This document shows, one piece after another, positions 1 to 64,000 of a DNA stretch of 64,000 bases. Origin of the DNA: an uncultured Acidimicrobiia bacterium (lineage in GTDB: Bacteria; Actinomycetota; Acidimicrobiia; Acidimicrobiales; AC-14). How positions within the stretch are numbered: position 1 is the first letter of the stretch; every line of letters starts with the position of its first letter. Below the pieces are notes generated by a model. That model did no database searches and had not been told where the DNA came from. It was given only the letters and a program-made list of their open reading frames with translations. The stretch lies in the NCBI GenBank assembly GCA_963825765.1, contig CAWGUU010000018.1, positions 16,401-80,400 on the forward strand. Reading direction: 5' to 3'. The position numbers were made by a program, and so were the translations under genes.

Positions 1-784
1 CGCCGGCGCCTGGCACCGGGCGGCCGAGGCCTGCCGGGCCCTGGGGTTCGATTATTTCTGCTTCCTCTCCGGGCTCGACTGGATGCCGTCCACGTCGCCC
101 AACCCCCGAGCGTCCGTCTCTGACGAGCTCGATACGGGCGACGACGACGACGCCCGCGCCACCGACGACGACGCCGACGCCGACGACGTCCCGTCGGTGG
201 ACTCCGATGCGGGTGCCGAGGTAACCGCCACCGACGGCTGGGCGACGGGCGTGGCCGGCGGCGACACCCGCTTCCAGGTCTTCGCCCGCCTCTACTCCAC
301 CACCCGCCACCAGGGCGTCACCCTGAAGGCCGACCTCGACGACGACGACCCCCGGGTCCCGACCTGGTCCGACGTCTACCCCGGTGCCAACTGGACCGAG
401 CGGGAGACCTGGGAGATGTACGGGTTCGTGTTCGACGGTCACCCGCACCTGGTCAAGCTCTACCTGCCTGGCGAGTTCGAGGGGTTCCCCCTGCGCAAGG
501 ACTTCCCGCTGCTGTCCCGAGAGGTCAAGCCCTGGCCCGGTCTCGTCGACGTCGAGCCCATGCCCGAGGTGCCCGAACCCGAGGCACCGCCCGAGCCCGC
601 CGCTGAGGCACCGCCCGAGCCTGCCGAGCCCGCAGCGGAGGCACCGCCCGAGCCGACCGGCGAGGCACCGCCCGAGCCTGCCGAGCCCGCAGCGGAGGCA
701 CCGCCCGAGCCGACCGGCGAGGCACCGCCCGAGCCCGCTGCCAAGGCACCGGCCGAGCCCACCGACGAGGGCAGCGCAGGCTGA
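1..784 (+). CDS. nuoC: NADH-quinone oxidoreductase subunit C (NuoC), 5'-partial, with C-terminal Pro/Glu/Ala repeat tail
   Basis: ORF runs off window start; ...ETWEMYGFVFDGHPHLVKLYLPGEFEGFPLRKDFP is a typical NuoC C-terminus; ATGA overlap with nuoD. Confidence 0.85.
   Translation, partial: AGAWHRAAEACRALGFDYFCFLSGLDWMPSTSPNPRASVSDELDTGDDDDARATDDDADADDVPSVDSDAGAEVTATDGWATGVAGGDTRFQVFARLYSTTRHQGVTLKADLDDDDPRVPTWSDVYPGANWTERETWEMYGFVFDGHPHLVKLYLPGEFEGFPLRKDFPLLSREVKPWPGLVDVEPMPEVPEPEAPPEPAAEAPPEPAEPAAEAPPEPTGEAPPEPAEPAAEAPPEPTGEAPPEPAAKAPAEPTDEGSAG
541..760 (+). repeat. In-frame tandem DNA repeats (24/27-63 bp units) encoding PEPAAEAPPEP(T/A)GEAPPEP tail of NuoC
   Basis: near-identical 63-bp blocks gaggcaccgcccgagcctgccgagcccgcagcggaggcaccgcccgagccgaccggc repeated. 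Confidence 0.7.
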
Positions 785-1953
785 TGGCCGTCACCGACAC
801 CCAGAAGCTCACCTACATCGCCGGGCAGGCCGCCGACGCCCGGGTCAACGTCGAGCTGCAGACCGAGGACATGACCCTCAACCTCGGTCCCCAGCACCCC
901 GCCACCCACGGCACGCTCCGCATCGTCGCCAAGCTCGACGGCGAGCAGGTCGTCGAGGCCGAGGTCGTCTGCGGCTACATGCACCGGGGCTACGAGAAGC
1001 TCACCGAGTTCCGCACATATCCCCAGGTCACGACCCTGATCAACCGGATCGACTGGCTCTCCTCGTTCGCCAACGAGGTCCCCTTCATCCTCGCCGCCGA
1101 GGAGCTGATGGGGATCGAGGCGCCGCCTCGGGCCCAGTGGATCCGGACGATCCTCTTCGAGCTGAGCCGCATCGCCAACGTCACCCTCTTCATCGGGGAG
1201 ATGGGCGTGCAGTTGGGCGCCATCACCCCGGTGTTCTTCGCCTTCCGCGACCGCGAGCACGTCCTCAACCTCATCGAGTCGGCCACCGGCGGGCGGTTCC
1301 ACCCGAACTACGACCGCATCGGCGGTCTGAAGGACGACCTGCCGAAGGGCTGGGTGGCGGACACCCACGGGGCGATGACACGCATCAGGACCTACTGCGA
1401 CCAGCTCGAGGACCTCCTCATGGGCAACGCCATCTTCGAGGCCCGGACCCGCGGCGTCGGCGTGATCCCCAAGGAGCTCGGCCTCGCCTACGGGCTGTCC
1501 GGCGCCAACATCAGGGCCAGCGGCGTCGACTGGGACCTGCGGCGGGACGAGAAGTCGCCCCTCGTGTGGAGCGAGCTGGACTGGAAGGTGTGGACCCACC
1601 CCGACGGCGACTCGTTCGCCCGCTACTGGGTCAGGCTGCAGGAGGTGCGCGAGGCCACCAAGATGGTCGACCAGATGCTCGACGGGCTCCCCGCCGGGCC
1701 GATCCAGGCCAAGGTCCCCCGCATCATCAAGGTGCCGGCCGGCGAGGCGTGGGCCCACACCGAGAACCCCCTCGGCGAGATGGGGTACTACGTGGTCAGC
1801 CAGGGCGGCCTGGGCCCGTTCCGGTGCAAGATCCGTTCGGCGTCGTTCCACAACACGTCGATCGTGCCGTGGCTCCTGAAGGGCGTCTACGTGCCCGACA
1901 TCATCACGATCCTCGCCAGCCTGTACTTCATCCTCGGCGACATCGACCGGTAG
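784..1953 (+). CDS. nuoD: NADH-quinone oxidoreductase subunit D (NuoD, 49 kDa)
   Basis: 389 aa; LGPQHPATHGTLRIVAKLDGE..., conserved NuoD motifs. Confidence 0.95.
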   Translation: MAVTDTQKLTYIAGQAADARVNVELQTEDMTLNLGPQHPATHGTLRIVAKLDGEQVVEAEVVCGYMHRGYEKLTEFRTYPQVTTLINRIDWLSSFANEVPFILAAEELMGIEAPPRAQWIRTILFELSRIANVTLFIGEMGVQLGAITPVFFAFRDREHVLNLIESATGGRFHPNYDRIGGLKDDLPKGWVADTHGAMTRIRTYCDQLEDLLMGNAIFEARTRGVGVIPKELGLAYGLSGANIRASGVDWDLRRDEKSPLVWSELDWKVWTHPDGDSFARYWVRLQEVREATKMVDQMLDGLPAGPIQAKVPRIIKVPAGEAWAHTENPLGEMGYYVVSQGGLGPFRCKIRSASFHNTSIVPWLLKGVYVPDIITILASLYFILGDIDR

Positions 1954-2045
1954 AGCGCCCTTCGCCAACCCGTCGAGCGTGCGAAAGGTCGCCATGGCGA
2001 TCCTTCTTGCACGCTCACGGCTCGGAGCCGCGACTCCATGCCGGC

Positions 2046-2273
2046 TCAGGCTTCGGGTTCGGGTGCCTCTTCTTCTTCCGACTCGATCGCGACCTCGTTG
2101 CCTTCGGGACGGGGGATCAGGGACTTGACCTTGTCCTTGACCGGGGCGACCTTGTCGTGGCCCAGCTTGTCGCCGGCGAAGTCGGCCACCTTGTCGACGA
2201 CGTCGTCGATCTTGTCGGCGTTCCCCGCGACCAGGTCTTTCGCCTTGTCGGCCAAGCCGTTCAGGTCAACCAT
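2046..2273 (-). CDS. small MT0933/Rv0909-like antitoxin-family (CsbD-like) protein
   Basis: 75 aa from ATG preceded by GGAGGAG; DKAKDLVAGNADKIDDVVDKVADFAGDKLGHDKV resembles PF14013-type proteins; lies between nuoD and nuoH on opposite strand. Confidence 0.55.
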   Translation of the reverse strand: MVDLNGLADKAKDLVAGNADKIDDVVDKVADFAGDKLGHDKVAPVKDKVKSLIPRPEGNEVAIESEEEEAPEPEA

Positions 2274-2415
2274 GGGCTCCTCCATCACTCGTCGGACACG
2301 CAACTGCGGATTCAGGTGTAGCTACCCAACGCGGATACCGGCCAAGCCTGGCACGCCTACGTTGCGGCAAGGTTGTCACTGTGTGAAGGCGTTCACTAAT
2401 GTCCGACGCTGAGCG

Positions 2416-3438
2416 ATGCTTGCCCTCGAACTTCCCTACTGGCAACTCACCGTCATCAAGACGGTCGTTGTGCTGTCCATCATTCCGGCGGCCGCGATCA
2501 TCCTCGGCTACGTCTTCCTCCTGAAGATGATGGCCCACATGCAGAGCCGGCTGGGCCCCATGGAGCCGGGCGGCTACCACGGCTGGTTCCAGCTGATCGG
2601 CGACGGCATCAAGTTCATCCAGAAGGAGGACATCATCCCGGACGAGGCCGACCGCCGGGTGTTCGCGGTGGCGCCGGTGGTGGTCCTCGTTTCGACGTTC
2701 CTGCTGTACGTGGTGATCCCAGCCGGGCCCGACCTGGTCGTCGAGAACCTCGACGTCGGCATCTTCTACGCCTTGGCGGTGGGCTCGCTGTCGGTCATCG
2801 GCGTGCTCATGGCCGGGTGGGCATCGGCCAACAAGTTCTCCCTGCTGGGCTCCCTGCGAGCCGCCGGCCAGCTCATCGCCTACGAGCTGCCGCTGGTGCT
2901 GGCGGTCGTCGGCGTGGTCATCCAGGCCGAGACCATGAGCCTGCAAGGCATCGTCCACGCCCAGGCGGACGGCTCGATCTTCGGCATCGGCTGGCTCGGC
3001 AACCCGTTCGTCCTCACCCAGATCGTCGGCTTCGTGATCTTCCTCGCCGCCGCCCAGGCCGAGCTCACCCAGACCCCGTTCGACATGCCGGTGGCCGAGT
3101 CCGAGCTGGTGGCCGGCTACATGACCGAGTACTCCGGCTTCCGGTTCCTGTTCTTCTTCATGGCCGAGTTTGGCACCGCCTTCGCGCTGTCGGCCATCGC
3201 CGCCACCCTCTACCTGGGCGGCTGGTACCAGCCGTTCATCACCGGCGACCTCGCCAACCTGGTCGGACCGCTCGTCCTGTTCGCCAAGGTGATGCTCATC
3301 GCCTTCGTGATCTTCTGGGTGAGGTTCACGTTCCCCCGTTTCCGTGAGGACCAGCTCCAGAGCTTCGCCTGGAAGGTCCTCATCCCGATCTCGCTGGTCA
3401 ACATCCTGGCGACCGGCGTTCTGAAAGTGATTTTCTGA
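2416..3438 (+). CDS. nuoH: NADH-quinone oxidoreductase subunit H (NuoH)
   Basis: 340 aa polytopic membrane protein; classic NuoH N-terminus. Confidence 0.95.
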
Positions 3439-3911
3439 TGGCAGGAGCTCGCGGGTTGGCCAAGGGCCTGGGCGTCACGTTCAAGACGATGCTCAAGCCG
3501 GCCGTGACGGTGCAGTACCCCCACGAGAAGGAGGCCCCGACCCCCCGGGCGCGGGGCGTCATCGCCCTCAAGGAGGAGAACTGCACCTCGTGCATGCTGT
3601 GCGCCAGGGAGTGCCCCGACTGGTGCATCTACATCGAGGCCCACAAGGAGAAGCGCCCGCCCCGGCGTGAGGGTGGCAAGCCCCGCACCGTCAACGCCCT
3701 CGAGCGGTTCGACATCGACTACGCCCTCTGCATGTACTGCGGCATCTGCGTGGAGGTGTGCCCGTTCGACGCCCTCTTCTGGAGCCCCGAGTACGAGTAC
3801 TCCGAGGTTCGGATCGCCGACCTTCTCCACGACAAGGAAAAGCTCGGGGAGTGGATGCAGGGTGTCCCCGAGCCCGAGCCGCTCGAGGCCGGCGCGGTCA
3901 AGAAGAAGTAG
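3438..3911 (+). CDS. nuoI: NADH-quinone oxidoreductase subunit I (NuoI, 2x[4Fe-4S])
   Basis: [12 protein letters not shown] and [12 protein letters not shown] ferredoxin motifs; TGATG overlap with nuoH. Confidence 0.95.
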
Positions 3912-3924
3912 GACCGAATCCGTC

Positions 3925-4416
3925 GTGGTCGCCCAGAACATCGCCTTCTACCTGCTGGCCGTGGCCATGGTGGCGGCCGCCTTCCGGCTGGTCACCACCA
4001 AGAACGTCGTGCGGGCCGCCCTCTACCTGGCCGTCGTGCTGGCGGGCGTGGCCGGGCTCTTCATCCTGCTGGCCGCCGAGTTCGTGGCGTGGGCCCAGGT
4101 GCTGGTCTACATCGGTGCCGTCGTCGTGCTGCTCCTGTTCGGGGTCATGCTCACCCGGGCGCCGATCGGCCGGGAGTCCGACCTCGACAACGACCAGAAA
4201 TGGCTGGCGGCCGTGGTGGCGATGTTCCTGGTCGGCGCTCTCGCCGCCGTGCTCGGCGACGCCTTCGGGACCGAGGAGATCGCCTTCGGCGAGATCCAGC
4301 CCACCGCAGCCCTGGCCGACTCGCTCTTCAGCACCTACGTGATCCCCTTCGAGGTCGCGTCCATCCTGCTGCTGGCCGCCCTCGTCGGCGCCGTCGCCCT
4401 GGCCAGAAGGGACTAG
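3925..4416 (+). CDS. nuoJ: NADH-quinone oxidoreductase subunit J (NuoJ)
   Basis: GTG start (VVAQNIAFYLLAV...), hydrophobic; in-frame with listed ORF 3667..4416 whose N-terminal part overlaps nuoI. Confidence 0.85.
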   Translation: MVAQNIAFYLLAVAMVAAAFRLVTTKNVVRAALYLAVVLAGVAGLFILLAAEFVAWAQVLVYIGAVVVLLLFGVMLTRAPIGRESDLDNDQKWLAAVVAMFLVGALAAVLGDAFGTEEIAFGEIQPTAALADSLFSTYVIPFEVASILLLAALVGAVALARRD

Positions 4417-4425
4417 GTACCGGCG

Positions 4426-4725
4426 ATGATGCTCAACCAGTTCCTCTTCCTCGCCGCGATCATCTTCTGCCTCGGTGTCTACGGAGTCCTGGCCCGCAAG
4501 AACGCCGTCCTGGTCCTCATGTCGATCGAGCTCATGCTCAACGCCGTGAACATCAACCTGATCGCCTTCGGCGCCTTCCGCGACAACGTGATCGGTCAGG
4601 TCTTCGCCGTCTTCGTCATCGCCATCGCCGCCGCCGAGGTCGGCGTCGGGCTGGCCATCGTCCTGCTCATCTACCGCAACCGCGCCAACATCGACCTGGA
4701 CCAGGCCGATCTGATGAAGGGCTAG
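4426..4725 (+). CDS. nuoK: NADH-quinone oxidoreductase subunit K (NuoK)
   Basis: 99 aa; ...[17 protein letters not shown]... Confidence 0.95.
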
Positions 4726-4736
4726 GGCGCCGCCCG

Positions 4737-6728
4737 ATGCTGGAGAACGCCTGGCTCATCCCGCTGACCATGGCGGTGTCGTTCGTCCTCATCCTGTTCT
4801 TCGGCAAGCGCATGCCGAAGAAGGGGGCCGAGATCGGCATCCTGGCCATCGGCGCCTGCTTCGTGATGTCGGTGATGACCGTCCTGCAGTGGATCGCGCG
4901 GGAGGGCCACCCGCACCGCGAGGCCGTCGAGGCCCACCTGACGTGGTTCAAGTTCGGGAGCGTCGACCTGGGCGCCGGCATCCACGTCGACGGCCTGACG
5001 GTGATGATGCTCTTCGTCGTCACCTTCATCTCGCTGATGGTGCACATCTATTCGACGGGCTACATGCACGGCGACCGGCGGTACACGTACTTCTTCGCCG
5101 CCCTGTCCCTGTTCACCGCGGCCATGCTCCTGCTGGTCGTCGCCGACAACACCCTCCAGATGCTGATCGGGTGGGAGCTCGTCGGCCTCTGCTCGTTCAT
5201 GCTGATCGGCCACTGGTGGGAGGAGACCGACAACTCCAGCGCCGCCATCAAGGCCTTCATCACCACCCGGATCGGCGACGTCGGCCTGCTGCTCGGCATC
5301 ATCACCCTGTTCTTCGCCGCCGGCCAGAACTTCAACATCGAGCACCTGAACCACGAGGCCCTCAGCGGTGGCATCAGCCACACCCTCCTCGTCGTCGGCG
5401 CCAGCCTCCTGTTCCTCGGGGTCATGGGCAAGAGCGCCCAGTTCCCGCTGCACGTGTGGCTCCCCGACGCCATGGCCGGCCCCACGCCGGTGTCGGCCCT
5501 GATCCACGCCGCCACCATGGTCGTCGCCGGCGTGTACCTGGTGGCCCGGCTGTACGGCGTCTTCTGGGAGGGCTTCTCCATCGCCGCCGGGGGCATCAAC
5601 CCGATGGCCCTGATCGGCGCCATCACGGTGATCGCCTGCGCCGCCCTCGCCTTCGTCCAGGACGACGTCAAGAAGGTGCTGGCCTATTCCACGGTAAGCC
5701 AGCTGGGGTACATGGTCATGGCCCTCGGCGTCGGCGCGTGGACAGCCGGGATCTTCCACCTCTTCACCCACGCCGCCTTCAAGGCCCTGCTCTTCCTCGG
5801 GGCGGGTTGCCTCATCCACGCCGTCCACTCCAACAACATGAGCGACATGGGTGGGCTCCGAAAACACATGCCGACCACGTTCGTCACGTTCATCATCGGC
5901 TCCCTGGCCCTGGCCGGGATGTTCCCGCTCGCCGGCTTCTGGTCGAAGGACGAGATCCTCCTCGGCGCCCTGACCGGCCCCCAGGGCAACGGCTACCCGC
6001 TCATGCTGATCGTCGGGATCGTCGGGGCTTTCATGACCGCCGCCTACATGACCCGCACCTGCTACCTCGTCTTCTTCGGCGAGTACCGGGGCCACGGCGA
6101 GCCCCACGAGGCCCCACCGTCGATGCGGTGGCCCCTGGTCGTCCTCGCCGTCCCGGCGGTGCTGTTCGGCCTGCTCAACGCCCCGGGGCTCGAGAAGTTC
6201 AACCACTGGGTCGCCTTCCACGTGCCGGGCGTGGAGGAGATCGTCGAGCACCACGAGTTCAACCCGTCGCTGGCCCTGATCTCGCTGGCGGTCGTCCTGG
6301 CGGGCATCGGCATCACCTGGCGGGCCTACGCGGCCGACGGCTGGCCGAGGGGGCTCATGGCCCGGAGCTCGTTCCTGGCTACCGCCCACCGCATCCTGGT
6401 GAACAAGTACTACCTCGACGCCCTCTTCATCGACGGCATCATCCGCAAGATCCAGTACCCGATCGCCCGGGCCGCGTATTGGTTCAACCAGCACGTGATC
6501 GACGGCGTGGTGAACGGTGTCGGCATCGGTTCGCGGAAGGTTGCCGGGTTCGTCTACGACATCATCGACCAGAAGGGCGTCGACGGGCTCGTCAACGCCG
6601 CCGGTGCCGGTGCCGAGGAGGGCGGCAAGGTCCTGCGAAAGACGCAGACGGGCCGCGTGCAGCAGTACGCCGCCTTCCTGTTCGGGGCCTCCGCGCTGCT
6701 GGCTGTGGGCCTGGTCTTCCTGACGTGA
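4737..6728 (+). CDS. nuoL: NADH-quinone oxidoreductase subunit L (NuoL)
   Basis: ATG at 4737 (MLENAWLIPL...) in frame with ORF 4089..6728; antiporter-like subunit. Confidence 0.9.
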   Translation: MLENAWLIPLTMAVSFVLILFFGKRMPKKGAEIGILAIGACFVMSVMTVLQWIAREGHPHREAVEAHLTWFKFGSVDLGAGIHVDGLTVMMLFVVTFISLMVHIYSTGYMHGDRRYTYFFAALSLFTAAMLLLVVADNTLQMLIGWELVGLCSFMLIGHWWEETDNSSAAIKAFITTRIGDVGLLLGIITLFFAAGQNFNIEHLNHEALSGGISHTLLVVGASLLFLGVMGKSAQFPLHVWLPDAMAGPTPVSALIHAATMVVAGVYLVARLYGVFWEGFSIAAGGINPMALIGAITVIACAALAFVQDDVKKVLAYSTVSQLGYMVMALGVGAWTAGIFHLFTHAAFKALLFLGAGCLIHAVHSNNMSDMGGLRKHMPTTFVTFIIGSLALAGMFPLAGFWSKDEILLGALTGPQGNGYPLMLIVGIVGAFMTAAYMTRTCYLVFFGEYRGHGEPHEAPPSMRWPLVVLAVPAVLFGLLNAPGLEKFNHWVAFHVPGVEEIVEHHEFNPSLALISLAVVLAGIGITWRAYAADGWPRGLMARSSFLATAHRILVNKYYLDALFIDGIIRKIQYPIARAAYWFNQHVIDGVVNGVGIGSRKVAGFVYDIIDQKGVDGLVNAAGAGAEEGGKVLRKTQTGRVQQYAAFLFGASALLAVGLVFLT

Positions 6729-6751
6729 AACCCCCGAGGAGTCTCTGAGCA

Positions 6752-8284
6752 ATGGTCCTGACCGCAGCCATCTTCCTGCCGATCCTCGGCGTGATACTCC
6801 TCGCCGTCATCCCGCGCTCGCAGGAGCAGGTCCTCAAGGCCGTGGCTCTGCTGGTGGCCCTGGGCACGACCGTCGCCGGGGTCGTCATCCTCAGGGGTTT
6901 CGACTACGGCCAGTCCGAGCGACTCCAGTACGAGGTCAACGAGCGCTGGATCGACGTCATCAACAGCCATTTCCACATCGCCGTCGACGGGATCTCGCTC
7001 CCGCTGCTGATCCTGTCGATGGTCATCACCGTCCTGTGCATCGTCTACTCCTGGGACCACTGGCCCGAGCCCCACAACCCGAAGGCGTTCCTGATCCTGA
7101 TGCTCCTCCTGGAGACGGGGATGAACGGCACCTTCGCCGCCCAGGACCTGATCTTGTTCTTCGTGTTCTTCGAGCTGGTGCTCCTGCCGATGTACTTCAT
7201 GATCGGAGTCTGGGGCGGTCCCAACCGGCAGTACGCAGCCATCAAGTTCTTCCTCTTCACCCTGTTCGGGTCGGCCCTGATGATCCTGAGCTTCCTCGCC
7301 CTCTACTTCCTGGGCGGGAACACTTTCGACATCCCGGAGCTCGTCCGCAACGGGTCGTCGATCGCAAGGGACACGCAGATCCTGATCTTCGCCGGCCTCT
7401 TCATGGGTTTCGCCATCAAGGTGCCGATGTTCCCGTTCCACACCTGGCTGCCCGACGCCCACACCGAGGCGCCGACGGTCGGCTCGGTGATCCTTGCCGC
7501 CGTGCTCCTGAAGCTGGGCGTCTACGGCTTCATCCGGGTGGCGCTCCCGATCCTGCCGGAGGCGGCCCGGGCGTGGGCCCCATGGATCGGGTTGCTGGCG
7601 GTCATCGGCATCATCTACGGCGCCCTCGGGTGCCTGGCGCAGAAGGACATGAAGCGCCTCATCGCCTTCTCGTCGGTGGCGCACATGGGGTTCATCATGC
7701 TGGGCGTCGCCACCCTCACCGACTTCGGGATCAACGCCGCGGTCTTCGGGATGGTGGCCCACGGGCTCATCACCGGGATGCTCTTCTTCATCGCCGGGTC
7801 GGTGCAGGAGCGGTTCGGCACCCGTGAGATCTCCCGCCTCGGCGGGCTGCTGACCCAGGCGCCCCACCTCGGCTGGATCCTCGGGTTCTGCGTCTTCGCC
7901 TCGTTGGGCCTGCCCGGCCTGGCCGGGTTCTGGGGCGAGTTCCCCGCCATCCTCGCCGCCTACCAGCCGGCCGAGGGGCTTCCTGTCGGCGTCTTCCGCG
8001 CCTACATGGCGGTCGCCGCCATCGGCACCGTCTTCGCCGCCGGCTACCTGCTCTGGATGCTGCAGCGGGTGGCGTTCGGCACCGCCAAGGCCGAGTTCGA
8101 GGACAGCCACATCCACGACGTCCACGTCTCCGAGTACATCGCCTGGGTGCCGCTGCTGGTCGGCATCCTGGTCCTGGGCATCTTCCCGGGCCTGCTCTTC
8201 GGCGTCACCAACGACGCCGTCGAGGCCGTCGCCCAGACGACCGGCGCGGTCGTGAACCTGGCCACCGGCGTCGGGCACCCATGA
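6752..8284 (+). CDS. nuoM: NADH-quinone oxidoreductase subunit M (NuoM)
   Basis: 510 aa antiporter-like subunit. Confidence 0.95.
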   Translation: MVLTAAIFLPILGVILLAVIPRSQEQVLKAVALLVALGTTVAGVVILRGFDYGQSERLQYEVNERWIDVINSHFHIAVDGISLPLLILSMVITVLCIVYSWDHWPEPHNPKAFLILMLLLETGMNGTFAAQDLILFFVFFELVLLPMYFMIGVWGGPNRQYAAIKFFLFTLFGSALMILSFLALYFLGGNTFDIPELVRNGSSIARDTQILIFAGLFMGFAIKVPMFPFHTWLPDAHTEAPTVGSVILAAVLLKLGVYGFIRVALPILPEAARAWAPWIGLLAVIGIIYGALGCLAQKDMKRLIAFSSVAHMGFIMLGVATLTDFGINAAVFGMVAHGLITGMLFFIAGSVQERFGTREISRLGGLLTQAPHLGWILGFCVFASLGLPGLAGFWGEFPAILAAYQPAEGLPVGVFRAYMAVAAIGTVFAAGYLLWMLQRVAFGTAKAEFEDSHIHDVHVSEYIAWVPLLVGILVLGIFPGLLFGVTNDAVEAVAQTTGAVVNLATGVGHP

Positions 8285-9795
8285 TCCTGCAGCTGGCCCA
8301 GGCGGTGGTCCCGTTCAAGGCGCCGACGCTCGACTACCACGCGCTCGCCCCGGAGATCGTCCTCAGCGTCGTGCTGGTGGCGGTGCTGCTGGCCGACGTC
8401 CTGCTCGACGACTCCAAGAAATGGGTCATACCCAGCATCGCCAGCTTCGGGCTGCTGGCCACCATGATCCCGATCATCACCCTGGCGCTCTACGGCGACG
8501 ACGTGCGGTCGATGCTGGGTGGCGCCTACGTGGTCGACAACTTCGCCCTGGTGTTCAAGGGGCTGTTCGTCGGCGTCGGCTACGTGGTCCTGCTGATGTC
8601 GACCACCTACGTCGAGGAGGGCGACTACTACGAGGGGGAGTTCTACTTCCTCCTGCTGGCCTCGATCTTCGGCATGGTCGTGATGGGCTCGTCCCGCGAC
8701 CTCATCAGCATCTTCGTGGCCCTGGAGACGCTCTCCATCCCCGCCTACATCCTGGCCGGCTGGCGCAAGCGTGACCTCAAGAGCAACGAGGCGTCGCTGA
8801 AGTACTACCTGCTGGGAGTCCTGGCGTCGGCGGTGATGCTCTACGGCATGTCGCTCGTCTACGGCGCCACCGGCACCACGATCCTCGTGCGCATCGGCGA
8901 GCAGATCGAGGGAAGCGCCACGGCGGTGCCGCTGGCCACCTTCGCCATCCTGTTCATCATCGTCGGCTTCGCCTTCAAGGTCTCGGCCGTCCCGTTCCAC
9001 TTCTGGGCTCCCGACACCTACGAGGGTGCCCCCACGCCGGTCACGGCCTTCCTCTCCGTGGGGTCGAAGACGGCGGGGTTCGTGGCCCTCTTCGAGCTCG
9101 TCTTCATCGGCTTCTTCGGGCGCTCGGAGGTCTGGGCCCCACTGTTCGGAATTCTCGCCGTCCTCACCATGACGGTCGGGAACCTGATCGCGCTGCGCCA
9201 GACCAACATCGTGCGCATGCTGGCCTACTCGTCGATCGCCCAGGCCGGCTACATCCTCGTCCCGTTCGCGGTGGCCGGCACGAGCATGGCCGCGGCCAAG
9301 AGCTCGATGACGGCGGGCGTCGTCTACCTGCTCATCTACGCGGCGATGAACCTCGGCGCCTTCACGATCGTCATGGCCGTCGCCCGCAAGACCCGGTCGG
9401 GGGACATCTCCTCCTACGGCGGGCTGTTCTCCTACGCCCCCGGTCTGGCCGTGCTGATGACGATCTTCCTGTTCTCCCTCGCCGGCATCCCGCCGCTCGC
9501 TGGCGCGTGGGCCAAGATCTTCATCTTCCGGGCCGTGCTCGACGCCGGCACGTCGTGGGCGATCGCCCTCGGAGTCGTCGCCGCGGTGAACTCGGTGATC
9601 GCCCTCTTCTACTACTCGGCGGTGGCCAAGGAGATGTGGATGAGCCCCGTCCCCGAGGGCCAGGAGGCGGCGCCGATCCGGGTGCCGGCGTCGCTGGTGG
9701 CGGCCCTGGGGATCACCTCGTCGATCGTCGTGGTGGTGGGCGTCTACCCCCAGATCCTCGCCCGCTTCGGCGACCTGGCGTCGCTGGTGCGATAG
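8281..9795 (+). CDS. nuoN: NADH-quinone oxidoreductase subunit N (NuoN)
   Basis: 504 aa; ATGA overlap with nuoM. Confidence 0.95.
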   Translation: MILQLAQAVVPFKAPTLDYHALAPEIVLSVVLVAVLLADVLLDDSKKWVIPSIASFGLLATMIPIITLALYGDDVRSMLGGAYVVDNFALVFKGLFVGVGYVVLLMSTTYVEEGDYYEGEFYFLLLASIFGMVVMGSSRDLISIFVALETLSIPAYILAGWRKRDLKSNEASLKYYLLGVLASAVMLYGMSLVYGATGTTILVRIGEQIEGSATAVPLATFAILFIIVGFAFKVSAVPFHFWAPDTYEGAPTPVTAFLSVGSKTAGFVALFELVFIGFFGRSEVWAPLFGILAVLTMTVGNLIALRQTNIVRMLAYSSIAQAGYILVPFAVAGTSMAAAKSSMTAGVVYLLIYAAMNLGAFTIVMAVARKTRSGDISSYGGLFSYAPGLAVLMTIFLFSLAGIPPLAGAWAKIFIFRAVLDAGTSWAIALGVVAAVNSVIALFYYSAVAKEMWMSPVPEGQEAAPIRVPASLVAALGITSSIVVVVGVYPQILARFGDLASLVR

Positions 9796-9861
9796 AGCTG
9801 CCGGTCGGGGATCGTCCTGTCGGCGATGTGAGTTGCCGACCTGGCTCGGCGGCGCGGGCCG

Positions 9862-10845
9862 GTGCGCTTCGACCGGGTGGTCGAGCTGGCGTTGTACGAC
9901 GCCGACGGCGGTTTCTACGAGCAGGGTGGCGGCGCCGGTCGTGGCGGCGCCGATTTCATCACCAGTCCCGAGGTGGGGCCACTGTTCGGTACCGTCCTCG
10001 CCGGCGCGCTGGACGGCTGGTGGCGGGAGCTGGGTAAGCCCGACCCGTACGTCGTCGTGGAGGTGGGGGCGGGCACGGGCACGCTGGCGGCCGCGGTCCT
10101 GGCCGCCGCTCCGGACTGCTCGCCGGCCCTGCGCTACATGCCGGTGGAGCGTTCCGCGGCCCTGCGCGCACGGGCCAGGCCGGGGCTGGAGATGCGGGCC
10201 GAGCCGCCACTAGGCCCCTTCGACGGGGTCGTGGTGGCCAACGAGCTTCTCGACAACCTGCCCTTCCGGCTCCTGGAGCGCACGCCCTCGGGTTGGGACG
10301 AGGTGTTCGTCGGCGCCGACCTGGTGGAGGAGCTTCAGCCGGCAGACGATGCAGCGGCGGCCGAGGCCGTGCGGCTGGGGCCGGGCGCAGCCGTCGGCGC
10401 CCGGATCCCCCTCCAGCACCAGGCCCGGGACTGGCTCGTCGACGCCCTGTCGAGGCTTCGCCGGGGCAGGGTGGTGGTCGTCGACTACATGGACACCACG
10501 CCGTCGATGGCCGGCCGCCCGTGGAGCGAATGGGTCCGGACCTACCGCGGCCACGGCCGTGCCGGCGGTCCGCTGGAAGGGCTCGGCACCGCCGACATCA
10601 CCTGCGAGGTGGCGCTCGACCAGCTGGCCGCGGTCCGCGCTCCCGACGAGGACCGCACCCAGGCCGAGTTCCTCGGCGCCCATGGCATCCAACGCCTCGT
10701 CGAGGTGGCCCATGCCGAGTGGCTCGAGCGGGCTGCCATCGGCGACCTCCGGGCCCTGAAGGCCAGGAGCCGGGTGACCGAGGCCGCCGCCCTCACTGAT
10801 CCGTCCGGGCTGGGGGCGTTCAGGGTCCTGGAATGGCGGGTCTGA
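9862..10845 (+). CDS. SAM-dependent methyltransferase, MidA/NDUFAF7-like (DUF185)
   Basis: GTG start; VVEVGAGTGTLAAAVL SAM motif, ...ANELLDNLPF..., MidA family architecture; directly downstream of nuoN. Confidence 0.7.
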   Translation: MRFDRVVELALYDADGGFYEQGGGAGRGGADFITSPEVGPLFGTVLAGALDGWWRELGKPDPYVVVEVGAGTGTLAAAVLAAAPDCSPALRYMPVERSAALRARARPGLEMRAEPPLGPFDGVVVANELLDNLPFRLLERTPSGWDEVFVGADLVEELQPADDAAAAEAVRLGPGAAVGARIPLQHQARDWLVDALSRLRRGRVVVVDYMDTTPSMAGRPWSEWVRTYRGHGRAGGPLEGLGTADITCEVALDQLAAVRAPDEDRTQAEFLGAHGIQRLVEVAHAEWLERAAIGDLRALKARSRVTEAAALTDPSGLGAFRVLEWRV

Positions 10846-10898
10846 TCCCGAAAGCCTGCTCTAAACTCCGAAAAGCCTGCTCTAAATTCCGAAAGACA
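10846..10898 (+). promoter_or_regulatory. two 21-bp direct repeats plus partial third upstream of acs (candidate operator/promoter element)
   Basis: tcccgaaagcctgctctaaac / tccgaaaagcctgctctaaat / tccgaaagaca; AT-richer than surroundings; ends 23 bp before acs ATG. Confidence 0.4.
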
Positions 10899-10920
10899 GT
10901 GGCCGATAGGCTCCCGGGAC

Positions 10921-12882
10921 ATGGCTGACCCGGCGACCATCGAGGCGTACTACCTCGAGGACCGCACCTTCCCGCCCTCCGAGGAGTTCAAGAAGAACGC
11001 CCTCGTCGTCGACAACTCCATGCACGAGGAGGCCGAGACCGACTTCGAGGGCTTCTGGGCCCGGCAGGCGGCCGAGCTCCTCGACTGGGACTCCGAGTGG
11101 GACACCATCCTGGAGTGGGAGCTGCCGTTCGCCAAATGGTTCGTCGGCGGCACGCTGAACGCCTCGGCCAACTGCGTCGACCGCCACGTGGCCGCCGGCA
11201 AGGGCGACAAGGTCGCCTTCCACTGGGAGGGCGAGCCCGGCGACACCCGCACCATCACCTACGCCGACCTGTGCGAGGAGGTGCAGAAGTTCGCCAACGT
11301 CCTGAAGTCGCTGGGCGTGGCCAAGGGTGACAGGGTCAACGTCTACCTGCCGATGATCCCCGAGCTGCCGGTGGCGATGCTGGCCTGCGCCCGGATCGGG
11401 GCGGCCCACTCCGTGGTCTTCGGCGGGTTCTCGTCCGACGCCTTGCGTGACCGGATCAACGACGCCGAGGCCAAGGTGCTGGTGACCGCCGACGGCGGGT
11501 GGCGGCGGGGCAAGGCGGTACCGCTCAAGGACAACGCCGACGCCGCCGTCGAGGGGACGCCCACCATCGAGCACGTGGTGGTGGTCAAGCGCACCGGGGC
11601 CGACGTGGCGTGGGTCGAGGGCCGAGACCAGTGGTACGCCGACCTCATGGAGGGCGCCTCCGCCGACTGCCCGGCCGAGCCGATGGACTCGGAGCAGCTC
11701 CTGTACCTGCTCTACACGTCAGGCACCACGGCCAAGCCCAAGGGCCTCATGCACACCACCGGCGGGTACCTCACCCAGGTCGCCTTCACCCACAAGTACG
11801 TCTTCGACCACCACCCCGACACCGACGTGTACTGGTGCGCGGCCGACATCGGCTGGGTCACCGGCCACAGCTACATCGTCTACGGCCCGCTGGCCAACGG
11901 GGCCACGTCGATCCTGTACGAGGGCAGCCCCGACTTCCCCGAACGTGACCGGTGGTGGTCGATCGTCGAGCGCTACAAGGCGACGATCCTCTACACCGCC
12001 CCCACCGCCATCCGCACGTTCATGAAGTGGGGCGCGGAGTTCCCGGCGGGGCGCGACCTGTCGTCGCTCCGGGTGCTCGGGTCGGTGGGCGAGCCCATCA
12101 ACCCCGAGGCGTGGATGTGGTACTCGGAGAACATCGGCGGCGGTCGTTGCCCGGTGGTCGACACCTGGTGGCAGACCGAGACGGGCGCCATCCTCATCTC
12201 ACCCCTCCCCGGGGCGACGACCACCAAACCGGGTTCGGCCACGTTTCCGCTCCCGGGGATCGCCGCCGAGGTGGTGGACGAGAAGGGCAACTGCGTGGCA
12301 GAGGGGGGTGGGTACCTCACCCTCACCCGGCCCTGGCCGAGCATGCTCCGGGGCATCTACGGCGACCCCGAGCGCTACCACCGGACGTACTGGTCACGCT
12401 TCGAGGGCCGCTACTTCGCCGGCGACGGGGCCAAGATCGACGCCGACGGCTACCTGTGGCTGCTCGGCCGGGTCGACGACGTGATGAACATCTCCGGACA
12501 CCGGATATCGACCGCGGAGGTGGAGTCGGCGCTGGTCCACCACCCCTCGGTGGCGGAGGCGGCGGTCGTCGGGGCCAAGGACGCCACCACCGGCCAGGCC
12601 ATCATCGCCTTCGTCACGCTGAAGGGCGACGTGGAGGCCGACGCCGAGCACGGCGAGGCCCTCCGGCAGCACGTGGCCCAGAAGATCGGCCACATCGCCC
12701 GGCCCAAGACGGTGATCTTCACCGACGACCTGCCCAAGACCCGCAGCGGCAAGATCATGCGCCGGCTTCTCCAGGACGTGGCCGAGGGCCGAGATCTGGG
12801 CGACACGACCACCCTTGCCGACGCCGGCGTGGTGGAGGAGATCAAGAAGCGGGCCAACGCCGGCGCGGGCGATCAGGATTAA
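10921..12882 (+). CDS. acs: acetyl-coenzyme A synthetase
   Basis: 653 aa; [14 protein letters not shown]-binding motif; strong family resemblance. Confidence 0.95.
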
Positions 12883-13422
12883 GTGTCGCAAGGAGCAGAG
12901 AAGCCGGGGCCGGAGGAGGACGTCGAGCTGCAGATCCCCTCCCACTGGGAATGGCGGGACGGCCCTGTCGAACCGGGCCCGGCCGTCGTCTTCGACATCG
13001 ACGGCGTGCTCTCCGACGCCACCAACCGCCAGCACTTCCTCGAGGGGGAGGGCGACAAGAAGGACTGGCGGGGGTTCTTCGACGCCTGCGGCGACGACCC
13101 GCTCCTCGAGGACGTGGCCGGGCTGGTCGAGGTGATCGACCGCGACCTCACCGTCGTCCTCCTCACCGGCCGGCCCGTGCGGGTGCAGCCGGCCACGCTG
13201 GCCTGGCTGGAGCGCTACGGCGTGCGCTGGGACCTGCTGATCATGCGCAACCGGGGCGACTACTCGACCGCCCCGGAGTTCAAGCGCCAGACCGTCGGCG
13301 AGCTGCGGGAACGGGGCTTCGACCTCCGCCTGGCCTTCGAGGACGACGTCCGCAACCGGGACATGTTCAAGAGCGAGGGCGTGCGCTGCGTGTACATCCA
13401 CTCCGGCTACTACGAGAACTGA
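12883..13422 (+). CDS. HAD-superfamily phosphatase-like protein
   Basis: GTG start immediately after acs stop; VVFDIDGVL (HAD motif I), VLLTGRP. Confidence 0.6.
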   Translation: MSQGAEKPGPEEDVELQIPSHWEWRDGPVEPGPAVVFDIDGVLSDATNRQHFLEGEGDKKDWRGFFDACGDDPLLEDVAGLVEVIDRDLTVVLLTGRPVRVQPATLAWLERYGVRWDLLIMRNRGDYSTAPEFKRQTVGELRERGFDLRLAFEDDVRNRDMFKSEGVRCVYIHSGYYEN

Positions 13423-13667
13423 CACGTTCGGGCGCCACGAGAACTGGTCCCGGCCCGGCGGGTGCGCGGGGCCAGGGCTCGTCTGGTTCCACTCGACTGG
13501 CTGTTTCTGCTCGCGCAATTCCGCCATATAGCCGGTACTTTCGCGAGCAGAACCTGCCTGCCGGTCCCGATTCCTGGCGCCCCGTGGTCCCTAAGGGACG
13601 ATCTTCCGGCGAAGACCCGGAACGCGCGCCGGGGCCGGAACGTTACAGAGGGAGACAAGGAGCAGAA

Positions 13668-14519
13668 GTGAGCAAGAACACAGCCAAGACGTACGTGCTG
13701 ATGGCAGGCCTCGGCGGCATGCTGGTGCTGGTGGGGTCGATCTTCGGCCGGGTCGGCACGATCATCGGCCTCCTCATCGGCCTGGCGTTCGTCGGGGGGT
13801 CCTACTGGTTCTCGGACAAGTTGGCCATCAAATCGGCCAAGGCGGTGCCGGTGACCGAGGCGGAGATGCCCGAGTACTACAGGATCGTCCGCGAGCTCAG
13901 CACCGAGGCAGGCATGCCGATGCCGGCCCTGTACGTCACCCCCGACCTCCAGCCCAACGCCTTCGCCACCGGGCGGAACCCCCAGCACGCCGCGGTCGCG
14001 GTGACACGGGGCATCCTCAACATCCTCGACTGGGACGAGCTTCGCGGCGTGCTGGCCCACGAGCTCAGCCACGTCGGCAACCGCGACATCCTGATCGGCT
14101 CGGTGGCCGCCGCGGTGGCCATGGGCATCACCTTCGTGGCCCGGATGGCCATGTGGGGTGCCATGTTCGGCGGCGGCGGCGATGACGACGACACCAACCC
14201 CCTTGCCATGCTGGCCTTCGCCTTGCTCGCCCCTCTCGCCGCCGCAGTGCTGCAGATGTCGCTGAGCAGGAGCCGCGAGTACGAGGCCGACCGTGCCGGG
14301 GCCCGGCTGATCCACGACGGCGAGCCGCTGGCCCGGGCGCTGGCCAAGCTCGATCGGGGTGCGAGGGCGATCCCGATGGCCGTGGATCCCACCCAGGCCT
14401 CGAAGTACATCGTCAACCCGCTGAGTGGACGCAAGGTGCAGTTCGCCAACCTGTTCTCCACCCACCCTCCGATGGAGGAGCGGATCGCCCGCCTCCGGGC
14501 ACGGGCGTGGCAGGAATAG
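13668..14519 (+). CDS. htpX: zinc metalloprotease HtpX (M48)
   Basis: GTG after GGAGACAAGGAG; HELSHVGNRD HExxH motif; only C-terminal part of the listed 855-aa ORF is genuine. Confidence 0.85.
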   Translation: MSKNTAKTYVLMAGLGGMLVLVGSIFGRVGTIIGLLIGLAFVGGSYWFSDKLAIKSAKAVPVTEAEMPEYYRIVRELSTEAGMPMPALYVTPDLQPNAFATGRNPQHAAVAVTRGILNILDWDELRGVLAHELSHVGNRDILIGSVAAAVAMGITFVARMAMWGAMFGGGGDDDDTNPLAMLAFALLAPLAAAVLQMSLSRSREYEADRAGARLIHDGEPLARALAKLDRGARAIPMAVDPTQASKYIVNPLSGRKVQFANLFSTHPPMEERIARLRARAWQE

Positions 14520-14562
14520 GTAGGACGTAGGCATAGGTAGGACGAAGGCCTGAGAGTTCTCG

Positions 14563-14591
14563 CCCGGTTCCGGCTGCGGGCAGGAACCGGG
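14563..14591 (+). terminator. possible intrinsic terminator hairpin after htpX (9-bp perfect stem cccggttcc/ggaaccggg, no U-tract)
   Basis: seen directly in sequence. Confidence 0.3.
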
Positions 14592-14642
14592 CGTCCCGGC
14601 GGCGAAAGGGTAGGGGTCGCGCCTACCCGCATCCGTTCGCTG

Positions 14643-15776
14643 GTGGTCCTCGTCCCGGTCGTCCTACTCCTGACGGTCAGCGGGCTTCCCGTGGCGCGGG
14701 CCCAGACGGCCCCGCCGACGCCGCCGACAACGGTGAAGGGACTGCTGGAGGACATCCTCTCCAGGCTCATTCCCCCGACGCCCCCTCCGCCTCCGCCCAC
14801 CACGGCCGTCCCACCGGAGCCGGCGCCCGAACCCGCCCCGGACCCGGCGGCCGATGCGGGCCCGACGACGACGGAGCCCGGCACCATCCCACCCGAGTTC
14901 CTGCCGATCATCAACTCCCTGCGCAAGTCCGGCCCTCGGAACAACTCCGCCCTCCTGGACGCCCTGCGGAGCCTCGAGGACCTGGGCCTGACCAGCGAGG
15001 AGGTGGCCCTGCTGGGATCGGGCCAGTTCCCGGTGGCCGGCCCGGTCAGCTACACCGACGACTGGCACGATGCCCGCTTCGGCCCGCCGTTCCACCTCCA
15101 CCAGGGCACCGACATCTTCGCGGCCCGGGGGACCCCCATCCGGGCCATGGAGGCCGGTGTCGTCTCGTTCACCGACGGGGGCCTGGGCGGCAAGGGCGCC
15201 TATCTCAACGCGGTGGGCGGCACCAGCTACTACATGGCCCATCTGAACGGCTACCCCCGGGACGTGTCGAGCGGATCGCGGGTGAACCAGGGAGACGTGA
15301 TCGGCTTCGTCGGCAGCACGGGGAACGCCGAGGGCGGCTCACCGCACCTGCACTTCGAGATCCGTCCCGGCGGCGGCGAGGCCACCAACCCCAAGCCCAT
15401 CCTCGACCGCTGGCTGGACGAGGCGCTCGAGGCCGTGCCGACCCTGCTGGCCTCGTTCAACATCAACGTGCCTCGCGCCGTCACCGCGGCCGGCATGCTG
15501 CGCCGGTTCGAGGGCGGGATGTACTCCGGTTCGGGCCAGACGGCGGTCGCGCCGCTGCTGTGGGCGTCGTCGGTCAGCGCGGGCGGGGGAACGCTACGGC
15601 TGGCCGAGCTGGTGGCCATGCGCATGGCCAGCCGGATCGACTGGGACGGGCGCACCAGCGTGCAGGAGCTCCAGGCGCAGTCGCTCAGGGACGCCCGGGC
15701 GGTCGCCGGCTCGGTGCTGGCGCCGGTGACGCCGACCGTGGTGATGCGACTGCTGGGGCCGGGCCTCAGTCCCTGA
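14643..15776 (+). CDS. secreted M23 family metallopeptidase (LytM domain)
   Basis: signal peptide, Pro-rich linker, HxxxD (HQGTDIFAARGTPIRAMEAGVV) and HLHFE motifs. Confidence 0.8.
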   Translation: MVLVPVVLLLTVSGLPVARAQTAPPTPPTTVKGLLEDILSRLIPPTPPPPPPTTAVPPEPAPEPAPDPAADAGPTTTEPGTIPPEFLPIINSLRKSGPRNNSALLDALRSLEDLGLTSEEVALLGSGQFPVAGPVSYTDDWHDARFGPPFHLHQGTDIFAARGTPIRAMEAGVVSFTDGGLGGKGAYLNAVGGTSYYMAHLNGYPRDVSSGSRVNQGDVIGFVGSTGNAEGGSPHLHFEIRPGGGEATNPKPILDRWLDEALEAVPTLLASFNINVPRAVTAAGMLRRFEGGMYSGSGQTAVAPLLWASSVSAGGGTLRLAELVAMRMASRIDWDGRTSVQELQAQSLRDARAVAGSVLAPVTPTVVMRLLGPGLSP

Positions 15777-16254
15777 AGTTCTTGAACTGGAGGGGGACCC
15801 CGAAATCCTCCTCTTTCAGCGCCGCGATCACGGCCTGAAGGTCGTCCCGCTTCTTGCCCGACACGCGGACCTGGTCGCCCTGGGTCTGCGACGACACGCC
15901 CTTGACGCCGCGGGCCTTGATGAACTTGTTCACCTCGCGGGCCTTGACGTCGCTGATCCCGGCGTTGATCGATACCGTCTGGCGCACCGTGCCCTTGGCC
16001 GCGTCCTCGACGGTGCCGTATTCGAGGGCCTTGAGCGACACCGACCGGCGGACCAGCTTCTCCTCCAGCACCTGGGAGAGCGCCTTCATGCGGTCGGCGG
16101 TGGCCGACGTCAGCCGGATCTCCCCGTCGCCGAGCTCGATGCTCGACCCGGTGTCCTTGAAGTCGAAGCGGGTGCCGACCTCCCGCTGGGCCTGGTCGAC
16201 GGCATTGCGGACCTCCTGCAGGTCCACCTCGGAAACCACGTCGAAGGTGGGCAT
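15766..16254 (-). CDS. yajQ: YajQ family (UPF0234) nucleotide/c-di-GMP-binding protein
   Basis: MPTFDVVSEVDLQEVRNAVDQAQREV... family-typical; longer listed ORF would overlap tRNA-Tyr so internal ATG chosen. Confidence 0.8.
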   Translation of the reverse strand: MPTFDVVSEVDLQEVRNAVDQAQREVGTRFDFKDTGSSIELGDGEIRLTSATADRMKALSQVLEEKLVRRSVSLKALEYGTVEDAAKGTVRQTVSINAGISDVKAREVNKFIKARGVKGVSSQTQGDQVRVSGKKRDDLQAVIAALKEEDFGVPLQFKNFRD

Positions 16255-16283
16255 CACCCAAACGGTATCGTGGAATCTCCGAT

Positions 16284-16365
16284 GGGTCGGTGCCCGAGCG
16301 GCCAAAGGGAGCAGACTGTAAATCTGCCGGCACAGCCTACGGAGGTTCGAATCCTCCCCGGCCCA
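16284..16365 (+). tRNA. tRNA-Tyr (GTA)
   Basis: cloverleaf with 7-bp acceptor stem (one G-U), anticodon loop ctGTAaa, long variable arm, T-loop ggttcgaatcc. Confidence 0.9.
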
Positions 16366-16561
16366 CGCAGGGAGCGTCACAAGTTGGCGGCTCCTACGTT
16401 CACAAGATGTGCGGCCGAAGGGGCGGCCGCCACGTCGTCGTTGGTTTCGGGTCGCGCAGGGACCCTCCTGGGTCGCCAGGAGGGGTCTCGTCGATCCACG
16501 GGGTCGCGGATAACCCGCCTGCCGGCGGGACAGGCGTCGGGCGTCGCCGCCGCTCTTGGAT

Positions 16562-18172
16562 TCAGTCGGCCTGCGGCAGGATCTCGCTCAGCCCGCCGGT
16601 ACGGCGCCTGGCCCGCGGCCGCCTCGTCTTCGGACGGACGGTAAGGCCGTGCGGATCGGGCAGACCGTGCTTGGCTCGATAGGCGACGAGGGTCAGCAGG
16701 TTGGCGGCGACATGGGTGAACGTCAGCAGCAGGTTGTAGTTGACCAGGCCGAGAGAGCGGATGTAGTTCCGCCCGACCCTGCCGTAGTGGACCTTGACGG
16801 ACGCGTTGGCGCTCTCGACGCCCACCCGACGGTTCTTCGACTCAACCCAGGTGCTGGTGCCATAGAGGTACTTCTGTCGGTCTCGCAGTCCCGCAGTTGC
16901 CGGGATCTGCACCGTCACCTGGTTGCAGCACGGCCGGAGGGCTTCGGCTGCCTGAGGCGGTGGAGCAACGGTGGGATTGCTGATCGGCCGGCGAAGCGAG
17001 GGCGGCACCAGCTCGCAACGGCTGTGTCCGCCACGCTGAGCGAGGCAGGCGACCCGGATGTGTCCGTCGCCCGTCGATCGGCCCTGCTGCAGGGTCGCGG
17101 CGTAGTTGGCCCTCTCGTCGTAGCGGGCGACGAGAGCATCCCGCTCGCTCTGGCGCATCCCCGGCTTCACGGGCGGAAGGTCCCAGAGGTCCTTCGGCGT
17201 CCCCGGGCAGAACTGCCCCCCGTCGAGCACCAGGAAGCCCCGCACGTCGGGCTGGGGGTCTCGCTGCCAGCTCATCAGGTCATGGGTGCGGTCCACTCCC
17301 ATCGCTTCGAGGGGAGCGGCGAACTTGTCGACGACGGAGATGGAATAGCCCCGGTCGGCGATGAGGTGCTCGACGGCGATGCCGTCGCCGATGGTGTCCC
17401 GGACCAGGTCCACCGCCGTCTGTCCCCGGTGGGTGCCGGCCGAGGTGACGCGATGGCGCCGGATGAGCAAGGGCACCTCGGGACCGCCCATGTTCCGGGT
17501 CTGGACCAGGAGGTGGTCCTCGTAGCCGAAGTAGGTCCCGCCCCGGCGTCCGTTCTTGGCCGGGCTGTGGCCCTCTCGGGCGTCGTCATCGAGCGTCGAT
17601 CGTGTCCGTTCGCCGTCGGCGTTGGCGCCGGTCTCCACCCGGGCCCACGTCTCCACGTCGGTGCCGTCGACGCTGTAGCAGTCGCTGAGGGCGATGTCCG
17701 CCGGTGTGGTGGCGTCGAGGAGCCTGTCGGTGAACCAGCTCACGGCGTCCCCGTGCGGCGCGGACCCGTCGAGCACGGTAGGTGCCAGCTCGCCCAGCGC
17801 GTGGCGGAGGCGATGCCAGCAGTGCCAGACCTGTCGGTAGGTGACCACGTGGCCCCCGACCTCGACCTCGAGCTCGTGGCGAAGCGGCTCGGGCAGAGCC
17901 CGCAGCAGACGTGCCACCTGGGTGAGATGGTTGTCGCGCTTGAGGCCGGCGTTCATGACCAGGCCGACGAGCAGGGCCTGCAACCGGAGCTGGCAGTCGG
18001 GCCCGGGGTGGTCGTCCAGGTGAGCTTGGAGCGCCTCGAGCTGACCGAACCGGCCGATGCAGTCGATGGCGACGCGGGCCATCTGGTCCACGGTGAGATC
18101 CATCGCCCGGCGGTCGTCGGGACCGGGCCGCTTCGGCGAGGTCGGGGCCGTGCCTGTCTGAGCGGCGCTCAT
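16562..18172 (-). CDS. DDE transposase, IS4 family-like (about 537 aa)
   Basis: candidate D (SVDGTDVETW), D (HLIADRGYS) and YREK-like R-x3-E-x6-K (NRRVGVESANASVK) signature; ATG at 18172 overlaps upstream ORF stop (ATGA). Confidence 0.55.
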   Translation of the reverse strand: MSAAQTGTAPTSPKRPGPDDRRAMDLTVDQMARVAIDCIGRFGQLEALQAHLDDHPGPDCQLRLQALLVGLVMNAGLKRDNHLTQVARLLRALPEPLRHELEVEVGGHVVTYRQVWHCWHRLRHALGELAPTVLDGSAPHGDAVSWFTDRLLDATTPADIALSDCYSVDGTDVETWARVETGANADGERTRSTLDDDAREGHSPAKNGRRGGTYFGYEDHLLVQTRNMGGPEVPLLIRRHRVTSAGTHRGQTAVDLVRDTIGDGIAVEHLIADRGYSISVVDKFAAPLEAMGVDRTHDLMSWQRDPQPDVRGFLVLDGGQFCPGTPKDLWDLPPVKPGMRQSERDALVARYDERANYAATLQQGRSTGDGHIRVACLAQRGGHSRCELVPPSLRRPISNPTVAPPPQAAEALRPCCNQVTVQIPATAGLRDRQKYLYGTSTWVESKNRRVGVESANASVKVHYGRVGRNYIRSLGLVNYNLLLTFTHVAANLLTLVAYRAKHGLPDPHGLTVRPKTRRPRARRRTGGLSEILPQAD

Positions 18173-18765
18173 GCGGCACCTCCCCTGAGGAGCGTCCGGG
18201 CGAGCTCCGGGTCCACCGCCGGCAGGAGCCGGATGATCTCGGTCAGGCCGCAGGCGGTGCGCAACCCGGCGGCAGGCAGGAGTACGGCCAGCGGGGTGCC
18301 CACGGCCAGGTGGTGGAGAAGCCACGTGGACCGCAATCGTCCGAGCGACAGGCGCACCCCGTCCGTCGGGTGCCCCAGCTGGAAGACGAGCGTGTTCACC
18401 GCCGTCCGTGACCCGATGATCCGTCCCTCGCCCACCCTGCGGGCGGCGGCGGCCAGTCGCTCCTCGTACGCGGCCAGGCACACGACGGATCGGTCCGGGT
18501 TCTGGGCCCGGACGGACACGCCGTGTTCGGAGACGACCACGTCGGTCCCGAGCACGTCGGACACCCACCGGCCGTCGATGCCGCACCCGAGCCCGATGGC
18601 CATGAGGGCCTCGAACAGGTGACGGCGAATGGCGGTGCCCTGGCCGCGGGCGGCAGCCTCCAACCGGTCCAGCTCCCACGGCGAGTAGGGCGGCTGGGGG
18701 CCGGATGGGGCCGTCGCCACCTCGACTCCGTCGGCGACGGGGCCGGCTGGCGCGACGACGCTCAT
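18169..18765 (-). CDS. hypothetical protein translationally coupled to transposase (IS orfA?)
   Basis: 198 aa, non-repetitive composition, stop overlaps transposase ATG. Confidence 0.35.
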   Translation of the reverse strand: MSVVAPAGPVADGVEVATAPSGPQPPYSPWELDRLEAAARGQGTAIRRHLFEALMAIGLGCGIDGRWVSDVLGTDVVVSEHGVSVRAQNPDRSVVCLAAYEERLAAAARRVGEGRIIGSRTAVNTLVFQLGHPTDGVRLSLGRLRSTWLLHHLAVGTPLAVLLPAAGLRTACGLTEIIRLLPAVDPELARTLLRGGAA

Positions 18766-18845
18766 CCCCGGCTCGACGATGAGGCCGGCATCGACACCGA
18801 CGAGCAGCGGCCTCGACCGCTCCGTCGCTGGGCGTCCCCGTTGGC

Positions 18846-19279
18846 GTGCAGCCTTACGCCGCGAGGCGGGCCGAGGCGGTGCCGCCCGCGGCCAGGCTCA
18901 CCGGGGTCCGCACCGGTCGCCAGGAGGGCTACGACCGAATCGTTTTCGACTTCTCGGGGGCCCTCGCCGGGTCCGAGTCAGTGGAGTACGTCGCCCGGGT
19001 GACCCAGGACGGGTCGGGCGAGCCGGTGCCGTTGAGCGGCCAGGCATTCCTGAAGGTCGCGTTCTCGGTGGCCGAAGCCCATGATGGCAGCGGAGCCCTC
19101 AGCATCCCCCAGGGAAGGCGTTTCGACCCGAGGCTCACGACCGTCAAGGAAGTCGCCCTCGCCGGGGACTTCGAGGGCTACGTGAGCTTCGGCCTCGGAC
19201 TGGCGGTATGGTCGGCTTTCGCGTCTTCGAGCTGTCGAACCCTTCACGGGTCGTCGTCGACGTCGCCCACCCGTCCTAA
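18846..19279 (+). CDS. hypothetical exported-type protein, apparent frameshift near 19190-19200 and missing N-terminus
   Basis: ...GDFEGYVSFGLGLA then, in +2 frame, GFRVFELSNPSRVVVDVAHPS*; no signal peptide at N-terminus, consistent with 5' truncation by the adjacent IS. Confidence 0.35.
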
Positions 19280-19302
19280 GTCCCGTGCCCGCCGGAGCCC
19301 CA

Positions 19303-20343
19303 TCACCCGGTTCGGCCAGACTCGCGGCGGCCGCGCCCGCCGATCTTGCGCCGGCCGGGCCCGCCGGAGTGGTGACGGGCCGGCGCCTCCGAGCCGCCGA
19401 CAGCTCGACCGGGCAACGTCACGACGGCCGAGGTGGGTCCCGGAAGCTCGTCGTCGGAGCGATGGCCCCGGCGTCGACGGGCGATGAGGAACGCGGCGAC
19501 GACCAGCAAACCGGCGCCGGCAGCCAGAACCGGTCCGTTGCCCAGGCCGTCGACCCAGCGGGTGACAGAGCCCGACCACCGCCCGACGGCGTCGACGGGA
19601 CCGCTCGGGACGCTGCGGCCCTGCGCGAGGCGGATGTCGTAGTACCCATAATATGCGACGTAGGCGCCGGCGATGGCGAGCAGGGCTCCAGCCGCCTTCT
19701 GCACATGGGGCAGCACCCGGCGAAGTCGTCTGACCAGAGCCCCCTGAGCCAGGGCGACGGCCACTGTGAGTGTGCCCAGCACCATGGCCATGCCGGCCGT
19801 GTAGGCCCCGAATGCGGCGAGCCCCGACGCGGCGTCGGCCTGCTCGAAGGTGGACGCGACCGCCACCAGAAACGCCGGTATCGTGCACGACAGCGACACC
19901 GTGGCATAGGAGGCGCCGAAGCCCGCCATGGCGGCGAGTCCCCGATCGTTGCCGGCAATGCCGAGGCGCCCGGACCGGGCCAGGCGGGGGAGGGCGATCT
20001 TGGGCTGCCAGCCGCGGGCCATGGCCACGCCCATCGGCACGAGGGCCAGCCCGATCGCGATCGAGAGCCAGGGCGTGAAGCGCTGCACCGTGATCGACAG
20101 CTGGGTGATGGCGAAACCGGCGATGCCGAACACGAAGGCGAAGCCAACCGAGACGGCCGCCGCCACCCGCAGCGCACTGGCCACCCTGACTGCCCCACCA
20201 CCGCCTGCGGCACCGCCGACGATGTCGTCGTCGTCGGTGCCGAGGAAATAGGACAGGTAGGCCGGGAGGAGCGCGAACCCGCACGGGTTGAAGGCGGCGA
20301 CGACGCCGGCTGCGAACGCGAAGCCGATCGGGGCGTCGAGCAC
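19303..20343 (-). CDS. ccdA: cytochrome c-type biogenesis protein CcdA (DsbD transmembrane domain)
   Basis: AAFNPCGFALLPAYLSYF motif with the conserved Cys; 6-TM profile. Confidence 0.85.
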   Translation of the reverse strand: MLDAPIGFAFAAGVVAAFNPCGFALLPAYLSYFLGTDDDDIVGGAAGGGGAVRVASALRVAAAVSVGFAFVFGIAGFAITQLSITVQRFTPWLSIAIGLALVPMGVAMARGWQPKIALPRLARSGRLGIAGNDRGLAAMAGFGASYATVSLSCTIPAFLVAVASTFEQADAASGLAAFGAYTAGMAMVLGTLTVAVALAQGALVRRLRRVLPHVQKAAGALLAIAGAYVAYYGYYDIRLAQGRSVPSGPVDAVGRWSGSVTRWVDGLGNGPVLAAGAGLLVVAAFLIARRRRGHRSDDELPGPTSAVVTLPGRAVGGSEAPARHHSGGPGRRKIGGRGRRESGRTG

Positions 20344-20352
20344 GCCGCGGGT

Positions 20353-20952
20353 TCAGGCCACGCCGGCGGCGGCGAGGATCTCGTCGGGCTGGAAGTCCCG
20401 GAACCAGGTGCCAGCGACCTGGCCGTCGGCTCCGAGCACGATGACGGCGGGCTGGTTCGTGATCCCGTAATGGACCCAGGACCGGCCGCTCGGGTCCCAC
20501 ACCATCGTCAGACCTGCAGTCCGGGTCTCGTTGAGGAAACCGTGGGCCTGGTCGAGGGAGTCCTGGGCCCCGAGGCCGAGGATGTCGAGATCGCCGCCGT
20601 GCTTCGCTGCGAACTCGAGCAGCTCCGGGGCCTCGGCCCGGCAGAACGTGCAATGCGGTGCCCAGAACCACAGCAGCGCCGGCCGGCCCGGGGTCGCCAA
20701 CGACCGCAGGCCGACCGTCGAACCAGAGGCGAGCAGGACCACATCGACCGACGGCACGTCGGGTGCCGACTGCGAGGTGGACGCCCCGGGCTCCGTGGGC
20801 GCGGCCGGGGCGGCCGGGGCCTTCGCACTGTTCGGGCCCGACCGTTTACCCGCTGACCCATTCCCGTTCCCGGCACCGCAGCCTGCGTGGGCAATCATGA
20901 CCACGAGCACGAGCGCGGCGGCCTTGCCGCCCCGGAGGATCCGATCAATCAT
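20353..20952 (-). CDS. TlpA/ResA-like thiol-disulfide oxidoreductase lipoprotein
   Basis: lipobox AHAGC, thioredoxin fold with WAPHCTFC CxxC; adjacent to ccdA. Confidence 0.8.
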   Translation of the reverse strand: MIDRILRGGKAAALVLVVMIAHAGCGAGNGNGSAGKRSGPNSAKAPAAPAAPTEPGASTSQSAPDVPSVDVVLLASGSTVGLRSLATPGRPALLWFWAPHCTFCRAEAPELLEFAAKHGGDLDILGLGAQDSLDQAHGFLNETRTAGLTMVWDPSGRSWVHYGITNQPAVIVLGADGQVAGTWFRDFQPDEILAAAGVA

Positions 20953-21432
20953 CGTCCCAACGTAGAACGGGACCGCAAGCCCCGGACGTCGCGCCTGCCT
21001 CGACTACGTGGGCGGCCCGTGAGCCGTTGCACGCCCCCGCGATCGCAGAGCGCGCCTGGAGTCCCCGAAGTTCTACGTCTATCGCCAGGAGGTATTGAGC
21101 TTCCTCGCCCAACGCCGACGCGGCGTAGGTCATCGCCGGGTCGGCCTCGGCGGCACCGCGCGTACGCCCCTCCGGTGGTCGGCGCCCCCCGCAGATCACA
21201 GATAACAGTCCGGTTACGAACTCCATCGGCGGCGGTGTTCGTTGTCGTGCGGGGTAGGAGTGCCCTTGGATCCCCACTGCTCCGTTCGGGTTACGGTGGT
21301 CGCCATCGAGCATCTGCCAACGGGCTTGTATCAATGAATTCCGCGCGCGGCGGCGCGGCCCGTCGCCGGCCCCGGCTCCGGCAGAACGACCGAGCGGTCG
21401 GCGCCTCCAGTGGGGTAAGCCAAAAATCGGGG

Positions 21433-22512
21433 TTGGCCCCCCGGCTGTGGCCGGTCGCCCTTTTCCTGACAGTCCTCCTCGCCTGCGGCGGGGGTGAACC
21501 CAGCGAGGTGGCGGGCCCGACCACCACCAACCTGCCGCCGGCCTCGACCACCACCCAGCCGGGGATGGGGCTGACCCAGGAGTGCGTCACCGAGGCGGCC
21601 GGGTACCGGGTCCGGTATCCAGCCACCTGGTTCTCCAACGATCCCAGCCAGTCCGCCGAGTGCCGGTTCTTCCACCCCGAGCCGTTCGACGTGCCCCCGA
21701 ACACCGAGGCGACCGGATTCGCCATCGCCCTCAACGTCGAGCCCACCCCCTTCGCCGAACTTGCGTTGGGGCCCGAAGGGTCCGTGGCCTCGGAGGTGCA
21801 GGCGAGAGCAGAGACCACGGTGGCCGGGAGGATGGCGGTGCGGGCCGAGATCACCTCGACGGGCGAGGGCTTGCTCCCGTCCGGGGCCAAAGGGGTCGTC
21901 TACTTCGTGGACTTCGGCGGGTCGACCTTCCTCGGTCGGACCTATGGGTCGCCGAGCGCAGGCACGCTTGCCTCCAACACCCAGGTGCTCGACCAGATGA
22001 TGGGCACGCTCGCTCGGATCGAACTACCTTCACCACAGTGCTCCGCCAGCGGTGAGTCGCCAGCCGAGCTGCTTCAGGATCGTCTTCCCGCCGCCGTGAC
22101 CACCACCCGGGGCGAGATCATCGAGGCTGCGGTGGCATGCGACTACGACGGCCTGGCGGAGATCGCCCTTCGGGGCGATGCTCTCTTCACGTACAGCTTC
22201 GGCGGCGGCGACGATCCGGCCGGGTCATGGAGACAGGACGAGGCCGCCGGTCGGCCGGTGCTCCGAACCCTCGTCCGATTGATGAACACACCGTTCGCAT
22301 CCCGTGAGGTCACTGACGGCACGCAGTATGTGTGGCCGTCGGCCTTCGGGTACGAGCGCTGGCAGGATGTCCCCGCGTCGGAGCGAGAGGTCCTACGGCC
22401 CATCTACGACGACGACGACTTCCAGGGCTTCGATGCCTTCGGGAGCTACGTCGGCTATCGCGTCGGCATCACCGACACCGGGGACTGGGTCTTTTTCGTC
22501 GGCGGCGACTGA
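21433..22512 (+). CDS. lipoprotein, function unknown
   Basis: TTG start gives ideal lipoprotein signal (M)APRLWPVALFLTVLLAC; alternative ATG at 21334; Thr/Pro-rich linker. Confidence 0.55.
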   Translation: MAPRLWPVALFLTVLLACGGGEPSEVAGPTTTNLPPASTTTQPGMGLTQECVTEAAGYRVRYPATWFSNDPSQSAECRFFHPEPFDVPPNTEATGFAIALNVEPTPFAELALGPEGSVASEVQARAETTVAGRMAVRAEITSTGEGLLPSGAKGVVYFVDFGGSTFLGRTYGSPSAGTLASNTQVLDQMMGTLARIELPSPQCSASGESPAELLQDRLPAAVTTTRGEIIEAAVACDYDGLAEIALRGDALFTYSFGGGDDPAGSWRQDEAAGRPVLRTLVRLMNTPFASREVTDGTQYVWPSAFGYERWQDVPASEREVLRPIYDDDDFQGFDAFGSYVGYRVGITDTGDWVFFVGGD

Positions 22513-22588
22513 CGCGGACGACCGTCCGTCGGCGAACTGACACGGCTCCGCAATCGGACTGACGCATAGTGAGCGGATACTGCGAGCC

Positions 22589-22912
22589 ATGCAAGATCAC
22601 GATCCCGTCAACGACCGTGCGCGCCTGCGGGTCGGCATGCAGGGCGATGCGATGGTCATCGCGGCCCAGGGTGTCCTCGACGAGGCCGCGGTGGGCACCA
22701 TCGGCTCCGCCGCCGCCTGCGCGCTCAACTGCCAGTGTCGCCGCGTGCGCGTGGATCTCGGCAACGTGACAGGCCACACGGAGGGTGGAGCGCGAGCGTT
22801 CGCCGATCTTCTGGCCCGCCTTCCCGCCAGCGCTGCGGGCCGAGTGACCTACCACGCCAACTCGGAGGCGGCCCAAAACGTCCTGGTCGCCGCCTACGCC
22901 CGACTCGGCTGA
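22589..22912 (+). CDS. STAS-domain protein (anti-sigma factor antagonist-like)
   Basis: ARLRVGMQGDAMVIAAQGVLDEAAVGTIGSAAA...RVRVDLGNVT pattern. Confidence 0.5.
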   Translation: MQDHDPVNDRARLRVGMQGDAMVIAAQGVLDEAAVGTIGSAAACALNCQCRRVRVDLGNVTGHTEGGARAFADLLARLPASAAGRVTYHANSEAAQNVLVAAYARLG

Positions 22913-22928
22913 GCCATCATGTCCCCTC

Positions 22929-23609
22929 ATGGGGGCCCACATCCTGCTGGTCGAGGACGACAGGCGCATCCGGACCTCGCTGCGACTGGTCCTCGAAGAC
23001 GAAGGCAACACGGTCGACGAAGCCGAAAGCGCCGAGGTTGCCCTCGAGATGCTCGGTCGTCGGGCGGTCGAGGTGGCGATCGTCGACCTCATGCTTCCGG
23101 GCATGGACGGCTTCGAGCTGTGCCGCCGGCTGCGGGCGTCCTTCGACATCCCGATCCTGATCCTCACCGCTCGCTCCGACAGCCACGACGTGGTGGCCGG
23201 CCTCGAGGCCGGCGCCGACGACTACATGGTGAAGCCGGCCGTGCCCAAGGAGTTGTCGGCACGGGTGCGGGCTTTGTTGCGGCGCTCGGCGCGTTCGGGC
23301 TCCGAACCGCAGCGCCTCGCCTTCGGCGATCTCGAGATCCAGCCCGACGCGGGGGTCGTGCGACGCGGCGGGGCGGAGGTCTCACTCACCAAGACCGAGT
23401 TCGGTCTCCTGTGTGAGCTGGCGCAGGCGCCAGGGCGGATCCTGACCAGGGAGATCCTGCTCGGGAAGGTCTGGGGCTACGACTACTTCGGAGACGGGCG
23501 GCTGGTCGACGTCCACATCCGGAGGCTCCGCACGAAGGTGGAGGCCGATCCCGCGCACCCCCGCCACATCGTGACGGTCCGGGGCCTGGGCTACAAGCTG
23601 GAGCCTTGA
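22929..23609 (+). CDS. mtrA: OmpR-family response regulator (MtrA-like)
   Basis: receiver (ILLVEDD...DLMLPGMDGFELCRRLR...ADDYMVKP) plus winged-helix (VRGLGYKLEP). Confidence 0.85.
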   Translation: MGAHILLVEDDRRIRTSLRLVLEDEGNTVDEAESAEVALEMLGRRAVEVAIVDLMLPGMDGFELCRRLRASFDIPILILTARSDSHDVVAGLEAGADDYMVKPAVPKELSARVRALLRRSARSGSEPQRLAFGDLEIQPDAGVVRRGGAEVSLTKTEFGLLCELAQAPGRILTREILLGKVWGYDYFGDGRLVDVHIRRLRTKVEADPAHPRHIVTVRGLGYKLEP

Positions 23610-25005
23610 CGGCACCGTCGAACGAAGGCCGCCAACCGGCCGTGACCGTCAGCCGGATCGGCCTGCGCACCCGGGTCACAGTGGCCTTCGCCCTGGGAGC
23701 GCTGTTCCTGTCGATCGGCCTCGCCGGCATCACCTACCAGCTCTCGCGCACCTACCTGCTTCGTCAGCGGGAGACTTCGGTGCTCCGCCAAACCTATGCC
23801 AATGCCCGGCTGGTCAAGAGCGCCCTCCGGTCGCCCGAGCCGGACATCCCCCGGCTGCTGGCGTCCGTCGAGCTGCCGGCCGGCTCCAACGCCATCCTGC
23901 TCCACGAGGGAGTCTGGTTCGGCGCGTCCGTCGCCATCGGGTCCGAGGCCATCCCGGCCGACCTGCGAACGACCGTGATCGCAGGGGAAGCGGCCCGCCA
24001 GAAGTTCACGCAGGACGCAGTGCCGCGGTTCGTCGTCGGGATCCCCCTGCCCGCGGTGGATGGCGCCTATTTCGAGGTGTTCGCCTTGTCCGACCTCGAC
24101 CGCACCCTGGCGGTGCTGCGCAACTCGATCGCGGTCGCCGCCGTCGCCACGGCCCTTGCGGGTGCGGCGGTGGGGCGGTGGGCGAGCCGGCGGGTGCTGG
24201 CGCCGGTGGCCGACGTCTCCGCGGCCGCCGCGGCCGTCGCCGCAGGCCGACTGGATGTCCGCCTCGACGAGCGGGGGACGCGGACCTGTCGAGCATGGCC
24301 GTCTCTTTCAACCGCATGACCGACGCCCTCCAGGCGCGGATCCAGCGAGAGGCCCGTTTCGCCTCCGACGTCAGCCATGAGCTCCGGTCGCCGCTGACGA
24401 CCCTCGCCGCCGCGCTGAAGGTGGTCACCACTCGGCGGGACGAGATGCCTGAACGAGCACGGCAGGGCCTCGACCTGCTGTCGGAGGAGGTGGGGCGGTT
24501 CGGCCAGCTCGTCGAAGACCTCCTCGAGATCTCGAGGATCGACGCCGGCGTGGCCGAGCTGGCCCTCGAAGAGGTGGTGCTGGCCGAGTTCGTGCTCCAC
24601 GCCCTGCGCGCCGGCGGAGCCGGGATCGTGCCCGTGGAGATCGAGGGACCGGCGAGCGGCGCCGTCGTACAGGCCGACAAGCGCCGTCTCGAGCGGGTCG
24701 TGGCCAACCTCGTCGACAACGCCCGACGGTACGGCAACGGTGTGACCCGGGTGAGCGTGGAGCTCGGGGGAGCGTGGGTGCGCCTGGCCGTGGAGGATGC
24801 GGGTCCTGGCGTCGCCGTCGACGAGCGGGGACGGATATTCGAGAGGTTTGCTCGCGGGGCGGCGGGACGGCGCGCGGAGAGCGACGGGACGGGGCTCGGG
24901 CTCGCTCTCGTCCACGAGCACGTCCGGCTCCACGGCGGCCGGGTCCGGGTCGAGGAGCGAGCCGGGGGCGGCGCCCGCTTCGTCGTCGAGCTCCCGGCCG
25001 TCTGA
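23606..25005 (+). pseudogene. mtrB: sensor histidine kinase (MtrB-like) interrupted by -1 frameshift in G5 run at 24273..24277 (possibly a sequencing error)
   Basis: N-terminal TM/sensor part ends ...RLDVRLDERG in one frame; HAMP/HisKA/HATPase (SFNRMTDAL..SHELRSPL..GTGLGLALV) continue in next frame; overlaps mtrA stop. Confidence 0.75.
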
Positions 25006-25586
25006 TGCGTCGAACCCGACTGGTGCCGTGGCTCGTCTCCGGGGTGGCCCTCGTCCTCGTCGGCTGTGGTGTCCCCTCCGATTCAGCGCCGCGGACGATC
25101 CCTCCCGAGAACGTGCCCTTCGGGCTGCTCGACCTCGACACGACCGTCCCGTCGACCTCCGTTCCCGATGTCTCCCTGACGCTCGAGGTCTATCTCGTCT
25201 CGGGTAGCCGACTGGCGGTGGTCGGTCGCGTCTTGTCGTCGCCCGTCACTCCGAGCGGGTCGCTCCAGGCGCTGCTCCTGGGCCCGACCGCCGACGAGGC
25301 CGGTCGTGGCCTACGCACCGCTATAGGAACCGACTCCGGGCTGTCGGTCTCGTCTGTCGATGCGGGCCAGGTGCGGGTCGAGTTGGGTGAGTCGTTCGGC
25401 GCCACGAGCGCGTCCGACCAGATCCTGGCGATCGCCCAGATCGTGTACACCGTCACCGCCCTCCCGGGCGTCGAGAAGGCGACCTTCACCCTTGCCGGGC
25501 GGGCGGTCGACGTCCCGACGGGCGACGGCACGCTGACATCCGGCCCCCTCGGCCGCCAGGACTTCCCGGGCCTCGCCCCGGCGTGA
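25005..25586 (+). CDS. GerMN-domain lipoprotein (short LpqB-like)
   Basis: ATG overlaps mtrB stop (TGATG); lipobox LVGCG; downstream of MtrAB as lpqB is in actinobacteria but only about 193 aa. Confidence 0.6.
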   Translation: MRRTRLVPWLVSGVALVLVGCGVPSDSAPRTIPPENVPFGLLDLDTTVPSTSVPDVSLTLEVYLVSGSRLAVVGRVLSSPVTPSGSLQALLLGPTADEAGRGLRTAIGTDSGLSVSSVDAGQVRVELGESFGATSASDQILAIAQIVYTVTALPGVEKATFTLAGRAVDVPTGDGTLTSGPLGRQDFPGLAPA

Positions 25587-25692
25587 TCGTCACCGGATCG
25601 ACACATGTTGGGCCGACCACCTTCACCTGGGACCGTCATTCTGATGCCATGACGAACTCTGGCAGACGATCCACCAGGCTGACGAGCACGAC

Positions 25693-26043
25693 ATGCACGT
25701 CGTGATCGACTCGACCGAGGCGTCCCGGACCGTGTGTCGCCTCTCCGGGGCGCTGGATTCGGAGCATGCGGCCCAGCTCGGCGCGACACTGGCTGCCTGC
25801 GACGAGGCTGCGGACCTCGCCGTCGATCTTTCGGACGTCTCGTTCATGGATTCCGCGGGACTGAGGGTCCTGGTCGGTGGGGTGCGACGGGTCCACTACG
25901 GAGGTGGGGCCGTCGTCGTCTGCGGAGCCCGTCCCAACATCCGACGACTGCTCGAGCTGACCGGGTTCGACCGGGTCGCTCCCCTGGAGGCCGAACCCGT
26001 CACCCCGGGGCCGCTGCGGACGGTGACCGTCGCGGCCGTATGA
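25693..26043 (+). CDS. STAS-domain anti-sigma factor antagonist
   Basis: VDLSDVSFMDSAGLRVLVG...RRLLELTGFDRV SpoIIAA-like. Confidence 0.7.
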   Translation: MHVVIDSTEASRTVCRLSGALDSEHAAQLGATLAACDEAADLAVDLSDVSFMDSAGLRVLVGGVRRVHYGGGAVVVCGARPNIRRLLELTGFDRVAPLEAEPVTPGPLRTVTVAAV

Positions 26044-26119
26044 GGCATCTCAACTCATTCGGTCACGCAGCTATGGACCCGGAAACCTAGCCCGAGGGGT
26101 GAGCGCGTAGCATCGGTCA

Positions 26120-27373
26120 GTGGGGTCACGCCGGGCATCGTCGCAAGCCGGGTGGCGGGCTCAGGCCGGAGACCGGCGCCGGACGCCGAAACCCTTCCGC
26201 CGGCTGGCCGAGGTGCAGGTCCTTCACGCCGCGGGCGATGGCATGGTGGCCGTTGCCCTCGCCAACACCCTCTTCTTCGCCGTCCCCATCGGGGAGGCGC
26301 GCGACAAGGTCGGCCTGTACCTGGCGCTCACCATGGCGCCCTTCGCCGTGCTGTCCCCGCTCGTCGGACCCTGGCTCGACCGACGCTCGGGCACCTACAG
26401 GCTCGCGATCATCATCGGCGCGGGAGGCCGGGCCGTGCTCGCTCTCCTGCTCGCTACGCGCACCGACCGTGTCGCCCTCTACCCCTTGGCCTTCGGGCTC
26501 CTCGTCCTGTCCAGGATCCACGGCATCAGCCGCAGCGCGCTCATGCCCGACGTGCTTCCCCCGGACCGGTCGCCCATGTGGGGAAACGCCAGACTGGCGG
26601 TGCTCTCCGTAGTGGGTGGAGCTCTCGGGGCCGGGCTGGCGGCAGTGGCCAACCTGGTCAGCGGGCCCGGGCTGGCTTTGGGAGTCGCCGCCGTCGTGTT
26701 CTCCGCCGCGGTCGTGCCCGGGGCGCGCCTGCCCCACAGTCGTACCAGGGGCACGGAGCCCGCCGCCGCCGGCGACTACCGGGCCCTTCTCAGCTCGCGC
26801 CTGCTGGCCGGAGGGGTGGCGATGGGTGCGAGCAGGGCGGCGGTGGGCTTCCTCATGTTCCTCCTGGCGTTCCTGCTCCGGGCCGAGGGCGAGCAGGGCC
26901 GGGGTTTTGCCGTCGTCATCGCCGCCGCCGGCATCGGTGGCTTCGCGGGTGCGGTGCTGGGGCCCGTCCTGCGCGCCGTCATTTCGGAGACGCTGCTCCT
27001 CCAGCTCAGCCTGGGAGCGACGGTGGTGGCGGCGCTGTGGGCCGCGGGATCGTTCGACGTGCCTCGGGCGGCAGTGCTGGCGGGCGTCGTCGGACTGGCG
27101 ACAGCGAGCGGTCGACTGGCGTTCGACAGCCTTCTCCAGGGGGACGCACCTTCGACCGTCCGGGGCCGCACCTTCGCCCGCTACGAGACGATCTTCCAGC
27201 TCTGCTGGGTCGGCGGCGCCGGCCTCGCCACCGCCGTGCCGTTCCGGGCCGCCGCCGGCATGTGCAGCCTGGCGCTCATCGCGTCAGGCGGGATGGCGCT
27301 CTCCATTCTCGGGCTGATCCGACGCCGTCCGACAGGCCGACGGACCACGGGCGCGCCCGGCAGGGCGGGCTGA
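26120..27373 (+). CDS. MFS transporter
   Basis: 12-TM-like hydrophobic profile, MFS-like loops; start uncertain. Confidence 0.55.
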   Translation: MGSRRASSQAGWRAQAGDRRRTPKPFRRLAEVQVLHAAGDGMVAVALANTLFFAVPIGEARDKVGLYLALTMAPFAVLSPLVGPWLDRRSGTYRLAIIIGAGGRAVLALLLATRTDRVALYPLAFGLLVLSRIHGISRSALMPDVLPPDRSPMWGNARLAVLSVVGGALGAGLAAVANLVSGPGLALGVAAVVFSAAVVPGARLPHSRTRGTEPAAAGDYRALLSSRLLAGGVAMGASRAAVGFLMFLLAFLLRAEGEQGRGFAVVIAAAGIGGFAGAVLGPVLRAVISETLLLQLSLGATVVAALWAAGSFDVPRAAVLAGVVGLATASGRLAFDSLLQGDAPSTVRGRTFARYETIFQLCWVGGAGLATAVPFRAAAGMCSLALIASGGMALSILGLIRRRPTGRRTTGAPGRAG

Positions 27374-27377
27374 GGGC

Positions 27378-28766
27378 TCAGCTGGCCTGGGCCGCCGCCT
27401 CAGACTTCTCCTCATGTGGCCTGGAGGCCCGCAACAGCAAGATGGCGCCGAGGATCGCCGCCATCGTGGAGGCGCCCAGCACTCCCAGCTTGGCCGCGTC
27501 CTGAATGGCACCCGGCTCGTAGGCCAGCTCCGCGATGAACAGCGAGACGGTGAAGCCGATGCCACCGATGGCGGCGATTCCCACGACCATGGGCCAGGTT
27601 GATCCCTCGGGCAGACGACCGAGACCGGTGCGGACGGCCAACCACGTGAAAACGGTGATCCCGACGAGCTTGCCGACGACGAGGCCGAGCACCACGCCTG
27701 CGGTGACCCCCAGGGTGGCGGGGGCGTCGAAGGAGTCGGCCTTGATGACGACGCCGGCGTTGGCCAGGGCGAAGACGGGCACGACCACGAAGCTGGTCCA
27801 CGGGTGCAGCCGGTGCTCGAGGCGCTCGGCGGGAGAAACCGAGGTCTGCGCCAATCGGCTCATGGCGTCGAGCTCGGCCGGGTCGGGGTCGTCGCTCAGG
27901 TCCGAGGCCCACTCCCGGGTCAGAGCGGCCGGAGTCAGCGGCTGGGCCGGAGCGAGAAGGCCGAGCGCGACCCCGGCGATGGTGGCGTGCACCCCCGACG
28001 CCTGGGTAGCGAGCCAGACGCCGACGCCCAGCACGACATAGGGCGCCATCCAAACGACGCCTGCCCGCCGCAGGACCAGCATCATCACGACGATCCCAGC
28101 CGCGGTGGCAAGGAAAACGGGCTGCACGTCCGTGGCGTAGAAGACGGCGATCACCACGATTGCGCCGATGTCGTCGACGATGGCGAAGGTCAACAGGAAC
28201 AGCTTGAGCGACGCCGGCACCCTCGACCCCAGCAGGGCGACGACGCCGACGGCGAAGGCGATGTCGGTGGCCATCGGGACGCCCCATCCCCTCGCCCCCG
28301 CTCCCCCGATGGTCACCAGGAGGAACAGGAGCGCGGGCACGGCCATGCCACCGAGGGCGGCAATGGCGGGCATGGCCGCGACCCGGGGCTGGCGGAGGTC
28401 GCCGTGCACGAGCTCGCGCTTGATCTCGAGGCCCACCACGAAGAAGAACAGGGCCATGAGCCCGTCGTTGACCCAGTGCCGGAGGTCCTCGCTGAGCACG
28501 AACCGGCCCAGCCCGACCGACAGGTCGGTGTGCCACAGCGCCTCGTAGGAAGCGCTCCATGGCGAGTTGGCCCACAGCAGCGCCACCACCGCGGCGACGA
28601 GCAGCACGATCCCACCCGCCGCCTCGGTCTCGAGGAAACGTCGCACGGGCTTCGGCACTCGGCGCCCAGGCAGGGCGGCGGCGGCGCCTGTCAGATTCGC
28701 GCGGTCCTGTCCTTCACTGTCCCTGGTGCCCACGATTGCTGCTCCCTTGGTCGCGCGACGGCCCAT
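27378..28766 (-). CDS. nhaA: Na+/H+ antiporter NhaA
   Basis: WANSPW...FFFVVGLEIKRE...LTFAIVDDIGAIVVIAVFYA NhaA hallmarks; start at internal ATG (MGRRATKGAA...). Confidence 0.85.
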   Translation of the reverse strand: MGRRATKGAAIVGTRDSEGQDRANLTGAAAALPGRRVPKPVRRFLETEAAGGIVLLVAAVVALLWANSPWSASYEALWHTDLSVGLGRFVLSEDLRHWVNDGLMALFFFVVGLEIKRELVHGDLRQPRVAAMPAIAALGGMAVPALLFLLVTIGGAGARGWGVPMATDIAFAVGVVALLGSRVPASLKLFLLTFAIVDDIGAIVVIAVFYATDVQPVFLATAAGIVVMMLVLRRAGVVWMAPYVVLGVGVWLATQASGVHATIAGVALGLLAPAQPLTPAALTREWASDLSDDPDPAELDAMSRLAQTSVSPAERLEHRLHPWTSFVVVPVFALANAGVVIKADSFDAPATLGVTAGVVLGLVVGKLVGITVFTWLAVRTGLGRLPEGSTWPMVVGIAAIGGIGFTVSLFIAELAYEPGAIQDAAKLGVLGASTMAAILGAILLLRASRPHEEKSEAAAQAS

Positions 28767-28918
28767 CGCCGACCAGGCTTCCCGGCACACCCCCCACCGG
28801 AGTGGGCATGACCATCTTGACCCATCGGCGGGGCGGGACCCGACACGTCCAGTCGCACCCGCGGCGACCCTCGCCTGCCGAGGCCGCCCTCCGAAGACAG
28901 CGGTTGCTTGGACCCCCA

Positions 28919-29271
28919 TTAGGCGTCGCCACTCGCGGCCAGGTCGGGCTCATTGACTTTGGTCGCCTCGTAGGCGGCGTTGAGCGAGCTCACGACCGGG
29001 ACGACCCGGTCGAAGCCTGTGACCGACAGGAGGCGCCCGACGGCGCTACCGGAGCCGACACAGAGAGCCACCCTGCCCCTGTGATCCGAGCTTGGCGGAT
29101 ACCGAAGATGACAGCGCCCAGCCCCGCTGAGTCCATGAACGGCACTGCCCGGAAGTCGATGAGGACCGTTCCGAGCGTGGCGGCGATACGCAGACGCTCT
29201 CGGAGCTCACTCGCGTTCGACAAATCGACCTCTCCATGCACCTGGACTGTGACGCCACCGCGGCCGGCCAT
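28919..29271 (-). CDS. STAS-domain anti-sigma factor antagonist, frameshifted in a C4/G4 run near 29066..29069
   Basis: GAGGA RBS + ATG 29271; ...FMDSAGLGAVIFGIRQAR then alternative frame gives canonical STAS end ...GRVALCVGSGSAVGRLLSVTGFDRVV... Confidence 0.6.
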
Positions 29272-29676
29272 GGTGTGTTCCTCGAGTTTGCAGCGACATC
29301 GACGACTCCTTCTGGTCGGCCGCGGATGCGCCCGGTGGCGACATCGACATCGCCGGAGACGGACGCCCAGGCGCCGCCTCGTAGCGCCGTCGGCCAACTG
29401 GCGATGGGGCTTTCCGTTCGCGTGGCCCGTTGTCTTTGATTGGCGGCCTCGCAGGCATCCTGCGGTTCCGACCTGACGATCCTGCTTCGGCCACCTTGCG
29501 ATCCCGTGACATTCGATAGATCACGTCATTGACCAGGCTCTCCCGTGGGAAGCTCGGGCAGAGGCCGACGATTCGTTTCGCGACTCTCACGTACCCGACG
29601 AGCGGGAGTCCGTCCCGGAGAGCGTTGGTGCGACCCCCGGTATCCCAAGGGTCGTGCCGGGGCCAGGAATCGTGGC

Positions 29677-30633
29677 ATGTCCCGGGGGACAGGAAGGTCG
29701 GTCGAGCTGTTGGCTAGTCGTTGCCGTAGCAAGTGGGTTGGCATCGCCGTGGTGAGCCTGTTGGCCGCCTGTGGCGACGCAGCCATGACCGGGGCCCCGG
29801 TTGACATCCCTCTCAGTTCCACGACGACGACCCCGCCCACGACGACCCCGCCCACGACGACCCCGCCCACGACGACCCCGCCCACGACGACCCCGCCCAC
29901 GACGACCCCGCCCACGACGACCCCGCCCACGACGACCCCGCCCACGACGACCCCGCCCACGACGACCCCGCCCACGACGACCCCGCCCACGACGATGCCA
30001 CCACCCGTTCTCGGGTCAGGTGATGAGGGTCCGTCAGTGCTCGAGCTACAAGAGCGACTCGAGTCCCTCCGGTACTGGATCGGACCGGTCGATGGCGGCT
30101 TCGGTGCCCTCACCGAACAGGCGGTGTACGCCTTCCAGAAGGCGAACGGCATCGGGATCGACGGTCGCGTCGGCCCCGAGACCCGCGCCTCGCTGGCTGA
30201 TCCCGTTCCCCCGAAGTCTCGAAGCGAACAGAGCCACGTGGTTGAGATCGACAAGGAGCGCCAGCTGCTCCTCGCCGTCGCCGACGGGGAGGTTCAGTGG
30301 GTCTTCAACACGTCGACCGGCACGGAGCTGCCCTACGACCATCCGGACGGCTACACCGCGTTGGCCGACACTCCGCCCGGCACCCATACCGTCTTCTACG
30401 AGGTCGACGGCTGGCAGGAGGGTGAGCTGGGGCCCTTGTACCGCCCCAAGTACTTCCACAAGGACGGGATCGCGGTGCATGGCTATGGCGACGTCCCTCC
30501 GTACCCGGCCTCCCATGGTTGCGCTCGCGTCTCGTTCGAGGCGATCGACTACATCTGGGCGCAGGGCCTGATGCCAATGGGCGGGACGGTGCTGGTCTAT
30601 GGCGAATCACCGACGCCGGGACCGGTGGTCTGA
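29677..30633 (+). CDS. L,D-transpeptidase (YkuD) lipoprotein with PG-binding domain and (TTTPP)n linker
   Basis: lipobox SLLAACG; PG_binding_1-like LELQERLESLRYWIGPVDGGFG; catalytic HGYGDVPPYPASHGCARVS. Confidence 0.85.
   Translation: MSRGTGRSVELLASRCRSKWVGIAVVSLLAACGDAAMTGAPVDIPLSSTTTTPPTTTPPTTTPPTTTPPTTTPPTTTPPTTTPPTTTPPTTTPPTTTPPTTTPPTTMPPPVLGSGDEGPSVLELQERLESLRYWIGPVDGGFGALTEQAVYAFQKANGIGIDGRVGPETRASLADPVPPKSRSEQSHVVEIDKERQLLLAVADGEVQWVFNTSTGTELPYDHPDGYTALADTPPGTHTVFYEVDGWQEGELGPLYRPKYFHKDGIAVHGYGDVPPYPASHGCARVSFEAIDYIWAQGLMPMGGTVLVYGESPTPGPVV
29821..29995 (+). repeat. perfect 15-bp tandem repeat (acgacgaccccgccc) x about 11 encoding (TTTPP)n
   Basis: directly visible; no variant copies. 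Confidence 0.9.
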
Positions 30634-30811
30634 GCAGAGAGCGAGTCCCTCGCGCCTCGGATCTCAGCTTCGACCACTGGACGGCCACGAGTCGTGGCGC
30701 CCCTGGGATCCGAGCCTCCAGGGTTGTCATCGCGCCGCCGGCGTCGGGCGCCGACCGACCGCCTCGAGGCGGATGGCGGACTAGGTTTGGGTTGGTGGTC
30801 TACGGCCTCCG

Positions 30812-31339
30812 ATGACCAGCCTTTACCTCTTCGCCGCCGCCGCGGGAATCCCCTTGGTTCTCTGGTTCATGTTTTCGGGAGGCGAGGATGGCGGCGGCGC
30901 GGACAGCGGCCTCGCCGGTGTCATGTTCCGCCGCCTGCCACTGAGCACCTTGGCCATCGTGGCCGCCACGTTCGGAGTGTGCGGCCTTGTGCTCACCGCA
31001 GCAGGAACCGGCGGTGGACGTACCTTGATCTCGGCCGTGCTCGTCGGGCTGGTGGCAGGTCTTCTGAACGGCGCGCTTTTCTCCTATCTCCGCCGGTCGG
31101 AGTCGACCACCGAGGTGGTCGACGAACAGCTCGCGGGCAAGATTGGCCGGGTCGTGGTCCCGGTCGCGGGGGACCGGCGCGGCCGCATCGCGGTGAGCGT
31201 GGGAGGACAGCAGATCCACCTGTCGGCCCACGCCGTTCCTGAGGCGCCGGCCGACCTTGCTGTGGGCTCGGCCGTCCTGGTCGTGGAGGTTCACAACGGC
31301 ATTGCAATCGTCACCGCCCTGGACCCGGAGCTGAGCTGA
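30812..31339 (+). CDS. NfeD-family membrane protein (short form)
   Basis: N-terminal TM helices + C-terminal OB-like beta domain; precedes flotillin gene. Confidence 0.65.
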   Translation: MTSLYLFAAAAGIPLVLWFMFSGGEDGGGADSGLAGVMFRRLPLSTLAIVAATFGVCGLVLTAAGTGGGRTLISAVLVGLVAGLLNGALFSYLRRSESTTEVVDEQLAGKIGRVVVPVAGDRRGRIAVSVGGQQIHLSAHAVPEAPADLAVGSAVLVVEVHNGIAIVTALDPELS

Positions 31340-31370
31340 CGGCAGTCCACCTCAACGAAGGAGCCAACTC

Positions 31371-32630
31371 ATGACCGCCCTCATCCTCGGCGCGGTGCTC
31401 GCCGTCGTCGTCTTGGTGATCCTCACCACGATCCGCAGCCTGATCATCATCTGCCCCCCGAACCGGGTGGCGGTCATCTCCGGCCGCTCCCGCCAGCTGA
31501 GCGACGGTCGTACCGTCGGCTACCGGGCCATTCGCGGCGGACGGACGCTGCGGGTCCCGCTACTGGAACGGGTGTCGTGGATGGAGCTCAACACCATCCC
31601 CATCGAGGTATCGGTCATGAACGCCTACTCGAAGGGCGCCATCCCCTTGCACGTCCAGGGCATCGCCAACGTCAAGGTCTCGAGCGTCGAAGGGTTGCTC
31701 CAGAACTCCGTGGAGCGGTTCCTCGAGGTTCCCCAGAGCGAGATCGCGGCCATCGCCAAGGAGACGCTCGAAGCCAACCTGCGAGGAGTGCTCGCCACCC
31801 TCACTCCCGAGGAGGTCAACGAGGACCGGCTCAAGTTCGCCCAGACCCTCATCGAGGAGGCCGACGACGACATAAAGACTCTCGGTCTGGAGCTCGATGT
31901 CCTCAAGATCCAGAACGTCACCGACGAGGTGGGCTACCTCGACTCCGTGGGTCGTCGTCAGACGGCGGAAGTCCTGAAGGAAGCCCGGGTGGCCGAGGCC
32001 CAGTTCAAGGCCGAGGCCGAGGAGTCCGAGTCTCTGTCCCGCCAGCGAGCAGAGATCGCCACCGCCCAGGCCGACCTCAAGATCGTCGAGCAGCAGAACG
32101 CCCTCCGGGTCCGCCAGGCCGAGCTGGAGGCCATCGCCGGAGCGGCTGAGGCCGAGGCCAAGGTCGCCGGGGAGAAGGCCAGGGTGATCGCTGAGCAGGC
32201 CTTGGAGGCCGAGCGGGTGAAGCTGGAGACACGCCGGCTGGAGGCGTACGTGATCGCGCCGGCCCGGGCCGACCTCGAGGCCAAGGAACTGGCGGCCAAG
32301 GCCGACGCGGCCAAGATCATCGAGGACGGCAACGCCCAGATCGAGGTCTTCCGTCGACTGGTCGAGCAGTACAAGGCGGCGGGCGCCGACGCCCAGCGCG
32401 TCTTCGTCCTGCGGATGCTCCCCGACATCATCGACAGCATTGTCTCCACGGTGGCTGCAGTCGACATCGACAAGGTTTCCATCATTGACAGTGGGGGCCA
32501 GGGCACGGGGATCCCGGGCTTCATGGGCCAACTGCCGGCGGCGGTGATCGGGTTCGTCGAGCAGCTCGAGAACGCCACCGGCGTGGATCTGCTGAAGGCA
32601 TTGCGGCCGGAAGGCTCCCCTGCGCAGTAG
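31371..32630 (+). CDS. flotillin-like SPFH/band-7 protein
   Basis: N-terminal TM, SPFH domain, long Ala/Glu-rich coiled-coil repeats. Confidence 0.85.
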   Translation: MTALILGAVLAVVVLVILTTIRSLIIICPPNRVAVISGRSRQLSDGRTVGYRAIRGGRTLRVPLLERVSWMELNTIPIEVSVMNAYSKGAIPLHVQGIANVKVSSVEGLLQNSVERFLEVPQSEIAAIAKETLEANLRGVLATLTPEEVNEDRLKFAQTLIEEADDDIKTLGLELDVLKIQNVTDEVGYLDSVGRRQTAEVLKEARVAEAQFKAEAEESESLSRQRAEIATAQADLKIVEQQNALRVRQAELEAIAGAAEAEAKVAGEKARVIAEQALEAERVKLETRRLEAYVIAPARADLEAKELAAKADAAKIIEDGNAQIEVFRRLVEQYKAAGADAQRVFVLRMLPDIIDSIVSTVAAVDIDKVSIIDSGGQGTGIPGFMGQLPAAVIGFVEQLENATGVDLLKALRPEGSPAQ

Positions 32631-32640
32631 CAGCGGCCGT

Positions 32641-33720
32641 ATGAATACGTCGACCGGCGACACCGGCAACGGTCGCTGGATCGCGGCAGGCACGACGATC
32701 GTGGCCGCGACCATCGACCTCATCTACGGCGTGGAGGCGTCGCTGATCGTGCCCCTGGTCTTCGGACCATTCGTCGCGTCCGCACTGGCTTCGGTCCGAG
32801 ATACCGCGACCGTGGCCGTGGTGGCGACGTTGTTCGGCGTCCTCCTGGGCTGGACGGACCAGACCATCGGCACCTCCCCCCACGCCGTCCGCGTCGCTTC
32901 GGTGGCGATCGGGGGGACGCTCGCCGTCTGGCTCGCATCCACGCGCACCGCTCGCGAGCAGAAGCTGCAGGCCATGACCCGTGTGGCTCACGTGGCCCAA
33001 CAGGCGATCCTCCGCCCCCTCCCCGACGAGATCCGGTGCATCCGGCTCGCAGCCCGGTACGTGTCTGCATCGGCAGAGGCGCAGATAGGCGGCGACTTCT
33101 ACGAGGCGCTGGACACGCCGTGGGGCGTCCGGATCGTCGTCGGCGATGTCCGCGGGAAGGGACTCGACGCAGTGCGCCTGGCGGCGGTGCTCCTGGGCGA
33201 GTTCCGCAGTCGCGCCTTCTCGGAGCCGGACCTGACCGCGGTCGTCAAGGCCGTCGATGACGCGGGCGGTCGTGCGGTCGACCAGGCCGGCGAGGACTTT
33301 GCGACCGCGGTGTTCGTTCAACTCGACGGAGCACAGGCCACGATCGTCCGTTGCGGGCAGCCGCTCCCCTTTCTGGCGCAGAGTCAGGAGGTCCATCCGA
33401 TCGAGACCTACACGTCGCTGCCGCTCTGCCTCGGCACGGATGCCGTAGCCGACGAGGTCAGCCTGGGACCGGGGTCACGGATGCTGCTCTACAGCGACGG
33501 TGCGATCGAGGGGCGCGACGAGAGAGGCGACTACTTCGACCTTCAGTCGAGCTACCAGCGACATGTGGGCACCCCCGAACCCGGAACGGTGCTCGAGCTG
33601 ATCCTCGACGACCTGGACCGCCACTGCGACGGGGGGATCACCGACGACGTCGTTCTGGTGATCGCCGAGCAGCCTGGCTGGGCAAGGAGCTCGACTGGGT
33701 GTTCATGGCCGCCCTGCTGA
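32641..33720 (+). CDS. membrane-anchored PP2C-type Ser/Thr phosphatase (SpoIIE/RsbU-like)
   Basis: N-terminal TM segments; GGDFYEALD, VGDVRGKGLDA, LLYSDGAIEG, DDVVLVIAE metal-binding motifs; tail reads into secF remnant. Confidence 0.8.
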   Translation: MNTSTGDTGNGRWIAAGTTIVAATIDLIYGVEASLIVPLVFGPFVASALASVRDTATVAVVATLFGVLLGWTDQTIGTSPHAVRVASVAIGGTLAVWLASTRTAREQKLQAMTRVAHVAQQAILRPLPDEIRCIRLAARYVSASAEAQIGGDFYEALDTPWGVRIVVGDVRGKGLDAVRLAAVLLGEFRSRAFSEPDLTAVVKAVDDAGGRAVDQAGEDFATAVFVQLDGAQATIVRCGQPLPFLAQSQEVHPIETYTSLPLCLGTDAVADEVSLGPGSRMLLYSDGAIEGRDERGDYFDLQSSYQRHVGTPEPGTVLELILDDLDRHCDGGITDDVVLVIAEQPGWARSSTGCSWPPC

Positions 33721-34259
33721 CCGTCATCGGCTACTCGATCAACGACTCGGTGGTCGTGTTCGACCGTATCCGGGAACTGCGCCGGGACCGGCAGCGGGAG
33801 CCGCTGCGGGAGGTGGCCAACGACGCCTGCCTGCAGACGGTTCCCCGCACCATCAACACCGGCCTCGGAGCCCTGTTCATCCTGGTCGCCCTCTACCTGC
33901 TCGGGGGCGAGACGCTCCGAGACTTCGCCCTGGCGCTACTCATCGGCATCGTCGTGGGGACGTACTCCTCGGTGTTCACGGCCACGCCCCTCGCCCTGCG
34001 CTTCGAGGCCCTCGCCAACAGGTCGGATACCCCCTCGTCGCCACTTCGCCCGCAGCCGGCCAACGGGGTGCTCGCTCCCAAAGCGCCCACCAGGACCCCC
34101 ACGGCGACTGTGGCGCCCGGCCCATCCGCCACCTCTCAATCGAATGCGGCCGAGGCGAAGCAGTTGCCGGCGCCCCCGGCGCGACCGAAGCGACCGACGC
34201 ATGCGACCACCCAGCCTCGGCCCCGCAAGAAGCGCCGAAAGCAATCCAGGAGGAGATGA
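33681..34259 (+). pseudogene. secF: secF 3' fragment (C-terminal about 150 codons plus Pro/Lys-rich tail); N-terminus and secD absent
   Basis: WVFMAALLTVIGYSINDSVVVFDRIRE...TVPRTINTGLGALFILVALYLLGG...IGIVVGTYSSVFTATPLAL matches SecF TM4-6; no start codon/upstream part. Confidence 0.7.
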
Positions 34260-34328
34260 CGAACGATGGACCATGACATGACGACGAGGGGGCGTCTCTC
34301 TGGCGGGCTGAATCGCGACCAGCGCTGA

Positions 34329-34799
34329 TCAGCCTGGCGTGGCCTGATCGTCGACGCCGGCGTCCCGAGAGAGCGACCTTCTCCGACCGACTGCTGCGGC
34401 CGCGACGATCAGCACGAGCACGGCTGCTGCGATCCGACCGGGGCCGACCTGGTCCAGCCACGTCGAAACTTGGCCCGACCACCGGGTGACTATGGCCACC
34501 GGCCCGGCGTCGGCGTCGTCGTCGGTGGCGAGGCGGATCTCATACACCGCGTACCACGTGACGTAGGCGCCGGCGACGGCCAGGACCAGGCCACCGAGGC
34601 GGGCCGGCACCGGCCCAGCCCCTCGCAGGGCGGCGCCCACGGGGCGGCGGGCGAGGGCGATGGCCACGGCTAGCCCGGTCAGCACCGTGCCCATCCAACC
34701 GCGGCCGCGCTCAGCAGTCGGCGGGAGGAATCCGCGGGTGTCATGGCCTGCCAGCGTCGCACGCAACGGGGCCGCGATGCTGTCGCCCTGCGATGACAC
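34329..34799 (-). pseudogene. ccdA paralog 3' fragment (last TM helices only)
   Basis: LVLAVAGAYVTWYAVYEIRLA...VTRWSGQVSTWLDQVGPG aligns to C-terminus of the intact CcdA at 19303..20343; Cys motifs missing. Confidence 0.55.
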
Positions 34800-34829
34800 C
34801 CGGCCGACCGGCCGGAGCAGCTCTTACGC

Positions 34830-35672
34830 TCAGCGGATGCCAAGGCGGGCGTCGTCGCCCGGTGGGCGCCCCTGGACGAGGCGCAGCAATGCCTCGGCGG
34901 GAATCCGAAGGGGATCGGTCGTGCGGGTGACGAGCAGGTCGGTGTCGAGCACGCCGCCGGTCACGGTGGGGCCGAACGGGCTCCAGAAGGCGCCGTCGGC
35001 GGTGATCGTGAGCTCGGCCGGCAGGTCCCCCGTCTCGACTTCCACGCCGGCTCCCCGGACGCGGGCCCGCCCCCGGCGCACGACCGGGCGGACCACATGG
35101 TCCTCGTCGGCGACACCCAGGGAGCGGTGCAGCTCGCACAGCCGGGCGGCGGCATCGGGGTCGGCGGGGCCCTCGAGGGTCGTCGCCACCCTCACCCGCA
35201 GGCCCATGTCCACCAGGCGGGGAATGGCCTCCACCACCTTGTCGAAGTTGTCGGGGCCCCGGGCCGCGTCGTTGACGTCGGGCCGGTCGCTGTCCAAGGA
35301 CACCTGGATCCGGACGGGCAGGCCGCCCAGTGGGCGCAGGGCGGCCAGCCGGGCCGGGTTGAACAGGGTGCCGTTGGTGAGCACGACGGTGGGCAGCACC
35401 GTCGCCACACTGGCCAGCACGGCCGGCAGCTCGGGGCTCAGGAAGGGCTCGCCGCCGGTGATGCCGACCTCCGTGAAGCCCAGCGCCGCCGCCTGGCGCG
35501 TCAGGTCGACGATGCGGGAGCCGGCCAGGGCCCGCCGGGGGACCCCGGGGGCCGACTCGGTCAGGCAGTAGGTGCAGGCCAGGTTGCAGGAGTACGTCGA
35601 GTAGAACCACACCCGGCCGGGCAGGCGGCCGTCGGCCACCGCGGTGGCGACGTCGTGTCCACTTCCGCTCAC
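34830..35672 (-). CDS. radical SAM protein
   Basis: CNLACTYC (CxxxCxxC) plus GGEP; GTG start after GAGGG; no SPASM/extra Cys cluster. Confidence 0.75.
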   Translation of the reverse strand: MSGSGHDVATAVADGRLPGRVWFYSTYSCNLACTYCLTESAPGVPRRALAGSRIVDLTRQAAALGFTEVGITGGEPFLSPELPAVLASVATVLPTVVLTNGTLFNPARLAALRPLGGLPVRIQVSLDSDRPDVNDAARGPDNFDKVVEAIPRLVDMGLRVRVATTLEGPADPDAAARLCELHRSLGVADEDHVVRPVVRRGRARVRGAGVEVETGDLPAELTITADGAFWSPFGPTVTGGVLDTDLLVTRTTDPLRIPAEALLRLVQGRPPGDDARLGIR

Positions 35673-36247
35673 GACGTGAAGCCCTCGGCCGCCAGGCGGG
35701 CCAGCGTCTCGGACGACGACGGCAGCGACAGCGCCGTGCACAGGCGGTTGAGGAACACGGTGGCCCCGAGGGTGACGACGAGCTCGACGATCTCGTGGTC
35801 CCGGTACTGGGCGGACATGGCGGCGTGGACGTGGTCGGGCAGCGGGCCCCGCCCGGCGGCCAGCGCGTCGACCCAGGCGACGAGGGCGGCGGTGCCGTCG
35901 TCGACGCCGGCCGGGCGCTCACCCGGGGCCGTGCCCCGCAGGGCTGCCACCAGCTCGGGCCCCAGCCCCACGTCGAGGGCGGTGACGGTGCGGGCGTCGA
36001 CGCAGTAGCGGCAGCCGAGCACCGCCGAGGTGCGCAGCACCACCGTCTCCTTGACCGTCGGCGGCAACGAACCCGGCCCGAGGGCGGCGCCGACGAAGGG
36101 GATTGCCACCTCGGCCAGCTCCGGGACCGTGGCCAGCGACTTGACGATCACGCCCGGGTCGCCTCCGGCGAATAGGTGCCGGACGAGCAGGGGGGCCTGG
36201 TCGGCCTCGACCAACGCCACGCGCGGGGCCACGCCCCATACTCCCAC
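35669..36247 (-). CDS. carboxymuconolactone decarboxylase (CMD)/AhpD-like protein
   Basis: CMD-type CRYC motif region; stop overlaps radical SAM start (GTGA). Confidence 0.6.
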   Translation of the reverse strand: MGVWGVAPRVALVEADQAPLLVRHLFAGGDPGVIVKSLATVPELAEVAIPFVGAALGPGSLPPTVKETVVLRTSAVLGCRYCVDARTVTALDVGLGPELVAALRGTAPGERPAGVDDGTAALVAWVDALAAGRGPLPDHVHAAMSAQYRDHEIVELVVTLGATVFLNRLCTALSLPSSSETLARLAAEGFTS

Positions 36248-36348
36248 GCGAGGAGGCCGTGCCCCTCGACGGCGACGCCCTGGGGTGCTAGCACGGCGTC
36301 GTGGCCACCGACACCGCCCGGGCGGAACCGACGCTGCCGCCGGCGCGA

Positions 36349-36861
36349 CGGATGGCCCAGGGCCTGGCCGCCCTGCGCATCTTCACGGGAACCATCCTGT
36401 TCGCCAACGGGCTGGCCAAGCTGCTGGGGATCACGACGATCACCCTCGGCCCCTACCAGGCGAACCTCATCGACCGGGAGGCGACCCGCTTCATCCTGCG
36501 CTTCGAAGGGCTCGAGAACCCGGCCAACGGGGGAGCCGGTACCGAGGTACCCGGCCTCGAACCGGTGGTGCGATTCCTGCTCGACAACTTCGGCACCGTG
36601 GAGTGGCTCATCACTGCCGCCGAGCTCGCCGTCGGCGCCCTTCTGATCGTCGGCCTGGCCAGCCGGGGAGCGGCGATCCTCGCCCTTGGCCAGCACCTCT
36701 TCCTGGCCTTGCTGTACGCCTCATCGAACCGTTGGCTGTTCGAGCAGCCCCACGAGTACCTGCCGCTGCTCATCCTCGCCCTGGTCTCGTCGGGCCGCGT
36801 GTGGGGCCTCGACGGTCGCCTGGCGTGGGCTCGGGCCCGCGCCGGGAGGTTCCCGTTCTGA
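36349..36861 (+). CDS. DoxX-family membrane protein
   Basis: MAQGLAALRIFTGTILFANGLAKLLG DoxX-like; GTG at 36301 possible alternative start. Confidence 0.6.
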   Translation, partial: RMAQGLAALRIFTGTILFANGLAKLLGITTITLGPYQANLIDREATRFILRFEGLENPANGGAGTEVPGLEPVVRFLLDNFGTVEWLITAAELAVGALLIVGLASRGAAILALGQHLFLALLYASSNRWLFEQPHEYLPLLILALVSSGRVWGLDGRLAWARARAGRFPF

Positions 36862-37003
36862 GCGCGGCCGGCCGACGTAGGAGTCACCGGGTCGCCGGCA
36901 GCCGCGACGGGTGGGGCCGGGAGCGAGCCTCAGGGCCCCGACTCCCATGCCGCCAAAACGTACCCTTGACCGTCCTCCATGTAGGAAGGTGCAGCATTGG
37001 CCC

Positions 37004-37294
37004 GTGGAGATCACCGTGCTTTACGTGGAGGGCTGTCCGAACCTGACCCTGGCCCGGGCCAGGGTCGCGGAGGCGATCCGGGTCGCAGGTGTGACTGCGG
37101 TGGTGCGGGAGCGCCTCGTCAGCGACGAGGCAGAAGCCGCAGCCCTCGGCTTCGGAGGGTCCCCGACGATAGTGGTCGGCGGCCGTGACCTCTTTCCGTC
37201 GGCGCCGGCGGGGCTGTCGTGCCGGCGCTACGCCACTGACGCCGGTTACGAGGGAGCGCCCACCGTGGCCCAGCTCGTGAATGCCTTGGCATGA
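37004..37294 (+). CDS. small hypothetical protein (thioredoxin-like?)
   Basis: GTG after AGGAAGG; VEITVLYVEGCPNLTLARARV...; overlaps next gene start. Confidence 0.35.
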   Translation: MEITVLYVEGCPNLTLARARVAEAIRVAGVTAVVRERLVSDEAEAAALGFGGSPTIVVGGRDLFPSAPAGLSCRRYATDAGYEGAPTVAQLVNALA

Positions 37295-38028
37295 GCCCAC
37301 CCGATAGGGGCGGTACGGGTCACAGCGCGCAGGCCGCGCCCGACATGGGGGCGGAGCTGAACCGATTCCACGTGCTGGTGTTGGCCAAGGCCCCGGTCGC
37401 CGGAGCGGTCAAGACGCGCCTGTGCCCGCCGTGCTCGCCGGCCGAGGCGGCGGCGGTGGCTGCGGCCGCCCTGGCCGACACGCTCGACGCGGTGGCCGCG
37501 TGCGGGGCGGGCCGGCGCATCGTTGCCCTGTGGGGTGAGCCCGGCCCGTGGCTGCCCCCGGGCGTGGCGGTCGTGGCTCAGCGTGGTCGCACGCTGGGCG
37601 AGCGACTGGCCTGCGCCTGGGCCGACGCGGACGGGCCCGGTCTCCAGATCGGATCCGACACCCCCCAGGTCACGGCGGGCGACCTCGACGACGCGCTGGC
37701 GCTGCTCGGCGGGGCGCCCGCGGGCGGACGCGAGCGGGCGGTGCTGGGGCCGGCCACTGACGGGGGGTGGTGGGCCATCGGGCTGCCGCAGTGCGACCCC
37801 GGCGCCGTCTTCGCCGGCATACCGATGAGCTCGTCCCGCACCGGGGCCTGCCAGCACCGCCGCCTGCTCGCGCTGGGCTTCGACGTCCGCCTGGCCGCAT
37901 CCCGACGTGACATCGATACGGTGGACGATCTCGTCGCGGTCGCCCACGACGCACCTGGCACACGCACCGCTGCGGTGGCCGAGACCCTCGGCCTGACCGA
38001 TCGAGCGTTCGGCACCGGGCTCCGCTGA
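37291..38028 (+). CDS. DUF2064 (TIGR04282-like) nucleotidyltransferase/glycosyltransferase-like protein
   Basis: FHVLVLAKAPVAGAVKTRLCPP...AAAALADTLDAV matches DUF2064 N-terminus; ATGA overlap. Confidence 0.6.
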   Translation: MSPPDRGGTGHSAQAAPDMGAELNRFHVLVLAKAPVAGAVKTRLCPPCSPAEAAAVAAAALADTLDAVAACGAGRRIVALWGEPGPWLPPGVAVVAQRGRTLGERLACAWADADGPGLQIGSDTPQVTAGDLDDALALLGGAPAGGRERAVLGPATDGGWWAIGLPQCDPGAVFAGIPMSSSRTGACQHRRLLALGFDVRLAASRRDIDTVDDLVAVAHDAPGTRTAAVAETLGLTDRAFGTGLR

Positions 38029-38230
38029 TTGTCGCACCGAGCAGGCGCCGCCCCGACGGGCGTCGAGCAGCGAGCAGAACAGTGGCTCGGAGTCGAAGCG
38101 GGGCACGCACAGCCAGACCACCGCCCCGTCACGGCCCACGAGGGCCGCGGTCGTACCATCGCCGATGAGACCGAGGTCTTCCAGCGCGGGGTAGCCGTGG
38201 TAGTTCAGCGGGGCAGTCGTCACGCCAACC

Positions 38231-38854
38231 CTACGACAAGGGGGCCCGGCCGGAGTTCGGCCGCGGGGACGATATCGTCGAGGGCCTCGACGTTGGCGGG
38301 ATAGGCGCCGGCGGAGGAAAGCGTGCTTTCCCCAACTCGGTCCGGGTGAGGTGGACCTCGTCGCCGTGACAGCCTACGACGCCTTCATCCGGGAGGATCT
38401 CGACCCGTCCGCCGAACTCGATGCGGGCAGGGCCGGTGGCGTGGTCACGGGACCGCCGCAACATGGCACGGATCCTGGCCGCCAGTTCCTTCTCTCGAAC
38501 GGCTTGGCCAGGTAGTCGTTCGCTCCCGCTTCGAGCCCGGCCACGACGTCGTAGGCATCGGTGCGGGCGGTGACCATGATGATGGGAAATGCTGCGGCTC
38601 CGAATGGCCCGGCAGGTGTCGAAGGCGTTGCCGTCCGGCAGCATCATGTCGAGCAGCCCGCAGTCGGCCGGTCGGCGCTCGAACCGGGTGATCGTCTCGC
38701 GGCCACCTGCGGCCTGGTGGACGTCGTAACCCTCGTCCTCGAGGAGGACCGCCGACTGGCTCCGGATGCTCTCGTCGCCCTCGACAAGCAGAATGAGTCC
38801 GGGCATCCCACCATTGTCCCGCATCGAGCTGGGTTGTCCGAAGACGGGCGTCAT
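38231..38854 (-). pseudogene. OmpR-family response regulator remnant with multiple frameshifts
   Basis: receiver pieces (LILLVEGDESIRS..., DYLAKPFE in another frame) and wHTH piece ([12 protein letters not shown]...LTRTELG) spread over at least 2 frames. Confidence 0.5.
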
Positions 38855-38981
38855 GGCACGGCTACCGCCAGGACCCCGGCGTCTCGGTCGACCGTCTCCG
38901 CCCTCAACTCCTTGGCGGTCGCCTCGTCGAGTCCCCTAACCTCGCCGCTTCTTCGGTACTCTACCTGGGTATAGTAAGTAT

Positions 38982-39263
38982 ATGCCTGGATATGCCATGG
39001 ACAAGGACGACCTGCTGAAGCGGCTGCGCCGGGTCGAGGGCCAGGTCCGGGGCCTTCAGCAGATGGTGGAGGAGGGCCGTTATTGCATCGACGTCCTCAC
39101 CCAGATCTCGGCCGCGACCAAGGCCCTACAGAGTGTGGCCATGGGCCTGCTCGACGACCACCTCCGCCACTGCGTGGCCGATGCGGTGGCCACTGGAGGT
39201 CCGGAGGCGGACAAGAAGCTGACCGAGGCCACCGCCGCCGTCGCCCGCCTGATCAGAAGCTAG
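38982..39263 (+). CDS. csoR: CsoR/RcnR-family metal-sensing repressor (copper-sensing CsoR-like)
   Basis: [31 protein letters not shown]...H..C with C-H-C ligands. Confidence 0.85.
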
Positions 39264-39275
39264 GAGGAGGACCGC

Positions 39276-41417
39276 ATGCATCCCACCCACGACACAGCAC
39301 CGACGGTCCACGACGACGATGGGATCGACACCGGAGTCGGACACCCAGACGGCCACGACCAGCCGGCGGGTGAGCACGGCGACACCGGGAGCCATGGAGG
39401 TCATGGTGACCACGTCGCCATGTTCCGACGGCGGTTCTGGTGGAGCCTGCTCCTGACGATCCCCCTCGTGGCTACCAGCCACATGGTCATGGACTGGCTC
39501 GGCTACGAGATCGACTTCCCCGCCATGGCCTGGGTCGGGCCCGTCCTCGGCACCGGCATCTTATTCTGGGGTGGTTGGCCCTTCCTCTCCGGTGGATGGT
39601 CGGAGGTCCGCGGTCGTCGTCCCGGGATGATGCTCCTCATCTCCATGGCGATCACGGTGGCCTACACCGCGTCGCTGGCCACGAGCCTGGGATGGTTCGA
39701 CCTCGACTTCTGGTGGGAGCTGGCGGCGCTGATCACGATCATGCTCCTGGGTCACTGGCTGGAGATGCGGGCCCTGGGCCAGGCCCAGTCGGCGCTGGCC
39801 GCCCTGGCCGCGCTGCTGCCCGACGAGGCAGAGCGGGTCCGCCCCGGCGGCGAGATCGAGACGGTGTCGACCTCGGTCCTCGGGCGCGCCGATGTGGTGC
39901 TCGTGCGGGCCGGCGGGCGCGTGCCGGCCGACGGCGTCGTCGTGGACGGCGAGGCCGAGCTGGACGAGTCCATGGTCACTGGCGAATCCCGCCCGGTGGC
40001 CAAGGGCGCCGGCGACCCGGTCATCGCCGGCACGGTGGTGACCGATTCGGCCCTCCGCGTCCGGGTGGAGGCGGTCGGCGACGACACCGCCCTGGCCGGC
40101 ATCCAGCGCCTGGTGGCCGAGGCCCAGGCATCTCGGAGCCGGGCCCAGGCCCTTGCCGACCGCTTCGCCGCCCTGCTGTTCTATGTCGCGGCCGGCTCCG
40201 CGGTGGTCACCTTCGTGGGCTGGTGGGCGGCGGGCTCGCTCGACGACGCGGTGGTGCGCACCGTCACCGTGCTGGTCATCGCCTGCCCCCACGCCCTCGG
40301 CCTGGCCATCCCCCTGGTGGTCTCGTTGTCGACGGCCGTGGCCGCCCAGGCCGGCATCCTGATCAAGGACCGGCTGGCCCTGGAGCGCATGCGCACCGTC
40401 GATGCGGTGCTGTTCGACAAGACCGGGACCCTCACCAAAGGTGAGCACGCCCTCACTGCCGTGGCCGGGGTCGGCTTCGACGAGGATCAGGTCCTGCGCA
40501 TGGCGGGTTCGGTCGAGTCCGACAGCGAGCATCCGTTGGCCCGGGCCATCGTGGCCGCGGCCCACCAGCGCGGCTCGGTGTCGCCCGCCAGCCAGTTCCG
40601 CTCCATCGTCGGCCGGGGCGTGGAGGCCACGGTTGACGGTCAGCGCTACGCCGTCGGGGGTCCCGCCCTGCTCCGGGAGCGTCAGCTCACCGAACCGGTT
40701 TCGCTGAAGGAGGCTGCCGATCAGTGGCGGTCGCGGGGCGCGGCGGTCCTCTACCTCGTGCGCGGGGACGAGATAGTCGGTGCGCTCGCCCTTGAGGACG
40801 AGATCCGGCCGGAGGCGGCCGAGGCCGTGGCCGAGCTGCGCCGGATCGGCCGGCGGGTGGTGATGATCTCCGGCGACGCCCGCCAGGTGGCAGAGTCCGT
40901 CGGTGCCGCCCTCGGGTTCGACGAGGTCATGGCCGAGGTCCTGCCCGAGGACAAGGACGCCAAGGTGGCCGAGCTGCAGGCCCGGGGCCTGCGGGTGGCG
41001 ATGGTGGGCGACGGGGTCAACGACGCCCCCGCCCTGGCCCGGGCCGATGTGGGCATCGCCATCGGCGCCGGGACCGACGTGGCCATGGAGTCCGCCGGCG
41101 TCGTGCTCGCCTCCAACGATCCTCGGGCGGTGGTGTCGGTCATCCGACTGTCCCAGGCCAGCTACCGCAAGATGATCCAGAACCTGGCCTGGGCCGCCGG
41201 CTACAACATCCTCGCCATCCCCCTGGCGGCGGGTGCGTTCTCGTGGGCCGGCATCACCCTGTCGCCCGCCGTCGGGGCCATCCTCATGAGCGGCTCGACC
41301 ATCGTCGTCGCTCTCAATGCCCAGCTCCTGCGGCGCATCCAGCTCCGACCCACGACCTCTGCCGCCGATTACTCGCAGGAGCCACATGAAGCTCTCCCGT
41401 CCGCTCGTAGCGCGTGA
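39276..41417 (+). CDS. copA: heavy-metal (copper) P1B-type ATPase, CPH type with His-rich N-terminus
   Basis: TAGGAGGAGG RBS; CPHALGLA, DKTGTLT, GDGVNDAPAL; N-terminus HDDDGIDTGVGHPDGHDQPAGEHGDTGSHGGHGDH instead of CxxC. Confidence 0.9.
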   Translation: MHPTHDTAPTVHDDDGIDTGVGHPDGHDQPAGEHGDTGSHGGHGDHVAMFRRRFWWSLLLTIPLVATSHMVMDWLGYEIDFPAMAWVGPVLGTGILFWGGWPFLSGGWSEVRGRRPGMMLLISMAITVAYTASLATSLGWFDLDFWWELAALITIMLLGHWLEMRALGQAQSALAALAALLPDEAERVRPGGEIETVSTSVLGRADVVLVRAGGRVPADGVVVDGEAELDESMVTGESRPVAKGAGDPVIAGTVVTDSALRVRVEAVGDDTALAGIQRLVAEAQASRSRAQALADRFAALLFYVAAGSAVVTFVGWWAAGSLDDAVVRTVTVLVIACPHALGLAIPLVVSLSTAVAAQAGILIKDRLALERMRTVDAVLFDKTGTLTKGEHALTAVAGVGFDEDQVLRMAGSVESDSEHPLARAIVAAAHQRGSVSPASQFRSIVGRGVEATVDGQRYAVGGPALLRERQLTEPVSLKEAADQWRSRGAAVLYLVRGDEIVGALALEDEIRPEAAEAVAELRRIGRRVVMISGDARQVAESVGAALGFDEVMAEVLPEDKDAKVAELQARGLRVAMVGDGVNDAPALARADVGIAIGAGTDVAMESAGVVLASNDPRAVVSVIRLSQASYRKMIQNLAWAAGYNILAIPLAAGAFSWAGITLSPAVGAILMSGSTIVVALNAQLLRRIQLRPTTSAADYSQEPHEALPSARSA

Positions 41418-41807
41418 TCGCCATAGGCCTTGTCGACATGGCGTGCGGTGGCGCCTACAGGCCCACGACCAGCGCAGGCAACAAAGGGGCACCCGCACTG
41501 TCGAGTTGTCGATGGTAGACAACCGTTTCGAGCCCGCCGCCCTCACTGGGGGGCGGGCGAGAAGGTCAAGTTCGTCATCCGCAACAACGGCAGCGTCGTC
41601 CATGACGCCTTCGTCGGCGATGCCGCCGCCCAGGCCATGCACGAGACCGACGCGATCGCCGCCGCCGCCGACCCCGTGGTCACCGTCGAGCCGGGCATGA
41701 CCGGCACGCTCACCCACACGTTCGACCAGGCAGGTGACGTCGAGATCGGCTGCCACGAACCTGGCCACTTCGCCGGTGGAATGAAGATGGATGTTGCGGT
41801 CTCCTGA
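41386..41807 (+). CDS. cupredoxin (plastocyanin/azurin-like) lipoprotein, reading frame broken by at least 2 indels at G-runs (41486..41489, 41548..41553)
   Basis: pieces MKLSRPLVA / IAIGLVDMACGG / TVELSMVDNRFEPAALT / GEKVKFVIRNNGSVVHDAF...GCHEPGHFAGGM (type-1 Cu ligands H,C,H,M) in three frames. Confidence 0.6.
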
Positions 41808-42595
41808 CTGCCCGGGGGCAGCCCGCCCGGCGGCCGGTGGGGGGCGGGTGGTAACGCCCGACGATGGCGCGCACGGTCACAGTCGGGCAGGCCTTCTGCG
41901 CCGCCACCCGCTGCTATCCGCTCTCCTCGCGCTGACCCTGGGACTGGTCGGCATCTGGGGCGTCCGGCTCTGGCATCTCCAGCAAGAGGTCGATCGCTAC
42001 CGCCGCTACTGGTCGCGGGCCAGGGGCGAGCCCGGTGGGATCCTCTACGTGCGCCCTCGGGGATTCGACCGCTCAGGGGATCGGTGCCAGTGGACCGGAC
42101 AAGGGCTACGTCGGGTTGATCGCAGACCGACTCCGGGCGGCGAAGGGCCGCCCGGTGCAGGTCATCAACCTCAGCCGCACGGGGGCACGTGTCGACGACG
42201 TCGTCGCAGACCAGCTGCCGAAGCTGGCCGGGCTGACCCCCGACGTCGTCACCGTCGCGGTTGGCGGCAACGACATCCGGCACTACGACGCCGTCCGCTT
42301 CCGCTCCGACGTCGATGCGTTGATCGCAGGGTTGCCGGCCGGCGCCGTGGTGGGCGACGTCCCGTGGTTCATGCACGGGGGCACGGGGCGAGACTCCGCC
42401 GAGGCCGCCGCATATGTGACCCAGGTCGCCGAATCCCGAGGGCTGCCGGTCGCAGGGCTCCACGAAGCGATGCAGCGGAGGGGTTGGGCGAGCATGCTCA
42501 CCGACTTCTCCGCGGACTGGTTCCATCCGAGCAACCGGGGCTATCGGATCTGGGCTGACGCATTCTGGGAGGCGGTGAACAAGCCCCGGCGCTGA
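41791..42595 (+). CDS. SGNH/GDSL hydrolase with N-terminal TM, single-nt indel near 42050
   Basis: ALGDSTAQG (block I), VGGNDI (block III), DWFHPS (block V); N-terminal TM segment in adjacent frame. Confidence 0.6.
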
Positions 42596-42932
42596 CGGCG
42601 CTGAGACTCCCGCCGTCGCAGTTTCCGTGGCGGGCCTCAAGACATCCTGATCCGGGCGACCCAACTGCCTGGTCGGCGCGGTCCGAGGCCCAGGAGCGCG
42701 CCTCGAGGAGCCGGTACTGAGGGGTGGGCCGCCGACTGCCGCGTGGGAACCCGGCGCTTAACCCGTGGGGACGGTGACCAATGCATCGGGAAAGTCCGGG
42801 TCAACCCGTACATGTGAACCGCCCACGCACGCGCACTGCGTCCCGCTGCGGCCCGTAGGGGCGACGGCGGATCTGGCGGAGTGAGATATTCGAGGAAGGA
42901 GCTATTCGCGTCGGGAGCGTCGCCTGGGTGCT

Positions 42933-43433
42933 GTGACACCCGCCGGTTCCTGCTTGGACGAGCCCCTGCTGGCGAGGCTGGGTCTTCGAGCCGGGGAGGT
43001 CGCTGCCCTCGAGCTGGGTGACGTCGACTGGCGGGCCGGGGAGATCCTGGTGCGGGGCAAGGCACGACGCCAGGACCACCTCCCGCTTCCCGTCGAGGTG
43101 GGCGAGGCGCTGGTGGCCTACCTGCGCGACGGTCGTCCGTGCTGCCAGTGGCGGCAGCTGATCGTCACCCTCTACGCGCCCTTCCGGCCGATCCATCCCA
43201 GTTCCATCACCAACGTCGTCTATCGCGCCTGCCGGCGAGCCGGAATTGCCCGGGTTGGCGGTCACCGTCTGCGCCATGCCCTGGCCACCGAGATGCTGCG
43301 CCAGGGCGGGGACCTGATCGAGATCGCCCAGGTGCTGCGTCATTCCGACCTGGGGACCACCTCCGGCTACGCCAAAGTCGACCGGGTCGCGCTGCTCATA
43401 GTGGCCCAGCCCTGGCCGGGGACGGAGCGATGA
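42933..43433 (+). pseudogene. tyrosine recombinase fragment (catalytic C-terminal domain only; RitA-like, 5'-truncated)
   Basis: [44 protein letters not shown] (R..HxxR..Y); stops in all frames upstream. Confidence 0.6.
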
Positions 43434-44359
43434 GCAGCTTCGCCGACCACGCCCAGGACTACCTGCGACTCCGACGGGCCCTGGGCCACGAACTGGCTGA
43501 GGCCACCCGGCTGCTCCCCCGCTTCGTGGCCCACCTGGACTCGGTCGGGGCCACGACCATCACCGTCGAGATCGCCCTGGCCTGGGTGCGGCGTCCCGAC
43601 GCGGACCCGACGAGCTCCGTGTGGTTCCGGCGCATGACCGTGGTCCGGGGCTTCGCCCGCCACATGTCGGGCATCGACGCCGCCACCGAGGTCCCGCCGC
43701 TCGGGTTGGTGAGCTTCCGGCGGCACTGGCGGCCGCCGTTCATCTACTCCCGCGACGACGTCGTGGCGTTGATGGCCGAGGTCCCCCGGCACACCCCCTC
43801 ACCCCTGCGGGCGGCGACCTTCCAGACCATGATCGGACTGTTGGCGGCCACCGGCATGCGGGTGGGCGAGGCCATCGGCCTGGCCCGTCGCGACGTGGAC
43901 GCGGTCGGGGGAGTGATCACCGTCAGGGCCTCCAAGTTCAACAAGTCCCGGGAGCTGCCACTGGAGCCGACCACGGTGCACGCGCTCGGGGCCTATGCCG
44001 AGGTCCGAGACCGGTTCGTGTCGGCGCCCACCAGCCCCACTTTCTTCCTCTCCCGGGCCGGGACCCCGGTGATCTACACCGACTTCGGAACCAAGTCCCG
44101 CATCCTGGTCGATGCCGCCGGGGTGGGGGCCGACTCGCCGGTGCGGCCCCGTGTCCATGACCTGCGCCATTCGTTCGCGGTCGCCACCCTGGTGCGCTGG
44201 TATCGGGCGGGCGAAGACGTGGGCGCCCTGCTGCCGAGGCTGTCGACCTACTTGGGCCACCTGTCGCCCGGCTACACGTACTGGTATCTGTCGGCTGCCC
44301 CCGAGCTGCTGGCCCTGGCCGCCGGCCGCGTGGAGGCGGCGGAGGCGTCCCGACCGTGA
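43430..44359 (+). CDS. tyrosine recombinase (RitB-like), 309 aa
   Basis: MRVGEAIGLARRDVD, HDLRHSFAVA, LGHLSPGYTYWYL. Confidence 0.75.
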   Translation: MSSFADHAQDYLRLRRALGHELAEATRLLPRFVAHLDSVGATTITVEIALAWVRRPDADPTSSVWFRRMTVVRGFARHMSGIDAATEVPPLGLVSFRRHWRPPFIYSRDDVVALMAEVPRHTPSPLRAATFQTMIGLLAATGMRVGEAIGLARRDVDAVGGVITVRASKFNKSRELPLEPTTVHALGAYAEVRDRFVSAPTSPTFFLSRAGTPVIYTDFGTKSRILVDAAGVGADSPVRPRVHDLRHSFAVATLVRWYRAGEDVGALLPRLSTYLGHLSPGYTYWYLSAAPELLALAAGRVEAAEASRP

Positions 44360-45344
44360 GCCTGCTCGCTCCCACCCTGCAGCTGTTCTTCACCGAGCGG
44401 CTGGCCAAGCAGCGCCAGGCCAGCCCGGCCACGGTGACCTCCTATCGCAACACCTTCCGGCTCCTGCTGCGCTTCGTGCAGGAGACCACCGGCAAGGCCC
44501 CCTCCACCCTGGATTGGGCCGACCTGGACGTCGAGGTGATCTCGGCCTTCCTGGACCACCTCGAGACCGACCGCCACAACAGCGCCCGCAGCCGCAACAC
44601 CCGCCTGGCCGCGCTTCGTTCGCTGTTCCGCTACGCCGCCCTCCGCCACCCAGAGCACGCCCAGCTCATCGCCCAGGTGCTGGCCATCCCCCAGAGCGCT
44701 ACGACAAGACCATCGTGGCGTTCCTCGAGCCCGAGGAGGTCGACGCCCTCTTGGCCGCTCCCGACCTGAGTTGGTGGGAGGGACGGCGCGACCGGGCGCT
44801 GATGGCCCTGGCCGTGCAGACCGGCCTGCGCCTCTCCGAGCTGACGGGGATCCGCTGCGGTGACATCGAGCTCGGCAACGGCGCCCACCTGCGCTGCACC
44901 GGCAAGGGTCGCAAGCAGCGCTGCGTCCCGCTGACGGCCTCGACCGTCGCCGTTCTCCGGGTTTGGCGTCGGGAGCGGGGTGGCCTGCGTGATGATCCGC
45001 TGTTCCCCACAAGAACCGGGCGGCGCCTCAGCGACGATGCCGTCGAGGCCAGGGTCGCGACCCACAAGGCGACGGCCACCACCCGCTGTCCGTCCTTGGC
45101 CACCAAGCGCCTGACGCCCCACGTCCTGCGCCACACCTGCGCCATGGTCCTGCTGCGAGCCGGGGTCGACGTCGCCGTCATCGCCCTCTGGCTCGGGCAC
45201 GCCGACATCCGCTCGACGCAGATCTACCTCCACGCCGACCTGAGCATCAAGGAACGAGCGCTCGCCCGCACCACGCCTGCGACCTCCAAGCCAGGGCGCT
45301 ACCGACCTCCCGACAGCTTGCTGGCGTTCCTCGAGAACCTGTGA
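44356..45344 (+). CDS. tyrosine recombinase (RitC-like), frameshifted in C5 run 44688..44692
   Basis: N-terminal SAM-like domain in one frame, then ...RYDKTIVAFLEPEEVDALL...LRLSELTGIRCGDIEL...HVLRHTCAM...IYLHAD in next frame. Confidence 0.7.
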
Positions 45345-45475
45345 TTATCCCGACCTCGGGGGGCATGCCCGCTCACCAGCGGGGCCCCCCGCCGACTGGG
45401 CCGACGCGGCGCGGGCCCGAGCCACGTCGGGATAATCGCGAGGTCGGGATAAGTCCAGTTACTCCGAAATCGGGG

Positions 45476-45772
45476 TTACTGGACGACTTCGCCCTCCAGC
45501 CGATGGACGGCCTCGACACCTCCGACGTCTACGACCTCATCGTGGAACGGCACCGGGTGGCCTCCACCGTGGTCACCTCCAACCGGGAGCCGATCGAGTG
45601 ACTGGGCCAGATGGCCGACGCCCTGCTGGCCCAGTCGGCCATCGACCGGCTGCAGTCGGCGGCCTACGAGCTGGTGCTCGACGGCGAGTCATACCGCCGC
45701 CGCCAGAAGCCGGGCCTCGACGTCGGCTCGACCACGCCCCGCCCCCGCCGACGCCGGCGGCCGACGGCATGA
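45476..45772 (+). pseudogene. istB: IS21-family helper ATPase IstB, 3' fragment with in-frame TGA
   Basis: LLDDFALQPMDGLDTSDVYDLIVERHRVASTVVTSNREPIE*LGQMADALLAQSAIDRLQSAAYELVLDGESYR matches IstB C-terminus. Confidence 0.7.
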
Positions 45773-46276
45773 CCACGACGTTCCGGACGCAGGTGCTCTA
45801 CCTCCCGCCGACGCCGCTCGGCCTGCTCCCCGGGCGATGGGCGGTCGAGCACCACTGCTCCCTCTGCCGGAGCAGGGTCGCTCCCGACGACCTCATCCGG
45901 CACGCACAGGATCACTCGGCCATGACCACCCAGGACGCAGGGCGCGACCGGGTTCCTTGACCACAGCGACGGCATCGTCCATCATCGCCAAGTCGGTGCT
46001 GGTGACCCCGGAAGTGGTCCCATGCCACTGGCGAAACGATGGTCCCATCGGGCTGGCGGGCGACATCACGGCGTCGAGCCCCCTCGTACAGGCGGTCACC
46101 CGGTCGTGTCCTCGACGCCGCCCGGACGGGGTTGGCCCGGACGAGGGGAAGACGTCGACGACATCCGCCGGGAGGTCGCCCTTCGTGAACGTGGGACAGG
46201 TCGGCCACCGGACGGCGCGCTCGCCGGCAGCTACAAGATGCCGACGGCTCGCTGCCGGTGGCGACTGGCCCGTTGC

Positions 46277-46513
46277 TCAGGCGACCCGGCGAGACGGCGT
46301 ATGGCCGCCACCGAGTTGGCGGGAGATCGACCTCTGCTGCTCCAGAGCGTGGTCGGACGTTCCTTTGGAGCGGTTCGGGTTCGGCATCACGTCGACGATG
46401 TCATCGCGAAGCCGACCTCCGGGATCAGGGTTGATACCCCCAGTATAAGAGCCTCCAACCTGCATGTGATGGGGACTCTGAGGGTCCTTCCGCGTTGCAT
46501 TTACCAGTGCCAT
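46277..46513 (-). CDS. hypothetical small protein in lower-GC region
   Basis: GGAGGTGA RBS 5 nt before ATG (MALVNATRKDP...); atypical codon usage; otherwise unsupported. Confidence 0.25.
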   Translation of the reverse strand: MALVNATRKDPQSPHHMQVGGSYTGGINPDPGGRLRDDIVDVMPNPNRSKGTSDHALEQQRSISRQLGGGHTPSRRVA

Positions 46514-47477
46514 GTGGATCACCTCCACTGTTCAACGAGGTTTCAAGGCACCGCTTACATTGTACTCCTCGGGGTGCAGTTTTCAACGAAAGATTCTTTT
46601 TTCGGCCTCGGCGATGGCACGCATCGAATTGCCAGTCCACTCCGCCCCCAGCATCCTCAGCCGGCGCCAAGGGGGTGAGTGTTCACGTACTATCGGAGAT
46701 GGGTTCTCCGCACAATCTGACTCTAGACATGGGACCTCTAGACATGGGACGAGGCCAATTGTTGTGCCGCCGATCCGAATATCTGCAGCACATACGACGT
46801 TCTCCTCCGGCGTCAGCAGCCGCTTGCGCCGCGCCGGCCCCTAACCCTCGGCCATGTGGAGCCTCCCTCTCGTCGGGCTCGGGCACCGTAGAAGATGCGG
46901 AGTGTTCAACCGCGGCTGCGAACACTGAGTCAAACGCAAACCACATCCGCGCGTTCGCTGACTTCAATCGGTGCGTCCCCTTTTCGGGTGGTGGACTGGT
47001 TCGCCCCCGCCACCGTCATCCGCCAGAGGGCGCAGGTGATGGATCAGGTCATCGAGGGGGGGACTTTGGTTGGCCACGGGTGGGGACGTTCGCATGGCCA
47101 CGGACAGGCGTCGCCCCTTCGGACGAGAGCCAGGGTCGGGCCCCGCTCAGTATTGAGCGATCGCCTGAATCAGGCCTGTATCTCTACCCTCCTCGACCGG
47201 GGGTCCCCTCGCCCCGAGAACTGCGGGACGGTGAGCGAGTCCAGGTCGCCCGAGCCAGTGACATAGGCGCGTCCGCCGCGGCTGACGACGGGCAGATCGA
47301 GGTGGCTGAAGCCGGCACCCGAGGGAGGATGGCAGTCCGAGTCCACGGCGGGCGGCCGTGGCCGGGTCGTGAGGCAGGTGGTGGTTCGGCCGACCGAGCG
47401 CGCCTCCCCGGCAAGGCGAGAACCGCGTGCCGCGCCGTCCGCCCACAAGAGTCGCTGACCGTGCCCCGGACATGACG

Positions 47478-48068
47478 TTAGGACCCGAGCGCGAGCTCGG
47501 CCTTGCTGAGCTGCTGGGCAGCCTCGGCCAGCACGTGACCGAGGAGCTCGGTGATGATCAGTACCATCCCGTGCCGGACGCTCGCGGGAAGCCAGTCGTC
47601 AACCGCGCGACCCTCCGCCACCCGGGCCAGGCGCTCGGACTCCGCCGCGAGCACGGAGATCATCTCGTCGGGATCCCAGCGGTGGTAGCCGGCGATCGGC
47701 TCGCTCAGATGGCAGCGCGTCTCGACGGGACGAACATCGCGGGACAGGCGCTCCAAGTGGTCGGCCGTTGCGTGGACGAGATCCCGGACGCATATGAGGC
47801 GTTCGATGGCGGTCGGGGACCCCGGGGCGTGCCGTCGGCAGCTTCGTTCCCTTCTGGTCCCGTCGATGAGCCGCTCGCCCAGCAGGTCCCGGAAGTCTTC
47901 GGGCAAGGAGCGGACGAGCTCGACGACGTTGCTCATGGCGACTCGGTCCGCCTCGAACGCGACCGAACCCTTCTCGCCCGCCGAGGGCGGCCAGAGGTTT
48001 TGACCGACCCACCAGCGCGGCGATCCAGCCGAAGCACCAGCCGTCCCCGGGGAGTGCTCGACGGTCAT
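47478..48068 (-). CDS. hypothetical protein, possibly DinB/MDMPI-like
   Basis: more protein-like than the fully overlapping plus-strand ORF; weak family resemblance only. Confidence 0.3.
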   Translation of the reverse strand: MTVEHSPGTAGASAGSPRWWVGQNLWPPSAGEKGSVAFEADRVAMSNVVELVRSLPEDFRDLLGERLIDGTRRERSCRRHAPGSPTAIERLICVRDLVHATADHLERLSRDVRPVETRCHLSEPIAGYHRWDPDEMISVLAAESERLARVAEGRAVDDWLPASVRHGMVLIITELLGHVLAEAAQQLSKAELALGS

Positions 48069-48364
48069 GGGTGGGCCGAGAGATCAACGACCGAGTCGCT
48101 CCCGCCGTACTCGTTCGGCTGGTAGCCGTCAAACGCCTCGTCGTTGAACCACCTGCCGCCCTCGGCCAGGTAGCGGAACGCGTAACGCCTCGCGGCCTCG
48201 ACGGTGACCGACGCCGTGCGCTGGTCGCGGTGCTTGCGCAGCGACGTGGCCGTGGGGTCCCATCCTGTTGAAATCTCCAACCACGGCGACCGGGCCGTCG
48301 ATCCCGTTCTCGCCCACGATGAACACCTTGACGTGGTCGCTGCCCCTTTTGGGCTCGCAGCGGA

Positions 48365-48877
48365 TCATGGCTCGTCTCGTTGGTCGGCGAGGTACCTATT
48401 GCTCCCGGCCGGGTGAGCGGAGATCGACCGCCGCTCTGCAGGGGTCCGCTCTCCGGCCGATGGAAGGGACCGTCCCCGAAACGGTGTGGAGCGTCCGGTG
48501 ACGCGGACAGCGGGGGCCAAGCCGGTCGCATCCAAGCCTCGGTGCACGGCATCGCAGGGGTCGGCGAGGATCAACTCGCCGCCCCGGGTGGAGGCCGAAG
48601 TTGCCGCGCCCCGGAAGACGGCCCAGCCACCCTCCTCCACCCGGGTCAGGTCTAGAAGATCGACCACGACCCTCAGGTTCCCTTGGTTCTCGATCAGGTC
48701 TTCCAGCACGTGTTCGAGCTGGGCACATCCGGAGGTGTCCAGCGTGCCGTGGACCGTCACGACCACGAGGCCAGGAGCGCGGCCGACGGAGAACCGGAAG
48801 GCCGACGGCGGGGTCGTGGGGGCTACTCGGGGGCTGGGCGGCGGGCGGTGTCCGTCGGACGGGGCCGCGGCCGACAT
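48365..48877 (-). CDS. STAS-domain protein (anti-sigma factor antagonist-like)
   Basis: LVVVTVHGTLDTSGCAQLEHVLEDLIENQGNLRVVVDLLDLTRVEEGGWAVF...; start/stop uncertain. Confidence 0.45.
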   Translation of the reverse strand: MSAAAPSDGHRPPPSPRVAPTTPPSAFRFSVGRAPGLVVVTVHGTLDTSGCAQLEHVLEDLIENQGNLRVVVDLLDLTRVEEGGWAVFRGAATSASTRGGELILADPCDAVHRGLDATGLAPAVRVTGRSTPFRGRSLPSAGERTPAERRSISAHPAGSNRYLADQRDEP

Positions 48878-49520
48878 CGAGTCGTGACTCACCTTCCCGG
48901 GACCCGCGCGGCCCGAGCTGCCAGTCCACGACGAAGTCGGATGCTTCAGCGGGCGCCACCTTGACGGCCAGGCGTGCCAGGTGGCCAGCCGGGATCGGGG
49001 CGCGCCGGCTGCGGGGCGCGGCTGCCACTCGGCACGAGGGCGACGGCTTGGGCGGAGCGGGCCTGTAACCCAGTTGTGTTGACATTCGCTTCCCTCCACG
49101 TCATGGCTGTGGAGGCCCGGCCCCAGCCAGGAAGAGCGGGGCCTCTCCGGCGACGAGCTGGTCAGCTCCTTCCGGGCGTCGGAACAGTTGTCTTCGCGAT
49201 GCGCGGCGCTGGCGCCACCACCCGTGGCGTAGCGGGCGGCAAACGCCGTTCGAGGCGACGACGCCGACGTGCTTCCGAGACGGCCCACATGGCGAGATGC
49301 ATCTGCCGATCGCCGCGCATTGGAACCACCCTTCCGTCCGCTGATCTGGATGCTGAAACTCGTTGCCGACGCGCCAACCCGATGCGTCCGCGACTCAGAC
49401 CTTTTCACTCAGAAGGGGCGGCCAGCTAGGCGGATGTCTACGGGAAACTGCTCAGTACGACTACGGGGGCGCCCGACACTCTTAGGCGACTCAACCCCAC
49501 TAGCACGCGGTGGCTACGGC

Positions 49521-50171
49521 CTACTGCTCTTGGGGAACGATGCCCCGGCGGACCGCGTAGATTGCGAGCTCGACGGGGGTCCGCAGGCCCAGCTTCTTCA
49601 TCGCATGCGCTCGGTGCGTCTCCACGGTCCGCCGACTGATGAACAACTGTGCGCCGATGGCGGCGTTCGTGTGGCCCTGCGCCACGAGTTGCAGGACCTC
49701 CCGCTCGCGGTCGGTGAGGGTGTCGTAGGGGTCGGGGGGTTCCCCGGCGCGGCGAGAGTACGCCTCCAGGGCACGCTCCGACAGCGGTGGGCTGAGGTAG
49801 CGGCGTCCGGCGGCCACTTCCCGGATGGCCCGTCCCAGCTCCGCCGCGTCCGCCTGCTTGAGGGCGTAGCCCGAAACGCCCCTTCGCAGTGCCTCGAGCA
49901 CGTAGGCCTCGCTCTGGTGCATGGACAAGATGAGAACGCGAGTCGCCGGCGAGCGCTCAGCCAGCTCCGGGGTGACGTCGAGGCCGCTCCTCGCACCCAT
50001 CATAAGATCGAGCACCACGACATCGGGATGGAGTTGGCCAGCCAGCGTGGCCACGTCATCGCCGTTATCGGCCTGGCCCACCACCTCGAAGTCGGGGTCG
50101 GAGTCCAGCAGGGCCCGGAGACCCTCTCGTACCACCGGGTGGTCGTCGGCGAGGACGAGCCTGAGTGTCAT
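49521..50171 (-). CDS. NarL/FixJ (LuxR)-family response regulator
   Basis: receiver LVLADDHPVVREGL...VVLDLMM + HTH REREVLQLVAQGHTNAAIGAQLFISRRTVETH. Confidence 0.9.
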   Translation of the reverse strand: MTLRLVLADDHPVVREGLRALLDSDPDFEVVGQADNGDDVATLAGQLHPDVVVLDLMMGARSGLDVTPELAERSPATRVLILSMHQSEAYVLEALRRGVSGYALKQADAAELGRAIREVAAGRRYLSPPLSERALEAYSRRAGEPPDPYDTLTDREREVLQLVAQGHTNAAIGAQLFISRRTVETHRAHAMKKLGLRTPVELAIYAVRRGIVPQEQ

Positions 50172-52813
50172 GGAATCACACTCGGACGCTCGCTAAGCGG
50201 AAACTGGGCGATCACCCAGGTGCCGCCGCCGAGTTCGGAGCGCAACCGAAACTGGCCCCCGGTCGCGCGGGCTCGCTCCTCCATCCCGACCAGGCCGCTG
50301 CTCTGCCCGGGCCGGAGGGCGTCAACCTCGAAGCCGACGCCTTCGTCGCTCACTTCGATGCGCAGTGAGTCTTCGCTCAGGGCACAGCCGACCGTGGCCA
50401 GGCTGACCCCGGCGTGGCGGGCGACGTTGGTGAGCCCCTCCTGCACGATCCGGAAGGCGGCCGTCTCGACCTCTGGCCGGAGGCGCCGGTCCAGCCCCGG
50501 AGCCTTGAAGGCCACCTCCACCCCCGTCTGGGCGGTATACCGCTCCACGAGCCACAGAAGGGCTGGTCGAAGGCCCAGGTCGTCGAGCATGGCGGGACGG
50601 AGGTCGAGGGAAAGATCCTGCACCCGGCGCAGGAGCTCGCCCACCAGGGCTCGCGCCAGGCCCAGTCGATCTGCCACCGCCTCCGGGGAAAGGCGCACGT
50701 GGTTCTCCAGCGCGAGCTTGAGACCAGTGAGAGTCTGGCCGATCTCGTCATGCAGCTCGTGGGCGATGCGCCGCCGCTCGCCCTCCTGAGCGTCCACCGC
50801 TGCCCTCGAGTGGGTCTCGAGGCGCTGGCGCAGCCGGCGCTCCTCGTCGTGGGCGGACCGAAGGGCCTTTTCCACCTCGGCGCGGCCGATCACCTCGGCC
50901 AGGGTGTTGGCGGCGGCATGGAGGAAGTGGGCGTCATCGACGTTGAAGCGTCGTCGCCTGCTCGCGTAAGCACCCAGAACCCCCCACGGAGCGGCCCGCC
51001 CCATGATGACGACACTCATCCCGCTCACCACCCCGTGGTCGACCAGCAGCGGCGGGGCCCCGAAGCGGGTCTCCCGGGCGAGGTCCTCCACCACCACTGG
51101 GGCGTCGCAGGCCAGGGTGAAGCCGGCCTGGGACCCCAGCCCGGCCGCGACCGTGGCCTGGCCCACCAGTCCCTCCTCCCACCCCACCCCCGCCCGCAGG
51201 AGCAAGACGTCATCTTCCGGCAGCAGCTCGAGGACCTCGGCGTACTCCACGTCGAGGGTGCGGGCGACGGCGTCGACGGCGGCATCCATAAGAGAAGAGA
51301 GATCGGGGTCGGCCAGCGCCCGGCGACCGAGCTCGGCCACGACAGCCTGCTGGTGGGCCCGAGTGGCGAGCTCGGCCTCGACCCGACCACGGGCTACGGC
51401 GTCGGCCACCACGTTGGCCACCGCCCGCAGGAAATGGATGTCGTCGAGTCCGAAGCTCCGGTGGCGCGTGGTGTCGGCGCCGAGCACGCCGTAGGGCTCG
51501 TCATCGCTGCGGATGAGTACGGTCATGCCGGCGACCACCCCGTGGTCGACCAGCAGCGGCGGGGCCCCGAAGCGGGTCTCCCGGGCGAGGTCCTCCACCA
51601 CCACTGGGGCGTCGCAGGCCAGGGTGAAGCCGGCCTGGGACCCCAGCCCGGCCGCGACCGTGGCCTGGCCCACCAGTCCCTCCTCCCACCCCACCCCCGC
51701 CCGCAGGAGCAAGACGTCATCTTCCGGCAGCAGCTCGAGGACCTCGGCGTACTCCACGTCGAGGGTGCGGGCGACGGCGTCGACGGCGGCATCCATAAGA
51801 GAAGAGAGATCGGGGTCGGCCAGCGCCCGGCGACCGAGCTCGGCCACGACAGCCTGCTGGTGGGCCCGAGTGGCGAGCTCGGCCTCGACCCGACCACGGG
51901 CTACGGCGTCGGCCACCACGTTGGCCACCGCCCGCAGGAAATGGATGTCGTCGAGTCCGAAGCTCCGGTGGCGCGTGGTGTCGGCGCCGAGCACGCCGTA
52001 GGGCTCGTCATCGCTGCGGATGAGTACGGTCATGCCGGCGACCACCCCGTGGTCGACCAGCAGCGGCGGGGCCCCGAAGCGGGTCTCCCGGGCGAGGTCC
52101 TCCACCACCACTGGGGCGTCGCAGGCCAGGGTGAAGCCGGCCTGGGACCCCAGCCCGGCCGCGACCGTGGCCTGGCCCACCAGTCCCTCCTCCCACCCCA
52201 CCCCCGCCCGCAGGAGCAAGACGTCATCTTCCGGCAGCAGCTCGAGGACCTCGGCGTACTCCACGTCGAGGGTGCGGGCGACGGCGTCGACGGCGGCATC
52301 CATAAGAGAAGAGAGATCGGGGTCGGCCAGCGCCCGGCGACCGACCTCGGCCACGACAGCCTGCTGGTGGGCCCGAGTGGCGAGCTCGGCCTTGACCCGC
52401 TTGAGCTCGATGAGATCTCGGAATGTTGCGACGATCTCGGCCGGACCCTCGCCGGCGACGAGCTGAGCGCTGACCTCTACCGGGACGCGATGCCCATCCC
52501 TGTGTACAAGGTCGCACTCGTAGTGTCGTGGCACCTCCTCGCCGGCGAGGCGGCGCCTGGCCCGGTCGGCGATGAGATCCCGGGAGTCTGGGGTGACGAG
52601 ATCGGCGAACGGTCTCACTGTCAAGACCTCCTTGACGGAATAGCCGATCAGAGAGCCGAACGCCTCGTTGACAAGCAGCGCGCGCTCGGGATTGCCGACA
52701 ACCAGGCCCACCCCCAGATCGCCCAACACCTGAGGAAGACTCCTGTACCAAGGGCGATCCTCCTCAGGCGGCCCGGCCATTCCGGTCATGGCCAGCTCGG
52801 GTGCCATGGGCAC
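50168..52813 (-). CDS. sensor histidine kinase, PAS-GAF-GAF-GAF-HisKA_3-HATPase_c
   Basis: HELHDEIGQTLTGL H-box (HisKA_3), GLTNVARHA/ELGGGTWV ATPase; tandem near-identical 169-aa GAF units; stop overlaps response regulator start. Confidence 0.85.
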   Translation of the reverse strand: MPMAPELAMTGMAGPPEEDRPWYRSLPQVLGDLGVGLVVGNPERALLVNEAFGSLIGYSVKEVLTVRPFADLVTPDSRDLIADRARRRLAGEEVPRHYECDLVHRDGHRVPVEVSAQLVAGEGPAEIVATFRDLIELKRVKAELATRAHQQAVVAEVGRRALADPDLSSLMDAAVDAVARTLDVEYAEVLELLPEDDVLLLRAGVGWEEGLVGQATVAAGLGSQAGFTLACDAPVVVEDLARETRFGAPPLLVDHGVVAGMTVLIRSDDEPYGVLGADTTRHRSFGLDDIHFLRAVANVVADAVARGRVEAELATRAHQQAVVAELGRRALADPDLSSLMDAAVDAVARTLDVEYAEVLELLPEDDVLLLRAGVGWEEGLVGQATVAAGLGSQAGFTLACDAPVVVEDLARETRFGAPPLLVDHGVVAGMTVLIRSDDEPYGVLGADTTRHRSFGLDDIHFLRAVANVVADAVARGRVEAELATRAHQQAVVAELGRRALADPDLSSLMDAAVDAVARTLDVEYAEVLELLPEDDVLLLRAGVGWEEGLVGQATVAAGLGSQAGFTLACDAPVVVEDLARETRFGAPPLLVDHGVVSGMSVVIMGRAAPWGVLGAYASRRRRFNVDDAHFLHAAANTLAEVIGRAEVEKALRSAHDEERRLRQRLETHSRAAVDAQEGERRRIAHELHDEIGQTLTGLKLALENHVRLSPEAVADRLGLARALVGELLRRVQDLSLDLRPAMLDDLGLRPALLWLVERYTAQTGVEVAFKAPGLDRRLRPEVETAAFRIVQEGLTNVARHAGVSLATVGCALSEDSLRIEVSDEGVGFEVDALRPGQSSGLVGMEERARATGGQFRLRSELGGGTWVIAQFPLSERPSVIP
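51030..52340 (-). repeat. 507-bp tandem repeats inside the kinase gene: two perfect copies (51030..51536, 51537..52043) plus about 290 bp of a third, then diverged copies
   Basis: identical nucleotide strings read directly; matching identical shadow ORFs at 507-bp spacing in the six-frame track. Confidence 0.85.
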
Positions 52814-52860
52814 ACGCTAGACCTTCCCGTAGCGGAGGGGACGGGGAGTCGGCGATCACC

Positions 52861-53892
52861 CTATGGAAACACCGGGCGCCCGCTACCGTGTCGCAGCGAG
52901 TGGGCCGTGAGCTCGTCGGGCAGCCCGGCCGCCCTGCGGTAGAGCGCGAAACGCGCGCTGAGATGGTGGACGGACATCCGGGCGCCACGCTCCGTGAGCC
53001 ACATGGCCGGGTGGCAGTCCTGTCCGTAGGTGGGGCGGACAACGGTGAGGTACTCGTCGACCACCTCGACCGCCCAAGGCATCACCGTGGCCACATTGCG
53101 GCGGCGTGGCGGGCCACCCCGCATGGCCTTGCCGTAGCGAACGAGCAGCATCCCGTAACGGCCGAGCTCGGGTGCGGCCGCGTTGGTGGAAAAATCCCCG
53201 ATGTCGAGCATCACCGCCTCTCGCCGGCGCAGTCCCCAGGCGTAGATCACCTTGAAGAGGACGGCGTCTCGGAAGGCGGGGAGCCACCCCTTGCGGCCCA
53301 GGCTCCGAATCTTCGCCACCCGCTCGGCGGCGTACTCGTAGAAGGCGATGAGCTCCTCCCGGCTGAACGGGCGTCGCCCGGGACCTCCTTCGTAGTCGGC
53401 CACGTGGTCGGCGGTGTTCCACTCGTGGCATATCTGGACCGGGTGCTCGCCGAAGCGCTCCTCGCATTCTGGGCCCCATCGGTAGCGGGCGTCGGTGACG
53501 TAGGACATGAACAGCCCGAGGACGATCTGGTAGTTGCGGACCGTCGAATGGGCTCGCTTGTCCGACATCAACGAGCTGCTCCACGCCTCGACGTCCTCAG
53601 GGCCCCACCTCCACGGGTAGTCGTTCGTGAAGCGCTGGGACCGCCGGACATGCCCTCGCGGCCGCCGATCGTGGTTGCGGTCAGCAGCCGGCTCTGCTGC
53701 TGGGTGCGCCACCCGGCGAATGGCATCGAACACAGCAGTCTCGGGGTGAAGGAGAATGGCTCCTCGCACGAGGGCCAGATGCGCGGCTCCGGGCGTCTCG
53801 GAACGCTGTCCCATCCACCCCTCCGGCCAGGTCGCTAGATGCAACCGCGTTGCATCCAACGCAACCTTGGAGGAAAAGGCCAGGTAGATCAA
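52861..53892 (-). pseudogene. tyrosine-type site-specific integrase, 3'-truncated (ends 8 codons after HxxR box; catalytic Tyr region absent)
   Basis: RRREAVMLDIGDF and LTAHSLRHG motifs; no continuation in any frame; truncation point abuts kinase start. Confidence 0.6.
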
Positions 53893-54006
53893 GCCCTTCG
53901 TCGGCCTTCCGGGCCTGCTCTCCGTCCAGAGTGGCTTGTTCCCTGGCCTGCGCCGGAGCGTTCTAAGGGTGCCGAATGATGCGCCAGATGCAATTCGGCC
54001 TGCTTC

Positions 54007-54513
54007 TCAGAGGAGGCGCTGCATCACGACGACGTCGAGCCAGCGGCCGAACTTGCGGCCGACCTCCCTTTCGACGCCGACGAGGTCGAAGCCGCACTTC
54101 TGGTGCAGCGCGATGGAGGCCTCGTGGCCGTCGACGATGCGCCCCATCACCGCGTGGAACCCGTGGACGGTCGCCAGGCGTAACAGCTCGGTGAGCAGCT
54201 CCCGCCCGTACCCGAGGCCCTGGCGGTCCCGTCGGACGTAGAGGGAATCCTCCACCGTGGTGGCGTACGCGGGGCGGGGCCGGTACGGGCCGAGGGACCC
54301 GAAGGCGACCACGACACCGTCCTCGGTCACGACGATGGCGGGGTGGGCTCCGGCGTGCTCCCTGAGCCATTCCTCCTGGGCGTCGAGGGTCCGGGGCACC
54401 ATGTCGAAGGTCACGGTCGAGCCCGATACCTCGACGTTGTAGATGTCCCGGATGGCGTCGGCGTCGGCGACAGTCGCCAGCCGGATCTCCGCCGCGGATC
54501 GGCTGACTATCAT
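54007..54513 (-). CDS. GNAT-family N-acetyltransferase (PAT-like)
   Basis: RRDRQGLGYGRELLTELL acetyl-CoA-binding motif. Confidence 0.8.
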   Translation of the reverse strand: MIVSRSAAEIRLATVADADAIRDIYNVEVSGSTVTFDMVPRTLDAQEEWLREHAGAHPAIVVTEDGVVVAFGSLGPYRPRPAYATTVEDSLYVRRDRQGLGYGRELLTELLRLATVHGFHAVMGRIVDGHEASIALHQKCGFDLVGVEREVGRKFGRWLDVVVMQRLL

Positions 54514-54543
54514 CGAAGGTGGAGTCGCATCGGCGAAGGAATC

Positions 54544-54616
54544 GCCCCCTTAGCTCAGTCGGTAGAGCACAGCCATGGTAAGGCTGGTGTCGTCGGTTCG
54601 ATTCCGACAGGGGGCT
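54544..54616 (+). tRNA. tRNA-Thr (GGT)
   Basis: acceptor gccccct/agggggc, anticodon loop atGGTaa, T-loop ggttcgattcc. Confidence 0.9.
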
Positions 54617-54677
54617 CCGCGGGGTGCTTGTAAGCTGGGTCGCCCGGCGCGACGGCCGGCAGTCAAGGCTCAACCTT

Positions 54678-54753
54678 GGCGGCGTAGCTCAGTTGGCAGA
54701 GCACTCGGCTCATAATCGAGGAGTCGGCGGTTCGAGTCCGCCCGCCGCCACCA
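54678..54753 (+). tRNA. tRNA-Met (CAT), elongator-type
   Basis: acceptor ggcggcg/cgccgcc + CCA, anticodon loop ctCATaa; lacks initiator GGG/CCC anticodon-stem signature. Confidence 0.85.
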
Positions 54754-54774
54754 CGACACGGGGGTAGACGCAGG

Positions 54775-55962
<1,188 letters not shown>

Positions 55963-56038
55963 GGCACGACCGGCCCGGACACCGGTCCGGGCGGTACATG
56001 ACAGACTTGGATCGACGTGAAGCGAAAGGGCACCGAGG

Positions 56039-56203
56039 ATGGCGAAGGGCGAGAAGCGAGTGAAGATCACGCTCGCGTGCGAGCAGTGCAAGCGGCGGAA
56101 CTACATCACGATGAAGAACAAGCAGAACGACCGCGAGCGCATGGAGCTCAAGAAGTACTGCCGCTGGGATCGGACGCACACGACCCACCGCGAGACTCGC
56201 TGA
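56039..56203 (+). CDS. rpmG: 50S ribosomal protein L33
   Basis: [54 protein letters not shown], 54 aa, not in six-frame list (<60 aa). Confidence 0.9.
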
Positions 56204-56325
56204 CCGACGACGAGCAGCCCTCCGAGGCTGCCACCAAGCCCAAACCTGCCACGTCTGGACCGAAACCTGCCACGTCTGGACCGAAACGTGGCCGTAACCT
56301 TTCGGATCCCGCAGAGGTCCAACCT

Positions 56326-56907
56326 GTGGTGATCCCTGCGGATGAGGCAGAGCTGGTGGCACGGGCCAAGGCTGGCGACGTCAATGCCTTCGCCGCCCTG
56401 GTCACGACCACGCAGGCCGAGGTGTACACCCTGGCGTACCGGTTGACGGGGAACGAGGAGGACGCCCGCGACGTCGCCCAGGATGCCTACCTGCGAGCGT
56501 ACAAGGGCCTCAAGCATTTCCGGGGCGACGCCAGGTTCTCGACCTGGATGTACCGGATCACGGCCAACTGCGCCTCCACCGCGTTGGTCCGCAGGTCCCG
56601 CAACGGATCCCACGAGCCTCTGCCCGACGAGGACGCCACGCCCGACGTGCGCCCCGAGTCGAACCCCGAGAGCATGGCCGAGGCCGGTGCCCTCCGCGAC
56701 AGGATGACGGCGGCTCTCGCCGAGCTCTCGCCCCCCCTGCGCTCGGTCGTGGTGCTGCGTGACATCTACGACCTCCCGCACGAGGCCATCGCCTCGGAGC
56801 TGGGCATCACCGAGGCGGCGGCGAAGGTGCGGTTGCACCGGGCCCGTCGCAAGCTTCGTGAGCGGTTGTTCCCGTTGCCGGGAGAGGAGAAGGCCCGTGC
56901 GGTCTAG
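56326..56907 (+). CDS. ECF sigma factor (SigE/SigH-like)
   Basis: region 2 (YRLTGNEEDARDVAQDAYLRAYKGLKHFRGDARFSTWMYRI) and region 4 (LSPPLRSVVVLRDIYDLPHEAIASELGITEAAAKVRLHRARRKLR); GTG start approximate. Confidence 0.75.
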   Translation: MVIPADEAELVARAKAGDVNAFAALVTTTQAEVYTLAYRLTGNEEDARDVAQDAYLRAYKGLKHFRGDARFSTWMYRITANCASTALVRRSRNGSHEPLPDEDATPDVRPESNPESMAEAGALRDRMTAALAELSPPLRSVVVLRDIYDLPHEAIASELGITEAAAKVRLHRARRKLRERLFPLPGEEKARAV

Positions 56908-56911
56908 GTTC

Positions 56912-57346
56912 ATGCTCTTGCGTCCAGCCATCCAGGGTGGCTTGTGGTCGGCCACGCGCGGAAGCCTGTTGCCCAGCGGCGTGTCCTGCTCTGCGGTCGC
57001 CAAGGCCCTGCCGGGCATCGTCGACGGCATGGAGGTGGCCGATCTCGATCTGCGCCGCCACGTCGACTCCTGCCTGCGGTGCCAGGCCGAGCTGGCCCAG
57101 TACCGCAAGGTGCTACGGGCCCTCCACCAGATGCGCACGGAGCTGCTCGAACCCGCGCCCGGACTGTTGCCCGACATCCTCGCCTCGCTGGAGGCCGCGG
57201 GGGAGCGGCGGGCCATGCGCTTCCTGCTCACCGGCCGCCAGGCCGCCTACGTCGGCACCATCGCCGCCGCCACTGCGGCCAGCGCAGCCGGTGCCATCGT
57301 GCTGGCCAGCCGCGCCCGCCACCGTCGCGTGCCCGTCGCCAGCTAG
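56912..57346 (+). CDS. anti-sigma factor, zinc-finger (ZAS/RsrA-RseA-like) with C-terminal TM
   Basis: RRHVDSCLRCQAEL (HxxxCxxC) right after sigma gene; hydrophobic C-terminal segment. Confidence 0.55.
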   Translation: MLLRPAIQGGLWSATRGSLLPSGVSCSAVAKALPGIVDGMEVADLDLRRHVDSCLRCQAELAQYRKVLRALHQMRTELLEPAPGLLPDILASLEAAGERRAMRFLLTGRQAAYVGTIAAATAASAAGAIVLASRARHRRVPVAS

Positions 57347-57440
57347 CACGCCAGCTACCGCTCTCCACTCGGAGATGGGGGACGGGCATCGCGAACCTTG
57401 AGCTATCCTCGGGCCATCCACGCCCCCGGGCAGACCCCTA

Positions 57441-57513
57441 AGGGCAGTAGCTCAACTGGCAGAGCACCGGTCTCCAAAACCGGCGGTTGGGGGTTCGAGT
57501 CCCTCCTGCCCTG
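57441..57513 (+). tRNA. tRNA-Trp (CCA)
   Basis: acceptor agggcag/ctgccct, anticodon loop ctCCAaa, T-loop ggttcgagtcc. Confidence 0.9.
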
Positions 57514-57546
57514 CTGCGTTCGATCGTTTCCGTCCAAGAGGTAGCT

Positions 57547-57837
57547 GTGAACCGACAGATGAAGCGGATGATGCAGAAGCAGGGCCAGCTCGCGCCCGAC
57601 GGTTCGCCGGCTCGTCGCGAGCCGGTCAAGCCCGCGCCCCGTCCGCCCAAGGAACGTGTCGGTGCCGCCGAGTACCTCCGCCAGGTGCGCGCCGAGCTAC
57701 GGAAGGTGGCGTGGCCGACGCGGGCCGAGGTCATCAACTACTCGATCATCGTGCTCATCGCCCTGCTGCTCCTCACCGCCCTGATCTTCCTGCTCGACTA
57801 CGCCTTCGGGCAGTTCGTGATCTTCCTCTTCGAATGA
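57547..57837 (+). CDS. secE: preprotein translocase subunit SecE
   Basis: GTG after AAGAGG; [34 protein letters not shown] SecE core. Confidence 0.8.
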
Positions 57838-58670
57838 GCGACATCGCAGACAACGACGACCAGCCGTCCGACTCCCTCCCCGATTCGCTCGCCGATCCCG
57901 TGGAGCTCGAGGGCGTGGCGGCACCCGAGGAAGGGGGCCCTGCGGCGGCGGAGGGCGACACCGACGGCCCCATCGCCGTGGCCGGGGCCGAGGCCGATGC
58001 CCCCGAGGCCGATGGCCCCGAGGCCGACATCCCGCCGATCGAGATCCCGCCTGACGTCGTGCTCGGCGACGGCTTGGCCGACGACGACGAGGAGGACGAG
58101 GTCGTCCCGGTCGAGAGCCCGTACGACCGTCCGGGCTCGTGGTACGTGGTGCACACCTACGCCGGCTACGAGAACAAGGTGAAGTCCAACCTCCAGAGCC
58201 GGATCGCCTCCATGAACATGGAGGACAGGATCTTCGAGTGCGTCATCCCGATGGAGGACGTGATCGAGTTCAAGGGCGGCAAGCGGGTCACGGTCCAGAA
58301 GAAGGTGTTCCCCGGCTACCTGCTCGTGCGGTGCGAGCTCGACGACGACTCCTGGCGGGTCGTCCGCAACACGCCGGGCGTCACCGGGTTCGTGGGCCTG
58401 GGGGCCAAGCCCACCCCGCTCTCGCGCAAAGAGGTGGAGAGCATCCTGCAGGTGCAGTCCGGCGGCACCGAGGGCGTGGCCCGCAAGCCGGCCCGCCGGC
58501 CCATGTACGAGGTGGGAGAGAGCGTTCGGGTCAAGGAAGGTCCGTTCTCGGACTTCTCCGGCCAGATCGCCGAGATCAACGAGGACCAGCTCAAGCTCAA
58601 GGTCCTCGTCAACATCTTCGGCCGGGAGACTCCGGTCGAGCTCGAGTTCAGTCAGGTGGCGAAGCTGTAG
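57834..58670 (+). CDS. nusG: transcription termination/antitermination factor NusG with acidic N-terminal extension
   Basis: ATGA overlap with secE; NGN ([15 protein letters not shown]) + KOW ([18 protein letters not shown]) domains. Confidence 0.9.
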
Positions 58671-59099
58671 ATGGCAAAGCGACGGGTAGCAGCAGTCGTG
58701 AGGATCCAGATCCCGGCCGGCGCGGCCACACCCGCGCCTCCCGTCGGCACCGCCCTGGGCCCCCACGGCGTGAACATCATGGAGTTCTGCAAGCAGTACA
58801 ACGCGGCCAGCGAGTCGCAGCGGGGAACGATCGTCCCGGCCGAGATCACCGTGTTCGAGGACCGCTCGTTCACGTTCATCCTCAAGACGCCGCCGACGCC
58901 CGTACTGCTGCGCACCGCCGCCGGGGTCGAAAAGGGGTCGGAGACCCCAGGACGAACCGGTGTCGGTTCGATCACCGACGCCCAGCTGGCCGACATCGCC
59001 AACGTGAAGATGCCCGACCTCAACGCCAACGACCTCGAGGCGGCCAAGCGCCAGATCGCCGGCACGGCCCGCTCGATGGGGATCACGGTTTCCAAATGA
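58671..59099 (+). CDS. rplK: 50S ribosomal protein L11
   Basis: [36 protein letters not shown]. Confidence 0.95.
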
Positions 59100-59833
59100 C
59101 GCACACCAAGAAGGACTCCAAGAAGTACCAGGACGCCGTCCGCCGGTTCGACGAGCAGCTCCTGCACAACCCGGGTGAGGCCGTCGACCTGGTGAAGAGC
59201 CTGGCCTTCGCCAAGTTCGACGAGACCGTCGAGCTGGCGGTGCGCCTGGGCGTCGACCCCCGCAAGGCCGACCAGATCGTGCGAGGCACCGTCGGTCTGC
59301 CGGCAGGTACGGGCAAGATGGTCCGGGTCGTGGTATTCGCCGCCGGCGAGGCCGCCAATGACGCCCGGGAGGCGGGTGCCGACGTCGTGGGCGCCGACGA
59401 CCTGGTCGCTCGGGTGCAGGGCGGGTTCCTCGACTTCGACGTTGCCATCGCCACGCCTGACCTCATGGGACAGGTCGGCAAGCTGGGCCGGGTCCTCGGC
59501 CCCCGGGGCCTCATGCCGAACCCCAAGACCGGCACCGTCACCATGGAAGTCGGCCGGGCGGTCAAGGAGTTCAAGGGCGGTCGGGTGGAGTACCGCACCG
59601 ACCGCTACGGAAACATCCACGTCCCCATCGGCAAGGTGAGCTTCGACCGCCGTGCCCTGCTGGAGAACCTGCGGGCCGTCATCGACGAGCTCAACCGGGC
59701 CAAGCCGGCTTCCTCCAAGGGCAGGTACATGCGCGGGGTCACCATCTCGTCCACCATGGGTCCGGGCGTGAAGATGGACCCCAGCGCGGCGCGTGCGCTC
59801 GAGGACGACCTGGCTGCGGCTGGCCCGTCGTAG
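59096..59833 (+). CDS. rplA: 50S ribosomal protein L1
   Basis: ATGA overlap with rplK; ...[24 protein letters not shown]...[19 protein letters not shown]. Confidence 0.95.
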
Positions 59834-60027
59834 CCGCGTAGCGTTCCAACACCTGGCTGTTGGAGCCCCGAATCGCCTCCAACACCCCCGGGAATCCGGC
59901 GGAAAGCTTCCTGTCAGCCTCCTCCCCGAAGTAGTCTGCCGCCGCGAGCTGGGCGTTCCGCGTGGCGTGGCGGTGTGCTCCCGGTTGAGCGGTCGAAGTG
60001 CACAGCGCCAACGAAGCGAGGCTGACG

Positions 60028-63000
60028 ATGCGGGCGTCAAGGGCTGGATTCACGACGGCGGCCACGGGGAGCAGGGGCAGGGGCAAGGGGACGCCGGCGC
60101 TGGTAGGCGCGATGCTGGCATCGCTCCTTGTGTTCCTGGGCGCGGCTGCGGGCCCGGCGACGGCACAGACCGAAACGCCGACCACGGAGCCGCAGGCCTC
60201 CGAGGCGCCGGCCACCACCGACACCGCCGCGGCCTTGGGCGGCGAGACGCCCGCCGACGCAGGCCCCGCGTCCGGGGATGCGGGGTCATCCGGCGAGAGC
60301 GCCGACACGGGCAAGGCGACCAGCTCGGCGAACTCGGGAGCCAGCTCGAACGCAACCGGCCGACCGGGCCCGAGCGGTGACGCCCGGAACCTGACCAACG
60401 CCGTCGCCGCCGGGGGCGAGGGGGGCGAGGGCGGTATCGCCGGGTCGCTCTCCGTCGGAGCCGACGGCGTTGTCGCGTCCGTAGGTACCAGCGGCTCGAG
60501 TGGCGCCCTCAGCGGAGTCGTCGCCTCGATCGCCGATGCGTCCGGCGGGGCCGGCGGGTCGGCGCTGGTGGCGCTCTCACCGGTGGCCCTTTCCGGCGAT
60601 ACCGGTTCGGCCACCGCCCAGTCCTCTGCCACCAACACGGGTGCCACCGGTGACGCCAGCTCGACGGCCGTCGCCAACCCGACCTCGACCTCAGGTTCAA
60701 CCGGGAACAGCAGCGGCACGGGCGGCTCGGCCACGCCCAACCCCTTCGCCCTCAACACGGGCATCCTGAGCATCACGCCGGTGACTCGAGAGGGCGGCGT
60801 CGGGAGCACCACCCAGACCTCCGGCGGGAACCCCCTCGGCGGCATCGGCGTCGCCTCCGGCTCCTCGCCGAACGAGTCCGCCGATTCAGGTTCAACCGGT
60901 AACTCCGGAGCGGTGTCCTCGATCGGCCTGGCCAGCAGCTCGGCGAACTCCGGCGCGTCAAGTACGTCCACGAGCGTCTCCGGTGACACCGGTGACGCGG
61001 TCAACGACATCGACGTCCTCGCCCTCGGCGGCGAAGGCGGCGACGGCGGCTTCGCCCTCCCGATCGCCCTCGGTGGCAGTGCCGCCAATGTGATCGTCGG
61101 CACGCCCGGCGCGGCCGGTGGGGCCGGCGGGGCCGACGTCGGCGCGGCCGGCGGCGCGGGCGCGGCCGGTGCCGATGATGTCGGCGGCGCTGGTGGTGCA
61201 GGTGGCGCGGGTGGAGCAGGTGGAGCCGGTGGCGTGGGTGTCCCGCCTGCGGCCGGTGGAGCAGGCGGCACGGGTGGAGCCGGCGGCGCGGGCGGTGGCG
61301 GCGCGCCCGGTACCGGCGGCGCAGGCGGTGCGGGCACAACCGGTGGAGCGGCGGCCGGTGGCGCCGGCGTCGCGGGCGGCACGGGTGGGGGAGCGTCCGG
61401 GAGCCCCACGGCGGTCGGAGGCAGCGCCATCGCTGTCGGCACCGCCGACGGTGGCGCGGGTGGCGATGCCACGGTCACGTTCGGCAGTCCGACTGCAGTG
61501 TCCGGGAGCTCGGGCGCCTCGGTGGCCCAGAGCAGCAGCACGAACAGCGGCGACACCGGCGACGCGGAGTCCGAGGCGGAATCCAGCCCGACCGCGGTGT
61601 CCGGCGACACGGGTGACTCCGGCGACACGGGTGACGTGGCGTCCAGCCCGACGGCCGCCAACTCGGCGATCCTCGGCGCGGCCATCGTGATCGACGGCGA
61701 CGTCGAGTCCGGCGACTCCGGTGACACCGGCACCACCGGCGACGCCGCCGCGGTCGGCGCGGCCACCAGCTTCGCCAACAGCGGGGCCAACAGCGACGTC
61801 GTGTCCACGTCCGGCGACACCGGCTCGGCGGAGAACGACGTGGAGGCCCTGGTCGTGGCCGGCGAGGGTGGCGACGGCGGCATCGTCGTTCCCATCGCCG
61901 TGGGCGGCGACGCCCTCAACGTCCTGGCCGGCGCGGCCGGTGGCACCGGCGGTACGGGTGGCGCCGCCACCGGCGGGGCCGGCGGCGCGGGTGGCGCAGG
62001 AGGCGCCGGAACGGGCGGGGCCGGTGGGGCGGGTGGCGGCGGCGGGGCCGGCGGGGCGGGCGGGGACTCAGCGGCGGTCACCGTCGTGGTCGGCGACCCC
62101 GCTCCGGTGATCGCACCCATCGTCACCGGCGGGCAGGGCGGTGCGGGCGGCGCCGGTGGGGCGGGCGGCACGGGCGGCATCGGCACGGGCGGTGCGGGCG
62201 GCACGGGTGGGGCGGGCGGCGCCGCGGCCGGCGGCGGGGGCGGCGCGGGAGGCGCTGGAGGCGCGGCCACAGGAAGTCCCACCGCCATCGGCGGCGCGGC
62301 GATCGCGGTCGGCTCCGCCGACGGGGGTGCCGGAGGATCGGCCACGTTCTCGGCCAGCCCCGAAGCCCGGTCCGGAGCCTCGGGCGCCACGAGCGCCAAG
62401 ACGTCGGCCACCAACACCGGCGACACCGGCGACGCCGACTCGAGCGCGGAGTCGAGCCCGTCGGCCGTCTCCGGCGACTCCGGCGACTCCGGTGACACTG
62501 GCGACGCCACATCCAGCCCGTCGGCCACCAACACAGGCCTTTTGGGCGCGGCAGTTGCCATCGGTGGCGACGTCGAGTCCGGCGACTCCGGCGCCTCGGG
62601 TGCCACCGGCAACGCCGCAGCAGTTGGCGCGGCGTCGAGCTTCGCCAACTCCGGCGCCAACGCCGACGGCGTCTCGGTCTCGGGTGACACGGGCGCGGCC
62701 GCCAACGACCTCGACGTGCTCGTCCTGGCCGGTGAGGGTGGCGACGGCGGCGTGGCCATCCCCGTGGCCCTCGGCGGCGATGCCACCAACGTGATGCTCG
62801 GTGGCGCCGGCGGTGGCGGCGGCACGGGCGGCGCGGCCACAGGCGGTGCCGGAGGCCTGGCCGGCGCCGGTGGCGCAGGGCTCGGCGGCGCCGGCGGTGG
62901 CGGTGGCACAGGCGGTGGCGGCGGGGCCGGCGGGTCGGCCACCGAGGTCTCCACCGTCGTCAACACCATCAACGTGGCCGGCGGAGACGCCGCCGTCGCG

Positions 63001-64000
63001 GTCACGATCGTCCCGATCGTCAGCGGCGGCGCCGGCGGCGCGGGCGCGCTCGGCGGCGCTGGCGGTGCCGGCGGCGGGGGCCTCGGCGGCGCAGGTGGCA
63101 CCGGCGGCACCGGCGGTACGGCAACCGGGGGTGCCGGCGGCGCCGGCGGTGCCGGTGGGACCGTGTCGGGCAGCCCGACGGCGGTCACCGGGCCCACCGT
63201 GGCCACAGCTTCGGCCGGCGGCGGCGCAGGTGGGGCGGCGAGCCTCATCACCAACAGCCCCATCGCGACCTCGGGCGCCTCGGGCTCTTCCAGCACCCAG
63301 GTTTCGGCCACCAATACGGGCGACACCGGCGACGCGTCGTCCAGCGCCGAGGCCAGCCCCGTCGCCGTGTCCGGCGACTCGGGCGACTCGGGCGACTCGG
63401 GCAGTGCCACCTCCACCCCCACGGCCGCCAACGGCTCGATCCTCGGGATCGCCCTTGCGGTCGGCGGAGACGCCGAGACCGGCGACACGGGTGTCACCGG
63501 CGACACAGGCGCATCGGTCGGCGTGGGTACCGCGTCCAGCACCGCCATCTCCGGGGCCAGTGCCTCCGGCGTGTCCTTCTCGGGCGAGACCGGCTCGGCT
63601 GCGAACGAACTCGACCTTGTCGTCGTCGGCGGCGAGGGTGGCGACGCCGGCCTCGCTCTGGCCGCGTCGGCCGGCGGCAACGCCACCAACGTCATGGTCG
63701 GCGGAGCCGCGGGCGTCGGCGGGGTCGGTGGCGCGGCCACGGGTGGAGCCGGAGGCGCAGGCGGGAGCGGCGGAGCGGGCTTCGGCGGCTTCGGCGGCGC
63801 GGCCGGCGGCGGTGGCGCGGGCGGTGGCGGCGGCGCGGCAGTCGCGAACGACGCCGTCGTCACCACGATCACCACGGCCAACGGCGACGCCACCGTCACC
63901 ACCCTCGACGCCCCCATCGTCAGCGGTGGAGCGGGAGGTGCGGGCGCCGGTGGTGGCGCGGGCGGTGCCGGCGGGCCCGGCACCGGCGGCACAGGTGGTA
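60028..64000 (+). CDS. giant secreted Gly/Ala/Ser/Thr/Asp-rich repeat protein (PGRS-like beta-roll/beta-helix-type), 3'-partial (>1320 aa)
   Basis: GCGAGG RBS + ATG 60028; signal peptide MRASRAGFTTAATGSRGRGKGTPALVGAMLASLLVFLGAAAGPATA/Q; manual translation open to window end; about 830-900-bp imperfect repeats each containing SSPTAVSGDTGDSGDTGD...GDVESGDSG...NDxDxLxxxGEGGDGG...GGDAxNV plus GGAGGxGG tracts. Confidence 0.6.
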   Translation, partial: MRASRAGFTTAATGSRGRGKGTPALVGAMLASLLVFLGAAAGPATAQTETPTTEPQASEAPATTDTAAALGGETPADAGPASGDAGSSGESADTGKATSSANSGASSNATGRPGPSGDARNLTNAVAAGGEGGEGGIAGSLSVGADGVVASVGTSGSSGALSGVVASIADASGGAGGSALVALSPVALSGDTGSATAQSSATNTGATGDASSTAVANPTSTSGSTGNSSGTGGSATPNPFALNTGILSITPVTREGGVGSTTQTSGGNPLGGIGVASGSSPNESADSGSTGNSGAVSSIGLASSSANSGASSTSTSVSGDTGDAVNDIDVLALGGEGGDGGFALPIALGGSAANVIVGTPGAAGGAGGADVGAAGGAGAAGADDVGGAGGAGGAGGAGGAGGVGVPPAAGGAGGTGGAGGAGGGGAPGTGGAGGAGTTGGAAAGGAGVAGGTGGGASGSPTAVGGSAIAVGTADGGAGGDATVTFGSPTAVSGSSGASVAQSSSTNSGDTGDAESEAESSPTAVSGDTGDSGDTGDVASSPTAANSAILGAAIVIDGDVESGDSGDTGTTGDAAAVGAATSFANSGANSDVVSTSGDTGSAENDVEALVVAGEGGDGGIVVPIAVGGDALNVLAGAAGGTGGTGGAATGGAGGAGGAGGAGTGGAGGAGGGGGAGGAGGDSAAVTVVVGDPAPVIAPIVTGGQGGAGGAGGAGGTGGIGTGGAGGTGGAGGAAAGGGGGAGGAGGAATGSPTAIGGAAIAVGSADGGAGGSATFSASPEARSGASGATSAKTSATNTGDTGDADSSAESSPSAVSGDSGDSGDTGDATSSPSATNTGLLGAAVAIGGDVESGDSGASGATGNAAAVGAASSFANSGANADGVSVSGDTGAAANDLDVLVLAGEGGDGGVAIPVALGGDATNVMLGGAGGGGGTGGAATGGAGGLAGAGGAGLGGAGGGGGTGGGGGAGGSATEVSTVVNTINVAGGDAAVAVTIVPIVSGGAGGAGALGGAGGAGGGGLGGAGGTGGTGGTATGGAGGAGGAGGTVSGSPTAVTGPTVATASAGGGAGGAASLITNSPIATSGASGSSSTQVSATNTGDTGDASSSAEASPVAVSGDSGDSGDSGSATSTPTAANGSILGIALAVGGDAETGDTGVTGDTGASVGVGTASSTAISGASASGVSFSGETGSAANELDLVVVGGEGGDAGLALAASAGGNATNVMVGGAAGVGGVGGAATGGAGGAGGSGGAGFGGFGGAAGGGGAGGGGGAAVANDAVVTTITTANGDATVTTLDAPIVSGGAGGAGAGGGAGGAGGPGTGGTGG

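What the first reader, a model, noticed from the sequence alone, without database searches (positions are those of the whole stretch)
33600..34800. Rearrangement scar: 3' fragment of secF fused after the PP2C gene, adjacent to a 3' fragment of a second ccdA
The sequence from about 33681 encodes the last three TM helices and Pro/Lys-rich tail of SecF with no start codon, no upstream secF half and no secD. The phosphatase ORF simply reads through into it in another frame. Right beside it on the other strand is a C-terminal piece of a CcdA paralogue (the intact ccdA is at 19303..20343). Fragments of essential or core genes inside an accessory block indicate ancient integration into the 3' ends of such genes, or partial duplications.
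Basis: partly seen in the sequence, partly recalled or inferred. Interest (0 to 1): 0.55.

Follow-up and report, generated by a model that had tools for sequence, protein, structure and literature searches.

The report
Dead secF and ccdA gene remnants
Two leftover gene pieces (the tail end of secF and of a second ccdA) mark where a 5.2-kb block of DNA recently replaced 2.8 kb in one strain lineage of an uncultured Acidimicrobiia-like bacterium; this is ordinary genome wear-and-tear rather than a new system.

Summary
Window 33672-34259 encodes only the last third of SecF (Pfam PF02355 positions 76-186 of 189, E 4e-41) plus its native basic tail and stop codon. No other SecD/SecF sequence occurs in the 64 kb. 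The PP2C gene (32641-33720) has a complete catalytic domain. After 33674 it runs out-of-frame through secF DNA for about 15 codons to a TGA.

The ORF at 34329-34694(-) is the C-terminal 121 aa of a CcdA paralogue.

The PP2C|secF joint is not an assembly chimera. It is 100% identical over 241 nt in two further contigs of another assembly, which differ from the window by 35 substitutions in 4.3 kb.

Close relatives (98% nt) are syntenic on both sides. They carry the native PP2C tail plus TetR and two ABC-transporter genes (2.8 kb) where the window has 33675-38882 (5.2 kb). That block is a mosaic that also holds a trehalase-like 5' fragment and a broken response regulator.

The ccdA piece comes from a separate 1,084-nt internal deletion, confirmed in an independent short-read contig.

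Best reading: recent illegitimate recombination at a 3-nt GCC microhomology, leaving non-functional remnants. There is no support for an ancient integration into secF. Low interest.

The parts
32641..33720 (+). PP2C/SpoIIE-family phosphatase gene with a chimeric 3' end. Native sequence runs to 33674. The last ~15 codons and the TGA stop (33718-33720) are secF DNA read in the wrong frame.
   Evidence: Pfam SpoIIE profile 4-190/192. Orthologue alignment: 7 of 9 members of the 90% cluster are 377 aa with the tail 'FVSDVSS...', and only the window has the 359-aa form. L082 (98.9%), L083 (90%) and L088 (98.1%) align to the window up to 33674 and then agree with each other, not with the window.
33672..33674 (.). 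Recombination joint: 3-nt GCC microhomology shared by the PP2C side (...GAGCAGCC|GTTCGT in relatives) and the secF side (...TTCGCC|TGGCTG in L002).
   Evidence: DNA alignment A3. The joint is 100% identical over 241 nt in L086 and L087.
33672..34259 (+). 3' fragment of secF: the last three predicted TM helices plus a Pro/Lys/Arg-rich tail and the native stop. A 186-aa ORF can be called from GTG 33699.
   Evidence: PF02355 positions 76-186/189 and TIGR00966 positions 169-277/279. Alignment A1. GC3 0.95 in the core and 3 hydrophobic segments. P0001 is the 186-aa gene call on the 91.6-kb source contig.
33684..33707 (+). Fortuitous translation signals inside the fragment: AAGGAG (33684-33689, the conserved G-K-E codons), GTG 33699 and ATG 33705. 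They overlap the PP2C stop.
   Evidence: Read directly from the sequence.
33675..38882 (.). 5,208-nt mosaic block, present in the window lineage where relatives have 2,819 nt (PP2C tail, TetR, ABC ATPase, ABC permease).
   Evidence: L088 aligns to window 23816-33674 and 38883-42635 but not in between. L088 and L090 share the same gene order. GC is 74-80% in 34.4-38.0 kb against 65-70% in the flanks.
34329..34694 (-). 3' fragment (121 aa) of a CcdA/DsbD_TM paralogue. It lacks both conserved Cys motifs. The mechanical ORF extends to 34799 through unrelated sequence.
   Evidence: Intact 293-aa (L089) and 253-aa (L084) versions exist.
34696..34697 (.). Deletion point: 1,084 nt (thioredoxin-like ORFs plus the 5' two-thirds of ccdA) present in L089 and L084 are missing here.
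   Evidence: blastn of L084 and L089 against the window. Junction sequences. The same deletion is in the Logan short-read contig L085 (99.1%, covering 34121-35052).
34830..36247 (-). Intact cargo of the block: a carboxymuconolactone-decarboxylase-family gene and an Rv1681-family radical SAM gene. DoxX (36301-36861), a thioredoxin-like ORF (36911-37294) and DUF2064 (37291-38028) follow on the + strand.
   Evidence: Pfam and NCBIfam.
38030..38223 (-). 5' fragment (64 aa) of a trehalase-like/GH15 gene, cut off by the DUF2064 gene.
   Evidence: PF19291 TREH_N profile 13-64/211, E 2.6e-8.
38231..38854 (-). Broken response-regulator gene, with the receiver domain split over two frames.
   Evidence: PF00072 positions 1-68 in one frame and 75-104 in another.

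Best explanation
The secF and ccdA pieces are non-functional remnants left by two separate recent DNA rearrangements in a strain-variable stretch of an Acidimicrobiia-like chromosome.

Event 1. A 5.2-kb mosaic segment (33675-38882) replaced 2.8 kb of resident DNA (the PP2C tail, TetR and an ABC exporter). The left end of the incoming DNA lay in the middle of a secF gene. It was joined to the very end of the PP2C gene by illegitimate recombination at a 3-nt GCC microhomology. The right end lies about 100 nt upstream of csoR.

The pattern is that of homology-facilitated illegitimate recombination: one illegitimate joint, recipient DNA lost, and a flank that is homologous in relatives. The pattern is shown; the mechanism is inferred.

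The PP2C enzyme keeps its whole catalytic domain and merely gains a new 15-residue tail and stop codon from out-of-frame secF. The secF piece lacks TM1-3, the periplasmic domain and secD, so it cannot act as SecF.

Event 2. Inside the imported block, a 1,084-nt deletion removed a thioredoxin-like gene and the 5' two-thirds of ccdA, including both catalytic cysteines.
For: Shown:
- No other secDF sequence is in the window.
- Three relatives share a different, mutually consistent PP2C 3' end.
- 7 of 9 near-identical PP2C proteins have the 377-aa native form.
- Two long contigs (L088 284 kb, L090 212 kb) have PP2C-TetR-ABC-ABC-CsoR-ATPase and align to the window on both sides of 33675-38882 at 98%.
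- The same joint is 100% identical in L086 and L087, which differ from the window by 35 substitutions in 4.3 kb. L087 is followed after the lipase gene by the same SBP_bac_5 gene as L090, not by the window's integrases.
- The ccdA deletion is supported by L084 and L089 (intact) and L085 (same deletion, different project).
- The block contains two further gene wrecks and is richer in GC than its flanks.
- SNP density against L088 is highest in the first 600 nt right of 38883 (22 of 69 SNPs), as expected if a short homologous anchor was imported. This point is weak.

Background: integration of foreign DNA by HFIR at 3-10 bp joints is described in PMC6382021. From my own knowledge, de Vries & Wackernagel 2002 is the primary report.
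Against: - The donor was not found. The nearest full secF is only 79% aa / 85% nt identical (L002), and two JGI metagenome pattern scans gave nothing. The direction and single-step nature of event 1 are therefore inferred.
- Homology of the rSAM/ccdA module in L084 and L089 ends at 34303 and 34277. The ~600-nt secF piece could therefore have been joined to that module in an earlier, separate event.
- The fragment is still an open frame with GC3 0.95, a Shine-Dalgarno-like AAGGAG and a GTG start, so expression cannot be excluded.
- I could not see reads, nor the rest of the source genome.
Confidence: 0.78

Rival explanations
1. Assembly chimera: two unrelated molecules were joined at 33674|33675 by a chimeric long read or a graph error.
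For: The contigs look like long-read assemblies with homopolymer indels. One example is G5 versus G6 at 24272, which splits the histidine kinase gene. The joint has only 3 nt of shared sequence. The 359-aa PP2C form is a singleton in its protein cluster.
Against: The joint and 241 nt around it are identical in two more contigs (L086 14.3 kb, L087 44.8 kb) of assembly ERZ25039530. Both are colinear with the window for 10-12 kb across the joint. They differ from the window at 35 substitution sites. Both flanks of the 5.2-kb block are syntenic with one and the same relative, which a random mis-join would not produce.
Confidence: 0.04
2. Footprint of an integrative element that targets the 3' part of secF. 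The element carries a replacement 3' end, and the displaced or carried secF 3' copy remains as a fragment.
For: 3' fragments of target genes are typical of such elements (general knowledge). Tyrosine recombinase genes lie at 43139-44769 and 52861-53892. A second, independent secF 3' fragment without secD occurs in another MAG (L091).
Against: - There is no secD or secF 5' part within 33 kb upstream or 30 kb downstream, and no repeat of the fragment.
- The flanks are syntenic with relatives whose locus is PP2C-TetR-ABC, not secDF.
- The nearest integrase is 9 kb away, outside the replaced block.
- The L091 fragment breaks 59 codons earlier, which does not fit a site-specific core.
- A 588-nt att duplication would be unusually long.
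Confidence: 0.06
3. The fragment is a working small gene. A 186-aa, 3-TM protein is translated from GTG 33699, coupled to the PP2C stop, and modulates Sec translocation or the membrane-stress module NfeD-SPFH-PP2C.
For: - The frame is open, with AAGGAG 9 nt upstream of GTG 33699 and a 22-nt overlap with the PP2C ORF.
- GC3 is 0.95.
- It has the same orientation as the operon.
- Another truncated secF (191 aa, L091) sits after a PspC/LiaF envelope-stress module.
Against: - The AAGGAG is simply the conserved G-K-E codons of secF.
- The protein is a singleton cluster.
- The arrangement is confined to one strain lineage, while 7 near-identical relatives lack it.
- L086 and L087 carry a +1 C at 33816 that breaks the frame after 47 codons. 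This could be a homopolymer read error.
- There are 2 non-synonymous and 2 synonymous differences among strains.
- The neighbouring DNA is full of other wrecks.
Confidence: 0.07

Closest known systems
Homology-facilitated illegitimate recombination (HFIR) / microhomology-mediated acquisition of foreign DNA
   Same: There is one joint at a very short GC-rich microhomology (3 nt). Recipient DNA (2.8 kb) is lost and replaced by a longer unrelated segment (5.2 kb). The other flank is homologous in relatives. A truncated gene sits at the illegitimate end (PMC6382021).
   Different: The donor, the uptake route and RecA dependence are unknown. The right-hand 'anchor' is inferred only from synteny and a weak SNP gradient. 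HFIR was defined experimentally in naturally transformable Acinetobacter, Pseudomonas stutzeri and Streptococcus pneumoniae, not in Acidimicrobiia.
SecF (TIGR00966 / PF02355), subunit of SecDF
   Same: The last ~110 core residues are 85% identical to Acidimicrobiia SecF, with the invariant GYSxNDSVVVFDRIR motif and the typical basic tail.
   Different: It lacks the N-terminal two-thirds (TM1-3 and the periplasmic domain) and any SecD partner. It scores below the TIGR00966 cut-off.
CcdA / DsbD transmembrane thiol-disulfide transporters paired with ResA-like thioredoxins
   Same: The fragment aligns to the last TM helices and C-terminal extension of paralogues. Those paralogues carry the FNPCGF and SLSCT cysteine motifs and sit next to thioredoxin-like genes.
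   Different: Both cysteine motifs and the thioredoxin partner are deleted here.
Displaced 3' gene ends at integrative-element attachment sites
   Same: A 3' fragment of a housekeeping gene lies in an accessory region.
   Different: There is no cognate intact gene, no att repeat and no adjacent integrase. The breakpoint differs from that of the other secF fragment seen.

Membership tests
SecF (TIGR00966, PF02355 + PF07549) | Full-length match reaching the curated score | tested here: not met
   TIGR00966 gives 151.9 bits against a cut-off of 160, and only model positions 169-277/279 are matched. PF02355 covers positions 76-186/189. There is no Sec_GG hit.
SecF (TIGR00966, PF02355 + PF07549) | Adjacent or fused secD partner | tested here: not met
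   tblastn of the 827-aa SecDF against the whole window finds only residues 631-786 at 33672-34130.
SecF (TIGR00966, PF02355 + PF07549) | Conserved C-terminal TM core motif (GYSxNDSVVVFDRIR) and native stop | tested here: met
   Alignment A1 shows invariant columns throughout the core, and the tail resembles those of P0003, P0005, P0007 and L002.
CcdA / DsbD_TM (PF02683) | Two conserved cysteines in TM1 and TM4 | tested here: not met
   The fragment begins after both motifs. The paralogues at 19303-20343 and in L089 have FNPCGF and SLSCT. The fragment has no Pfam hit. The full paralogues score 24.0 and 25.6 bits, just under the 27.1 cut-off.
PP2C / SpoIIE phosphatase (PF07228) | Complete catalytic domain | tested here: met
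   Profile positions 4-190/192, 104.5 bits against a cut-off of 25. Conserved columns are retained up to E343/Q344.
Integrative element with target-gene 3' duplication | Intact target gene plus a direct repeat of its 3' end bounding an element with an adjacent integrase | tested here: not met
   There is no second secF sequence and no significant repeat of 33672-34259. The flanks are syntenic with relatives lacking secDF.
HFIR-type acquisition | Illegitimate joint at 3-10 bp microhomology | tested here: met
   GCC is shared by the PP2C and secF parental sequences at 33672-33674.
HFIR-type acquisition | Replacement of recipient DNA, with a homologous anchor on the other side | tested here: inconclusive
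   The replacement is shown (2,819 nt against 5,208 nt). The anchor is only suggested by raised SNP density at 38883-39480. No donor sequence is available.
HFIR-type acquisition | RecA-dependent uptake of foreign DNA | not testable with these tools
   This requires genetics.

The most novel reading that the evidence does not exclude
Truncated SecF C-terminal modules are recurrently captured and expressed downstream of membrane-stress operons in Acidimicrobiia. Here the operon is NfeD-SPFH-PP2C; in L091 it is a PspC/LiaF-type module. On this reading they act as small membrane proteins that titrate or modulate SecD/SecYEG. The window's copy has a ready-made Shine-Dalgarno sequence and a GTG start overlapping the PP2C stop.
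Probability: 0.04. Interest if true: 0.6.

Novelty: already known. Interest (0 to 1): 0.15.

Why it matters
It matters mainly for annotation hygiene. The 186-aa 'SecF' and 121-aa hypothetical protein called on this contig should be flagged as pseudogene fragments, and the PP2C gene as having a chimeric 3' end.

It also gives a clean, base-resolved natural example of segment replacement by illegitimate recombination between closely related environmental strains. The before and after states are both present in public assemblies. The stretch between PP2C and csoR-copA appears to be a recombination hot spot in this lineage.

Tried and rejected
1. Looked for a hidden or frameshifted upstream secF or secD with tblastn in all frames. 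None was found.
2. The genome-contig scan with the fragment returned only one useful relative (L002, 68% aa). It has a fused secDF and no synteny with the window. The source genome is not in that collection, so the resident secDF could not be located.
3. Exact look-ups of the window's own 186-aa and 359-aa proteins gave no record, so the source sample is unknown.
4. P0069 (165 aa, same start position) looked like a parallel truncation. It is a frameshift-riddled contig with secD upstream.
5. L087's '339-aa SecD_SecF_C' gene looked like an intact secF next to the ccdA fragment. Alignment showed it is the same joint, with the gene called through the PP2C region in the secF frame.
6. Two JGI metagenome pattern scans for the fragment, the joint or a donor with the same tail gave 0 hits. 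The IMG/VR scan gave 0 relatives. The plasmid search gave only distant secD/rSAM matches.
7. No terminal repeats bound the 5.2-kb block. A 21-nt, 81% direct repeat spanning the joint (33663-33683) and the ccdA stop (34323-34343) was judged likely to be chance.
8. No att-like repeat was found between ~42.6 kb and the tRNA-Thr/Met region.
9. The frameshift in the secF fragment of L086/L087 was considered as proof of decay. It was downgraded because these assemblies show homopolymer indels generally.
Full report
**What is there.** The window is 70% GC, and its closest relatives are uncultured Acidimicrobiia/Acidimicrobiales MAG contigs.

- On the + strand, an NfeD-like gene (30812-31339), an SPFH/Band-7 gene (31371-32630) and a PP2C/SpoIIE-family phosphatase gene (32641-33720) form a tight cluster.
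- The PP2C domain is complete (Pfam profile 4-190 of 192, ending at residue 343).
- In another frame, the ORF 33351-34259 matches SecD_SecF_C only from residue 108 on. The match covers profile positions 76-186/189 (E 3.7e-41) and TIGR00966 positions 169-277/279 (151.9 bits, below the 160-bit cut-off).
- Alignment with full-length relatives puts the first homologous codon at 33672 ('AWLGKELD...'). The piece then runs colinearly, without frameshift, through the last three hydrophobic segments and a Pro/Lys/Arg-rich tail to the native stop at 34259.
- A tblastn of a complete 827-aa SecDF against all six frames finds nothing else in the window.
- On the minus strand, 34329-34694 encodes 121 aa that are 43% identical to residues 185-299 of the CcdA-like protein at 19303-20343. 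It lacks both cysteine motifs that the full paralogues carry.

One point needs adjusting: in-frame GTG 33699 and ATG 33705 exist behind an AAGGAG (33684-33689). Gene callers emit a 186-aa 'SecF' from these signals (P0001).

**The PP2C|secF joint.** Three relatives were compared: L082 (98.9% nt), L083 (90.3%) and L088 (98.1%). All three align with the window up to exactly 33674 and then continue with a sequence they share with each other but not with the window ('...GAGCAGCC|GTTCGT...').

At protein level, 7 of the 9 members of the 90%-identity PP2C cluster are 377 aa with this native tail. The window's 359-aa form is unique, and a 268-aa member is a frameshifted call on L086.

On the other side, the secDF of L002 aligns at 85% nt from 33672 onward ('...TTCGCC|TGGCTGGGCAAGGAG'). 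The two parental sequences therefore share only GCC at the joint. After the joint, PP2C reads about 15 codons of secF out of frame to a TGA at 33718-33720.

**Not a chimera.** Two more contigs from ENA assembly ERZ25039530 are colinear with the window across the joint. L086 (14.3 kb) matches 36775-24352 at 97.4%. L087 (44.8 kb) matches 42635-32477 at 98.7%. The 241 nt around the joint are 100% identical in both.

L086 and L087 are nearly identical to each other but differ from the window at 35 substitution sites in 4.3 kb. In L087 the lipase gene is followed by an SBP_bac_5 gene, as in L090, rather than by the window's integrases. The joint is thus inherited by at least two distinguishable genomes.

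L087's '339-aa SecD_SecF_C' gene is only the same fragment called through the PP2C region, not an intact secF.

**What happened.** L088 (284-kb contig) and L090 (212-kb contig) show the following gene order:

- NhaA, STAS, NfeD, Band7, PP2C(377 aa), TetR, ABC ATPase, ABC permease, CsoR, P-type ATPase, cupredoxin, GDSL lipase.

L088 aligns to window 23816-33674 and 38883-42635 (98% next to the block). Its 2,819 nt in between are replaced in the window by 5,208 nt, at 33675-38882. The right boundary lies about 100 nt upstream of csoR.

The inserted block is a mosaic. It contains, in order:

- the secF 3' fragment;
- the ccdA 3' fragment;
- an Rv1681-family radical SAM gene, a CMD-family gene, DoxX, a thioredoxin-like ORF and DUF2064, all apparently intact;
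- a 64-aa 5' fragment of a trehalase-like gene;
- a response regulator split over two frames.

Its central part is 74-80% GC, against 65-70% in the flanks. No terminal repeats bound it.

This anatomy matches homology-facilitated illegitimate recombination or a comparable microhomology-mediated replacement: one joint at a 3-nt GC-rich microhomology, loss of recipient DNA, gain of a longer unrelated segment, and a flank homologous in relatives. HFIR background comes from PMC6382021 and, from my own knowledge, de Vries & Wackernagel 2002. A raised SNP density against L088 in the first 600 nt right of 38883 (22 of 69 SNPs) fits an imported anchor, but this evidence is weak.

**The ccdA remnant is a second event.** L089 (95.6% nt to 38024-34783) and L084 (a 1.6-Mb contig) carry thioredoxin-like ORFs followed by an intact 293/253-aa CcdA. 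The window lacks 1,084 nt between 34697 and 34696.

The same deletion is present in a 933-nt Logan short-read contig from an unrelated run (L085, 99.1%, covering 34121-35052). That contig also confirms that the secF tail and the ccdA fragment are adjacent.

Downstream of ccdA, homology to the window ends at 34303 in L084 (followed by a PemK toxin-antitoxin pair) and at 34277 in L089 (followed by IS21 IstB). This module therefore sits in different contexts in different strains. The ~600-nt secF piece could have been joined to it earlier than the PP2C joint.

**Origin of the secF piece.** Apart from the fragment itself, no SecF at least 90% identical exists in the 5.8-billion-protein collection. 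The best core matches are 85% aa, and the best match including the tail is L002 at 79% aa. Two JGI pattern scans, an IMG/VR scan and a plasmid search found no donor.

I could not reach the rest of the source genome. Whether an intact secDF exists elsewhere was therefore not tested, and a foreign origin is inferred, not shown.

**Function.**

- PP2C: probably unaffected. Only a tail that is not conserved among orthologues was exchanged.
- secF fragment: it cannot be a SecF, because it has no TM1-3, no periplasmic domain and no SecD. It could be translated, given the AAGGAG, the GTG and its overlap with the PP2C stop. However, the AAGGAG is just the conserved G-K-E codons and the protein is a singleton. 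L086 and L087 also carry a +1 C at 33816 that breaks the frame. That insertion is of the homopolymer type seen elsewhere in these assemblies, so it is ambiguous.
- ccdA fragment: it lacks both cysteines and its thioredoxin partner.

I conclude that both are pseudogene remnants (confidence about 0.78). The rivals are a chimera (0.04), an att-type footprint of an element targeting secF (0.06) and a functional mini-protein (0.07).

**A loose end.** A different MAG (GCA_023265025.1, L091) also has a secF 3' fragment. It is 191 aa, covers PF02355 positions 22-187, and has no secD within 8 kb. It lies behind a PspC/LiaF-type module. Its breakpoint is 59 codons earlier than the window's, which argues for independent illegitimate events rather than a site-specific mechanism.

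**Verdict.** The 'scar' interpretation is right, but the cause and age are different from what was proposed. This is an ordinary, already-known kind of genome decay at recombination joints. Interest is low.

Noticed in passing
L091:8001-8576 (GCA_023265025.1, JAHFUP010000031.1): A second, independent secF 3' fragment in another MAG. It is 191 aa, covers PF02355 positions 22-187/189, and has no secD or secF 5' part within 8 kb. It lies downstream of a PspC/LiaF-like envelope-stress module. Its breakpoint is 59 codons earlier than in the window.
   Followed up: partly
window 23606-25005 (indel at 24272): The sensor histidine kinase is split into two overlapping ORFs (HAMP | HisKA+HATPase) by a G5-versus-G6 homopolymer difference relative to L088. 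This is either a long-read indel error or a real pseudogene. Similar homopolymer indels occur at 41485-41764 in the cupredoxin region.
   Followed up: partly
window 30684-30740: Relatives L088, L090 and L082 carry about 1.08 kb here, including a 120-aa ORF on the minus strand, that the window lacks. This is another strain-level indel just upstream of the NfeD-SPFH-PP2C cluster.
   Followed up: partly
window 38030-38223 (-) and 38231-38854 (-): A 64-aa 5' fragment of a trehalase-like (TREH_N/GH15) gene is cut off by DUF2064. Next to it is a response regulator whose receiver domain is split over two frames. These are further wrecks at the right end of the 5.2-kb block.
   Followed up: yes
window 42635-54800: Synteny with L088, L090 and L087 ends at about 42635-42832. 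What follows are tyrosine recombinase genes (43139-44359, 44356-44769, 52861-53892), a GAF/PAS histidine kinase with a LuxR-type regulator, and tRNA-Thr/tRNA-Met at 54544-54753. This is probably an integrated element. No att repeat was found.
   Followed up: partly
window 34830-38028; L089:44-4868: A GC-rich (74-80%) accessory redox module: CMD-family gene, Rv1681-family radical SAM (NF049973, 214 bits, below its 380-bit cut-off), DoxX, thioredoxin-like ORF and DUF2064. In relatives a ResA-like thioredoxin and CcdA are also present. It occurs in at least three different genomic contexts (window, L084, L089). In L089 the CMD and rSAM genes are called as one 471-aa protein.
   Followed up: no
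window 33663-33683 and 34323-34343: A 21-nt imperfect direct repeat (81%). One copy spans the PP2C|secF joint and the other lies at the ccdA stop codon, so the pair roughly brackets the secF fragment. It is probably chance in 70% GC DNA.
   Followed up: no
L082:2845-5327 (ERZ25039530 contig_23175): In the same assembly that holds the rearranged allele, a contig with the ancestral 377-aa PP2C has a resolvase and a Transposase_29 gene a few kb upstream of the NfeD-SPFH-PP2C cluster. Mobile elements are therefore active around this locus.
   Followed up: no

Follow-up and report, generated by a model that had tools for sequence, protein, structure and literature searches.

What is the array of three tyrosine recombinase genes that lies between a GDSL-lipase gene and a fragment of an istB gene in this stretch of DNA (64,000 nucleotides, hereafter the window), and how did its parts come together? 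A reading made from the letters alone had described the segment as a 5'-truncated recombinase-in-trio (RIT)-like element next to an IS21 remnant, and had attributed the arrangement to nested insertion and decay of mobile elements. The name RIT dates from 2009, and such elements occur widely in different phyla. Here we conclude that the right-hand part of a RIT element (~2.5 kb) is preserved in window 42964-45484, that a remnant of an IS21 istB gene follows it, and that this copy is a broken, immobile fossil of a known element class, with no host function. Beyond the single locus, comparison with relatives makes it highly probable that three propositions hold jointly, namely, that this is a RIT relic in istB, that its lineage would target istB as a rule, and that this lineage would move by way of a circle with two core sites.

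The three consecutive genes are on the plus strand, each yields a PF00589 match in a profile search (E-values of 2e-22, 1e-18 and 4e-35), and successive genes share 4-bp stop/start overlaps (ATGA at 43430-43433 and GTGA at 44356-44359), just as the sequence-only reading had it. The catalytic R...HxxR...Y residues can be read from the translations of all three: GLRAGE, HRLRH and SGY in the RitA remnant, GMRVGE, HDLRH and YTYWY in RitB, and GLRLSE, HVLRH and QIYLH in RitC. The first gene had been said to lack its N-terminal half and, indeed, homology to RitA starts at 42964, which corresponds to residue 249 of 403, so that the ritA remnant (42964..43433, plus strand) encodes residues 249-403, within an ORF called as 42933-43433 (166 aa, GTG start at 42933). 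Most of the catalytic domain is kept (PF00589 profile positions 31-169 of 172) and both N-terminal DNA-binding domains are gone. The second gene, ritB (43430..44359, plus strand), is an intact 309-aa ORF, whereas ritC (44356..45344, plus strand, 989 nt), with PF02899 and PF00589 matches, is frameshifted. Thus, of the sizes proposed for the three genes, those of the 166-aa and 309-aa ORFs stand but that of a 329-aa third frame does not, owing to a 1-nt deletion at ~44693.

As the reference for RIT identity, we used the RitA/RitB/RitC trio of Cupriavidus necator pHG1, a plasmid that is called RIT-rich in the RIT literature and on which truncated and nested copies occur as well (PMC3414803); the comparison was made by BLASTP and is not a full phylogeny. 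The organization that had been considered RIT-like is borne out by position-specific matches: the RitA remnant matches pHG1 RitA (46% identity, E 7e-37), RitB matches RitB (39%, E 2e-60) and the frame-repaired RitC matches RitC (48%, E 2e-87), whereas cross-position pairs are far weaker (E 1e-5 to 1e-14 or weaker). The full-length RitA of L004, an intact relative introduced below, matches pHG1 RitA with E 4e-67 over 400 aa, and full-length RitA homologues were found on the classic RIT plasmids, pHG1 and that of A. aromaticum EbN1. Published RitA proteins have two core-binding domains, and RitC has an extra C-terminal helix (PMC8138268). That the genes are chromosomal Xer-type or prophage integrases with no RIT involved is next to inconceivable: the highest-scoring NCBIfam models are named XerC, XerD and XerA, and source annotations read 'integrase/recombinase XerD', but the scores are 44-130 bits against curated cut-offs of 220-335 bits (130 against 335 for the best), each protein best matches its own counterpart in a bona fide RIT trio, the organization, overlaps and terminal repeats are all RIT-like, and the clustering with XerC/D that had been named as the outcome contrary to RIT identity did not occur (44-130 bits against cut-offs of ~330).

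So where did this RIT insert? The comparison set consists of ~80 relatives, the loci having been retrieved by RitB only, without reference to IstB, and the nearest come from Acidimicrobiales and other Actinomycetota bins. L004 is a 3.4-kb element with a 403-aa RitA, 93.8% identical to the window over 42964-46065; the amino acid identity is 96% between the ritA remnant and residues 249-403 of L004 RitA, and 93% for RitB. Comparison of the ends with an intact copy, a check proposed in the sequence-only reading, supplies the left end that the window lacks: the left and right inverted repeats of L004 (IRL and IRR) are 33 nt long and 97% complementary, and IRL is an inverted repeat of the window's right end. 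The RIT of L004 lies inside istB, between Walker-B codons (LLILD | DFALQ), with the flanks ...KLLRVDLLILD and DDFALQPMDG..., and the contiguous N-terminal part of IstB is on the other side of the RIT.

The window retains only the C-terminal side. The adjoining IstB fragment with an in-frame stop reported earlier is the C-terminal third of the gene (LDDFALQPMDG..., 45479..45772, plus strand), with a nonsense TGA at 45599-45601 where L004 has TGG. The HMM matches are weak (E 4e-4 to 7e-3; PF01695 and NF038214 give 16-20 bits on this short fragment, against cut-offs of 24 and 200); the assignment is supported by tblastn, which aligns the fragment with residues 163-247 of a Rhodococcus IstB (E 9e-9), and by the N-terminal part of IstB beyond the RIT of L004. 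Nucleotide identity to the matching L004 flank is ~95%. Further along is the right end of the IS21 (45773..46065, plus strand), in which TGGTCCCAT is directly repeated and whose final ...CA lies at 46065, where the similarity to L004 also ends; window 46014-46059 matches, in inverted orientation, the other IS21 end in L004 (3558-3601).

In 27 loci, the trio lies next to an IstB that is broken at this codon pair, and its orientation within istB is split 12:12. Many of the loci compared are metagenome bins, in which repeat mis-assembly is possible, as for L019 and L023, whose inverted flanks are identical. When empty sites are reconstructed, 13 can be aligned at the codon level to the pattern hhhh(V/I/L)D(E/D)xG, and in two the PF01695 match runs through without a break (E 7e-42 and 3e-51). 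A natural empty site is found in the intact IS21 of L085 (87% identical), which reads CTGCTGGTC GTCGAT GAACTG; the filled site of L001 reads ...ATTGAT|IR..RIT..IR|AGCGAT|palindrome|GTCGAT GAACTG. The palindrome is absent from the empty istB site of L085 and so is element-borne. In four cases (L003/L004, L016/L017, L032/L033 and L043/L044), near-identical copies occupy different sites, that is, the lineage has been mobile as a unit, the copy in the window itself being single and damaged. In particular, the RITs of L003 and L004 are 99.8-100% identical, their istB copies only 84% identical, and their orientations opposite, and L006 and L007 carry identical RITs in different IstB subfamilies. The comparison shows that RITs of this lineage have landed, in many independent events and facing either way, on one particular h-D codon pair of istB.

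Two simpler accounts of the RIT-IS21 association can be considered. Under the first, the RIT and the IS21 fragment are chance neighbours, unrelated elements that piled up in a junk region. Mobile elements often cluster and the window copy displays one junction only; yet 27 loci, with the trio facing either way and with istB genes that have diverged, have the same codon-exact junction, and taking the element out restores a continuous IstB domain, which makes such a coincidence very improbable. Under the second, the association would be a matter of history and not of targeting: a RIT entered an IS21 once, and the resulting composite then spread, either through horizontal transfer or through IS21 transposition supplied in trans. 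Between the window and L004, the RIT and its istB flank have diverged to about the same extent (~94-95%), which indicates that this particular pair travelled together. As a general account, a spreading composite is only slightly more credible than chance, given the nearly identical RITs in 84% identical, oppositely oriented istB flanks, the identical RITs that share a genome but not an IstB subfamily (L006/L007, L016/L017, L043/L044), and the range of identities of the IstB flanks to the query proteins, from ~30% to ~90%. The earlier suggestion of nested insertion and decay thus holds in that a RIT lies in an IS21 and both are damaged, but istB is no independent neighbour: it is the RIT's own insertion site. 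The istB specificity is not absolute, with about one-third of the resolved insertions outside istB, and the enrichment could in part reflect survival, insertions into essential ATPase genes being lost. The insertion sites of other RIT lineages are likewise conserved codons, in transposase genes (ISL3, IS630-like and IS1380-like) and in istA, FtsK-like genes and ritB itself.

The history of the window copy can be pictured as follows. A RIT would have inserted site-specifically into istB of an insertion sequence of the IS21 family, between Walker-B codons (...LLI-LD | DF...); a later deletion would have taken the left part of the IS21, the left inverted repeat of the RIT and the first 248 codons of ritA; and the ritC frameshift and the istB nonsense codon would have followed. 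IS21 transposition requires IstB, and so the RIT insertion would inactivate the IS21. On the left, the junction DNA (42596..42963) lies outside the RIT and separates the truncated element from the GDSL-lipase gene, which ends with its stop at 42595; as stated previously, stops interrupt all frames here (all six in 42596-42930). The junction segment shows no similarity to L004 or any other retrieved locus and no Rfam family, and its longest ORF has no Pfam match. The motif tcgggaaagtccggg at ~42786, which had been put forward as the trace of a left end, is unlike the end motif of the element, and no copy of that motif occurs within 42500-43000. A search for the pre-insertion locus through exact protein matches for RitB and the GDSL protein found none, and downstream synteny is lacking in 12 metagenome loci that carry an orthologue of the GDSL gene. 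The nucleotide alignment of ritA with L004 stops at ~42958-42964, at the junction TTGGACGAG (L-D-E codons); truncation by another RIT or IS21 was considered, but no palindrome or motif adjoins the break, and other truncated RIT copies break at other places. The truncation is best regarded as an ordinary deletion, possibly at a CCTGCT(T)GG microhomology.

The ritC lesion calls for more caution. In the alignment to L004, the 1-nt deletion falls in a C5 run (CCCCC-AGAG versus CCCCCAAAAG) and splits the gene into ORFs 44356-44769 and ...-45344 in different frames, which separates the N-terminal SAM-like domain from the catalytic domain. Relative to L004, dN/dS is 0.11-0.27 overall (0.27 for ritB, 0.15 and 0.22 for the two halves of ritC), so that most of the divergence would have accrued while the genes were under selection. 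Could ritC in reality be intact and the frameshift an assembly error in the homopolymer? The position of the gap in CCCCC(A) and the low dN/dS in both halves speak for such an error, and we grant it perhaps a minority chance; against it, the adjoining istB remnant and ritA are clearly damaged, which points to decay in progress and favours a genuine frameshift.

The 10-bp core of the end motif, TTATCCCGAC, occurs exactly three times in the 64-kb window, each time at the right end of the RIT. The inner copy (45345..45354, plus strand) immediately follows the ritC stop TGA (45342-45344) and is part of one arm of the 14-bp inverted repeat that had been noticed after the third gene and is indeed present (45345-45358 and 45439-45452); in relatives, an inward-facing copy lies ~56-99 bp from the inner terminal copy and overlaps or adjoins the ritC stop. 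The other two copies (45426-45435 and 45443-45452, 7 bp apart) make up the right terminal inverted repeat (45426..45452, minus strand), which aligns, inverted, with the left end of L004 (8621-8662; 93%); its left counterpart has been deleted from the window. Next come the inner hexamer GTCCAG (45453..45458), a 20-bp imperfect palindrome, TTACTCCGAA|ATCGGGGTTA (45459..45478), that consists of two inverted, diverged end-motif copies, and the outer hexamer CTGGAC (45479..45484, plus strand), of which the inner hexamer is the reverse complement and which spells the Leu-Asp codons of the IstB Walker-B motif. On average, a palindrome half agrees with the end motif of its own element at 8.4 of 10 positions; for random motifs, the figure is 3.6. 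We infer that the inner hexamer is the crossover spacer of one core site (core site 1) and the outer one the point of crossover with the target.

This layout, with a 6-bp hexamer, a 20-bp palindrome and a second, inverted hexamer beyond one terminal repeat, is characteristic of the lineage (a hexamer is present at the inner position in 21 of 24 fully anchored relatives), and a motif scan detects the same end layout in proteobacterial RITs, for which a generic inverted-repeat search had given nothing useful. The palindrome is on the IstB C-terminal side in all 22 resolvable cases. How could such one-sidedness coexist with insertion in both orientations? The element probably moves via a circular form with the junction IRR-O'-[h1 h2]-O-IRL, in which two core sites for tyrosine recombinases would stand back to back, the 6-bp crossover spacer of each being framed by two 10-bp arms. 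The target hexamer O could then recombine with one core or the other, and this twin palindromic core arrangement would explain both the two orientations and the one-sidedness of the palindrome. In many copies, the three hexamers resemble but do not equal one another (CTGGAC, CTCGAC and ATCGAC in L004), which suggests that imperfect spacer matches are tolerated, and spacers may be carried over from earlier sites in the manner of coupling sequences; given these differences, the crossover may lie within or beside the hexamer. No circular junction was observed in any sequence examined.

The most serious competitor keeps the element and the target but replaces the mechanism, either by insertion in one orientation followed by in-place inversion between the terminal repeats, or by a linear or hairpin-ended molecule. 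In four pairs of opposite orientation (L003/L004, L016/L017, L032/L033 and L043/L044), element and palindrome are oriented alike with respect to each other, which a circle that integrates through one core or the other would produce and simple in-situ inversion would not. Two comparisons, of L006 with L007 and of the window with L004, give another picture, in which the palindrome is fixed with respect to the target, or flipped with respect to the element (that of the window differs from L004 at 1 of 20 positions as the reverse complement versus 6 of 20 when read directly), as inversion predicts; the two-core circle model alone would not predict such flips and would need in-situ inversion or excision and re-integration in addition. 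Hairpin-ended or linear RIT forms have been suggested on the basis of the palindromic ends (Nielsen et al., 2017), and exonuclease-protected RIT DNA in the absence of circular junction reads (PMC5737581) is compatible with such forms. On balance, we regard a different mechanism as rather doubtful, though less so than any other alternative considered here; in-situ inversion and circle integration may well both operate.

If circle integration via two cores is taken as the working model, what does it mean for RITs in general? Target specificity and movement of RITs have been described as not tested (PMC10214605) or as yet to be deduced, and their repeats were found hard to interpret (PMC3414803). 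A search of the accessible literature for RIT in combination with istB, IS21 or target site retrieved nothing relevant (Ricker et al., 2013, which is outside that literature, may overlap), so the istB targeting rule and the circle model appear to be undescribed there. The comparative pattern predicts a codon-exact istB target, both orientations, a one-sided palindrome and hexamers in triplicate; it allows one to predict attachment sites and the junction sequence, and makes the RIT mechanism directly testable. Among culturable strains, seemingly intact copies are carried by Kibdelosporangium philippinense ATCC 49844 (L043, L044 and L053), Rhodococcus opacus B4 on pROB02 (L001), Antrihabitans stalactiti YC2-7 (L028) and Mycolicibacterium austroafricanum DSM 44191 (L052). 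A broader proposition, to which we give about an even chance, is that RITs are site-specific parasites of mobile elements that recognize lineage-specific blocks of conserved codons and move as twin-core circles. The targets may be the Walker B motif of istB for the window lineage and, in other cases, ISL3 and IS630-like transposases in the region of the catalytic Asp, an IS1380-like transposase, istA, FtsK-like translocases and the ritB of another RIT. The findings suggest that RITs inactivate IS21 and other insertion sequences; if so, they would add a layer of parasitism on transposons, and their insertion would also yield mis-annotated chimeric 'ATP-binding protein' ORFs, for example, on pROB02.

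Among known systems, the closest are the RITs of C. metallidurans CH34 and C. necator pHG1 (Van Houdt 2009/2012, PMC3414803), with which the window element shares the ritA-ritB-ritC order and the 4-bp overlaps, and its intact relative also the size (~3.4 kb) and the terminal inverted repeats with a palindrome at one end; the differences are the actinobacterial (Acidimicrobiales-like) host, the defined target in the Walker-B codons of istB and the palindrome-side rule shown here, and the inactivated state of the window copy, which has no left end. The IS21 family, with its IstA transposase and IstB AAA+ helper, is represented at the locus by the C-terminal third of IstB, the IS21 end, IstA-binding-like repeats and the terminal CA; unlike in its usual role, the IS21 here is the victim and not the actor, split by the RIT at the Walker-B codons and deprived of its left two-thirds. 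Conjugative transposons of the Tn916/CTnDOT type use coupling sequences, that is, a 6-bp crossover region in which identity of element and target is not needed. By analogy, a crossover region of this kind would explain the similar but unequal hexamers, whereas those transposons have a single integrase with an excisionase, no terminal inverted repeats and a large cargo. Finally, the Tn554 family, SEs (strand-biased circularizing integrative elements) and GInts resemble RITs in being site-specific elements with multiple tyrosine recombinases, and the variable hexamers of the RIT lineage are reminiscent of the 6 bp of flanking sequence carried by the circular intermediate of SEs (PMC10214605). 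Unlike RITs, these elements have two recombinases or recombinase-like proteins together with accessory proteins and cargo, lack the terminal inverted repeats and the palindrome, and insert in a single orientation at host sites; the assignment of the window element to the RITs, rather than to Tn554, SEs or GInts, is thus supported.

The window element is a decayed member of the RIT class. Three genes lie on one strand between 42933 and 45344, each matching, in a profile search, the PF00589 phage-integrase catalytic domain (E-values of 2e-22, 1e-18 and 4e-35, in gene order) and retaining the R...HxxR...Y motif in its product; neighbouring genes share 4-bp overlaps, ATGA at 43430 and GTGA at 44356, so that the succession of overlapping tyrosine recombinase genes recognized in the sequence-only reading is confirmed. 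The ORF list also bears out the sizes of the first two, 166 aa for the ritA remnant (frame open from 42933, homology to other sequences only from 42964 on) and 309 aa for the intact ritB between the overlaps at 43430 and 44356. The proposed 329 aa for the third gene has to be revised: ritC spans 989 nt (44356-45344) and appears in two frames, a single base having been deleted at ~44693 within a C5 run, as judged by alignment to a close relative.

Could these be Xer recombinases instead, the alternative raised at the outset? NCBIfam offers only Xer-type names, with scores far under the cut-offs, and this identity was rejected. Compared with the reference trio of Cupriavidus necator pHG1, a RIT-rich plasmid (Van Houdt et al., PMC3414803), the matches are position-specific: 46% identity for the A fragment (E 7e-37; 36%, E 4e-67, for the full RitA of the relative L004), 39% for B (E 2e-60) and 48% for C (E 2e-87), against E-values of 1e-5 to 1e-14 or weaker for all cross-pairs. 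RitA-like genes with 97-98% query coverage are found on a plasmid of A. aromaticum EbN1 and at seven places on pHG1.

The closest relative, L004 on a metagenome contig, is 93.8% identical over window positions 42964-46065 and supplies the intact copy needed for comparing ends: it encodes a full-length RitA (403 aa) and carries 33-nt terminal inverted repeats that are 97% complementary. By this comparison, the window holds the right ~2.5 kb (42964-45484) of a RIT of ~3.4 kb, without the left repeat and without RitA residues 1-248. This agrees with the reported loss of the N-terminal part of the first gene and the stops upstream; 42596-42963 contains stops in every frame and yielded no match in Rfam, in Pfam (longest ORF) or among the fetched loci. 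The dN/dS values of the window genes against L004 (0.11-0.27) indicate that most of the divergence accrued while the genes were functional. The left-hand neighbours encode a P-type ATPase, a cupredoxin-like protein and a GDSL lipase. Immediately before the point at which ritA is cut off, 42950-42963 reads TTGGACGAGCCC (Leu-Asp-Glu codons), resembling the RIT target hexamer followed by GAG; neither palindrome nor end motif is present nearby, and the likeness is probably due to chance. Truncation or internal deletion affects ritA more often than the other genes in relic copies (L003, L031, L054, L059, L079, L084 and the window), with variable break points; in L079, an IS21 end adjoins RitA residue ~240.

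To the right of the trio, the 10-bp motif TTATCCCGAC occurs directly after the ritC stop (45345-45354, forward) and twice in reverse (45426-45435 and 45443-45452). The 14-bp inverted repeat noted after the third gene is real and falls on these copies, the only three in the 64-kb window. The proposed left-end motif is false. An IstB C-terminal fragment, LDDFALQPMDG..., follows from 45479, as originally described, with its in-frame stop, a TGA at 45599-45601 where L004 has TGG. Similarity to L004 stops at 46065, in ...GCGACA; ahead of this point lie TGGTCCCAT repeats, which correspond in inverted orientation to the other IS21 end of L004. The stretch 45479-46065 thus represents the right-hand ~590 bp of an element of the IS21 family. 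The sequence-only interpretation stands, with the ritC frameshift and the left-end motif corrected. Past the IS21 end, 46066-47500 shows reduced G+C (63% in 46001-47000), and none of its long ORFs matches Pfam; at the right edge, a 1417-aa ORF (59739-63992, minus strand) is embedded in DNA of 73-79% G+C. On the L004 contig (1-3141, 5676-7910, 12634-12760) there are also CBASS-like genes (SAVED, SMODS, E2/ThiF); istA and istB are separated there by an inserted large serine recombinase, and a 14-bp tandem repeat comes immediately after the IS21 end.

What, then, do RITs insert into? With RitB as the sole query, 80 loci were fetched from species-representative genomes and searched with RitA, RitB, RitC, IstA and IstB proteins, after which the ends were extracted. 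In 27 loci, the window included, IstB fragments directly abut the trio, and the break is identical in all of them (at residues ~163-176 in one reference IstB and at 195 in a second). Alignment of thirteen reconstructed empty sites yields hhhh(V/I/L)D(E/D)xG(Y), the break falling between the same codons, and two reconstructions give continuous PF01695 matches (E 7e-42 and 3e-51). The element of L004 sits within the Walker-B motif of istB, between ...RKLLRVDLLILD and DDFALQPMDG.... A natural empty site is provided by an intact IS21 on Rhodococcus opacus PD630 (L085), CTGCTGGTC GTCGAT GAACTGGGC; its filled counterpart on pROB02 (L001), in an IS21 87% identical, reads ...ATA ATTGAT / RIT / AGCGAT / CTATGTGAACATCGGTATAG / GTCGAT GAACTGGGC. 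The annotated 230-aa 'ATP-binding protein' of pROB02 (L001 6326-7018, WP_012687131.1) is a chimeric ORF consisting of IstB residues 1-195 and ~35 final residues read from the RIT right end. The flanking IstBs vary widely, and RITs that are nearly identical turn up in different IstB subfamilies, which implies independent insertions rather than the spread of a single composite. In the assembly of L004, a second RIT (L003), 99.8-100% identical except for a 951-bp internal ritA deletion, occupies the same position of a different istB (flanks 84% identical) in the opposite orientation. Two copies in a 7.4-Mb chromosome labelled Spirochaetia (L006 and L007, OZ244929.1) have RitB ~75% identical to that of the window; all other close relatives are from Actinomycetota, which suggests either horizontal transfer or an erroneous taxonomic label.

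About a third of the resolved insertions lie outside istB: in the first Asp region of an ISL3 transposase (L010, PF01610 starting at the junction); in IS630-like transposases (L013, L019 and L024, read from flanking peptides, and L035, the only one with a Pfam match, a weak one to DDE_3); in an IS1380-like transposase at LGTFLRAFTF/GH/IRQLD (L045 and L046, partial PF13701 match below cut-off), these being two of four copies in one bin with a differing hexamer, CGGCCA; in FtsK/SpoIIIE-like genes (L020 and, weakly, L038); in istA at GDEAQVDYG (L002, read from sequence); and in ritB of another RIT at SKFN/KSRE (L049). Nesting of one RIT in ritB of another is seen in L049 (6480-6560, 9760-9900) and also in L014; the inner element of L049 interrupts conserved codons and comes with a hexamer (TTGTTG/CAACAA) and a palindrome of its own. 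Short conserved codon blocks of mobile-element genes appear to be the recurring target theme, and survival bias may add to true specificity.

All resolved copies share one layout. From the target N-side, a hexamer O (CTGGAC, ATCGAC etc.) is followed by the left repeat, in which two direct 10-bp motifs stand 7 bp apart and a third copy lies inverted ~56-99 bp further in; after the trio come a mirror-image right repeat, O' (approximately O in reverse complement), a palindrome of 20 bp, another O and the target C-side. The corresponding parts of the window are O' GTCCAG (45453-45458), the palindrome (45459-45478) and O CTGGAC (45479-45484). The palindrome halves, h1 and h2, are extra copies of the element's own motif (mean identity 8.4/10 versus 3.6 for random motifs) and follow its lineage-specific variants. 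Where both ends are anchored (24 loci), the palindrome is on exactly one side in 21 cases (among the three exceptions, L036 carries one with a 7-nt spacer); it is on the IstB C-terminal side in 22/22 IstB-type insertions, trio orientation being 12:12. Copies bearing two palindromes, one at each end (L022, L053), or N-type flanks on either side (L052, L023) resemble the reciprocal products of recombination between inverted copies. Mismatched flanks also occur (L017 versus L016, L052, L053, L022), with IstB N- and C-parts of different subfamilies, two N-parts or two palindromes, as expected if such recombination rearranges the chromosome.

We propose that the ends would be joined in a circle as IRR-O'-h1h2-O-IRL, the junction comprising two core-type sites that together make up one large palindrome; in each site, a pair of inverted 10-bp arms would enclose a 6-bp spacer. 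The target hexamer would yield one orientation by recombining with the O core and the opposite one by recombining with the O' core, and in either case the palindrome would come to lie on the same target side, as observed. Integration through alternative cores predicts a constant orientation of the palindrome relative to the element, and this is what four opposite-orientation pairs show (L003/4, L016/17, L032/33, L043/44). It is flipped between L006 and L007 and between the window and L004 (for the latter pair, 1/20 differences as reverse complement, 6/20 read directly), which requires an extra step, either inversion in situ or excision and re-integration.

RIT movement and target specificity have been described as untested (PMC10214605) and the mechanism as something yet to be worked out (PMC5737581). 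Our literature search linking RITs with istB or IS21 found nothing, the key 2013 RIT paper lying outside its coverage, and the istB target rule derived by comparison appears to be new. It is this rule that is testable; the window feature by itself is ordinary.

Alpha- and gamma-proteobacterial RITs show the same motif layout, with palindrome, 6-bp spacer, and two direct and one inverted motif (L071 4639-4712 and 8923-8996; L078 893-993; L082 4626-4725); in L071, ~1 kb separates ritC from the right end, which suggests passenger DNA. This layout fits earlier remarks on RIT ends, namely an inverted repeat that a palindrome overlaps (PMC3414803) and palindromic ends of 47 and 51 bp (PMC5737581). 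The three hexamers are alike and often unequal, a pattern that suggests mismatch tolerance together with spacer sequence carried over from earlier sites. Comparable carry-over, to which we liken the RIT hexamers, is seen in the coupling sequences of conjugative transposons. The same likeness extends to SEs, for which carry-over of spacers from earlier sites is known (PMC10214605).

Follow-up and report, generated by a model that had tools for sequence, protein, structure and literature searches.

A tandem GAF array in a cytoplasmic sensor histidine kinase that probably arose by recent recombination

Results

The two-component system

We have analysed a 64-kb stretch of DNA (the window), in which a sensor histidine kinase gene and a response regulator gene overlap on the minus strand. 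By the names of homologue and EF-Tu clusters, the source organism is placed no more closely than Acidimicrobiales/Actinomycetota. The features of the two genes outside the GAF region are the following.

49521–50171, minus strand: NarL/LuxR-family response regulator, 216 aa (Pfam PF00072, 86.1 bits; PF00196, 72.2 bits)
50168–50171, minus strand: ATGA overlap of kinase stop and regulator start (translational coupling), read directly from '...att cca tga cac tca gg'
50168–52813, minus strand: sensor histidine kinase, 881 aa, soluble, with PAS, three GAF, HisKA_3 and HATPase_c domains (ORF list, Pfam)
50192–50467, minus strand: HATPase_c catalytic domain, residues 783–874 (Pfam PF02518, 36.3 bits; cutoff 26.4)
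50591–50779, minus strand: HisKA_3 dimerisation and phospho-acceptor domain, residues 679–741 (Pfam PF07730, 40.7 bits; cutoff 24)
52412–52750, minus strand: PAS domain, about residues 22–134 (Pfam, NCBIfam, model)

The kinase starts with GTG at 52813, and the start region, read directly, has GGGAAGG 8 nt upstream (52828–52822). The database gives a shorter start; upstream of it lies the N-terminal motif W-Y-R-S-L-P-x-V-L, which is conserved in the orthologues too. The domain order given in the preliminary description, PAS-GAF-GAF-GAF-HisKA_3-HATPase_c, is recovered by Pfam and by an AlphaFold2 model (mean pLDDT 88.5). Pfam PAS_9, PAS and PAS_3 match residues 42–134, the model has a PAS fold at residues 22–133, and NCBIfam sensory_box matches at 50 bits. 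The Pfam GAF profile matches in three stretches (126 bits), and both the profile and the fold are present three times. In the model the PAS domain is followed by a helix and by three GAFs with 46-residue joining helices, and the exit helix of the third GAF continues directly into the DHp helix, unbroken over residues 625–702.

All catalytic motifs of the kinase are intact. The H-box HELHDE begins at residue 685 and His688 is the presumed phospho-acceptor, while HATPase_c carries the N box TNVARHA at 795, the G1 box DEGVGF at 823 and the G2 box GLVGMEERA at 840, and by sequence search matches the catalytic domains of VraS, DevS, DosT and DesK in the PDB. The protein has no hydrophobic segment, its highest 19-mer score on the Kyte-Doolittle scale being 1.42, and the predicted architecture is that of a cytoplasmic enzyme.

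In the regulator, REC occupies residues 6–116 and the GerE HTH residues 150–206, and Asp9, Asp10, Asp55, Ser83 and Lys105 are all present. The partner had been described as LuxR-type with an ATGA overlap, and the directly read sequence bears this out. In all orthologous loci the regulator is likewise 216 aa long and has a 4-nt overlap with the kinase; in addition, STAS genes recur beside the orthologous systems, which suggests STAS-type partner-switching or stress genes as targets. In the window a STAS gene neighbours the system at about 48365–48877. Among the NCBIfam equivalogs (MctS/MctR, NarX/NarL, UhpB/UhpA, LiaS and similar), no whole-protein cutoff is reached, the best matches being MctS for the kinase (135.8 bits against a cutoff of 700) and MctR for the regulator (173.4 against 300). 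A promoter and terminator scan returned nothing useful. The GC profile across the operon is flat (0.67–0.735), so the base composition bears no sign of foreign origin. On the opposite strand, an 842-aa ORF (50414..52942) repeats with the same period as the GAF array described below; we have set it aside as a mirror ORF of GC-rich coding DNA.

The repeat array and its mosaic structure

The central part of the kinase gene is repetitive at the DNA level, and contains the following features.

51027–52392, minus strand: DNA repeat array, 2.69 head-to-tail copies of a 507-nt unit (lag-507 and lag-1014 self-comparison, sliding identity profile, boundary sequences)
51881–52387, minus strand: GAF unit 1, residues 143–311, shared N-part x1 and A-type C-part a2 (C-part: A-HMM 98.1, B-HMM 72.1 bits)
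51374–51880, minus strand: GAF unit 2, residues 312–480, x1 and a2 (506/507 nt match to unit 1)
50867–51373, minus strand: GAF unit 3, residues 481–649, x1 and B-type C-part b2 (C-part: A-HMM 72.1, B-HMM 93.8 bits)

Tandem Repeats Finder reported no repeat in the window, because the 507-nt period exceeds its longest period of 500, and the lag comparison was done directly in its place. At a lag of 507 nt, 51027–51837 equals 51534–52344 over 811 nt without a mismatch, within the 881-aa reading frame, and a single mismatch at 51838/52345 is followed by 47 further matching nt. Chance cannot account for an exact match of this length, and the repeat noted in the preliminary description is thus real. 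The perfectly periodic part covers 51027–52344 (1318 nt, 2.60 units); with one mismatch allowed it extends to 1366 nt, or 2.69 units, in frame. Both ends are sharp in the sliding identity profile and in the boundary sequences, and one unit used as a BLASTN query matches the window at these three copies and nowhere else.

Each 507-bp unit corresponds to one 169-aa GAF module, as had been proposed. Two units had also been called 100% identical; units 1 and 2 match at 506 of 507 nt, the sole difference being GTC (Val157) in unit 1 against CTC (Leu) in units 2 and 3. The third copy is indeed identical in part, over 304 nt exactly (the run at lag 1014) or 352 nt with one mismatch, rather than about 290. 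Between units 2 and 3 the first part agrees at 348/351 nt, after which the identity drops abruptly to 87/156 (56%). As for the diverged copies said to flank the array, the last 52 codons of the third GAF are diverged, but no diverged copy lies upstream.

In gene order, the array is a mosaic x1-a2 / x1-a2 / x1-b2. The first 117 residues are identical across all three units (x1 of unit 3 equals that of the others up to nt 347), and the last 52 residues are of A or B type, with b2 and a2 agreeing at only those 87 of 156 nt. HMM typing of the C-parts favours A by 26 bits for a2 and B by 22 bits for b2, and in the tree the C-parts form separate A and B clades. The junction of x1 and a2 falls just ahead of the fifth beta strand, i.e., inside the domain and not at its edge. 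On the other hand, x1 receives no A or B assignment from HMMs (194.6 vs 195.9 bits), diagnostic columns (3 B, 1 A, 1 neither) or neighbour-joining, where its placement is weak; either ancestral N-part may thus have been the one overwritten.

GAF copy number in relatives

The closest relatives of the kinase are at 55–70% identity. The 50 closest have one or two GAF units, always at a spacing of 169 aa, and three occur in the query only; this provides the comparison of orthologue copy number proposed earlier. Judged against the two-GAF orthologues, unit 2 is the extra module, so that only a single GAF of the three is new. Scans of genome and metagenome contigs with the kinase likewise gave no close relative; identity to the query does not exceed about 70% (about 77% over the kinase-core half), and none of the sequences found shows the immediate ancestral state.

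In control orthologues the N-parts of the two units are merely 71–77% identical at the DNA level and the C-parts 37–59%, which means that the 100% identity seen here is a derived state. Between the units of two-unit relatives, amino-acid identity is 50–72% for the N-part and 41–60% for the C-part. In one of these, P0013, the values are 72% and 41%, and the N-parts are sisters in the tree, which marks an older homogenisation of the N-part alone. No family member other than the query has DNA-identical units. In the wider superfamily, P0138, a HisKA kinase, has three diverged units of the same GAF subtype in a row, so three such GAFs in succession are not unique there.

Among the single-GAF relatives, 21 of 31 have a pure A-type GAF directly before HisKA_3, and for this reason we have rejected the idea that a B-type C-part is kept as the sole coupler to the kinase helix. 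Nor are the single-GAF relatives supported as x1-b2 deletion products, since their N-part and C-part types always agree.

A second contig with the same array

A further public record, ENA ERZ25039530 contig_25583, aligns with the window over 20,040 positions, of which 198 differ (99.0% identical). Over 49436–52807, the whole three-unit array included, it shows no difference, and this operon block of 3,371 nt is the sole long difference-free stretch between the two contigs. contig_25583 carries indel errors, e.g., a frameshift in tuf at 55096; these and its 'contig_N' name suggest that it was assembled from long reads. Reads of that kind would cover the 1.4-kb array in full, which counts in favour of a true copy number of three. 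The window record and contig_25583 could be one sample, assembled or polished differently. Polishing with short reads can wipe out small real differences among repeat copies.

Discussion

Origin of the array

Based on the above analyses, we consider it probable, with fairly high confidence, that this is an intact cytoplasmic HisKA_3/NarL two-component system whose GAF array was made by recent recombination, combining gene conversion and unequal crossover. That a very recent in-frame recombination event took place, as stated in the preliminary description, is indicated by the perfect identity. The same description offered duplication or gene conversion as alternatives; the mosaic and the 2.69 copies call for both, since one duplication cannot give 2.69 perfect copies. 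The lineage would have started from the arrangement seen in the two-GAF relatives, an A module (a1-a2) and a B module (b1-b2) that had long since diverged, and two very recent homologous-recombination events would then have produced x1-a2 / x1-a2 / x1-b2. A gene conversion of about 300–350 nt would have erased the differences among the modules over their first 117 codons, and an unequal crossover of misaligned modules would have added one whole 507-nt unit in frame. The conversion may have come first, creating 352-nt perfect direct repeats for the later recombination; otherwise, a homeologous crossover near codon 117 may have preceded the conversion.

The period matches one module exactly, a GAF core together with half of the linker helix on either side, and this should leave a normally folded kinase with an extra GAF in the helical spine running from PAS to the phospho-acceptor helix. 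The kinase should therefore still work with this extra domain, which may change ligand stoichiometry or cooperativity, as the preliminary description suggests. The PAS and GAF domains would sense a small-molecule or redox signal and relay it along the spine, where it would set autophosphorylation of His688 and phosphotransfer to Asp55 of the regulator, and hence transcription control.

Simpler or different histories deserve consideration. The one-step account, in which one GAF domain was duplicated in tandem once and gene conversion played no part, fits the 1/507 nt difference between the two full units, but it should yield exactly 2.0 perfect copies of 507 nt and not 2.60–2.69; moreover, the 156 nt that follow are old B-type sequence at 56% identity, and the relatives indicate that A-type and B-type C-parts are older than the kinase gene. 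We regard this account as very improbable. An assembly expansion, which the preliminary description named as its refutation, also seems unlikely. In that case the genome would truly be x1-a2 / x1-b2 and the assembler would have taken the x1-a2 loop once too often, and indeed a perfect 352-nt repeat at 507-nt spacing forms a loop in a short-read graph, where coverage heuristics set the copy number, and three units are seen in one protein cluster only, on two contigs. Against it stands contig_25583, a separate, non-identical assembly record that holds all three units and whose errors and name suggest reads easily spanning the array; this makes inflation less likely, though the two records may not be independent. 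In addition, assemblers collapse such repeats more often than they expand them, and even a two-unit version would still require the recent conversion that made x1 identical.

It is also conceivable, though quite unlikely, that the array is recombinationally active, with GAF number switching between 1, 2, 3 and more within populations under selection, in the manner of variable-length repeat proteins. The family ranges from one to three copies at a strict 169-aa period, RecA acts well on perfect repeats of 352 nt or more, P0013 had its N-part but not its C-part homogenised earlier, and no stretch without differences between the two contigs is longer than the operon. Nevertheless, both records have three units and no within-population variation is seen, every single-GAF relative is of one type throughout, A or B, and none is an x1-b2 deletion chimera, and the DNA-identical units are confined to the query. 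Somewhat less unlikely, but still doubtful, is that the GAF string is a recombination-prone cassette, in which the N-terminal two-thirds are repeatedly converted, the last 52 residues stay type-specific, the number changes by unequal crossover, and the three-GAF allele has recently spread between related strains. Such a spread would explain a difference-free block amid about 1% divergence, and, if true, the cassette would be a cytoplasmic parallel to the variable-length surface proteins, with the sensor tuned through its module number. Overall, we favour the more modest reading of one recent conversion combined with one unequal crossover.

Significance

Sensor kinases with several GAF or PAS domains are widespread; internal duplication is the assumed way in which such arrays lengthen. 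To our knowledge, nearly all known arrays are old and diverged, and the steps of their growth have therefore had to be reconstructed. In the query, the sequence itself still displays the intermediates as sharp in-domain junctions, a two-type mosaic and a module-sized period. The array also bears on protein folding, as a cytoplasmic enzyme with two identical neighbouring domains, and with its one-, two- and three-GAF members the family is a natural series for studying the summed effect of sensor modules coupled by helices. The current picture of two-component signalling is unchanged by it: the array is real, recent and mechanistically ordinary.

Comparison with known systems

The nearest counterparts are uncharacterised PAS-GAF(1-2)-HisKA_3-HATPase_c kinases from Acidimicrobiales/Actinomycetota MAGs, such as P0006 (GCA_030155045.1), P0009 and P0011, at 60–70% identity to the query. 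They share with it the N-terminal motif, the PAS domain, the 169-aa GAF period and the kinase core, and likewise have a 216-aa regulator with a 4-nt overlap, often with STAS and small ORFs nearby. They have one or two units, diverged where there are two, whereas the query has three, with DNA-identical N-parts and two whole units identical.

Among characterised systems, DevS (DosS) and DosT with DevR (DosR) of Mycobacterium combine GAF-A (haem), GAF-B, HisKA_3 and HATPase_c with a NarL-family regulator; they have two GAFs and no PAS, while the query has an N-terminal PAS and three GAFs. Prediction of the GAF ligand by DevS alignment and structural neighbours allowed none to be inferred. In a weak HMMER alignment to DevS GAF-A (4ynr; E 6e-4), His149 of FPPYHPPM stands opposite the Leu of APPLLVDHG, and since a His conserved across the family sits 3 residues further downstream, the Leu does not decide against haem. 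By structure, the GAFs of PtsP, fRMsr and YebR are closer neighbours than DevS. The tandem-GAF proteins PDE2A (1mc0) and CyaB2 (1ykd), with long helices between their modules, and the phytochromes show 10–13% identity and a TM of 0.25–0.29 to the query (Foldseek), so this likeness is architectural only. Phytochromes have a PAS-GAF-PHY core, which the query does not share, there being no Pfam match to PHY at E <= 0.01 in this HisKA_3-type kinase, and no bilin or cNMP signature is established.

Finally, in the variable-length 'Periscope' surface proteins and other proteins of long, nearly identical tandem domains, domain repeats with near-100% DNA identity are held to enable intragenic recombination and thereby repeat gain and loss (PMC8201768). 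The query resembles them in repeating whole folded domains at near-identical DNA, as in units 1 and 2. 'Periscope' proteins are cell-surface stalks whose repeats are numerous and whose length is documented to vary from strain to strain, while the query is an enzyme of cytoplasmic signalling that has gained one domain and has the same three units in both records. The array is a tidy case of a well-known process, and not a new kind of system.

The kinase-regulator operon and its repeat array

The two-component operon is composed of two ORFs, taken from the ORF list and Pfam:

50168..52813, minus strand, kinase, 881 aa
49521..50171, minus strand, regulator, 216 aa

In the kinase, Pfam detects PAS_9/PAS (42-134), three GAF stretches (126 bits), HisKA_3 (679-741) and HATPase_c (783-874), and in the regulator Response_reg and GerE. 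The kinase catalytic motifs are complete (H-box HELHDE with His688; N, G1 and G2 boxes), all the regulator motif residues are found (Asp9, Asp10, Asp55, Ser83, Lys105), and no transmembrane segment is present. Kinase stop and regulator start share ATGA, and the junction, read directly as att-cca-tga-cac, bears out the overlap reported in the preliminary description. The kinase GTG start at 52813 has GGGAAGG 8 nt upstream and retains the N-terminal motif W-Y-R-S-L-P-x-V-L common to orthologues. The database version of the kinase (P0001, 853 aa) has a later start and lacks this motif, because an ENA contig (ERZ25039530 contig_25583) has an additional G directly past the start codon, equivalent to window 52807.

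In a direct lag comparison at lag 507, 51027..51837 equals 51534..52344 exactly over 811 nt, followed by one mismatch (51838/52345) and a further 47 matching nt, while lag 1014 gives a 304-nt exact run. According to these matches, the array covers 51027-52392, i.e., 2.69 copies of 507 nt, which confirms the perfect 507-bp GAF duplication described before, with small numerical corrections. Units 1 and 2 differ at 1/507 nt, where unit 1 reads GTC (Val) while units 2 and 3 both read CTC (Leu), and unit 3 keeps the identity through nt 347 before dropping abruptly to 87/156 nt. The partial identity proposed for the third unit therefore stands, but not its figure of ~290 bp, the exact run at lag 1014 being longer; likewise, the "flanking diverged copies" do exist as diverged sequence, but consist of nothing more than the last, diverged portion of the third GAF. 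There are no further copies of the 507-nt unit within the 64-kb window. Tandem Repeats Finder is blind to the array, as its period limit is 500.

The AlphaFold2 model (run with 50 homologues; mean pLDDT 88.5) contains a PAS domain (22-133), a helix (135-163), three GAF cores (167-279, 336-448 and 505-617) connected by 46-residue helices, and a single uninterrupted helix (625-702) that leaves the last GAF and continues as the phospho-acceptor helix, with the ATP-binding domain after it. Both Pfam and this model match the suggested order PAS-GAF-GAF-GAF-HisKA_3-HATPase. Judging from the modelled layout, the 169-aa unit is one structural module, with a GAF core flanked on either side by half of a linker helix. 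The identity ends at unit residue 116/117, inside the GAF domain and just ahead of its fifth beta strand.

Mosaic origin of the array

The exact kinase protein was found on two contigs, one from NCBI and one from ENA. The remaining homologues, from Acidimicrobiales/Actinomycetota metagenome-assembled genomes, show identity of no more than about 70%; P0028 and P0029 reach 75-77%, over the kinase-core half only. The GAF period is always 169 aa (168 in one) in the 50 closest homologues, of which most have one GAF unit, 17 have two, and only the query has three.

For typing, each GAF unit was divided at the identity boundary into an N-part (first 117 residues) and a C-part (last 52). The C-parts form two old clades, with type A in the first and type B in the second GAF of two-GAF proteins. 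The C-part of query units 1 and 2 is type A (98.1 vs 72.1 bits, A vs B), and that of unit 3 is type B (72.1 vs 93.8 bits). The shared N-part scores 194.6 vs 195.9 bits with mixed diagnostic columns, so that no type is assignable. In control orthologues, the DNA identity between the two units is 71-77% for the N-part and 37-59% for the C-part, peaking at 91% in the linker. Typing and control divergence together show the gene to be a mosaic, x1-a2 / x1-a2 / x1-b2, which descends from a two-GAF ancestor of the form a1-a2 / b1-b2, where x1 is the shared N-part and a2 and b2 are the A-type and B-type C-parts.

The single-GAF members (P0017-P0049) comprise 21 of type A, 9 of type B and one unclear, and the types of N-part and C-part agree in every member. 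Given such pure members, it seems that the two-GAF form united two single-GAF lineages, or else that the single-GAF forms cleanly lost one module or the other.

From the geometry we infer that two recombination events were required, since a single 507-nt tandem duplication yields exactly two perfect copies, while here 2.6-2.7 are perfect and the rest is old. In route A, a conversion tract of ~300-350 nt would equalise both N-parts, giving 352-nt direct repeats 507 nt apart, between which an ordinary homologous unequal crossover would add one x1-a2 unit. In route B, unequal crossover between homeologous sequences near codon 117 would come first and generate a1-a2 / b1-a2 / b1-b2, after which a1 would be overwritten by conversion. 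Both routes accommodate the Val/Leu difference, which lies 47 nt into unit 1. This position may be the end of the conversion tract, as the 47 nt upstream fall in the most conserved linker, or it could be a later point mutation. P0013 carries the marks of an older homogenisation, confined to the N-part and by now partly decayed (72% vs 41% amino-acid identity, N vs C; sister N-parts in the tree), which suggests that N-part exchange probably occurred more than once in this family.

Copy number and the second contig

Inflation of the copy number by assembly would also explain an array of this kind, but we consider it quite improbable, for the same array is present on the second public contig. This 31-kb ENA contig shows 198 differences over 20,040 nt from window 42684-62723 so that the two entries are not duplicates of each other, though they may not be independent. 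Moreover, its indel errors (e.g., a tuf frameshift at window 55096) and Flye-style name suggest that it was built from long reads, which are able to span the 1.4-kb array. The 1-nt tuf deletion, by which EF-Tu is called at 282 instead of 395 aa, and the extra G at the kinase start are probably long-read indel errors. Even if only two units were real, the recent conversion would stand. Overall, the duplication is real, and the reading given in the preliminary description is essentially right.

The whole operon including the array is identical between the two contigs, and the longest difference-free stretch is 3,371 nt (49436-52807; second longest 1,177 nt). This stretch coincides exactly with the operon, and the differences are spread unevenly, with ~2-11 per kb in the vicinity of the operon and peaks of up to ~30 per kb at 44 kb and 60-62 kb. 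The identical stretch could reflect a recent sweep or allele transfer, or uneven consensus quality.

Genomic surroundings

The operon is flanked by mobile-element remnants, as a truncated recombinase ends right before the kinase. The neighbouring features are:

42933..43433, plus strand, tyrosine-recombinase ORF (Pfam Phage_integrase, E 2e-22)
43139..44359, plus strand, tyrosine-recombinase ORF (Phage_integrase, E 3e-18)
44112..45344, plus strand, tyrosine-recombinase ORF (Phage_integrase, E 2e-34)
52861-53892, minus strand, truncated tyrosine-recombinase ORF, ending directly past the HSLRH motif
54544-54618, tRNA-Thr
54678-54753, tRNA-Met

The truncated ORF matches the XerC model only to ~243/295, missing the catalytic-tyrosine region, and its stop lies 47 nt ahead of the kinase start. 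The three consecutive ORFs (window 42400-45344) are laid out like a "recombinase in trio" element; in the ENA contig an IstB/IS21 fragment adjoins them, and synteny is lost at about 42684. A GNAT gene, both tRNAs and tuf are neighbours of the operon. Between the trio and the STAS region, GC dips to 0.59-0.64 at window 46000-47000 (background 0.68-0.72), where no ORF has a family match.

A set of a 62-65-aa ORF, a STAS gene (anti-sigma-factor antagonist) and a 101-aa ORF recurs at window 48062-49085 (minus strand) and, at the locus of the orthologue P0006 (L004), at 3058-3677 and 8284-8589, flanking orthologous kinase-regulator pairs; the 101-aa ORF beside these pairs has no family match. Gene models at 48062-49085 are uncertain because of several indels between the contigs.

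STAS genes repeatedly adjoin the orthologous systems. Directly upstream in the locus of P0028, a REC-GAF-HisKA_3 relative (L006 180-3799), lies a complete set of STAS, RsbW-like kinase and SpoIIE phosphatase genes along with a hybrid kinase, and the P0006 locus has two DUF1918/Rv2632c-like genes (L004 2086-2553 and 3989-4447). This hints at a link of the kinase family to partner-switching stress modules, and one may reasonably guess at a regulon for stress or partner switching.

Working model and comparison with known systems

Helix-coupled PAS/GAF kinases are an established basis for a working model. By analogy, signal binding in the PAS/GAF modules would be passed along the helical spine to set His688 autophosphorylation, followed by phosphotransfer to the NarL-type regulator at its Asp55. 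The conversion also entails the loss of one ancestral N-part, the portion bearing the bulk of a binding pocket, and the kinase may sense fewer distinct signals via more copies of one pocket.

The system falls within the HisKA_3/NarL class, in an uncharacterised actinobacterial PAS-GAF(n) subfamily. DevS/DosT have a similar layout, but their defining features are absent from the window kinase, and P0138 has three same-subtype GAFs in a row, though diverged. Since identical whole-domain repeats are known mainly in surface proteins (PMC8201768) and adjacent homologous domains are mostly divergent (PMC4660218), two identical neighbouring domains in a cytoplasmic kinase are uncommon, although the process generating them is a textbook one.

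What the first reader, a model, noticed from the sequence alone, without database searches (positions are those of the whole stretch)
60028..64000. Giant secreted Gly/Ala/Ser/Thr/Asp-rich repeat protein (PGRS-like) immediately after rplA; antisense 1417-aa Pro/Ala ORF is its shadow
From an RBS-preceded ATG at 60028 a single forward frame stays open to the window end (>1320 codons). It encodes a cleavable signal peptide, then imperfect about 830-900-bp super-repeats. Each contains GGAGGxGG tracts (beta-roll/Ca-binding-like), a conserved SSPTAVSGDTGDSGDTGD...GDVESGDSG...SFANSGAN block and an NDxDxLxxxGEGGDGGxxxPxAxGGDAxNV block. No PE domain precedes it. Such a protein would be a major surface or extracellular structural or adhesin component. 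It is absent from the six-frame list because it has no stop in the window; the only listed ORF there (59739..63992, minus) is low-complexity P/A antisense.
Basis: seen in the sequence. Interest (0 to 1): 0.75.

Follow-up and report, generated by a model that had tools for sequence, protein, structure and literature searches.

The report
Giant wall-anchored surface repeat protein gene
This is a real, very large gene of an uncultured soil actinobacterium (Acidimicrobiales) for a secreted, probably cell-wall-anchored surface fibre, built from an undescribed 180-residue module alternating with glycine-rich spacers and inserted between two ribosomal-protein genes that are normally adjacent.

Summary
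From ATG 60028 the + frame is open to the window end (1324 codons). It encodes a signal peptide and 831-900-bp super-repeats.

The + strand is the coding strand:
- Its codon usage fits the genome.
- Orthologues after rplA in two Acidimicrobiia MAGs keep this frame open for 3291 and 1465 codons, while the antisense frame has stops.
- Substitutions are 0.14/0.14/0.36 per codon position.

Each repeat is a ~183-aa Gly/Ser/Thr/Asp module plus a 90-117-aa (GGX)n spacer. The module matches nothing in Pfam, NCBIfam or PDB sequences. It has only 81 relatives among 1.84 billion protein representatives, all unnamed or 'hypothetical'.

Metagenome relatives reach 3452-3702 aa with 14-17 modules. Eleven family C-termini end in LAxTG, a hydrophobic stretch and a basic tail, which is the class E sortase signal. 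The window's own C-terminus lies outside the window, so anchoring here is inferred.

It is not a PE_PGRS protein and not an RTX beta-roll. AlphaFold models are low confidence (pLDDT ~52), all-beta, with weak beta-solenoid matches.

The gene is a lineage-specific insertion between rplA and rplJ. My verdict is a new variant of a known kind, the sortase-anchored giant repeat surface protein.

The parts
59096..59833 (+). rplA (ribosomal protein L1), the gene immediately upstream. A 194-nt intergenic gap follows it.
   Evidence: Pfam Ribosomal_L1, E 2e-67. The gap has no terminator-like site, though one lies inside the ORF at 60109-60124, and its fold is no more stable than shuffles, z = -0.02.
60018..60021 (+). 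GAGG ribosome-binding site, 6 nt upstream of the ATG at 60028
   Evidence: Read directly from the sequence. The alternative starts, GTG 59998 and ATG 60112, lack an RBS or a charged n-region.
60028..60165 (+). Sec-type signal peptide, aa 1-46, with predicted cleavage ATA|Q
   Evidence: Basic n-region, 18-residue hydrophobic core and an AxA site. The h- and c-regions are conserved in L005, L001 and L085. This was judged by eye; no signal-peptide predictor was available.
60166..60414 (+). Mature N-terminus, aa 47-129: a Thr/Pro/Glu/Ala-rich stretch followed by a partial module. This would be the distal tip if the protein is anchored at its C-terminus.
   Evidence: It is the least conserved part against the L005 orthologue, at 40% identity.
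60415..61122 (+). First, variant module, aa 130-365, with an NPFALNTGIL...insert subtype
   Evidence: Unit alignment. The same N-terminal subtype is present in L085, L087 gene 2 and L088. It is 69% identical to L005.
61123..61395 (+). Spacer 1, aa 366-456: (GGX)n tracts
   Evidence: Over the three spacers lying between modules, Gly is 52% and Ala 24%. This spacer is 80% identical to L005 with no indels.
61396..61944 (+). Module 2, aa 457-639
   Evidence: Member of alignment A1. The whole ORF scores 805 bits against the HMM built from A1; the window's own modules are in that HMM.
61945..62265 (+). Spacer 2, aa 640-746: (GGX)n, a short hydrophobic element (AAVTVVVGDPAPVIAPIV), then (GGX)n
   Evidence: It is 86% identical to L005 with no indels.
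62266..62814 (+). Module 3, aa 747-929. This was the target of both structure predictions.
62815..63165 (+). Spacer 3, aa 930-1046: (GGX)n, a hydrophobic hairpin-like element (TEVSTVVNTINVAGGDAAVAVTIVPIVSGG), then (GGX)n
   Evidence: It is 87% identical to L005 with no indels.
63166..63714 (+). Module 4, aa 1047-1229
   Evidence: It is 84% identical to L005.
63715..64000 (+). Spacer 4, aa 1230-1324, cut off by the end of the window. The gene continues beyond it.
   Evidence: There is no stop before base 64000. The L005 orthologue continues for at least 3291 codons.
59739..63992 (-). Antisense 1417-aa Pro/Ala-rich ORF. It is a shadow of the + gene, not a gene itself.
   Evidence: Its codon-usage score is 0.15, against 0.44 +/- 0.10 for reference genes, and AGG makes up 83% of its Arg codons. 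The equivalent frame carries stops in L005 (12690, 17457, 17907) and in L001 (1025, 2831). It also overlaps the 3' end of rplA. Pfam and NCBIfam give no hits.

Best explanation
The region is the 5' 4 kb of a very large + strand gene, at least 10 kb in the closest orthologue.

Shown:
- The product has an N-terminal Sec-type signal peptide.
- It then has a tandem array of ~277-300-aa units. Each unit is one ~183-aa Gly/Ser/Thr/Asp-rich module, acidic and free of Cys, Trp, His and Tyr, plus a 90-117-aa spacer. The spacer consists of two (GGX)n tracts around a short hydrophobic element.
- The module is an autonomous, previously undescribed domain. It also occurs alone in ~205-aa secreted proteins, and in ~240-aa proteins that carry a C-terminal membrane helix.

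Inferred:
- After Sec export, the far C-terminus, which lies outside the window, carries an LAxTG sorting signal, as in the multi-module relatives. A class E sortase would then link the protein covalently to peptidoglycan.
- The array projects outward as a long acidic fibre.
- The poorly conserved N-terminal tip would be the exposed, interacting end.
- The function would be an adhesin or a surface-coat or structural fibre.
- The modules are probably all-beta, possibly beta-solenoid.
- The spacers are length-constrained, so they are probably folded (PGRS-like polyglycine-II packing is a candidate) rather than floppy linkers.
- The gene entered this lineage between rplA and rplJ. It may be read through from the rplKA operon, because no terminator is seen.
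For: Coding strand:
- The + frame codon-usage score is 0.35, inside the range of 16 reference ORFs (0.30-0.60). The minus frame scores 0.15.
- Orthologues directly after rplA keep the + frame open: 3291 codons in L005 and 1465 in L001. Their shadow frames are broken by stops.
- Substitutions against the orthologues are 0.14/0.14/0.36 per codon position. Past the signal peptide all indels add up to multiples of 3, and the 2- and 20-nt indels near the start net 18 nt.

Architecture:
-.
- Orthologous units are 78-86% identical and paralogous units 56-69%, so the array is old and positionally stable.

Family:
- The profile search found 81 proteins at E<=1e-3 among 1.84e9 representatives.

Anchor:
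- Eleven family C-termini (L086, L087a, L089, L090a, P0035, P0057, P0065, P0066, P0069, P0087, P0094) end in LA[RLTF]TG, about 20 hydrophobic residues and a basic tail. None has LPxTG.
- Class E sortases of soil and freshwater Actinobacteria recognise LAXTG (PMC5148588).

Spacers:
- They are as conserved as the modules (80-87% identity). There is not a single indel across aa 366-1229 against L005.

Fold:
- Two independent AlphaFold2 runs place most beta-strands at the same positions.

Insertion:
- rplJ follows rplA within 1 kb in 60 of 66 Acidimicrobiia loci, and directly in L003, whose rplA is 86% identical to the window's.
Against: - The C-terminus of this protein, and of its two true orthologues, was not reached. 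The sorting signal is seen only in relatives whose modules are 50-62% identical.
- No sortase gene lies in the window or next to the metagenome giants.
- The curated LPXTG_anchor model scores only 13.9 bits against a cutoff of 15.9.
- Some small family members use a plain C-terminal membrane helix, and some have no anchor at all.
- The signal peptide was judged by eye.
- There are no expression data, and a fibre or adhesin function is not demonstrated for any member.
Confidence: 0.65

Rival explanations
1. The protein is secreted but not covalently anchored. It would be released as an extracellular matrix, S-layer-like or biofilm protein, or held by a membrane helix, instead of being sorted by a sortase.
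For: The C-terminus of this protein is unseen. Family members include anchor-less single-module proteins (P0002, P0024, P0010) and members anchored by a membrane helix (P0014, P0015, P0030, P0032). No sortase gene was found in the window.
Against: Every multi-module member whose C-terminus could be read, namely the four ORFs L086, L087a, L089 and L090a plus P0087 and P0094, ends in LAxTG, a hydrophobic stretch and a basic tail. Sortase genes are commonly unlinked to their substrates (general knowledge).
Confidence: 0.17
2. The modules assemble as a functional amyloid or curli-like beta-solenoid fibre, analogous to chaplins or CsgA, and polymerise on the surface instead of acting as a monomeric stalk.
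Against: The model has pLDDT 53 and the rmsd to CsgA is 6.8-7.0 A. Pfam gives no match at all, so none to curlin-repeat or chaplin families. The protein is highly acidic and covalently tandem, which does not require polymerisation.
Confidence: 0.07
3. It is a PE_PGRS-type or RTX-type protein: a glycine-rich Ca-binding beta-roll, or an ESX-secreted PGRS domain.
For: There are twelve (GGX)n>=4 runs, spacers with FGG/AGG triplets much like PGRS, and an acidic composition.
Against: There is no PE domain and no Pfam hit, and the N-terminus is a Sec-type signal peptide. There are 0 RTX nonapeptides. phmmer against 8000 proteins sharing Gly-rich words gave nothing at E<=1e-3. The organism is Acidimicrobiales. 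PE_PGRS is defined by a PE domain, a GRPLI linker and a PGRS domain (PMC9436101).
Confidence: 0.03
4. The real gene is the minus-strand 1417-aa Pro/Ala-rich ORF, or the region is non-coding repeat DNA.
For: The minus frame is also stop-free across the region and shares the GC-rich wobble position. Public gene calls on related contigs sometimes chose the minus strand.
Against: Minus-frame codon usage is about 2.9 SD below the reference genes. The minus frame has stops in all orthologues and relatives, while the + frame stays open for up to 3702 codons. Family HMM hits occur on + frames only. The minus ORF overlaps the 3' end of rplA. Third-position substitution excess and 3n indels show the region is coding.
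Confidence: 0.01

Closest known systems
Sortase-anchored giant repeat surface proteins of Gram-positive bacteria (LPXTG/LAXTG substrates). Class E sortase substrates of Actinobacteria, such as the long chaplins ChpA-C, are the nearest case.
   Same: It has an N-terminal signal peptide and a long tandem array of repeated domains. In family members the C-terminus has LAxTG, a hydrophobic segment and a basic tail, which is the class E signal (PMC5148588).
   Different: The repeat module matches no known domain family in Pfam, NCBIfam or PDB sequences. The units are old and divergent, 56-69% aa and 72-76% nt identity, not near-identical. The anchor of this particular protein is unseen.
PE_PGRS proteins of Mycobacterium (PGRS domain, predicted polyglycine-II sandwich)
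   Same: The spacers consist of Gly-Gly-X triplet runs with Ala, Phe, Thr or Leu at X. The protein is acidic and has a surface location. The spacers are conserved in length, as expected for a folded glycine-rich element.
   Different: There is no PE domain or PE-type linker, the N-terminus is a Sec signal and not an ESX-5 substrate signal, the phylum class is different (Acidimicrobiia), and no sequence homology is detectable. The glycine tracts are only ~45-55 aa each and alternate with a non-PGRS module.
Beta-solenoid surface and fibre proteins (curli CsgA, autotransporter and TpsA beta-helices, RTX-like adhesin domains)
   Same: The module is predicted to be all-beta, and its low-confidence model superposes best on beta-solenoids. 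Its composition is Ser/Thr/Asn/Gly-rich.

Membership tests
PE_PGRS (Mycobacterium) | N-terminal PE domain | tested here: not met
   Pfam scan of the 1324-aa product at E<=1 returned 0 families. The N-terminus is a Sec-type signal peptide.
PE_PGRS (Mycobacterium) | Glycine-rich GGX triplet tracts (PGRS domain) | tested here: met
   There are twelve runs of (GGX)n>=4. The spacers lying between modules are 52% Gly and 24% Ala. This is a compositional resemblance only.
PE_PGRS (Mycobacterium) | Detectable sequence homology to, and taxonomic restriction to, mycobacteria | tested here: not met
   phmmer of the full protein against 8000 word-sharing candidates found none at E<=1e-3. The rplA neighbours place the window in Acidimicrobiales.
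RTX / beta-roll Ca-binding repeats | Tandem nonapeptide GGxGxDxUx | tested here: not met
   A regex search found 0 matches, and Pfam returned no family at E<=1. The DNA tandem periods are 9, 12, 14, 15, 18, 21, 24, 33, 42 and 51 nt, and none is 27 nt.
Sortase (class E, LAXTG) substrates | N-terminal secretion signal | tested here: met
   It has a basic n-region, an 18-residue hydrophobic core and ATA|Q, conserved in L005, L001 and L085. This was judged by eye, without a predictor.
Sortase (class E, LAXTG) substrates | C-terminal LAxTG, hydrophobic segment and positively charged tail | not testable with these tools
   The C-terminus lies beyond the window and beyond the 10-kb flank of orthologue L005. 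The feature is met in 11 other family members. The curated LPXTG_anchor model scores below threshold, 13.9 against 15.9 bits.
Sortase (class E, LAXTG) substrates | A class E sortase encoded in the same genome | not testable with these tools
   No TLxTC-type sortase ORF is present in the 64-kb window. The rest of the genome is not available.
New ~183-aa Gly/Ser/Thr/Asp module family (unnamed) | Significant match to the module profile (...SPxAxSGxSGxxxAQSSATNTGDTGxAxSxAxxxPxAxSGxSGxTGxTG...ANSGA...SGDTGxAxN...GEGGDGG) | tested here: met
   The window ORF scores 541 bits against the family HMM built from A3, on the + strand only. The window's own modules are part of that HMM. Independent members were found by profile search at E down to 1.8e-76.
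Curli / functional amyloid | Curlin repeat or chaplin domain; beta-solenoid fold | tested here: inconclusive
Length-variable 'periscope'-type repeat surface proteins | Near-identical DNA repeats that allow frequent changes in copy number | tested here: not met
   The units are 72-76% identical at nt level. They are collinear and orthologous between the window and L005, with no indels across aa 366-1229.

The most novel reading that the evidence does not exclude
A previously undescribed domain family defines a new class of giant (3000 to more than 3700 aa) class-E-sortase-anchored fibres in uncultured Acidimicrobiia. In this class, beta-solenoid-like modules alternate with folded, length-constrained polyglycine-II (PGRS-type) spacers. 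This would be the first PGRS-like structural element outside mycobacteria. In this lineage the gene sits inside the rplKA-rplJL cluster, so it may be co-expressed with ribosomal proteins as a dominant cell-surface coat.
Probability: 0.2. Interest if true: 0.65.

Novelty: new variant of a known kind. Interest (0 to 1): 0.5.

Why it matters
Acidimicrobiia are abundant in soil and water but are almost all uncultured, and their cell surfaces are essentially unknown. This locus supplies a concrete candidate for a major surface structure.

It also defines a domain family with no model in Pfam or NCBIfam. The family appears to be under-represented in protein databases: most hits are short fragments, and some public gene calls over the arrays are on the wrong strand.

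Finally, it offers a natural non-mycobacterial system for testing whether (GGX)n tracts fold into polyglycine-II bundles. The placement of a gene of at least 10 kb between rplA and rplJ, inside one of the most conserved bacterial gene clusters, is unusual in itself.

Tried and rejected
1. Retrieving the source genome by exact protein look-up of rplA and rplK: neither is on record.
2. Whole-protein homology search: no hit. The 8000-candidate word filter was probably flooded by Gly-rich words. Two profile searches returned only 22-23 short proteins and no giant ones.
3. Pfam and NCBIfam scans on both strands: nothing.
4. PDB sequence search: only synthetic or low-complexity linkers.
5. GC3 as a strand discriminator: useless, because the two frames share the wobble position.
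6. Gly period-3 Fourier test within single modules and spacers: not above shuffles, so I make no claim of strict triplet periodicity in the module.
7. Two AlphaFold2 runs: both have low confidence. The afdb50 fold library was unavailable.
8. Rfam, promoter and terminator scans and an RNA fold of the rplA-gene gap: nothing notable.
9. Testing whether L085 and L086 are two halves of one gene: the end overlap is only 80% identical, so they are not contiguous.
10. Looking for a sortase or conserved neighbours around the metagenome giants: only housekeeping genes such as pgk, tpi and COX3.
12. Literature searches for this family, or for PGRS-like proteins in other Actinobacteria, found nothing relevant.


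Full report
**Observation.** The + frame that starts at ATG 60028 has no stop up to base 64000, which gives 1324 codons. The nearest upstream in-frame stop is TGA at 59986. A GAGG sequence lies 6 nt upstream of the ATG. The product is 30% Gly, 20% Ala, 12% Ser, 10% Thr, 7% Val and 5% Asp. It has no Cys, Trp, His or Tyr, and Lys plus Arg make up under 1%. The visible mature part is about 106 kDa with a pI near 4. Residues 1-46 look like a Sec signal peptide ending in ATA|Q. The super-repeats are real: the GEGG anchors fall at aa 130, 335, 612, 902 and 1202, and 300-nt DNA copies are spaced 831, 870 and 900 nt apart at 72-76% identity. The minus ORF 59739..63992 is also there.

**Which strand codes.** The minus ORF shares its third codon position with the + frame, so the 85% GC3 says nothing about strand. 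Three other lines of evidence do.
- Codon choice. Sixteen reference ORFs of the window prefer C-ending codons (GGC 57%, GCC 64%, ACC 64%). The + frame does the same and scores 0.35, against a reference mean of 0.44, sd 0.10 and minimum 0.30. The minus frame is G-ending, uses AGG for 83% of its Arg codons, and scores 0.15.
- Orthologues. Directly after rplA, the Acidimicrobiia MAG contigs L005 (CAVXYA010000010.1) and L001 (JAWVFH010000145.1) encode proteins about 83% identical over more than 810 residues. Their + frames stay open for 3291 and 1465 codons, in both cases up to the end of the available DNA. Their antisense frames carry stops.
- Substitution pattern. Against these orthologues, substitutions are 0.14/0.14/0.36 per codon position. 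Past the signal peptide, all indels add up to multiples of three.

In the related loci and in the window, the family HMMs hit + frames only. The minus ORF is therefore a shadow.

**Anatomy.** Each unit consists of two parts.
- A ~183-aa module with the pattern ...GSPTAxGGxxIAVGxAxGGAGG..SPxAxSGxSGxxxAQxSATNTGDTGDAxSxAxxSPxAxSGDSGDSGDTGD...NTxLLG...GDxESGDSGxxGxTGxxxAxGxAxSFANSGA....SGDTGxAxNDLDxLVxAGEGGDGGxxxPxAxGGDAxNV.
- A 90-117-aa spacer with about 50% Gly. It has two (GGX)n tracts around a short hydrophobic element, for example TEVSTVVNTINVAGGDAAVAVTIVPIVSGG.

The window holds the signal peptide, a Thr/Pro-rich tip with a partial module, one variant module, three canonical modules, and four spacers of which the last is cut off. 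L005 has at least 11 units. Orthologous units are 78-86% identical between the window and L005, while units within one protein are 56-69% identical. The array is therefore old and positionally stable, not recently amplified. Against L005 the spacers are as conserved as the modules (80-87%), and there is not one indel between aa 366 and 1229. The N-terminal tip is only 40% identical. I read the indel-free glycine spacers as length-constrained and probably folded, and the divergent tip as the exposed end. Both readings are inferences.

**Family.** Pfam, NCBIfam and PDB sequence searches return nothing real. A profile of the module finds 81 proteins at E<=1e-3 among 1.84 billion cluster representatives. 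Nearly all are short fragments or small proteins, and those with a source name are called 'hypothetical' in Acidimicrobiales or Actinomycetota MAGs. The small members are informative:
- signal peptide plus one module, about 205 aa (P0002, P0024, P0010);
- signal peptide, half a module, an Ala/Pro linker and a C-terminal membrane helix (P0014, P0015, P0030, P0032, P0048, P0055);
- modules followed by a Cys-containing SVASG repeat motif and an LAxTG signal (P0035, P0057, P0065, P0066, P0087, P0094).

A scan of JGI metagenome contigs, plus ENA contigs reached through the small proteins, shows giant + strand ORFs. They are L086 (3702 aa, 17 modules), L087 gene 2 (3655 aa, 14), L090 (3452 aa, 15), L088 (2463 aa, 11) and L085 (1921 aa, 8), with 9 modules each in the partial ORFs of L082 and L083. 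Some have Gly-rich spacers like the window's. In others the modules abut directly.

**Anchor.** Four giant ORFs end inside their contigs: L086, L087 gene 1, L089 and L090 gene 1. All four finish the same way: a Gly/Ser/Ala/Pro linker, four to five SVASG repeats containing Cys, then LA[RL]TG, about 20 hydrophobic residues and a basic tail. With the database proteins that makes 11 LAxTG signals and no LPxTG. Class E sortases of soil and freshwater Actinobacteria use exactly this LAXTG signal (PMC5148588). The curated LPXTG_anchor model scores just below its cutoff, 13.9 against 15.9 bits. For the window's own protein and its two orthologues the C-terminus was out of reach, so anchoring here is inferred. 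No sortase gene lies in the window.

**What it is not.**
- It is not an RTX beta-roll. There are 0 matches to GGxGxDxUx and no Pfam hit of any kind.
- It is not a PE_PGRS protein. It has no PE domain, the N-terminus is a Sec signal and not an ESX-5 substrate signal, and no homology is detectable in an Acidimicrobiales genome (family definition from PMC9436101). Only the spacer composition resembles PGRS: twelve (GGX)n>=4 runs, with FGG/AGG triplets in relatives.
- It is not a 'periscope'-type variable repeat protein, because the units are only 72-76% identical at DNA level.

**Context.** The gene order is tRNA-Thr, tRNA-Met, tuf, an ECF sigma factor, tRNA-Trp, secE, nusG, rplK, rplA, then the giant gene. 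In L003, whose rplA is 86% identical, rplA is followed directly by rplJ, rplL and rpoB. Among 66 Acidimicrobiia loci with enough downstream DNA, rplJ starts within 1 kb of rplA in 60. L001 and L005 are among the six exceptions. Other family members sit in unrelated housekeeping contexts. The giant gene is therefore a lineage-specific insertion between rplA and rplJ. The 194-nt gap after rplA has no terminator-like site, is not unusually structured, and is about 50% identical to the orthologues' gaps. Read-through from rplKA is possible but untested.

**Verdict.** The beta-roll suggestion fails, and 'PGRS-like' is compositional only. The best explanation is a Sec-exported, probably class-E-sortase-anchored, acidic surface fibre built from an undescribed module plus glycine spacers, with a confidence of about 0.65. 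It is a new variant of a known kind. Function, fold and anchor for this particular protein remain to be shown.

Noticed in passing
window 59834-64000; L003 9096-14285; L001-L080: The giant gene sits between rplA and the place where rplJ-rplL-rpoB normally follow. rplJ lies within 1 kb of rplA in 60 of 66 related loci. This looks like an insertion of at least 10 kb into the conserved rplKAJL-rpoBC cluster, and only the window, L001 and L005 share it. L056 and L073 also lack an adjacent rplJ, and L040 and L052 have it about 1.5 kb away; none of these four was examined further.
   Followed up: partly
L082 2595-7017 and L083 3406-8325: Public gene calls on these contigs place minus-strand genes of 271-665 aa, with no Pfam match, over DNA whose + frames carry the module array. 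In these stretches the + strand modules hop between frames. That could mean assembly frameshifts or pseudogenes. Mis-stranded and fragmented calls probably explain why the family is nearly invisible in protein databases.
   Followed up: partly
L087 1-2223 / 2249-13213; L090 329-10684 / ~9650-11859: Two giant family genes lie head-to-tail. The first ends with an LAxTG signal, and the second starts with its own signal peptide shortly after it, or overlapping it in another frame.
   Followed up: no
L086 ~10750-10950; L087 ~1650-1850; L089 ~1000-1150; also P0035, P0057, P0065, P0087, P0094: A conserved C-terminal element of four to five roughly 14-residue repeats, 'xxSVASGxxxAxxx', containing the protein's only cysteines, sits just before the LAxTG signal. 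From memory it resembles the SVAxG repeats of YadA-like adhesin heads, but Pfam gave no hit at E<=1.
   Followed up: partly
window 56017-56907 (+), 56759-57346 (+): An ECF-type sigma-70 gene (Sigma70_r2 and r4) lies between tuf and tRNA-Trp/secE. It is followed by an overlapping 195-aa ORF with no Pfam match, which might be an anti-sigma factor.
   Followed up: no
window 49269-53838: The long + strand ORFs 49269-50789, 50414-52942 and 52801-53838 gave no Pfam match at E<=1e-5. Long minus-strand ORFs overlap them (50168-52813, 52861-53892), so the true coding strand and the gene content here are unresolved.
   Followed up: no
L081 9244-10714; L084 10001-10616: Small family members, with a single or half module plus a signal peptide, occur as isolated genes among metabolic and transporter genes. 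The module therefore also works outside giant arrays.
   Followed up: partly
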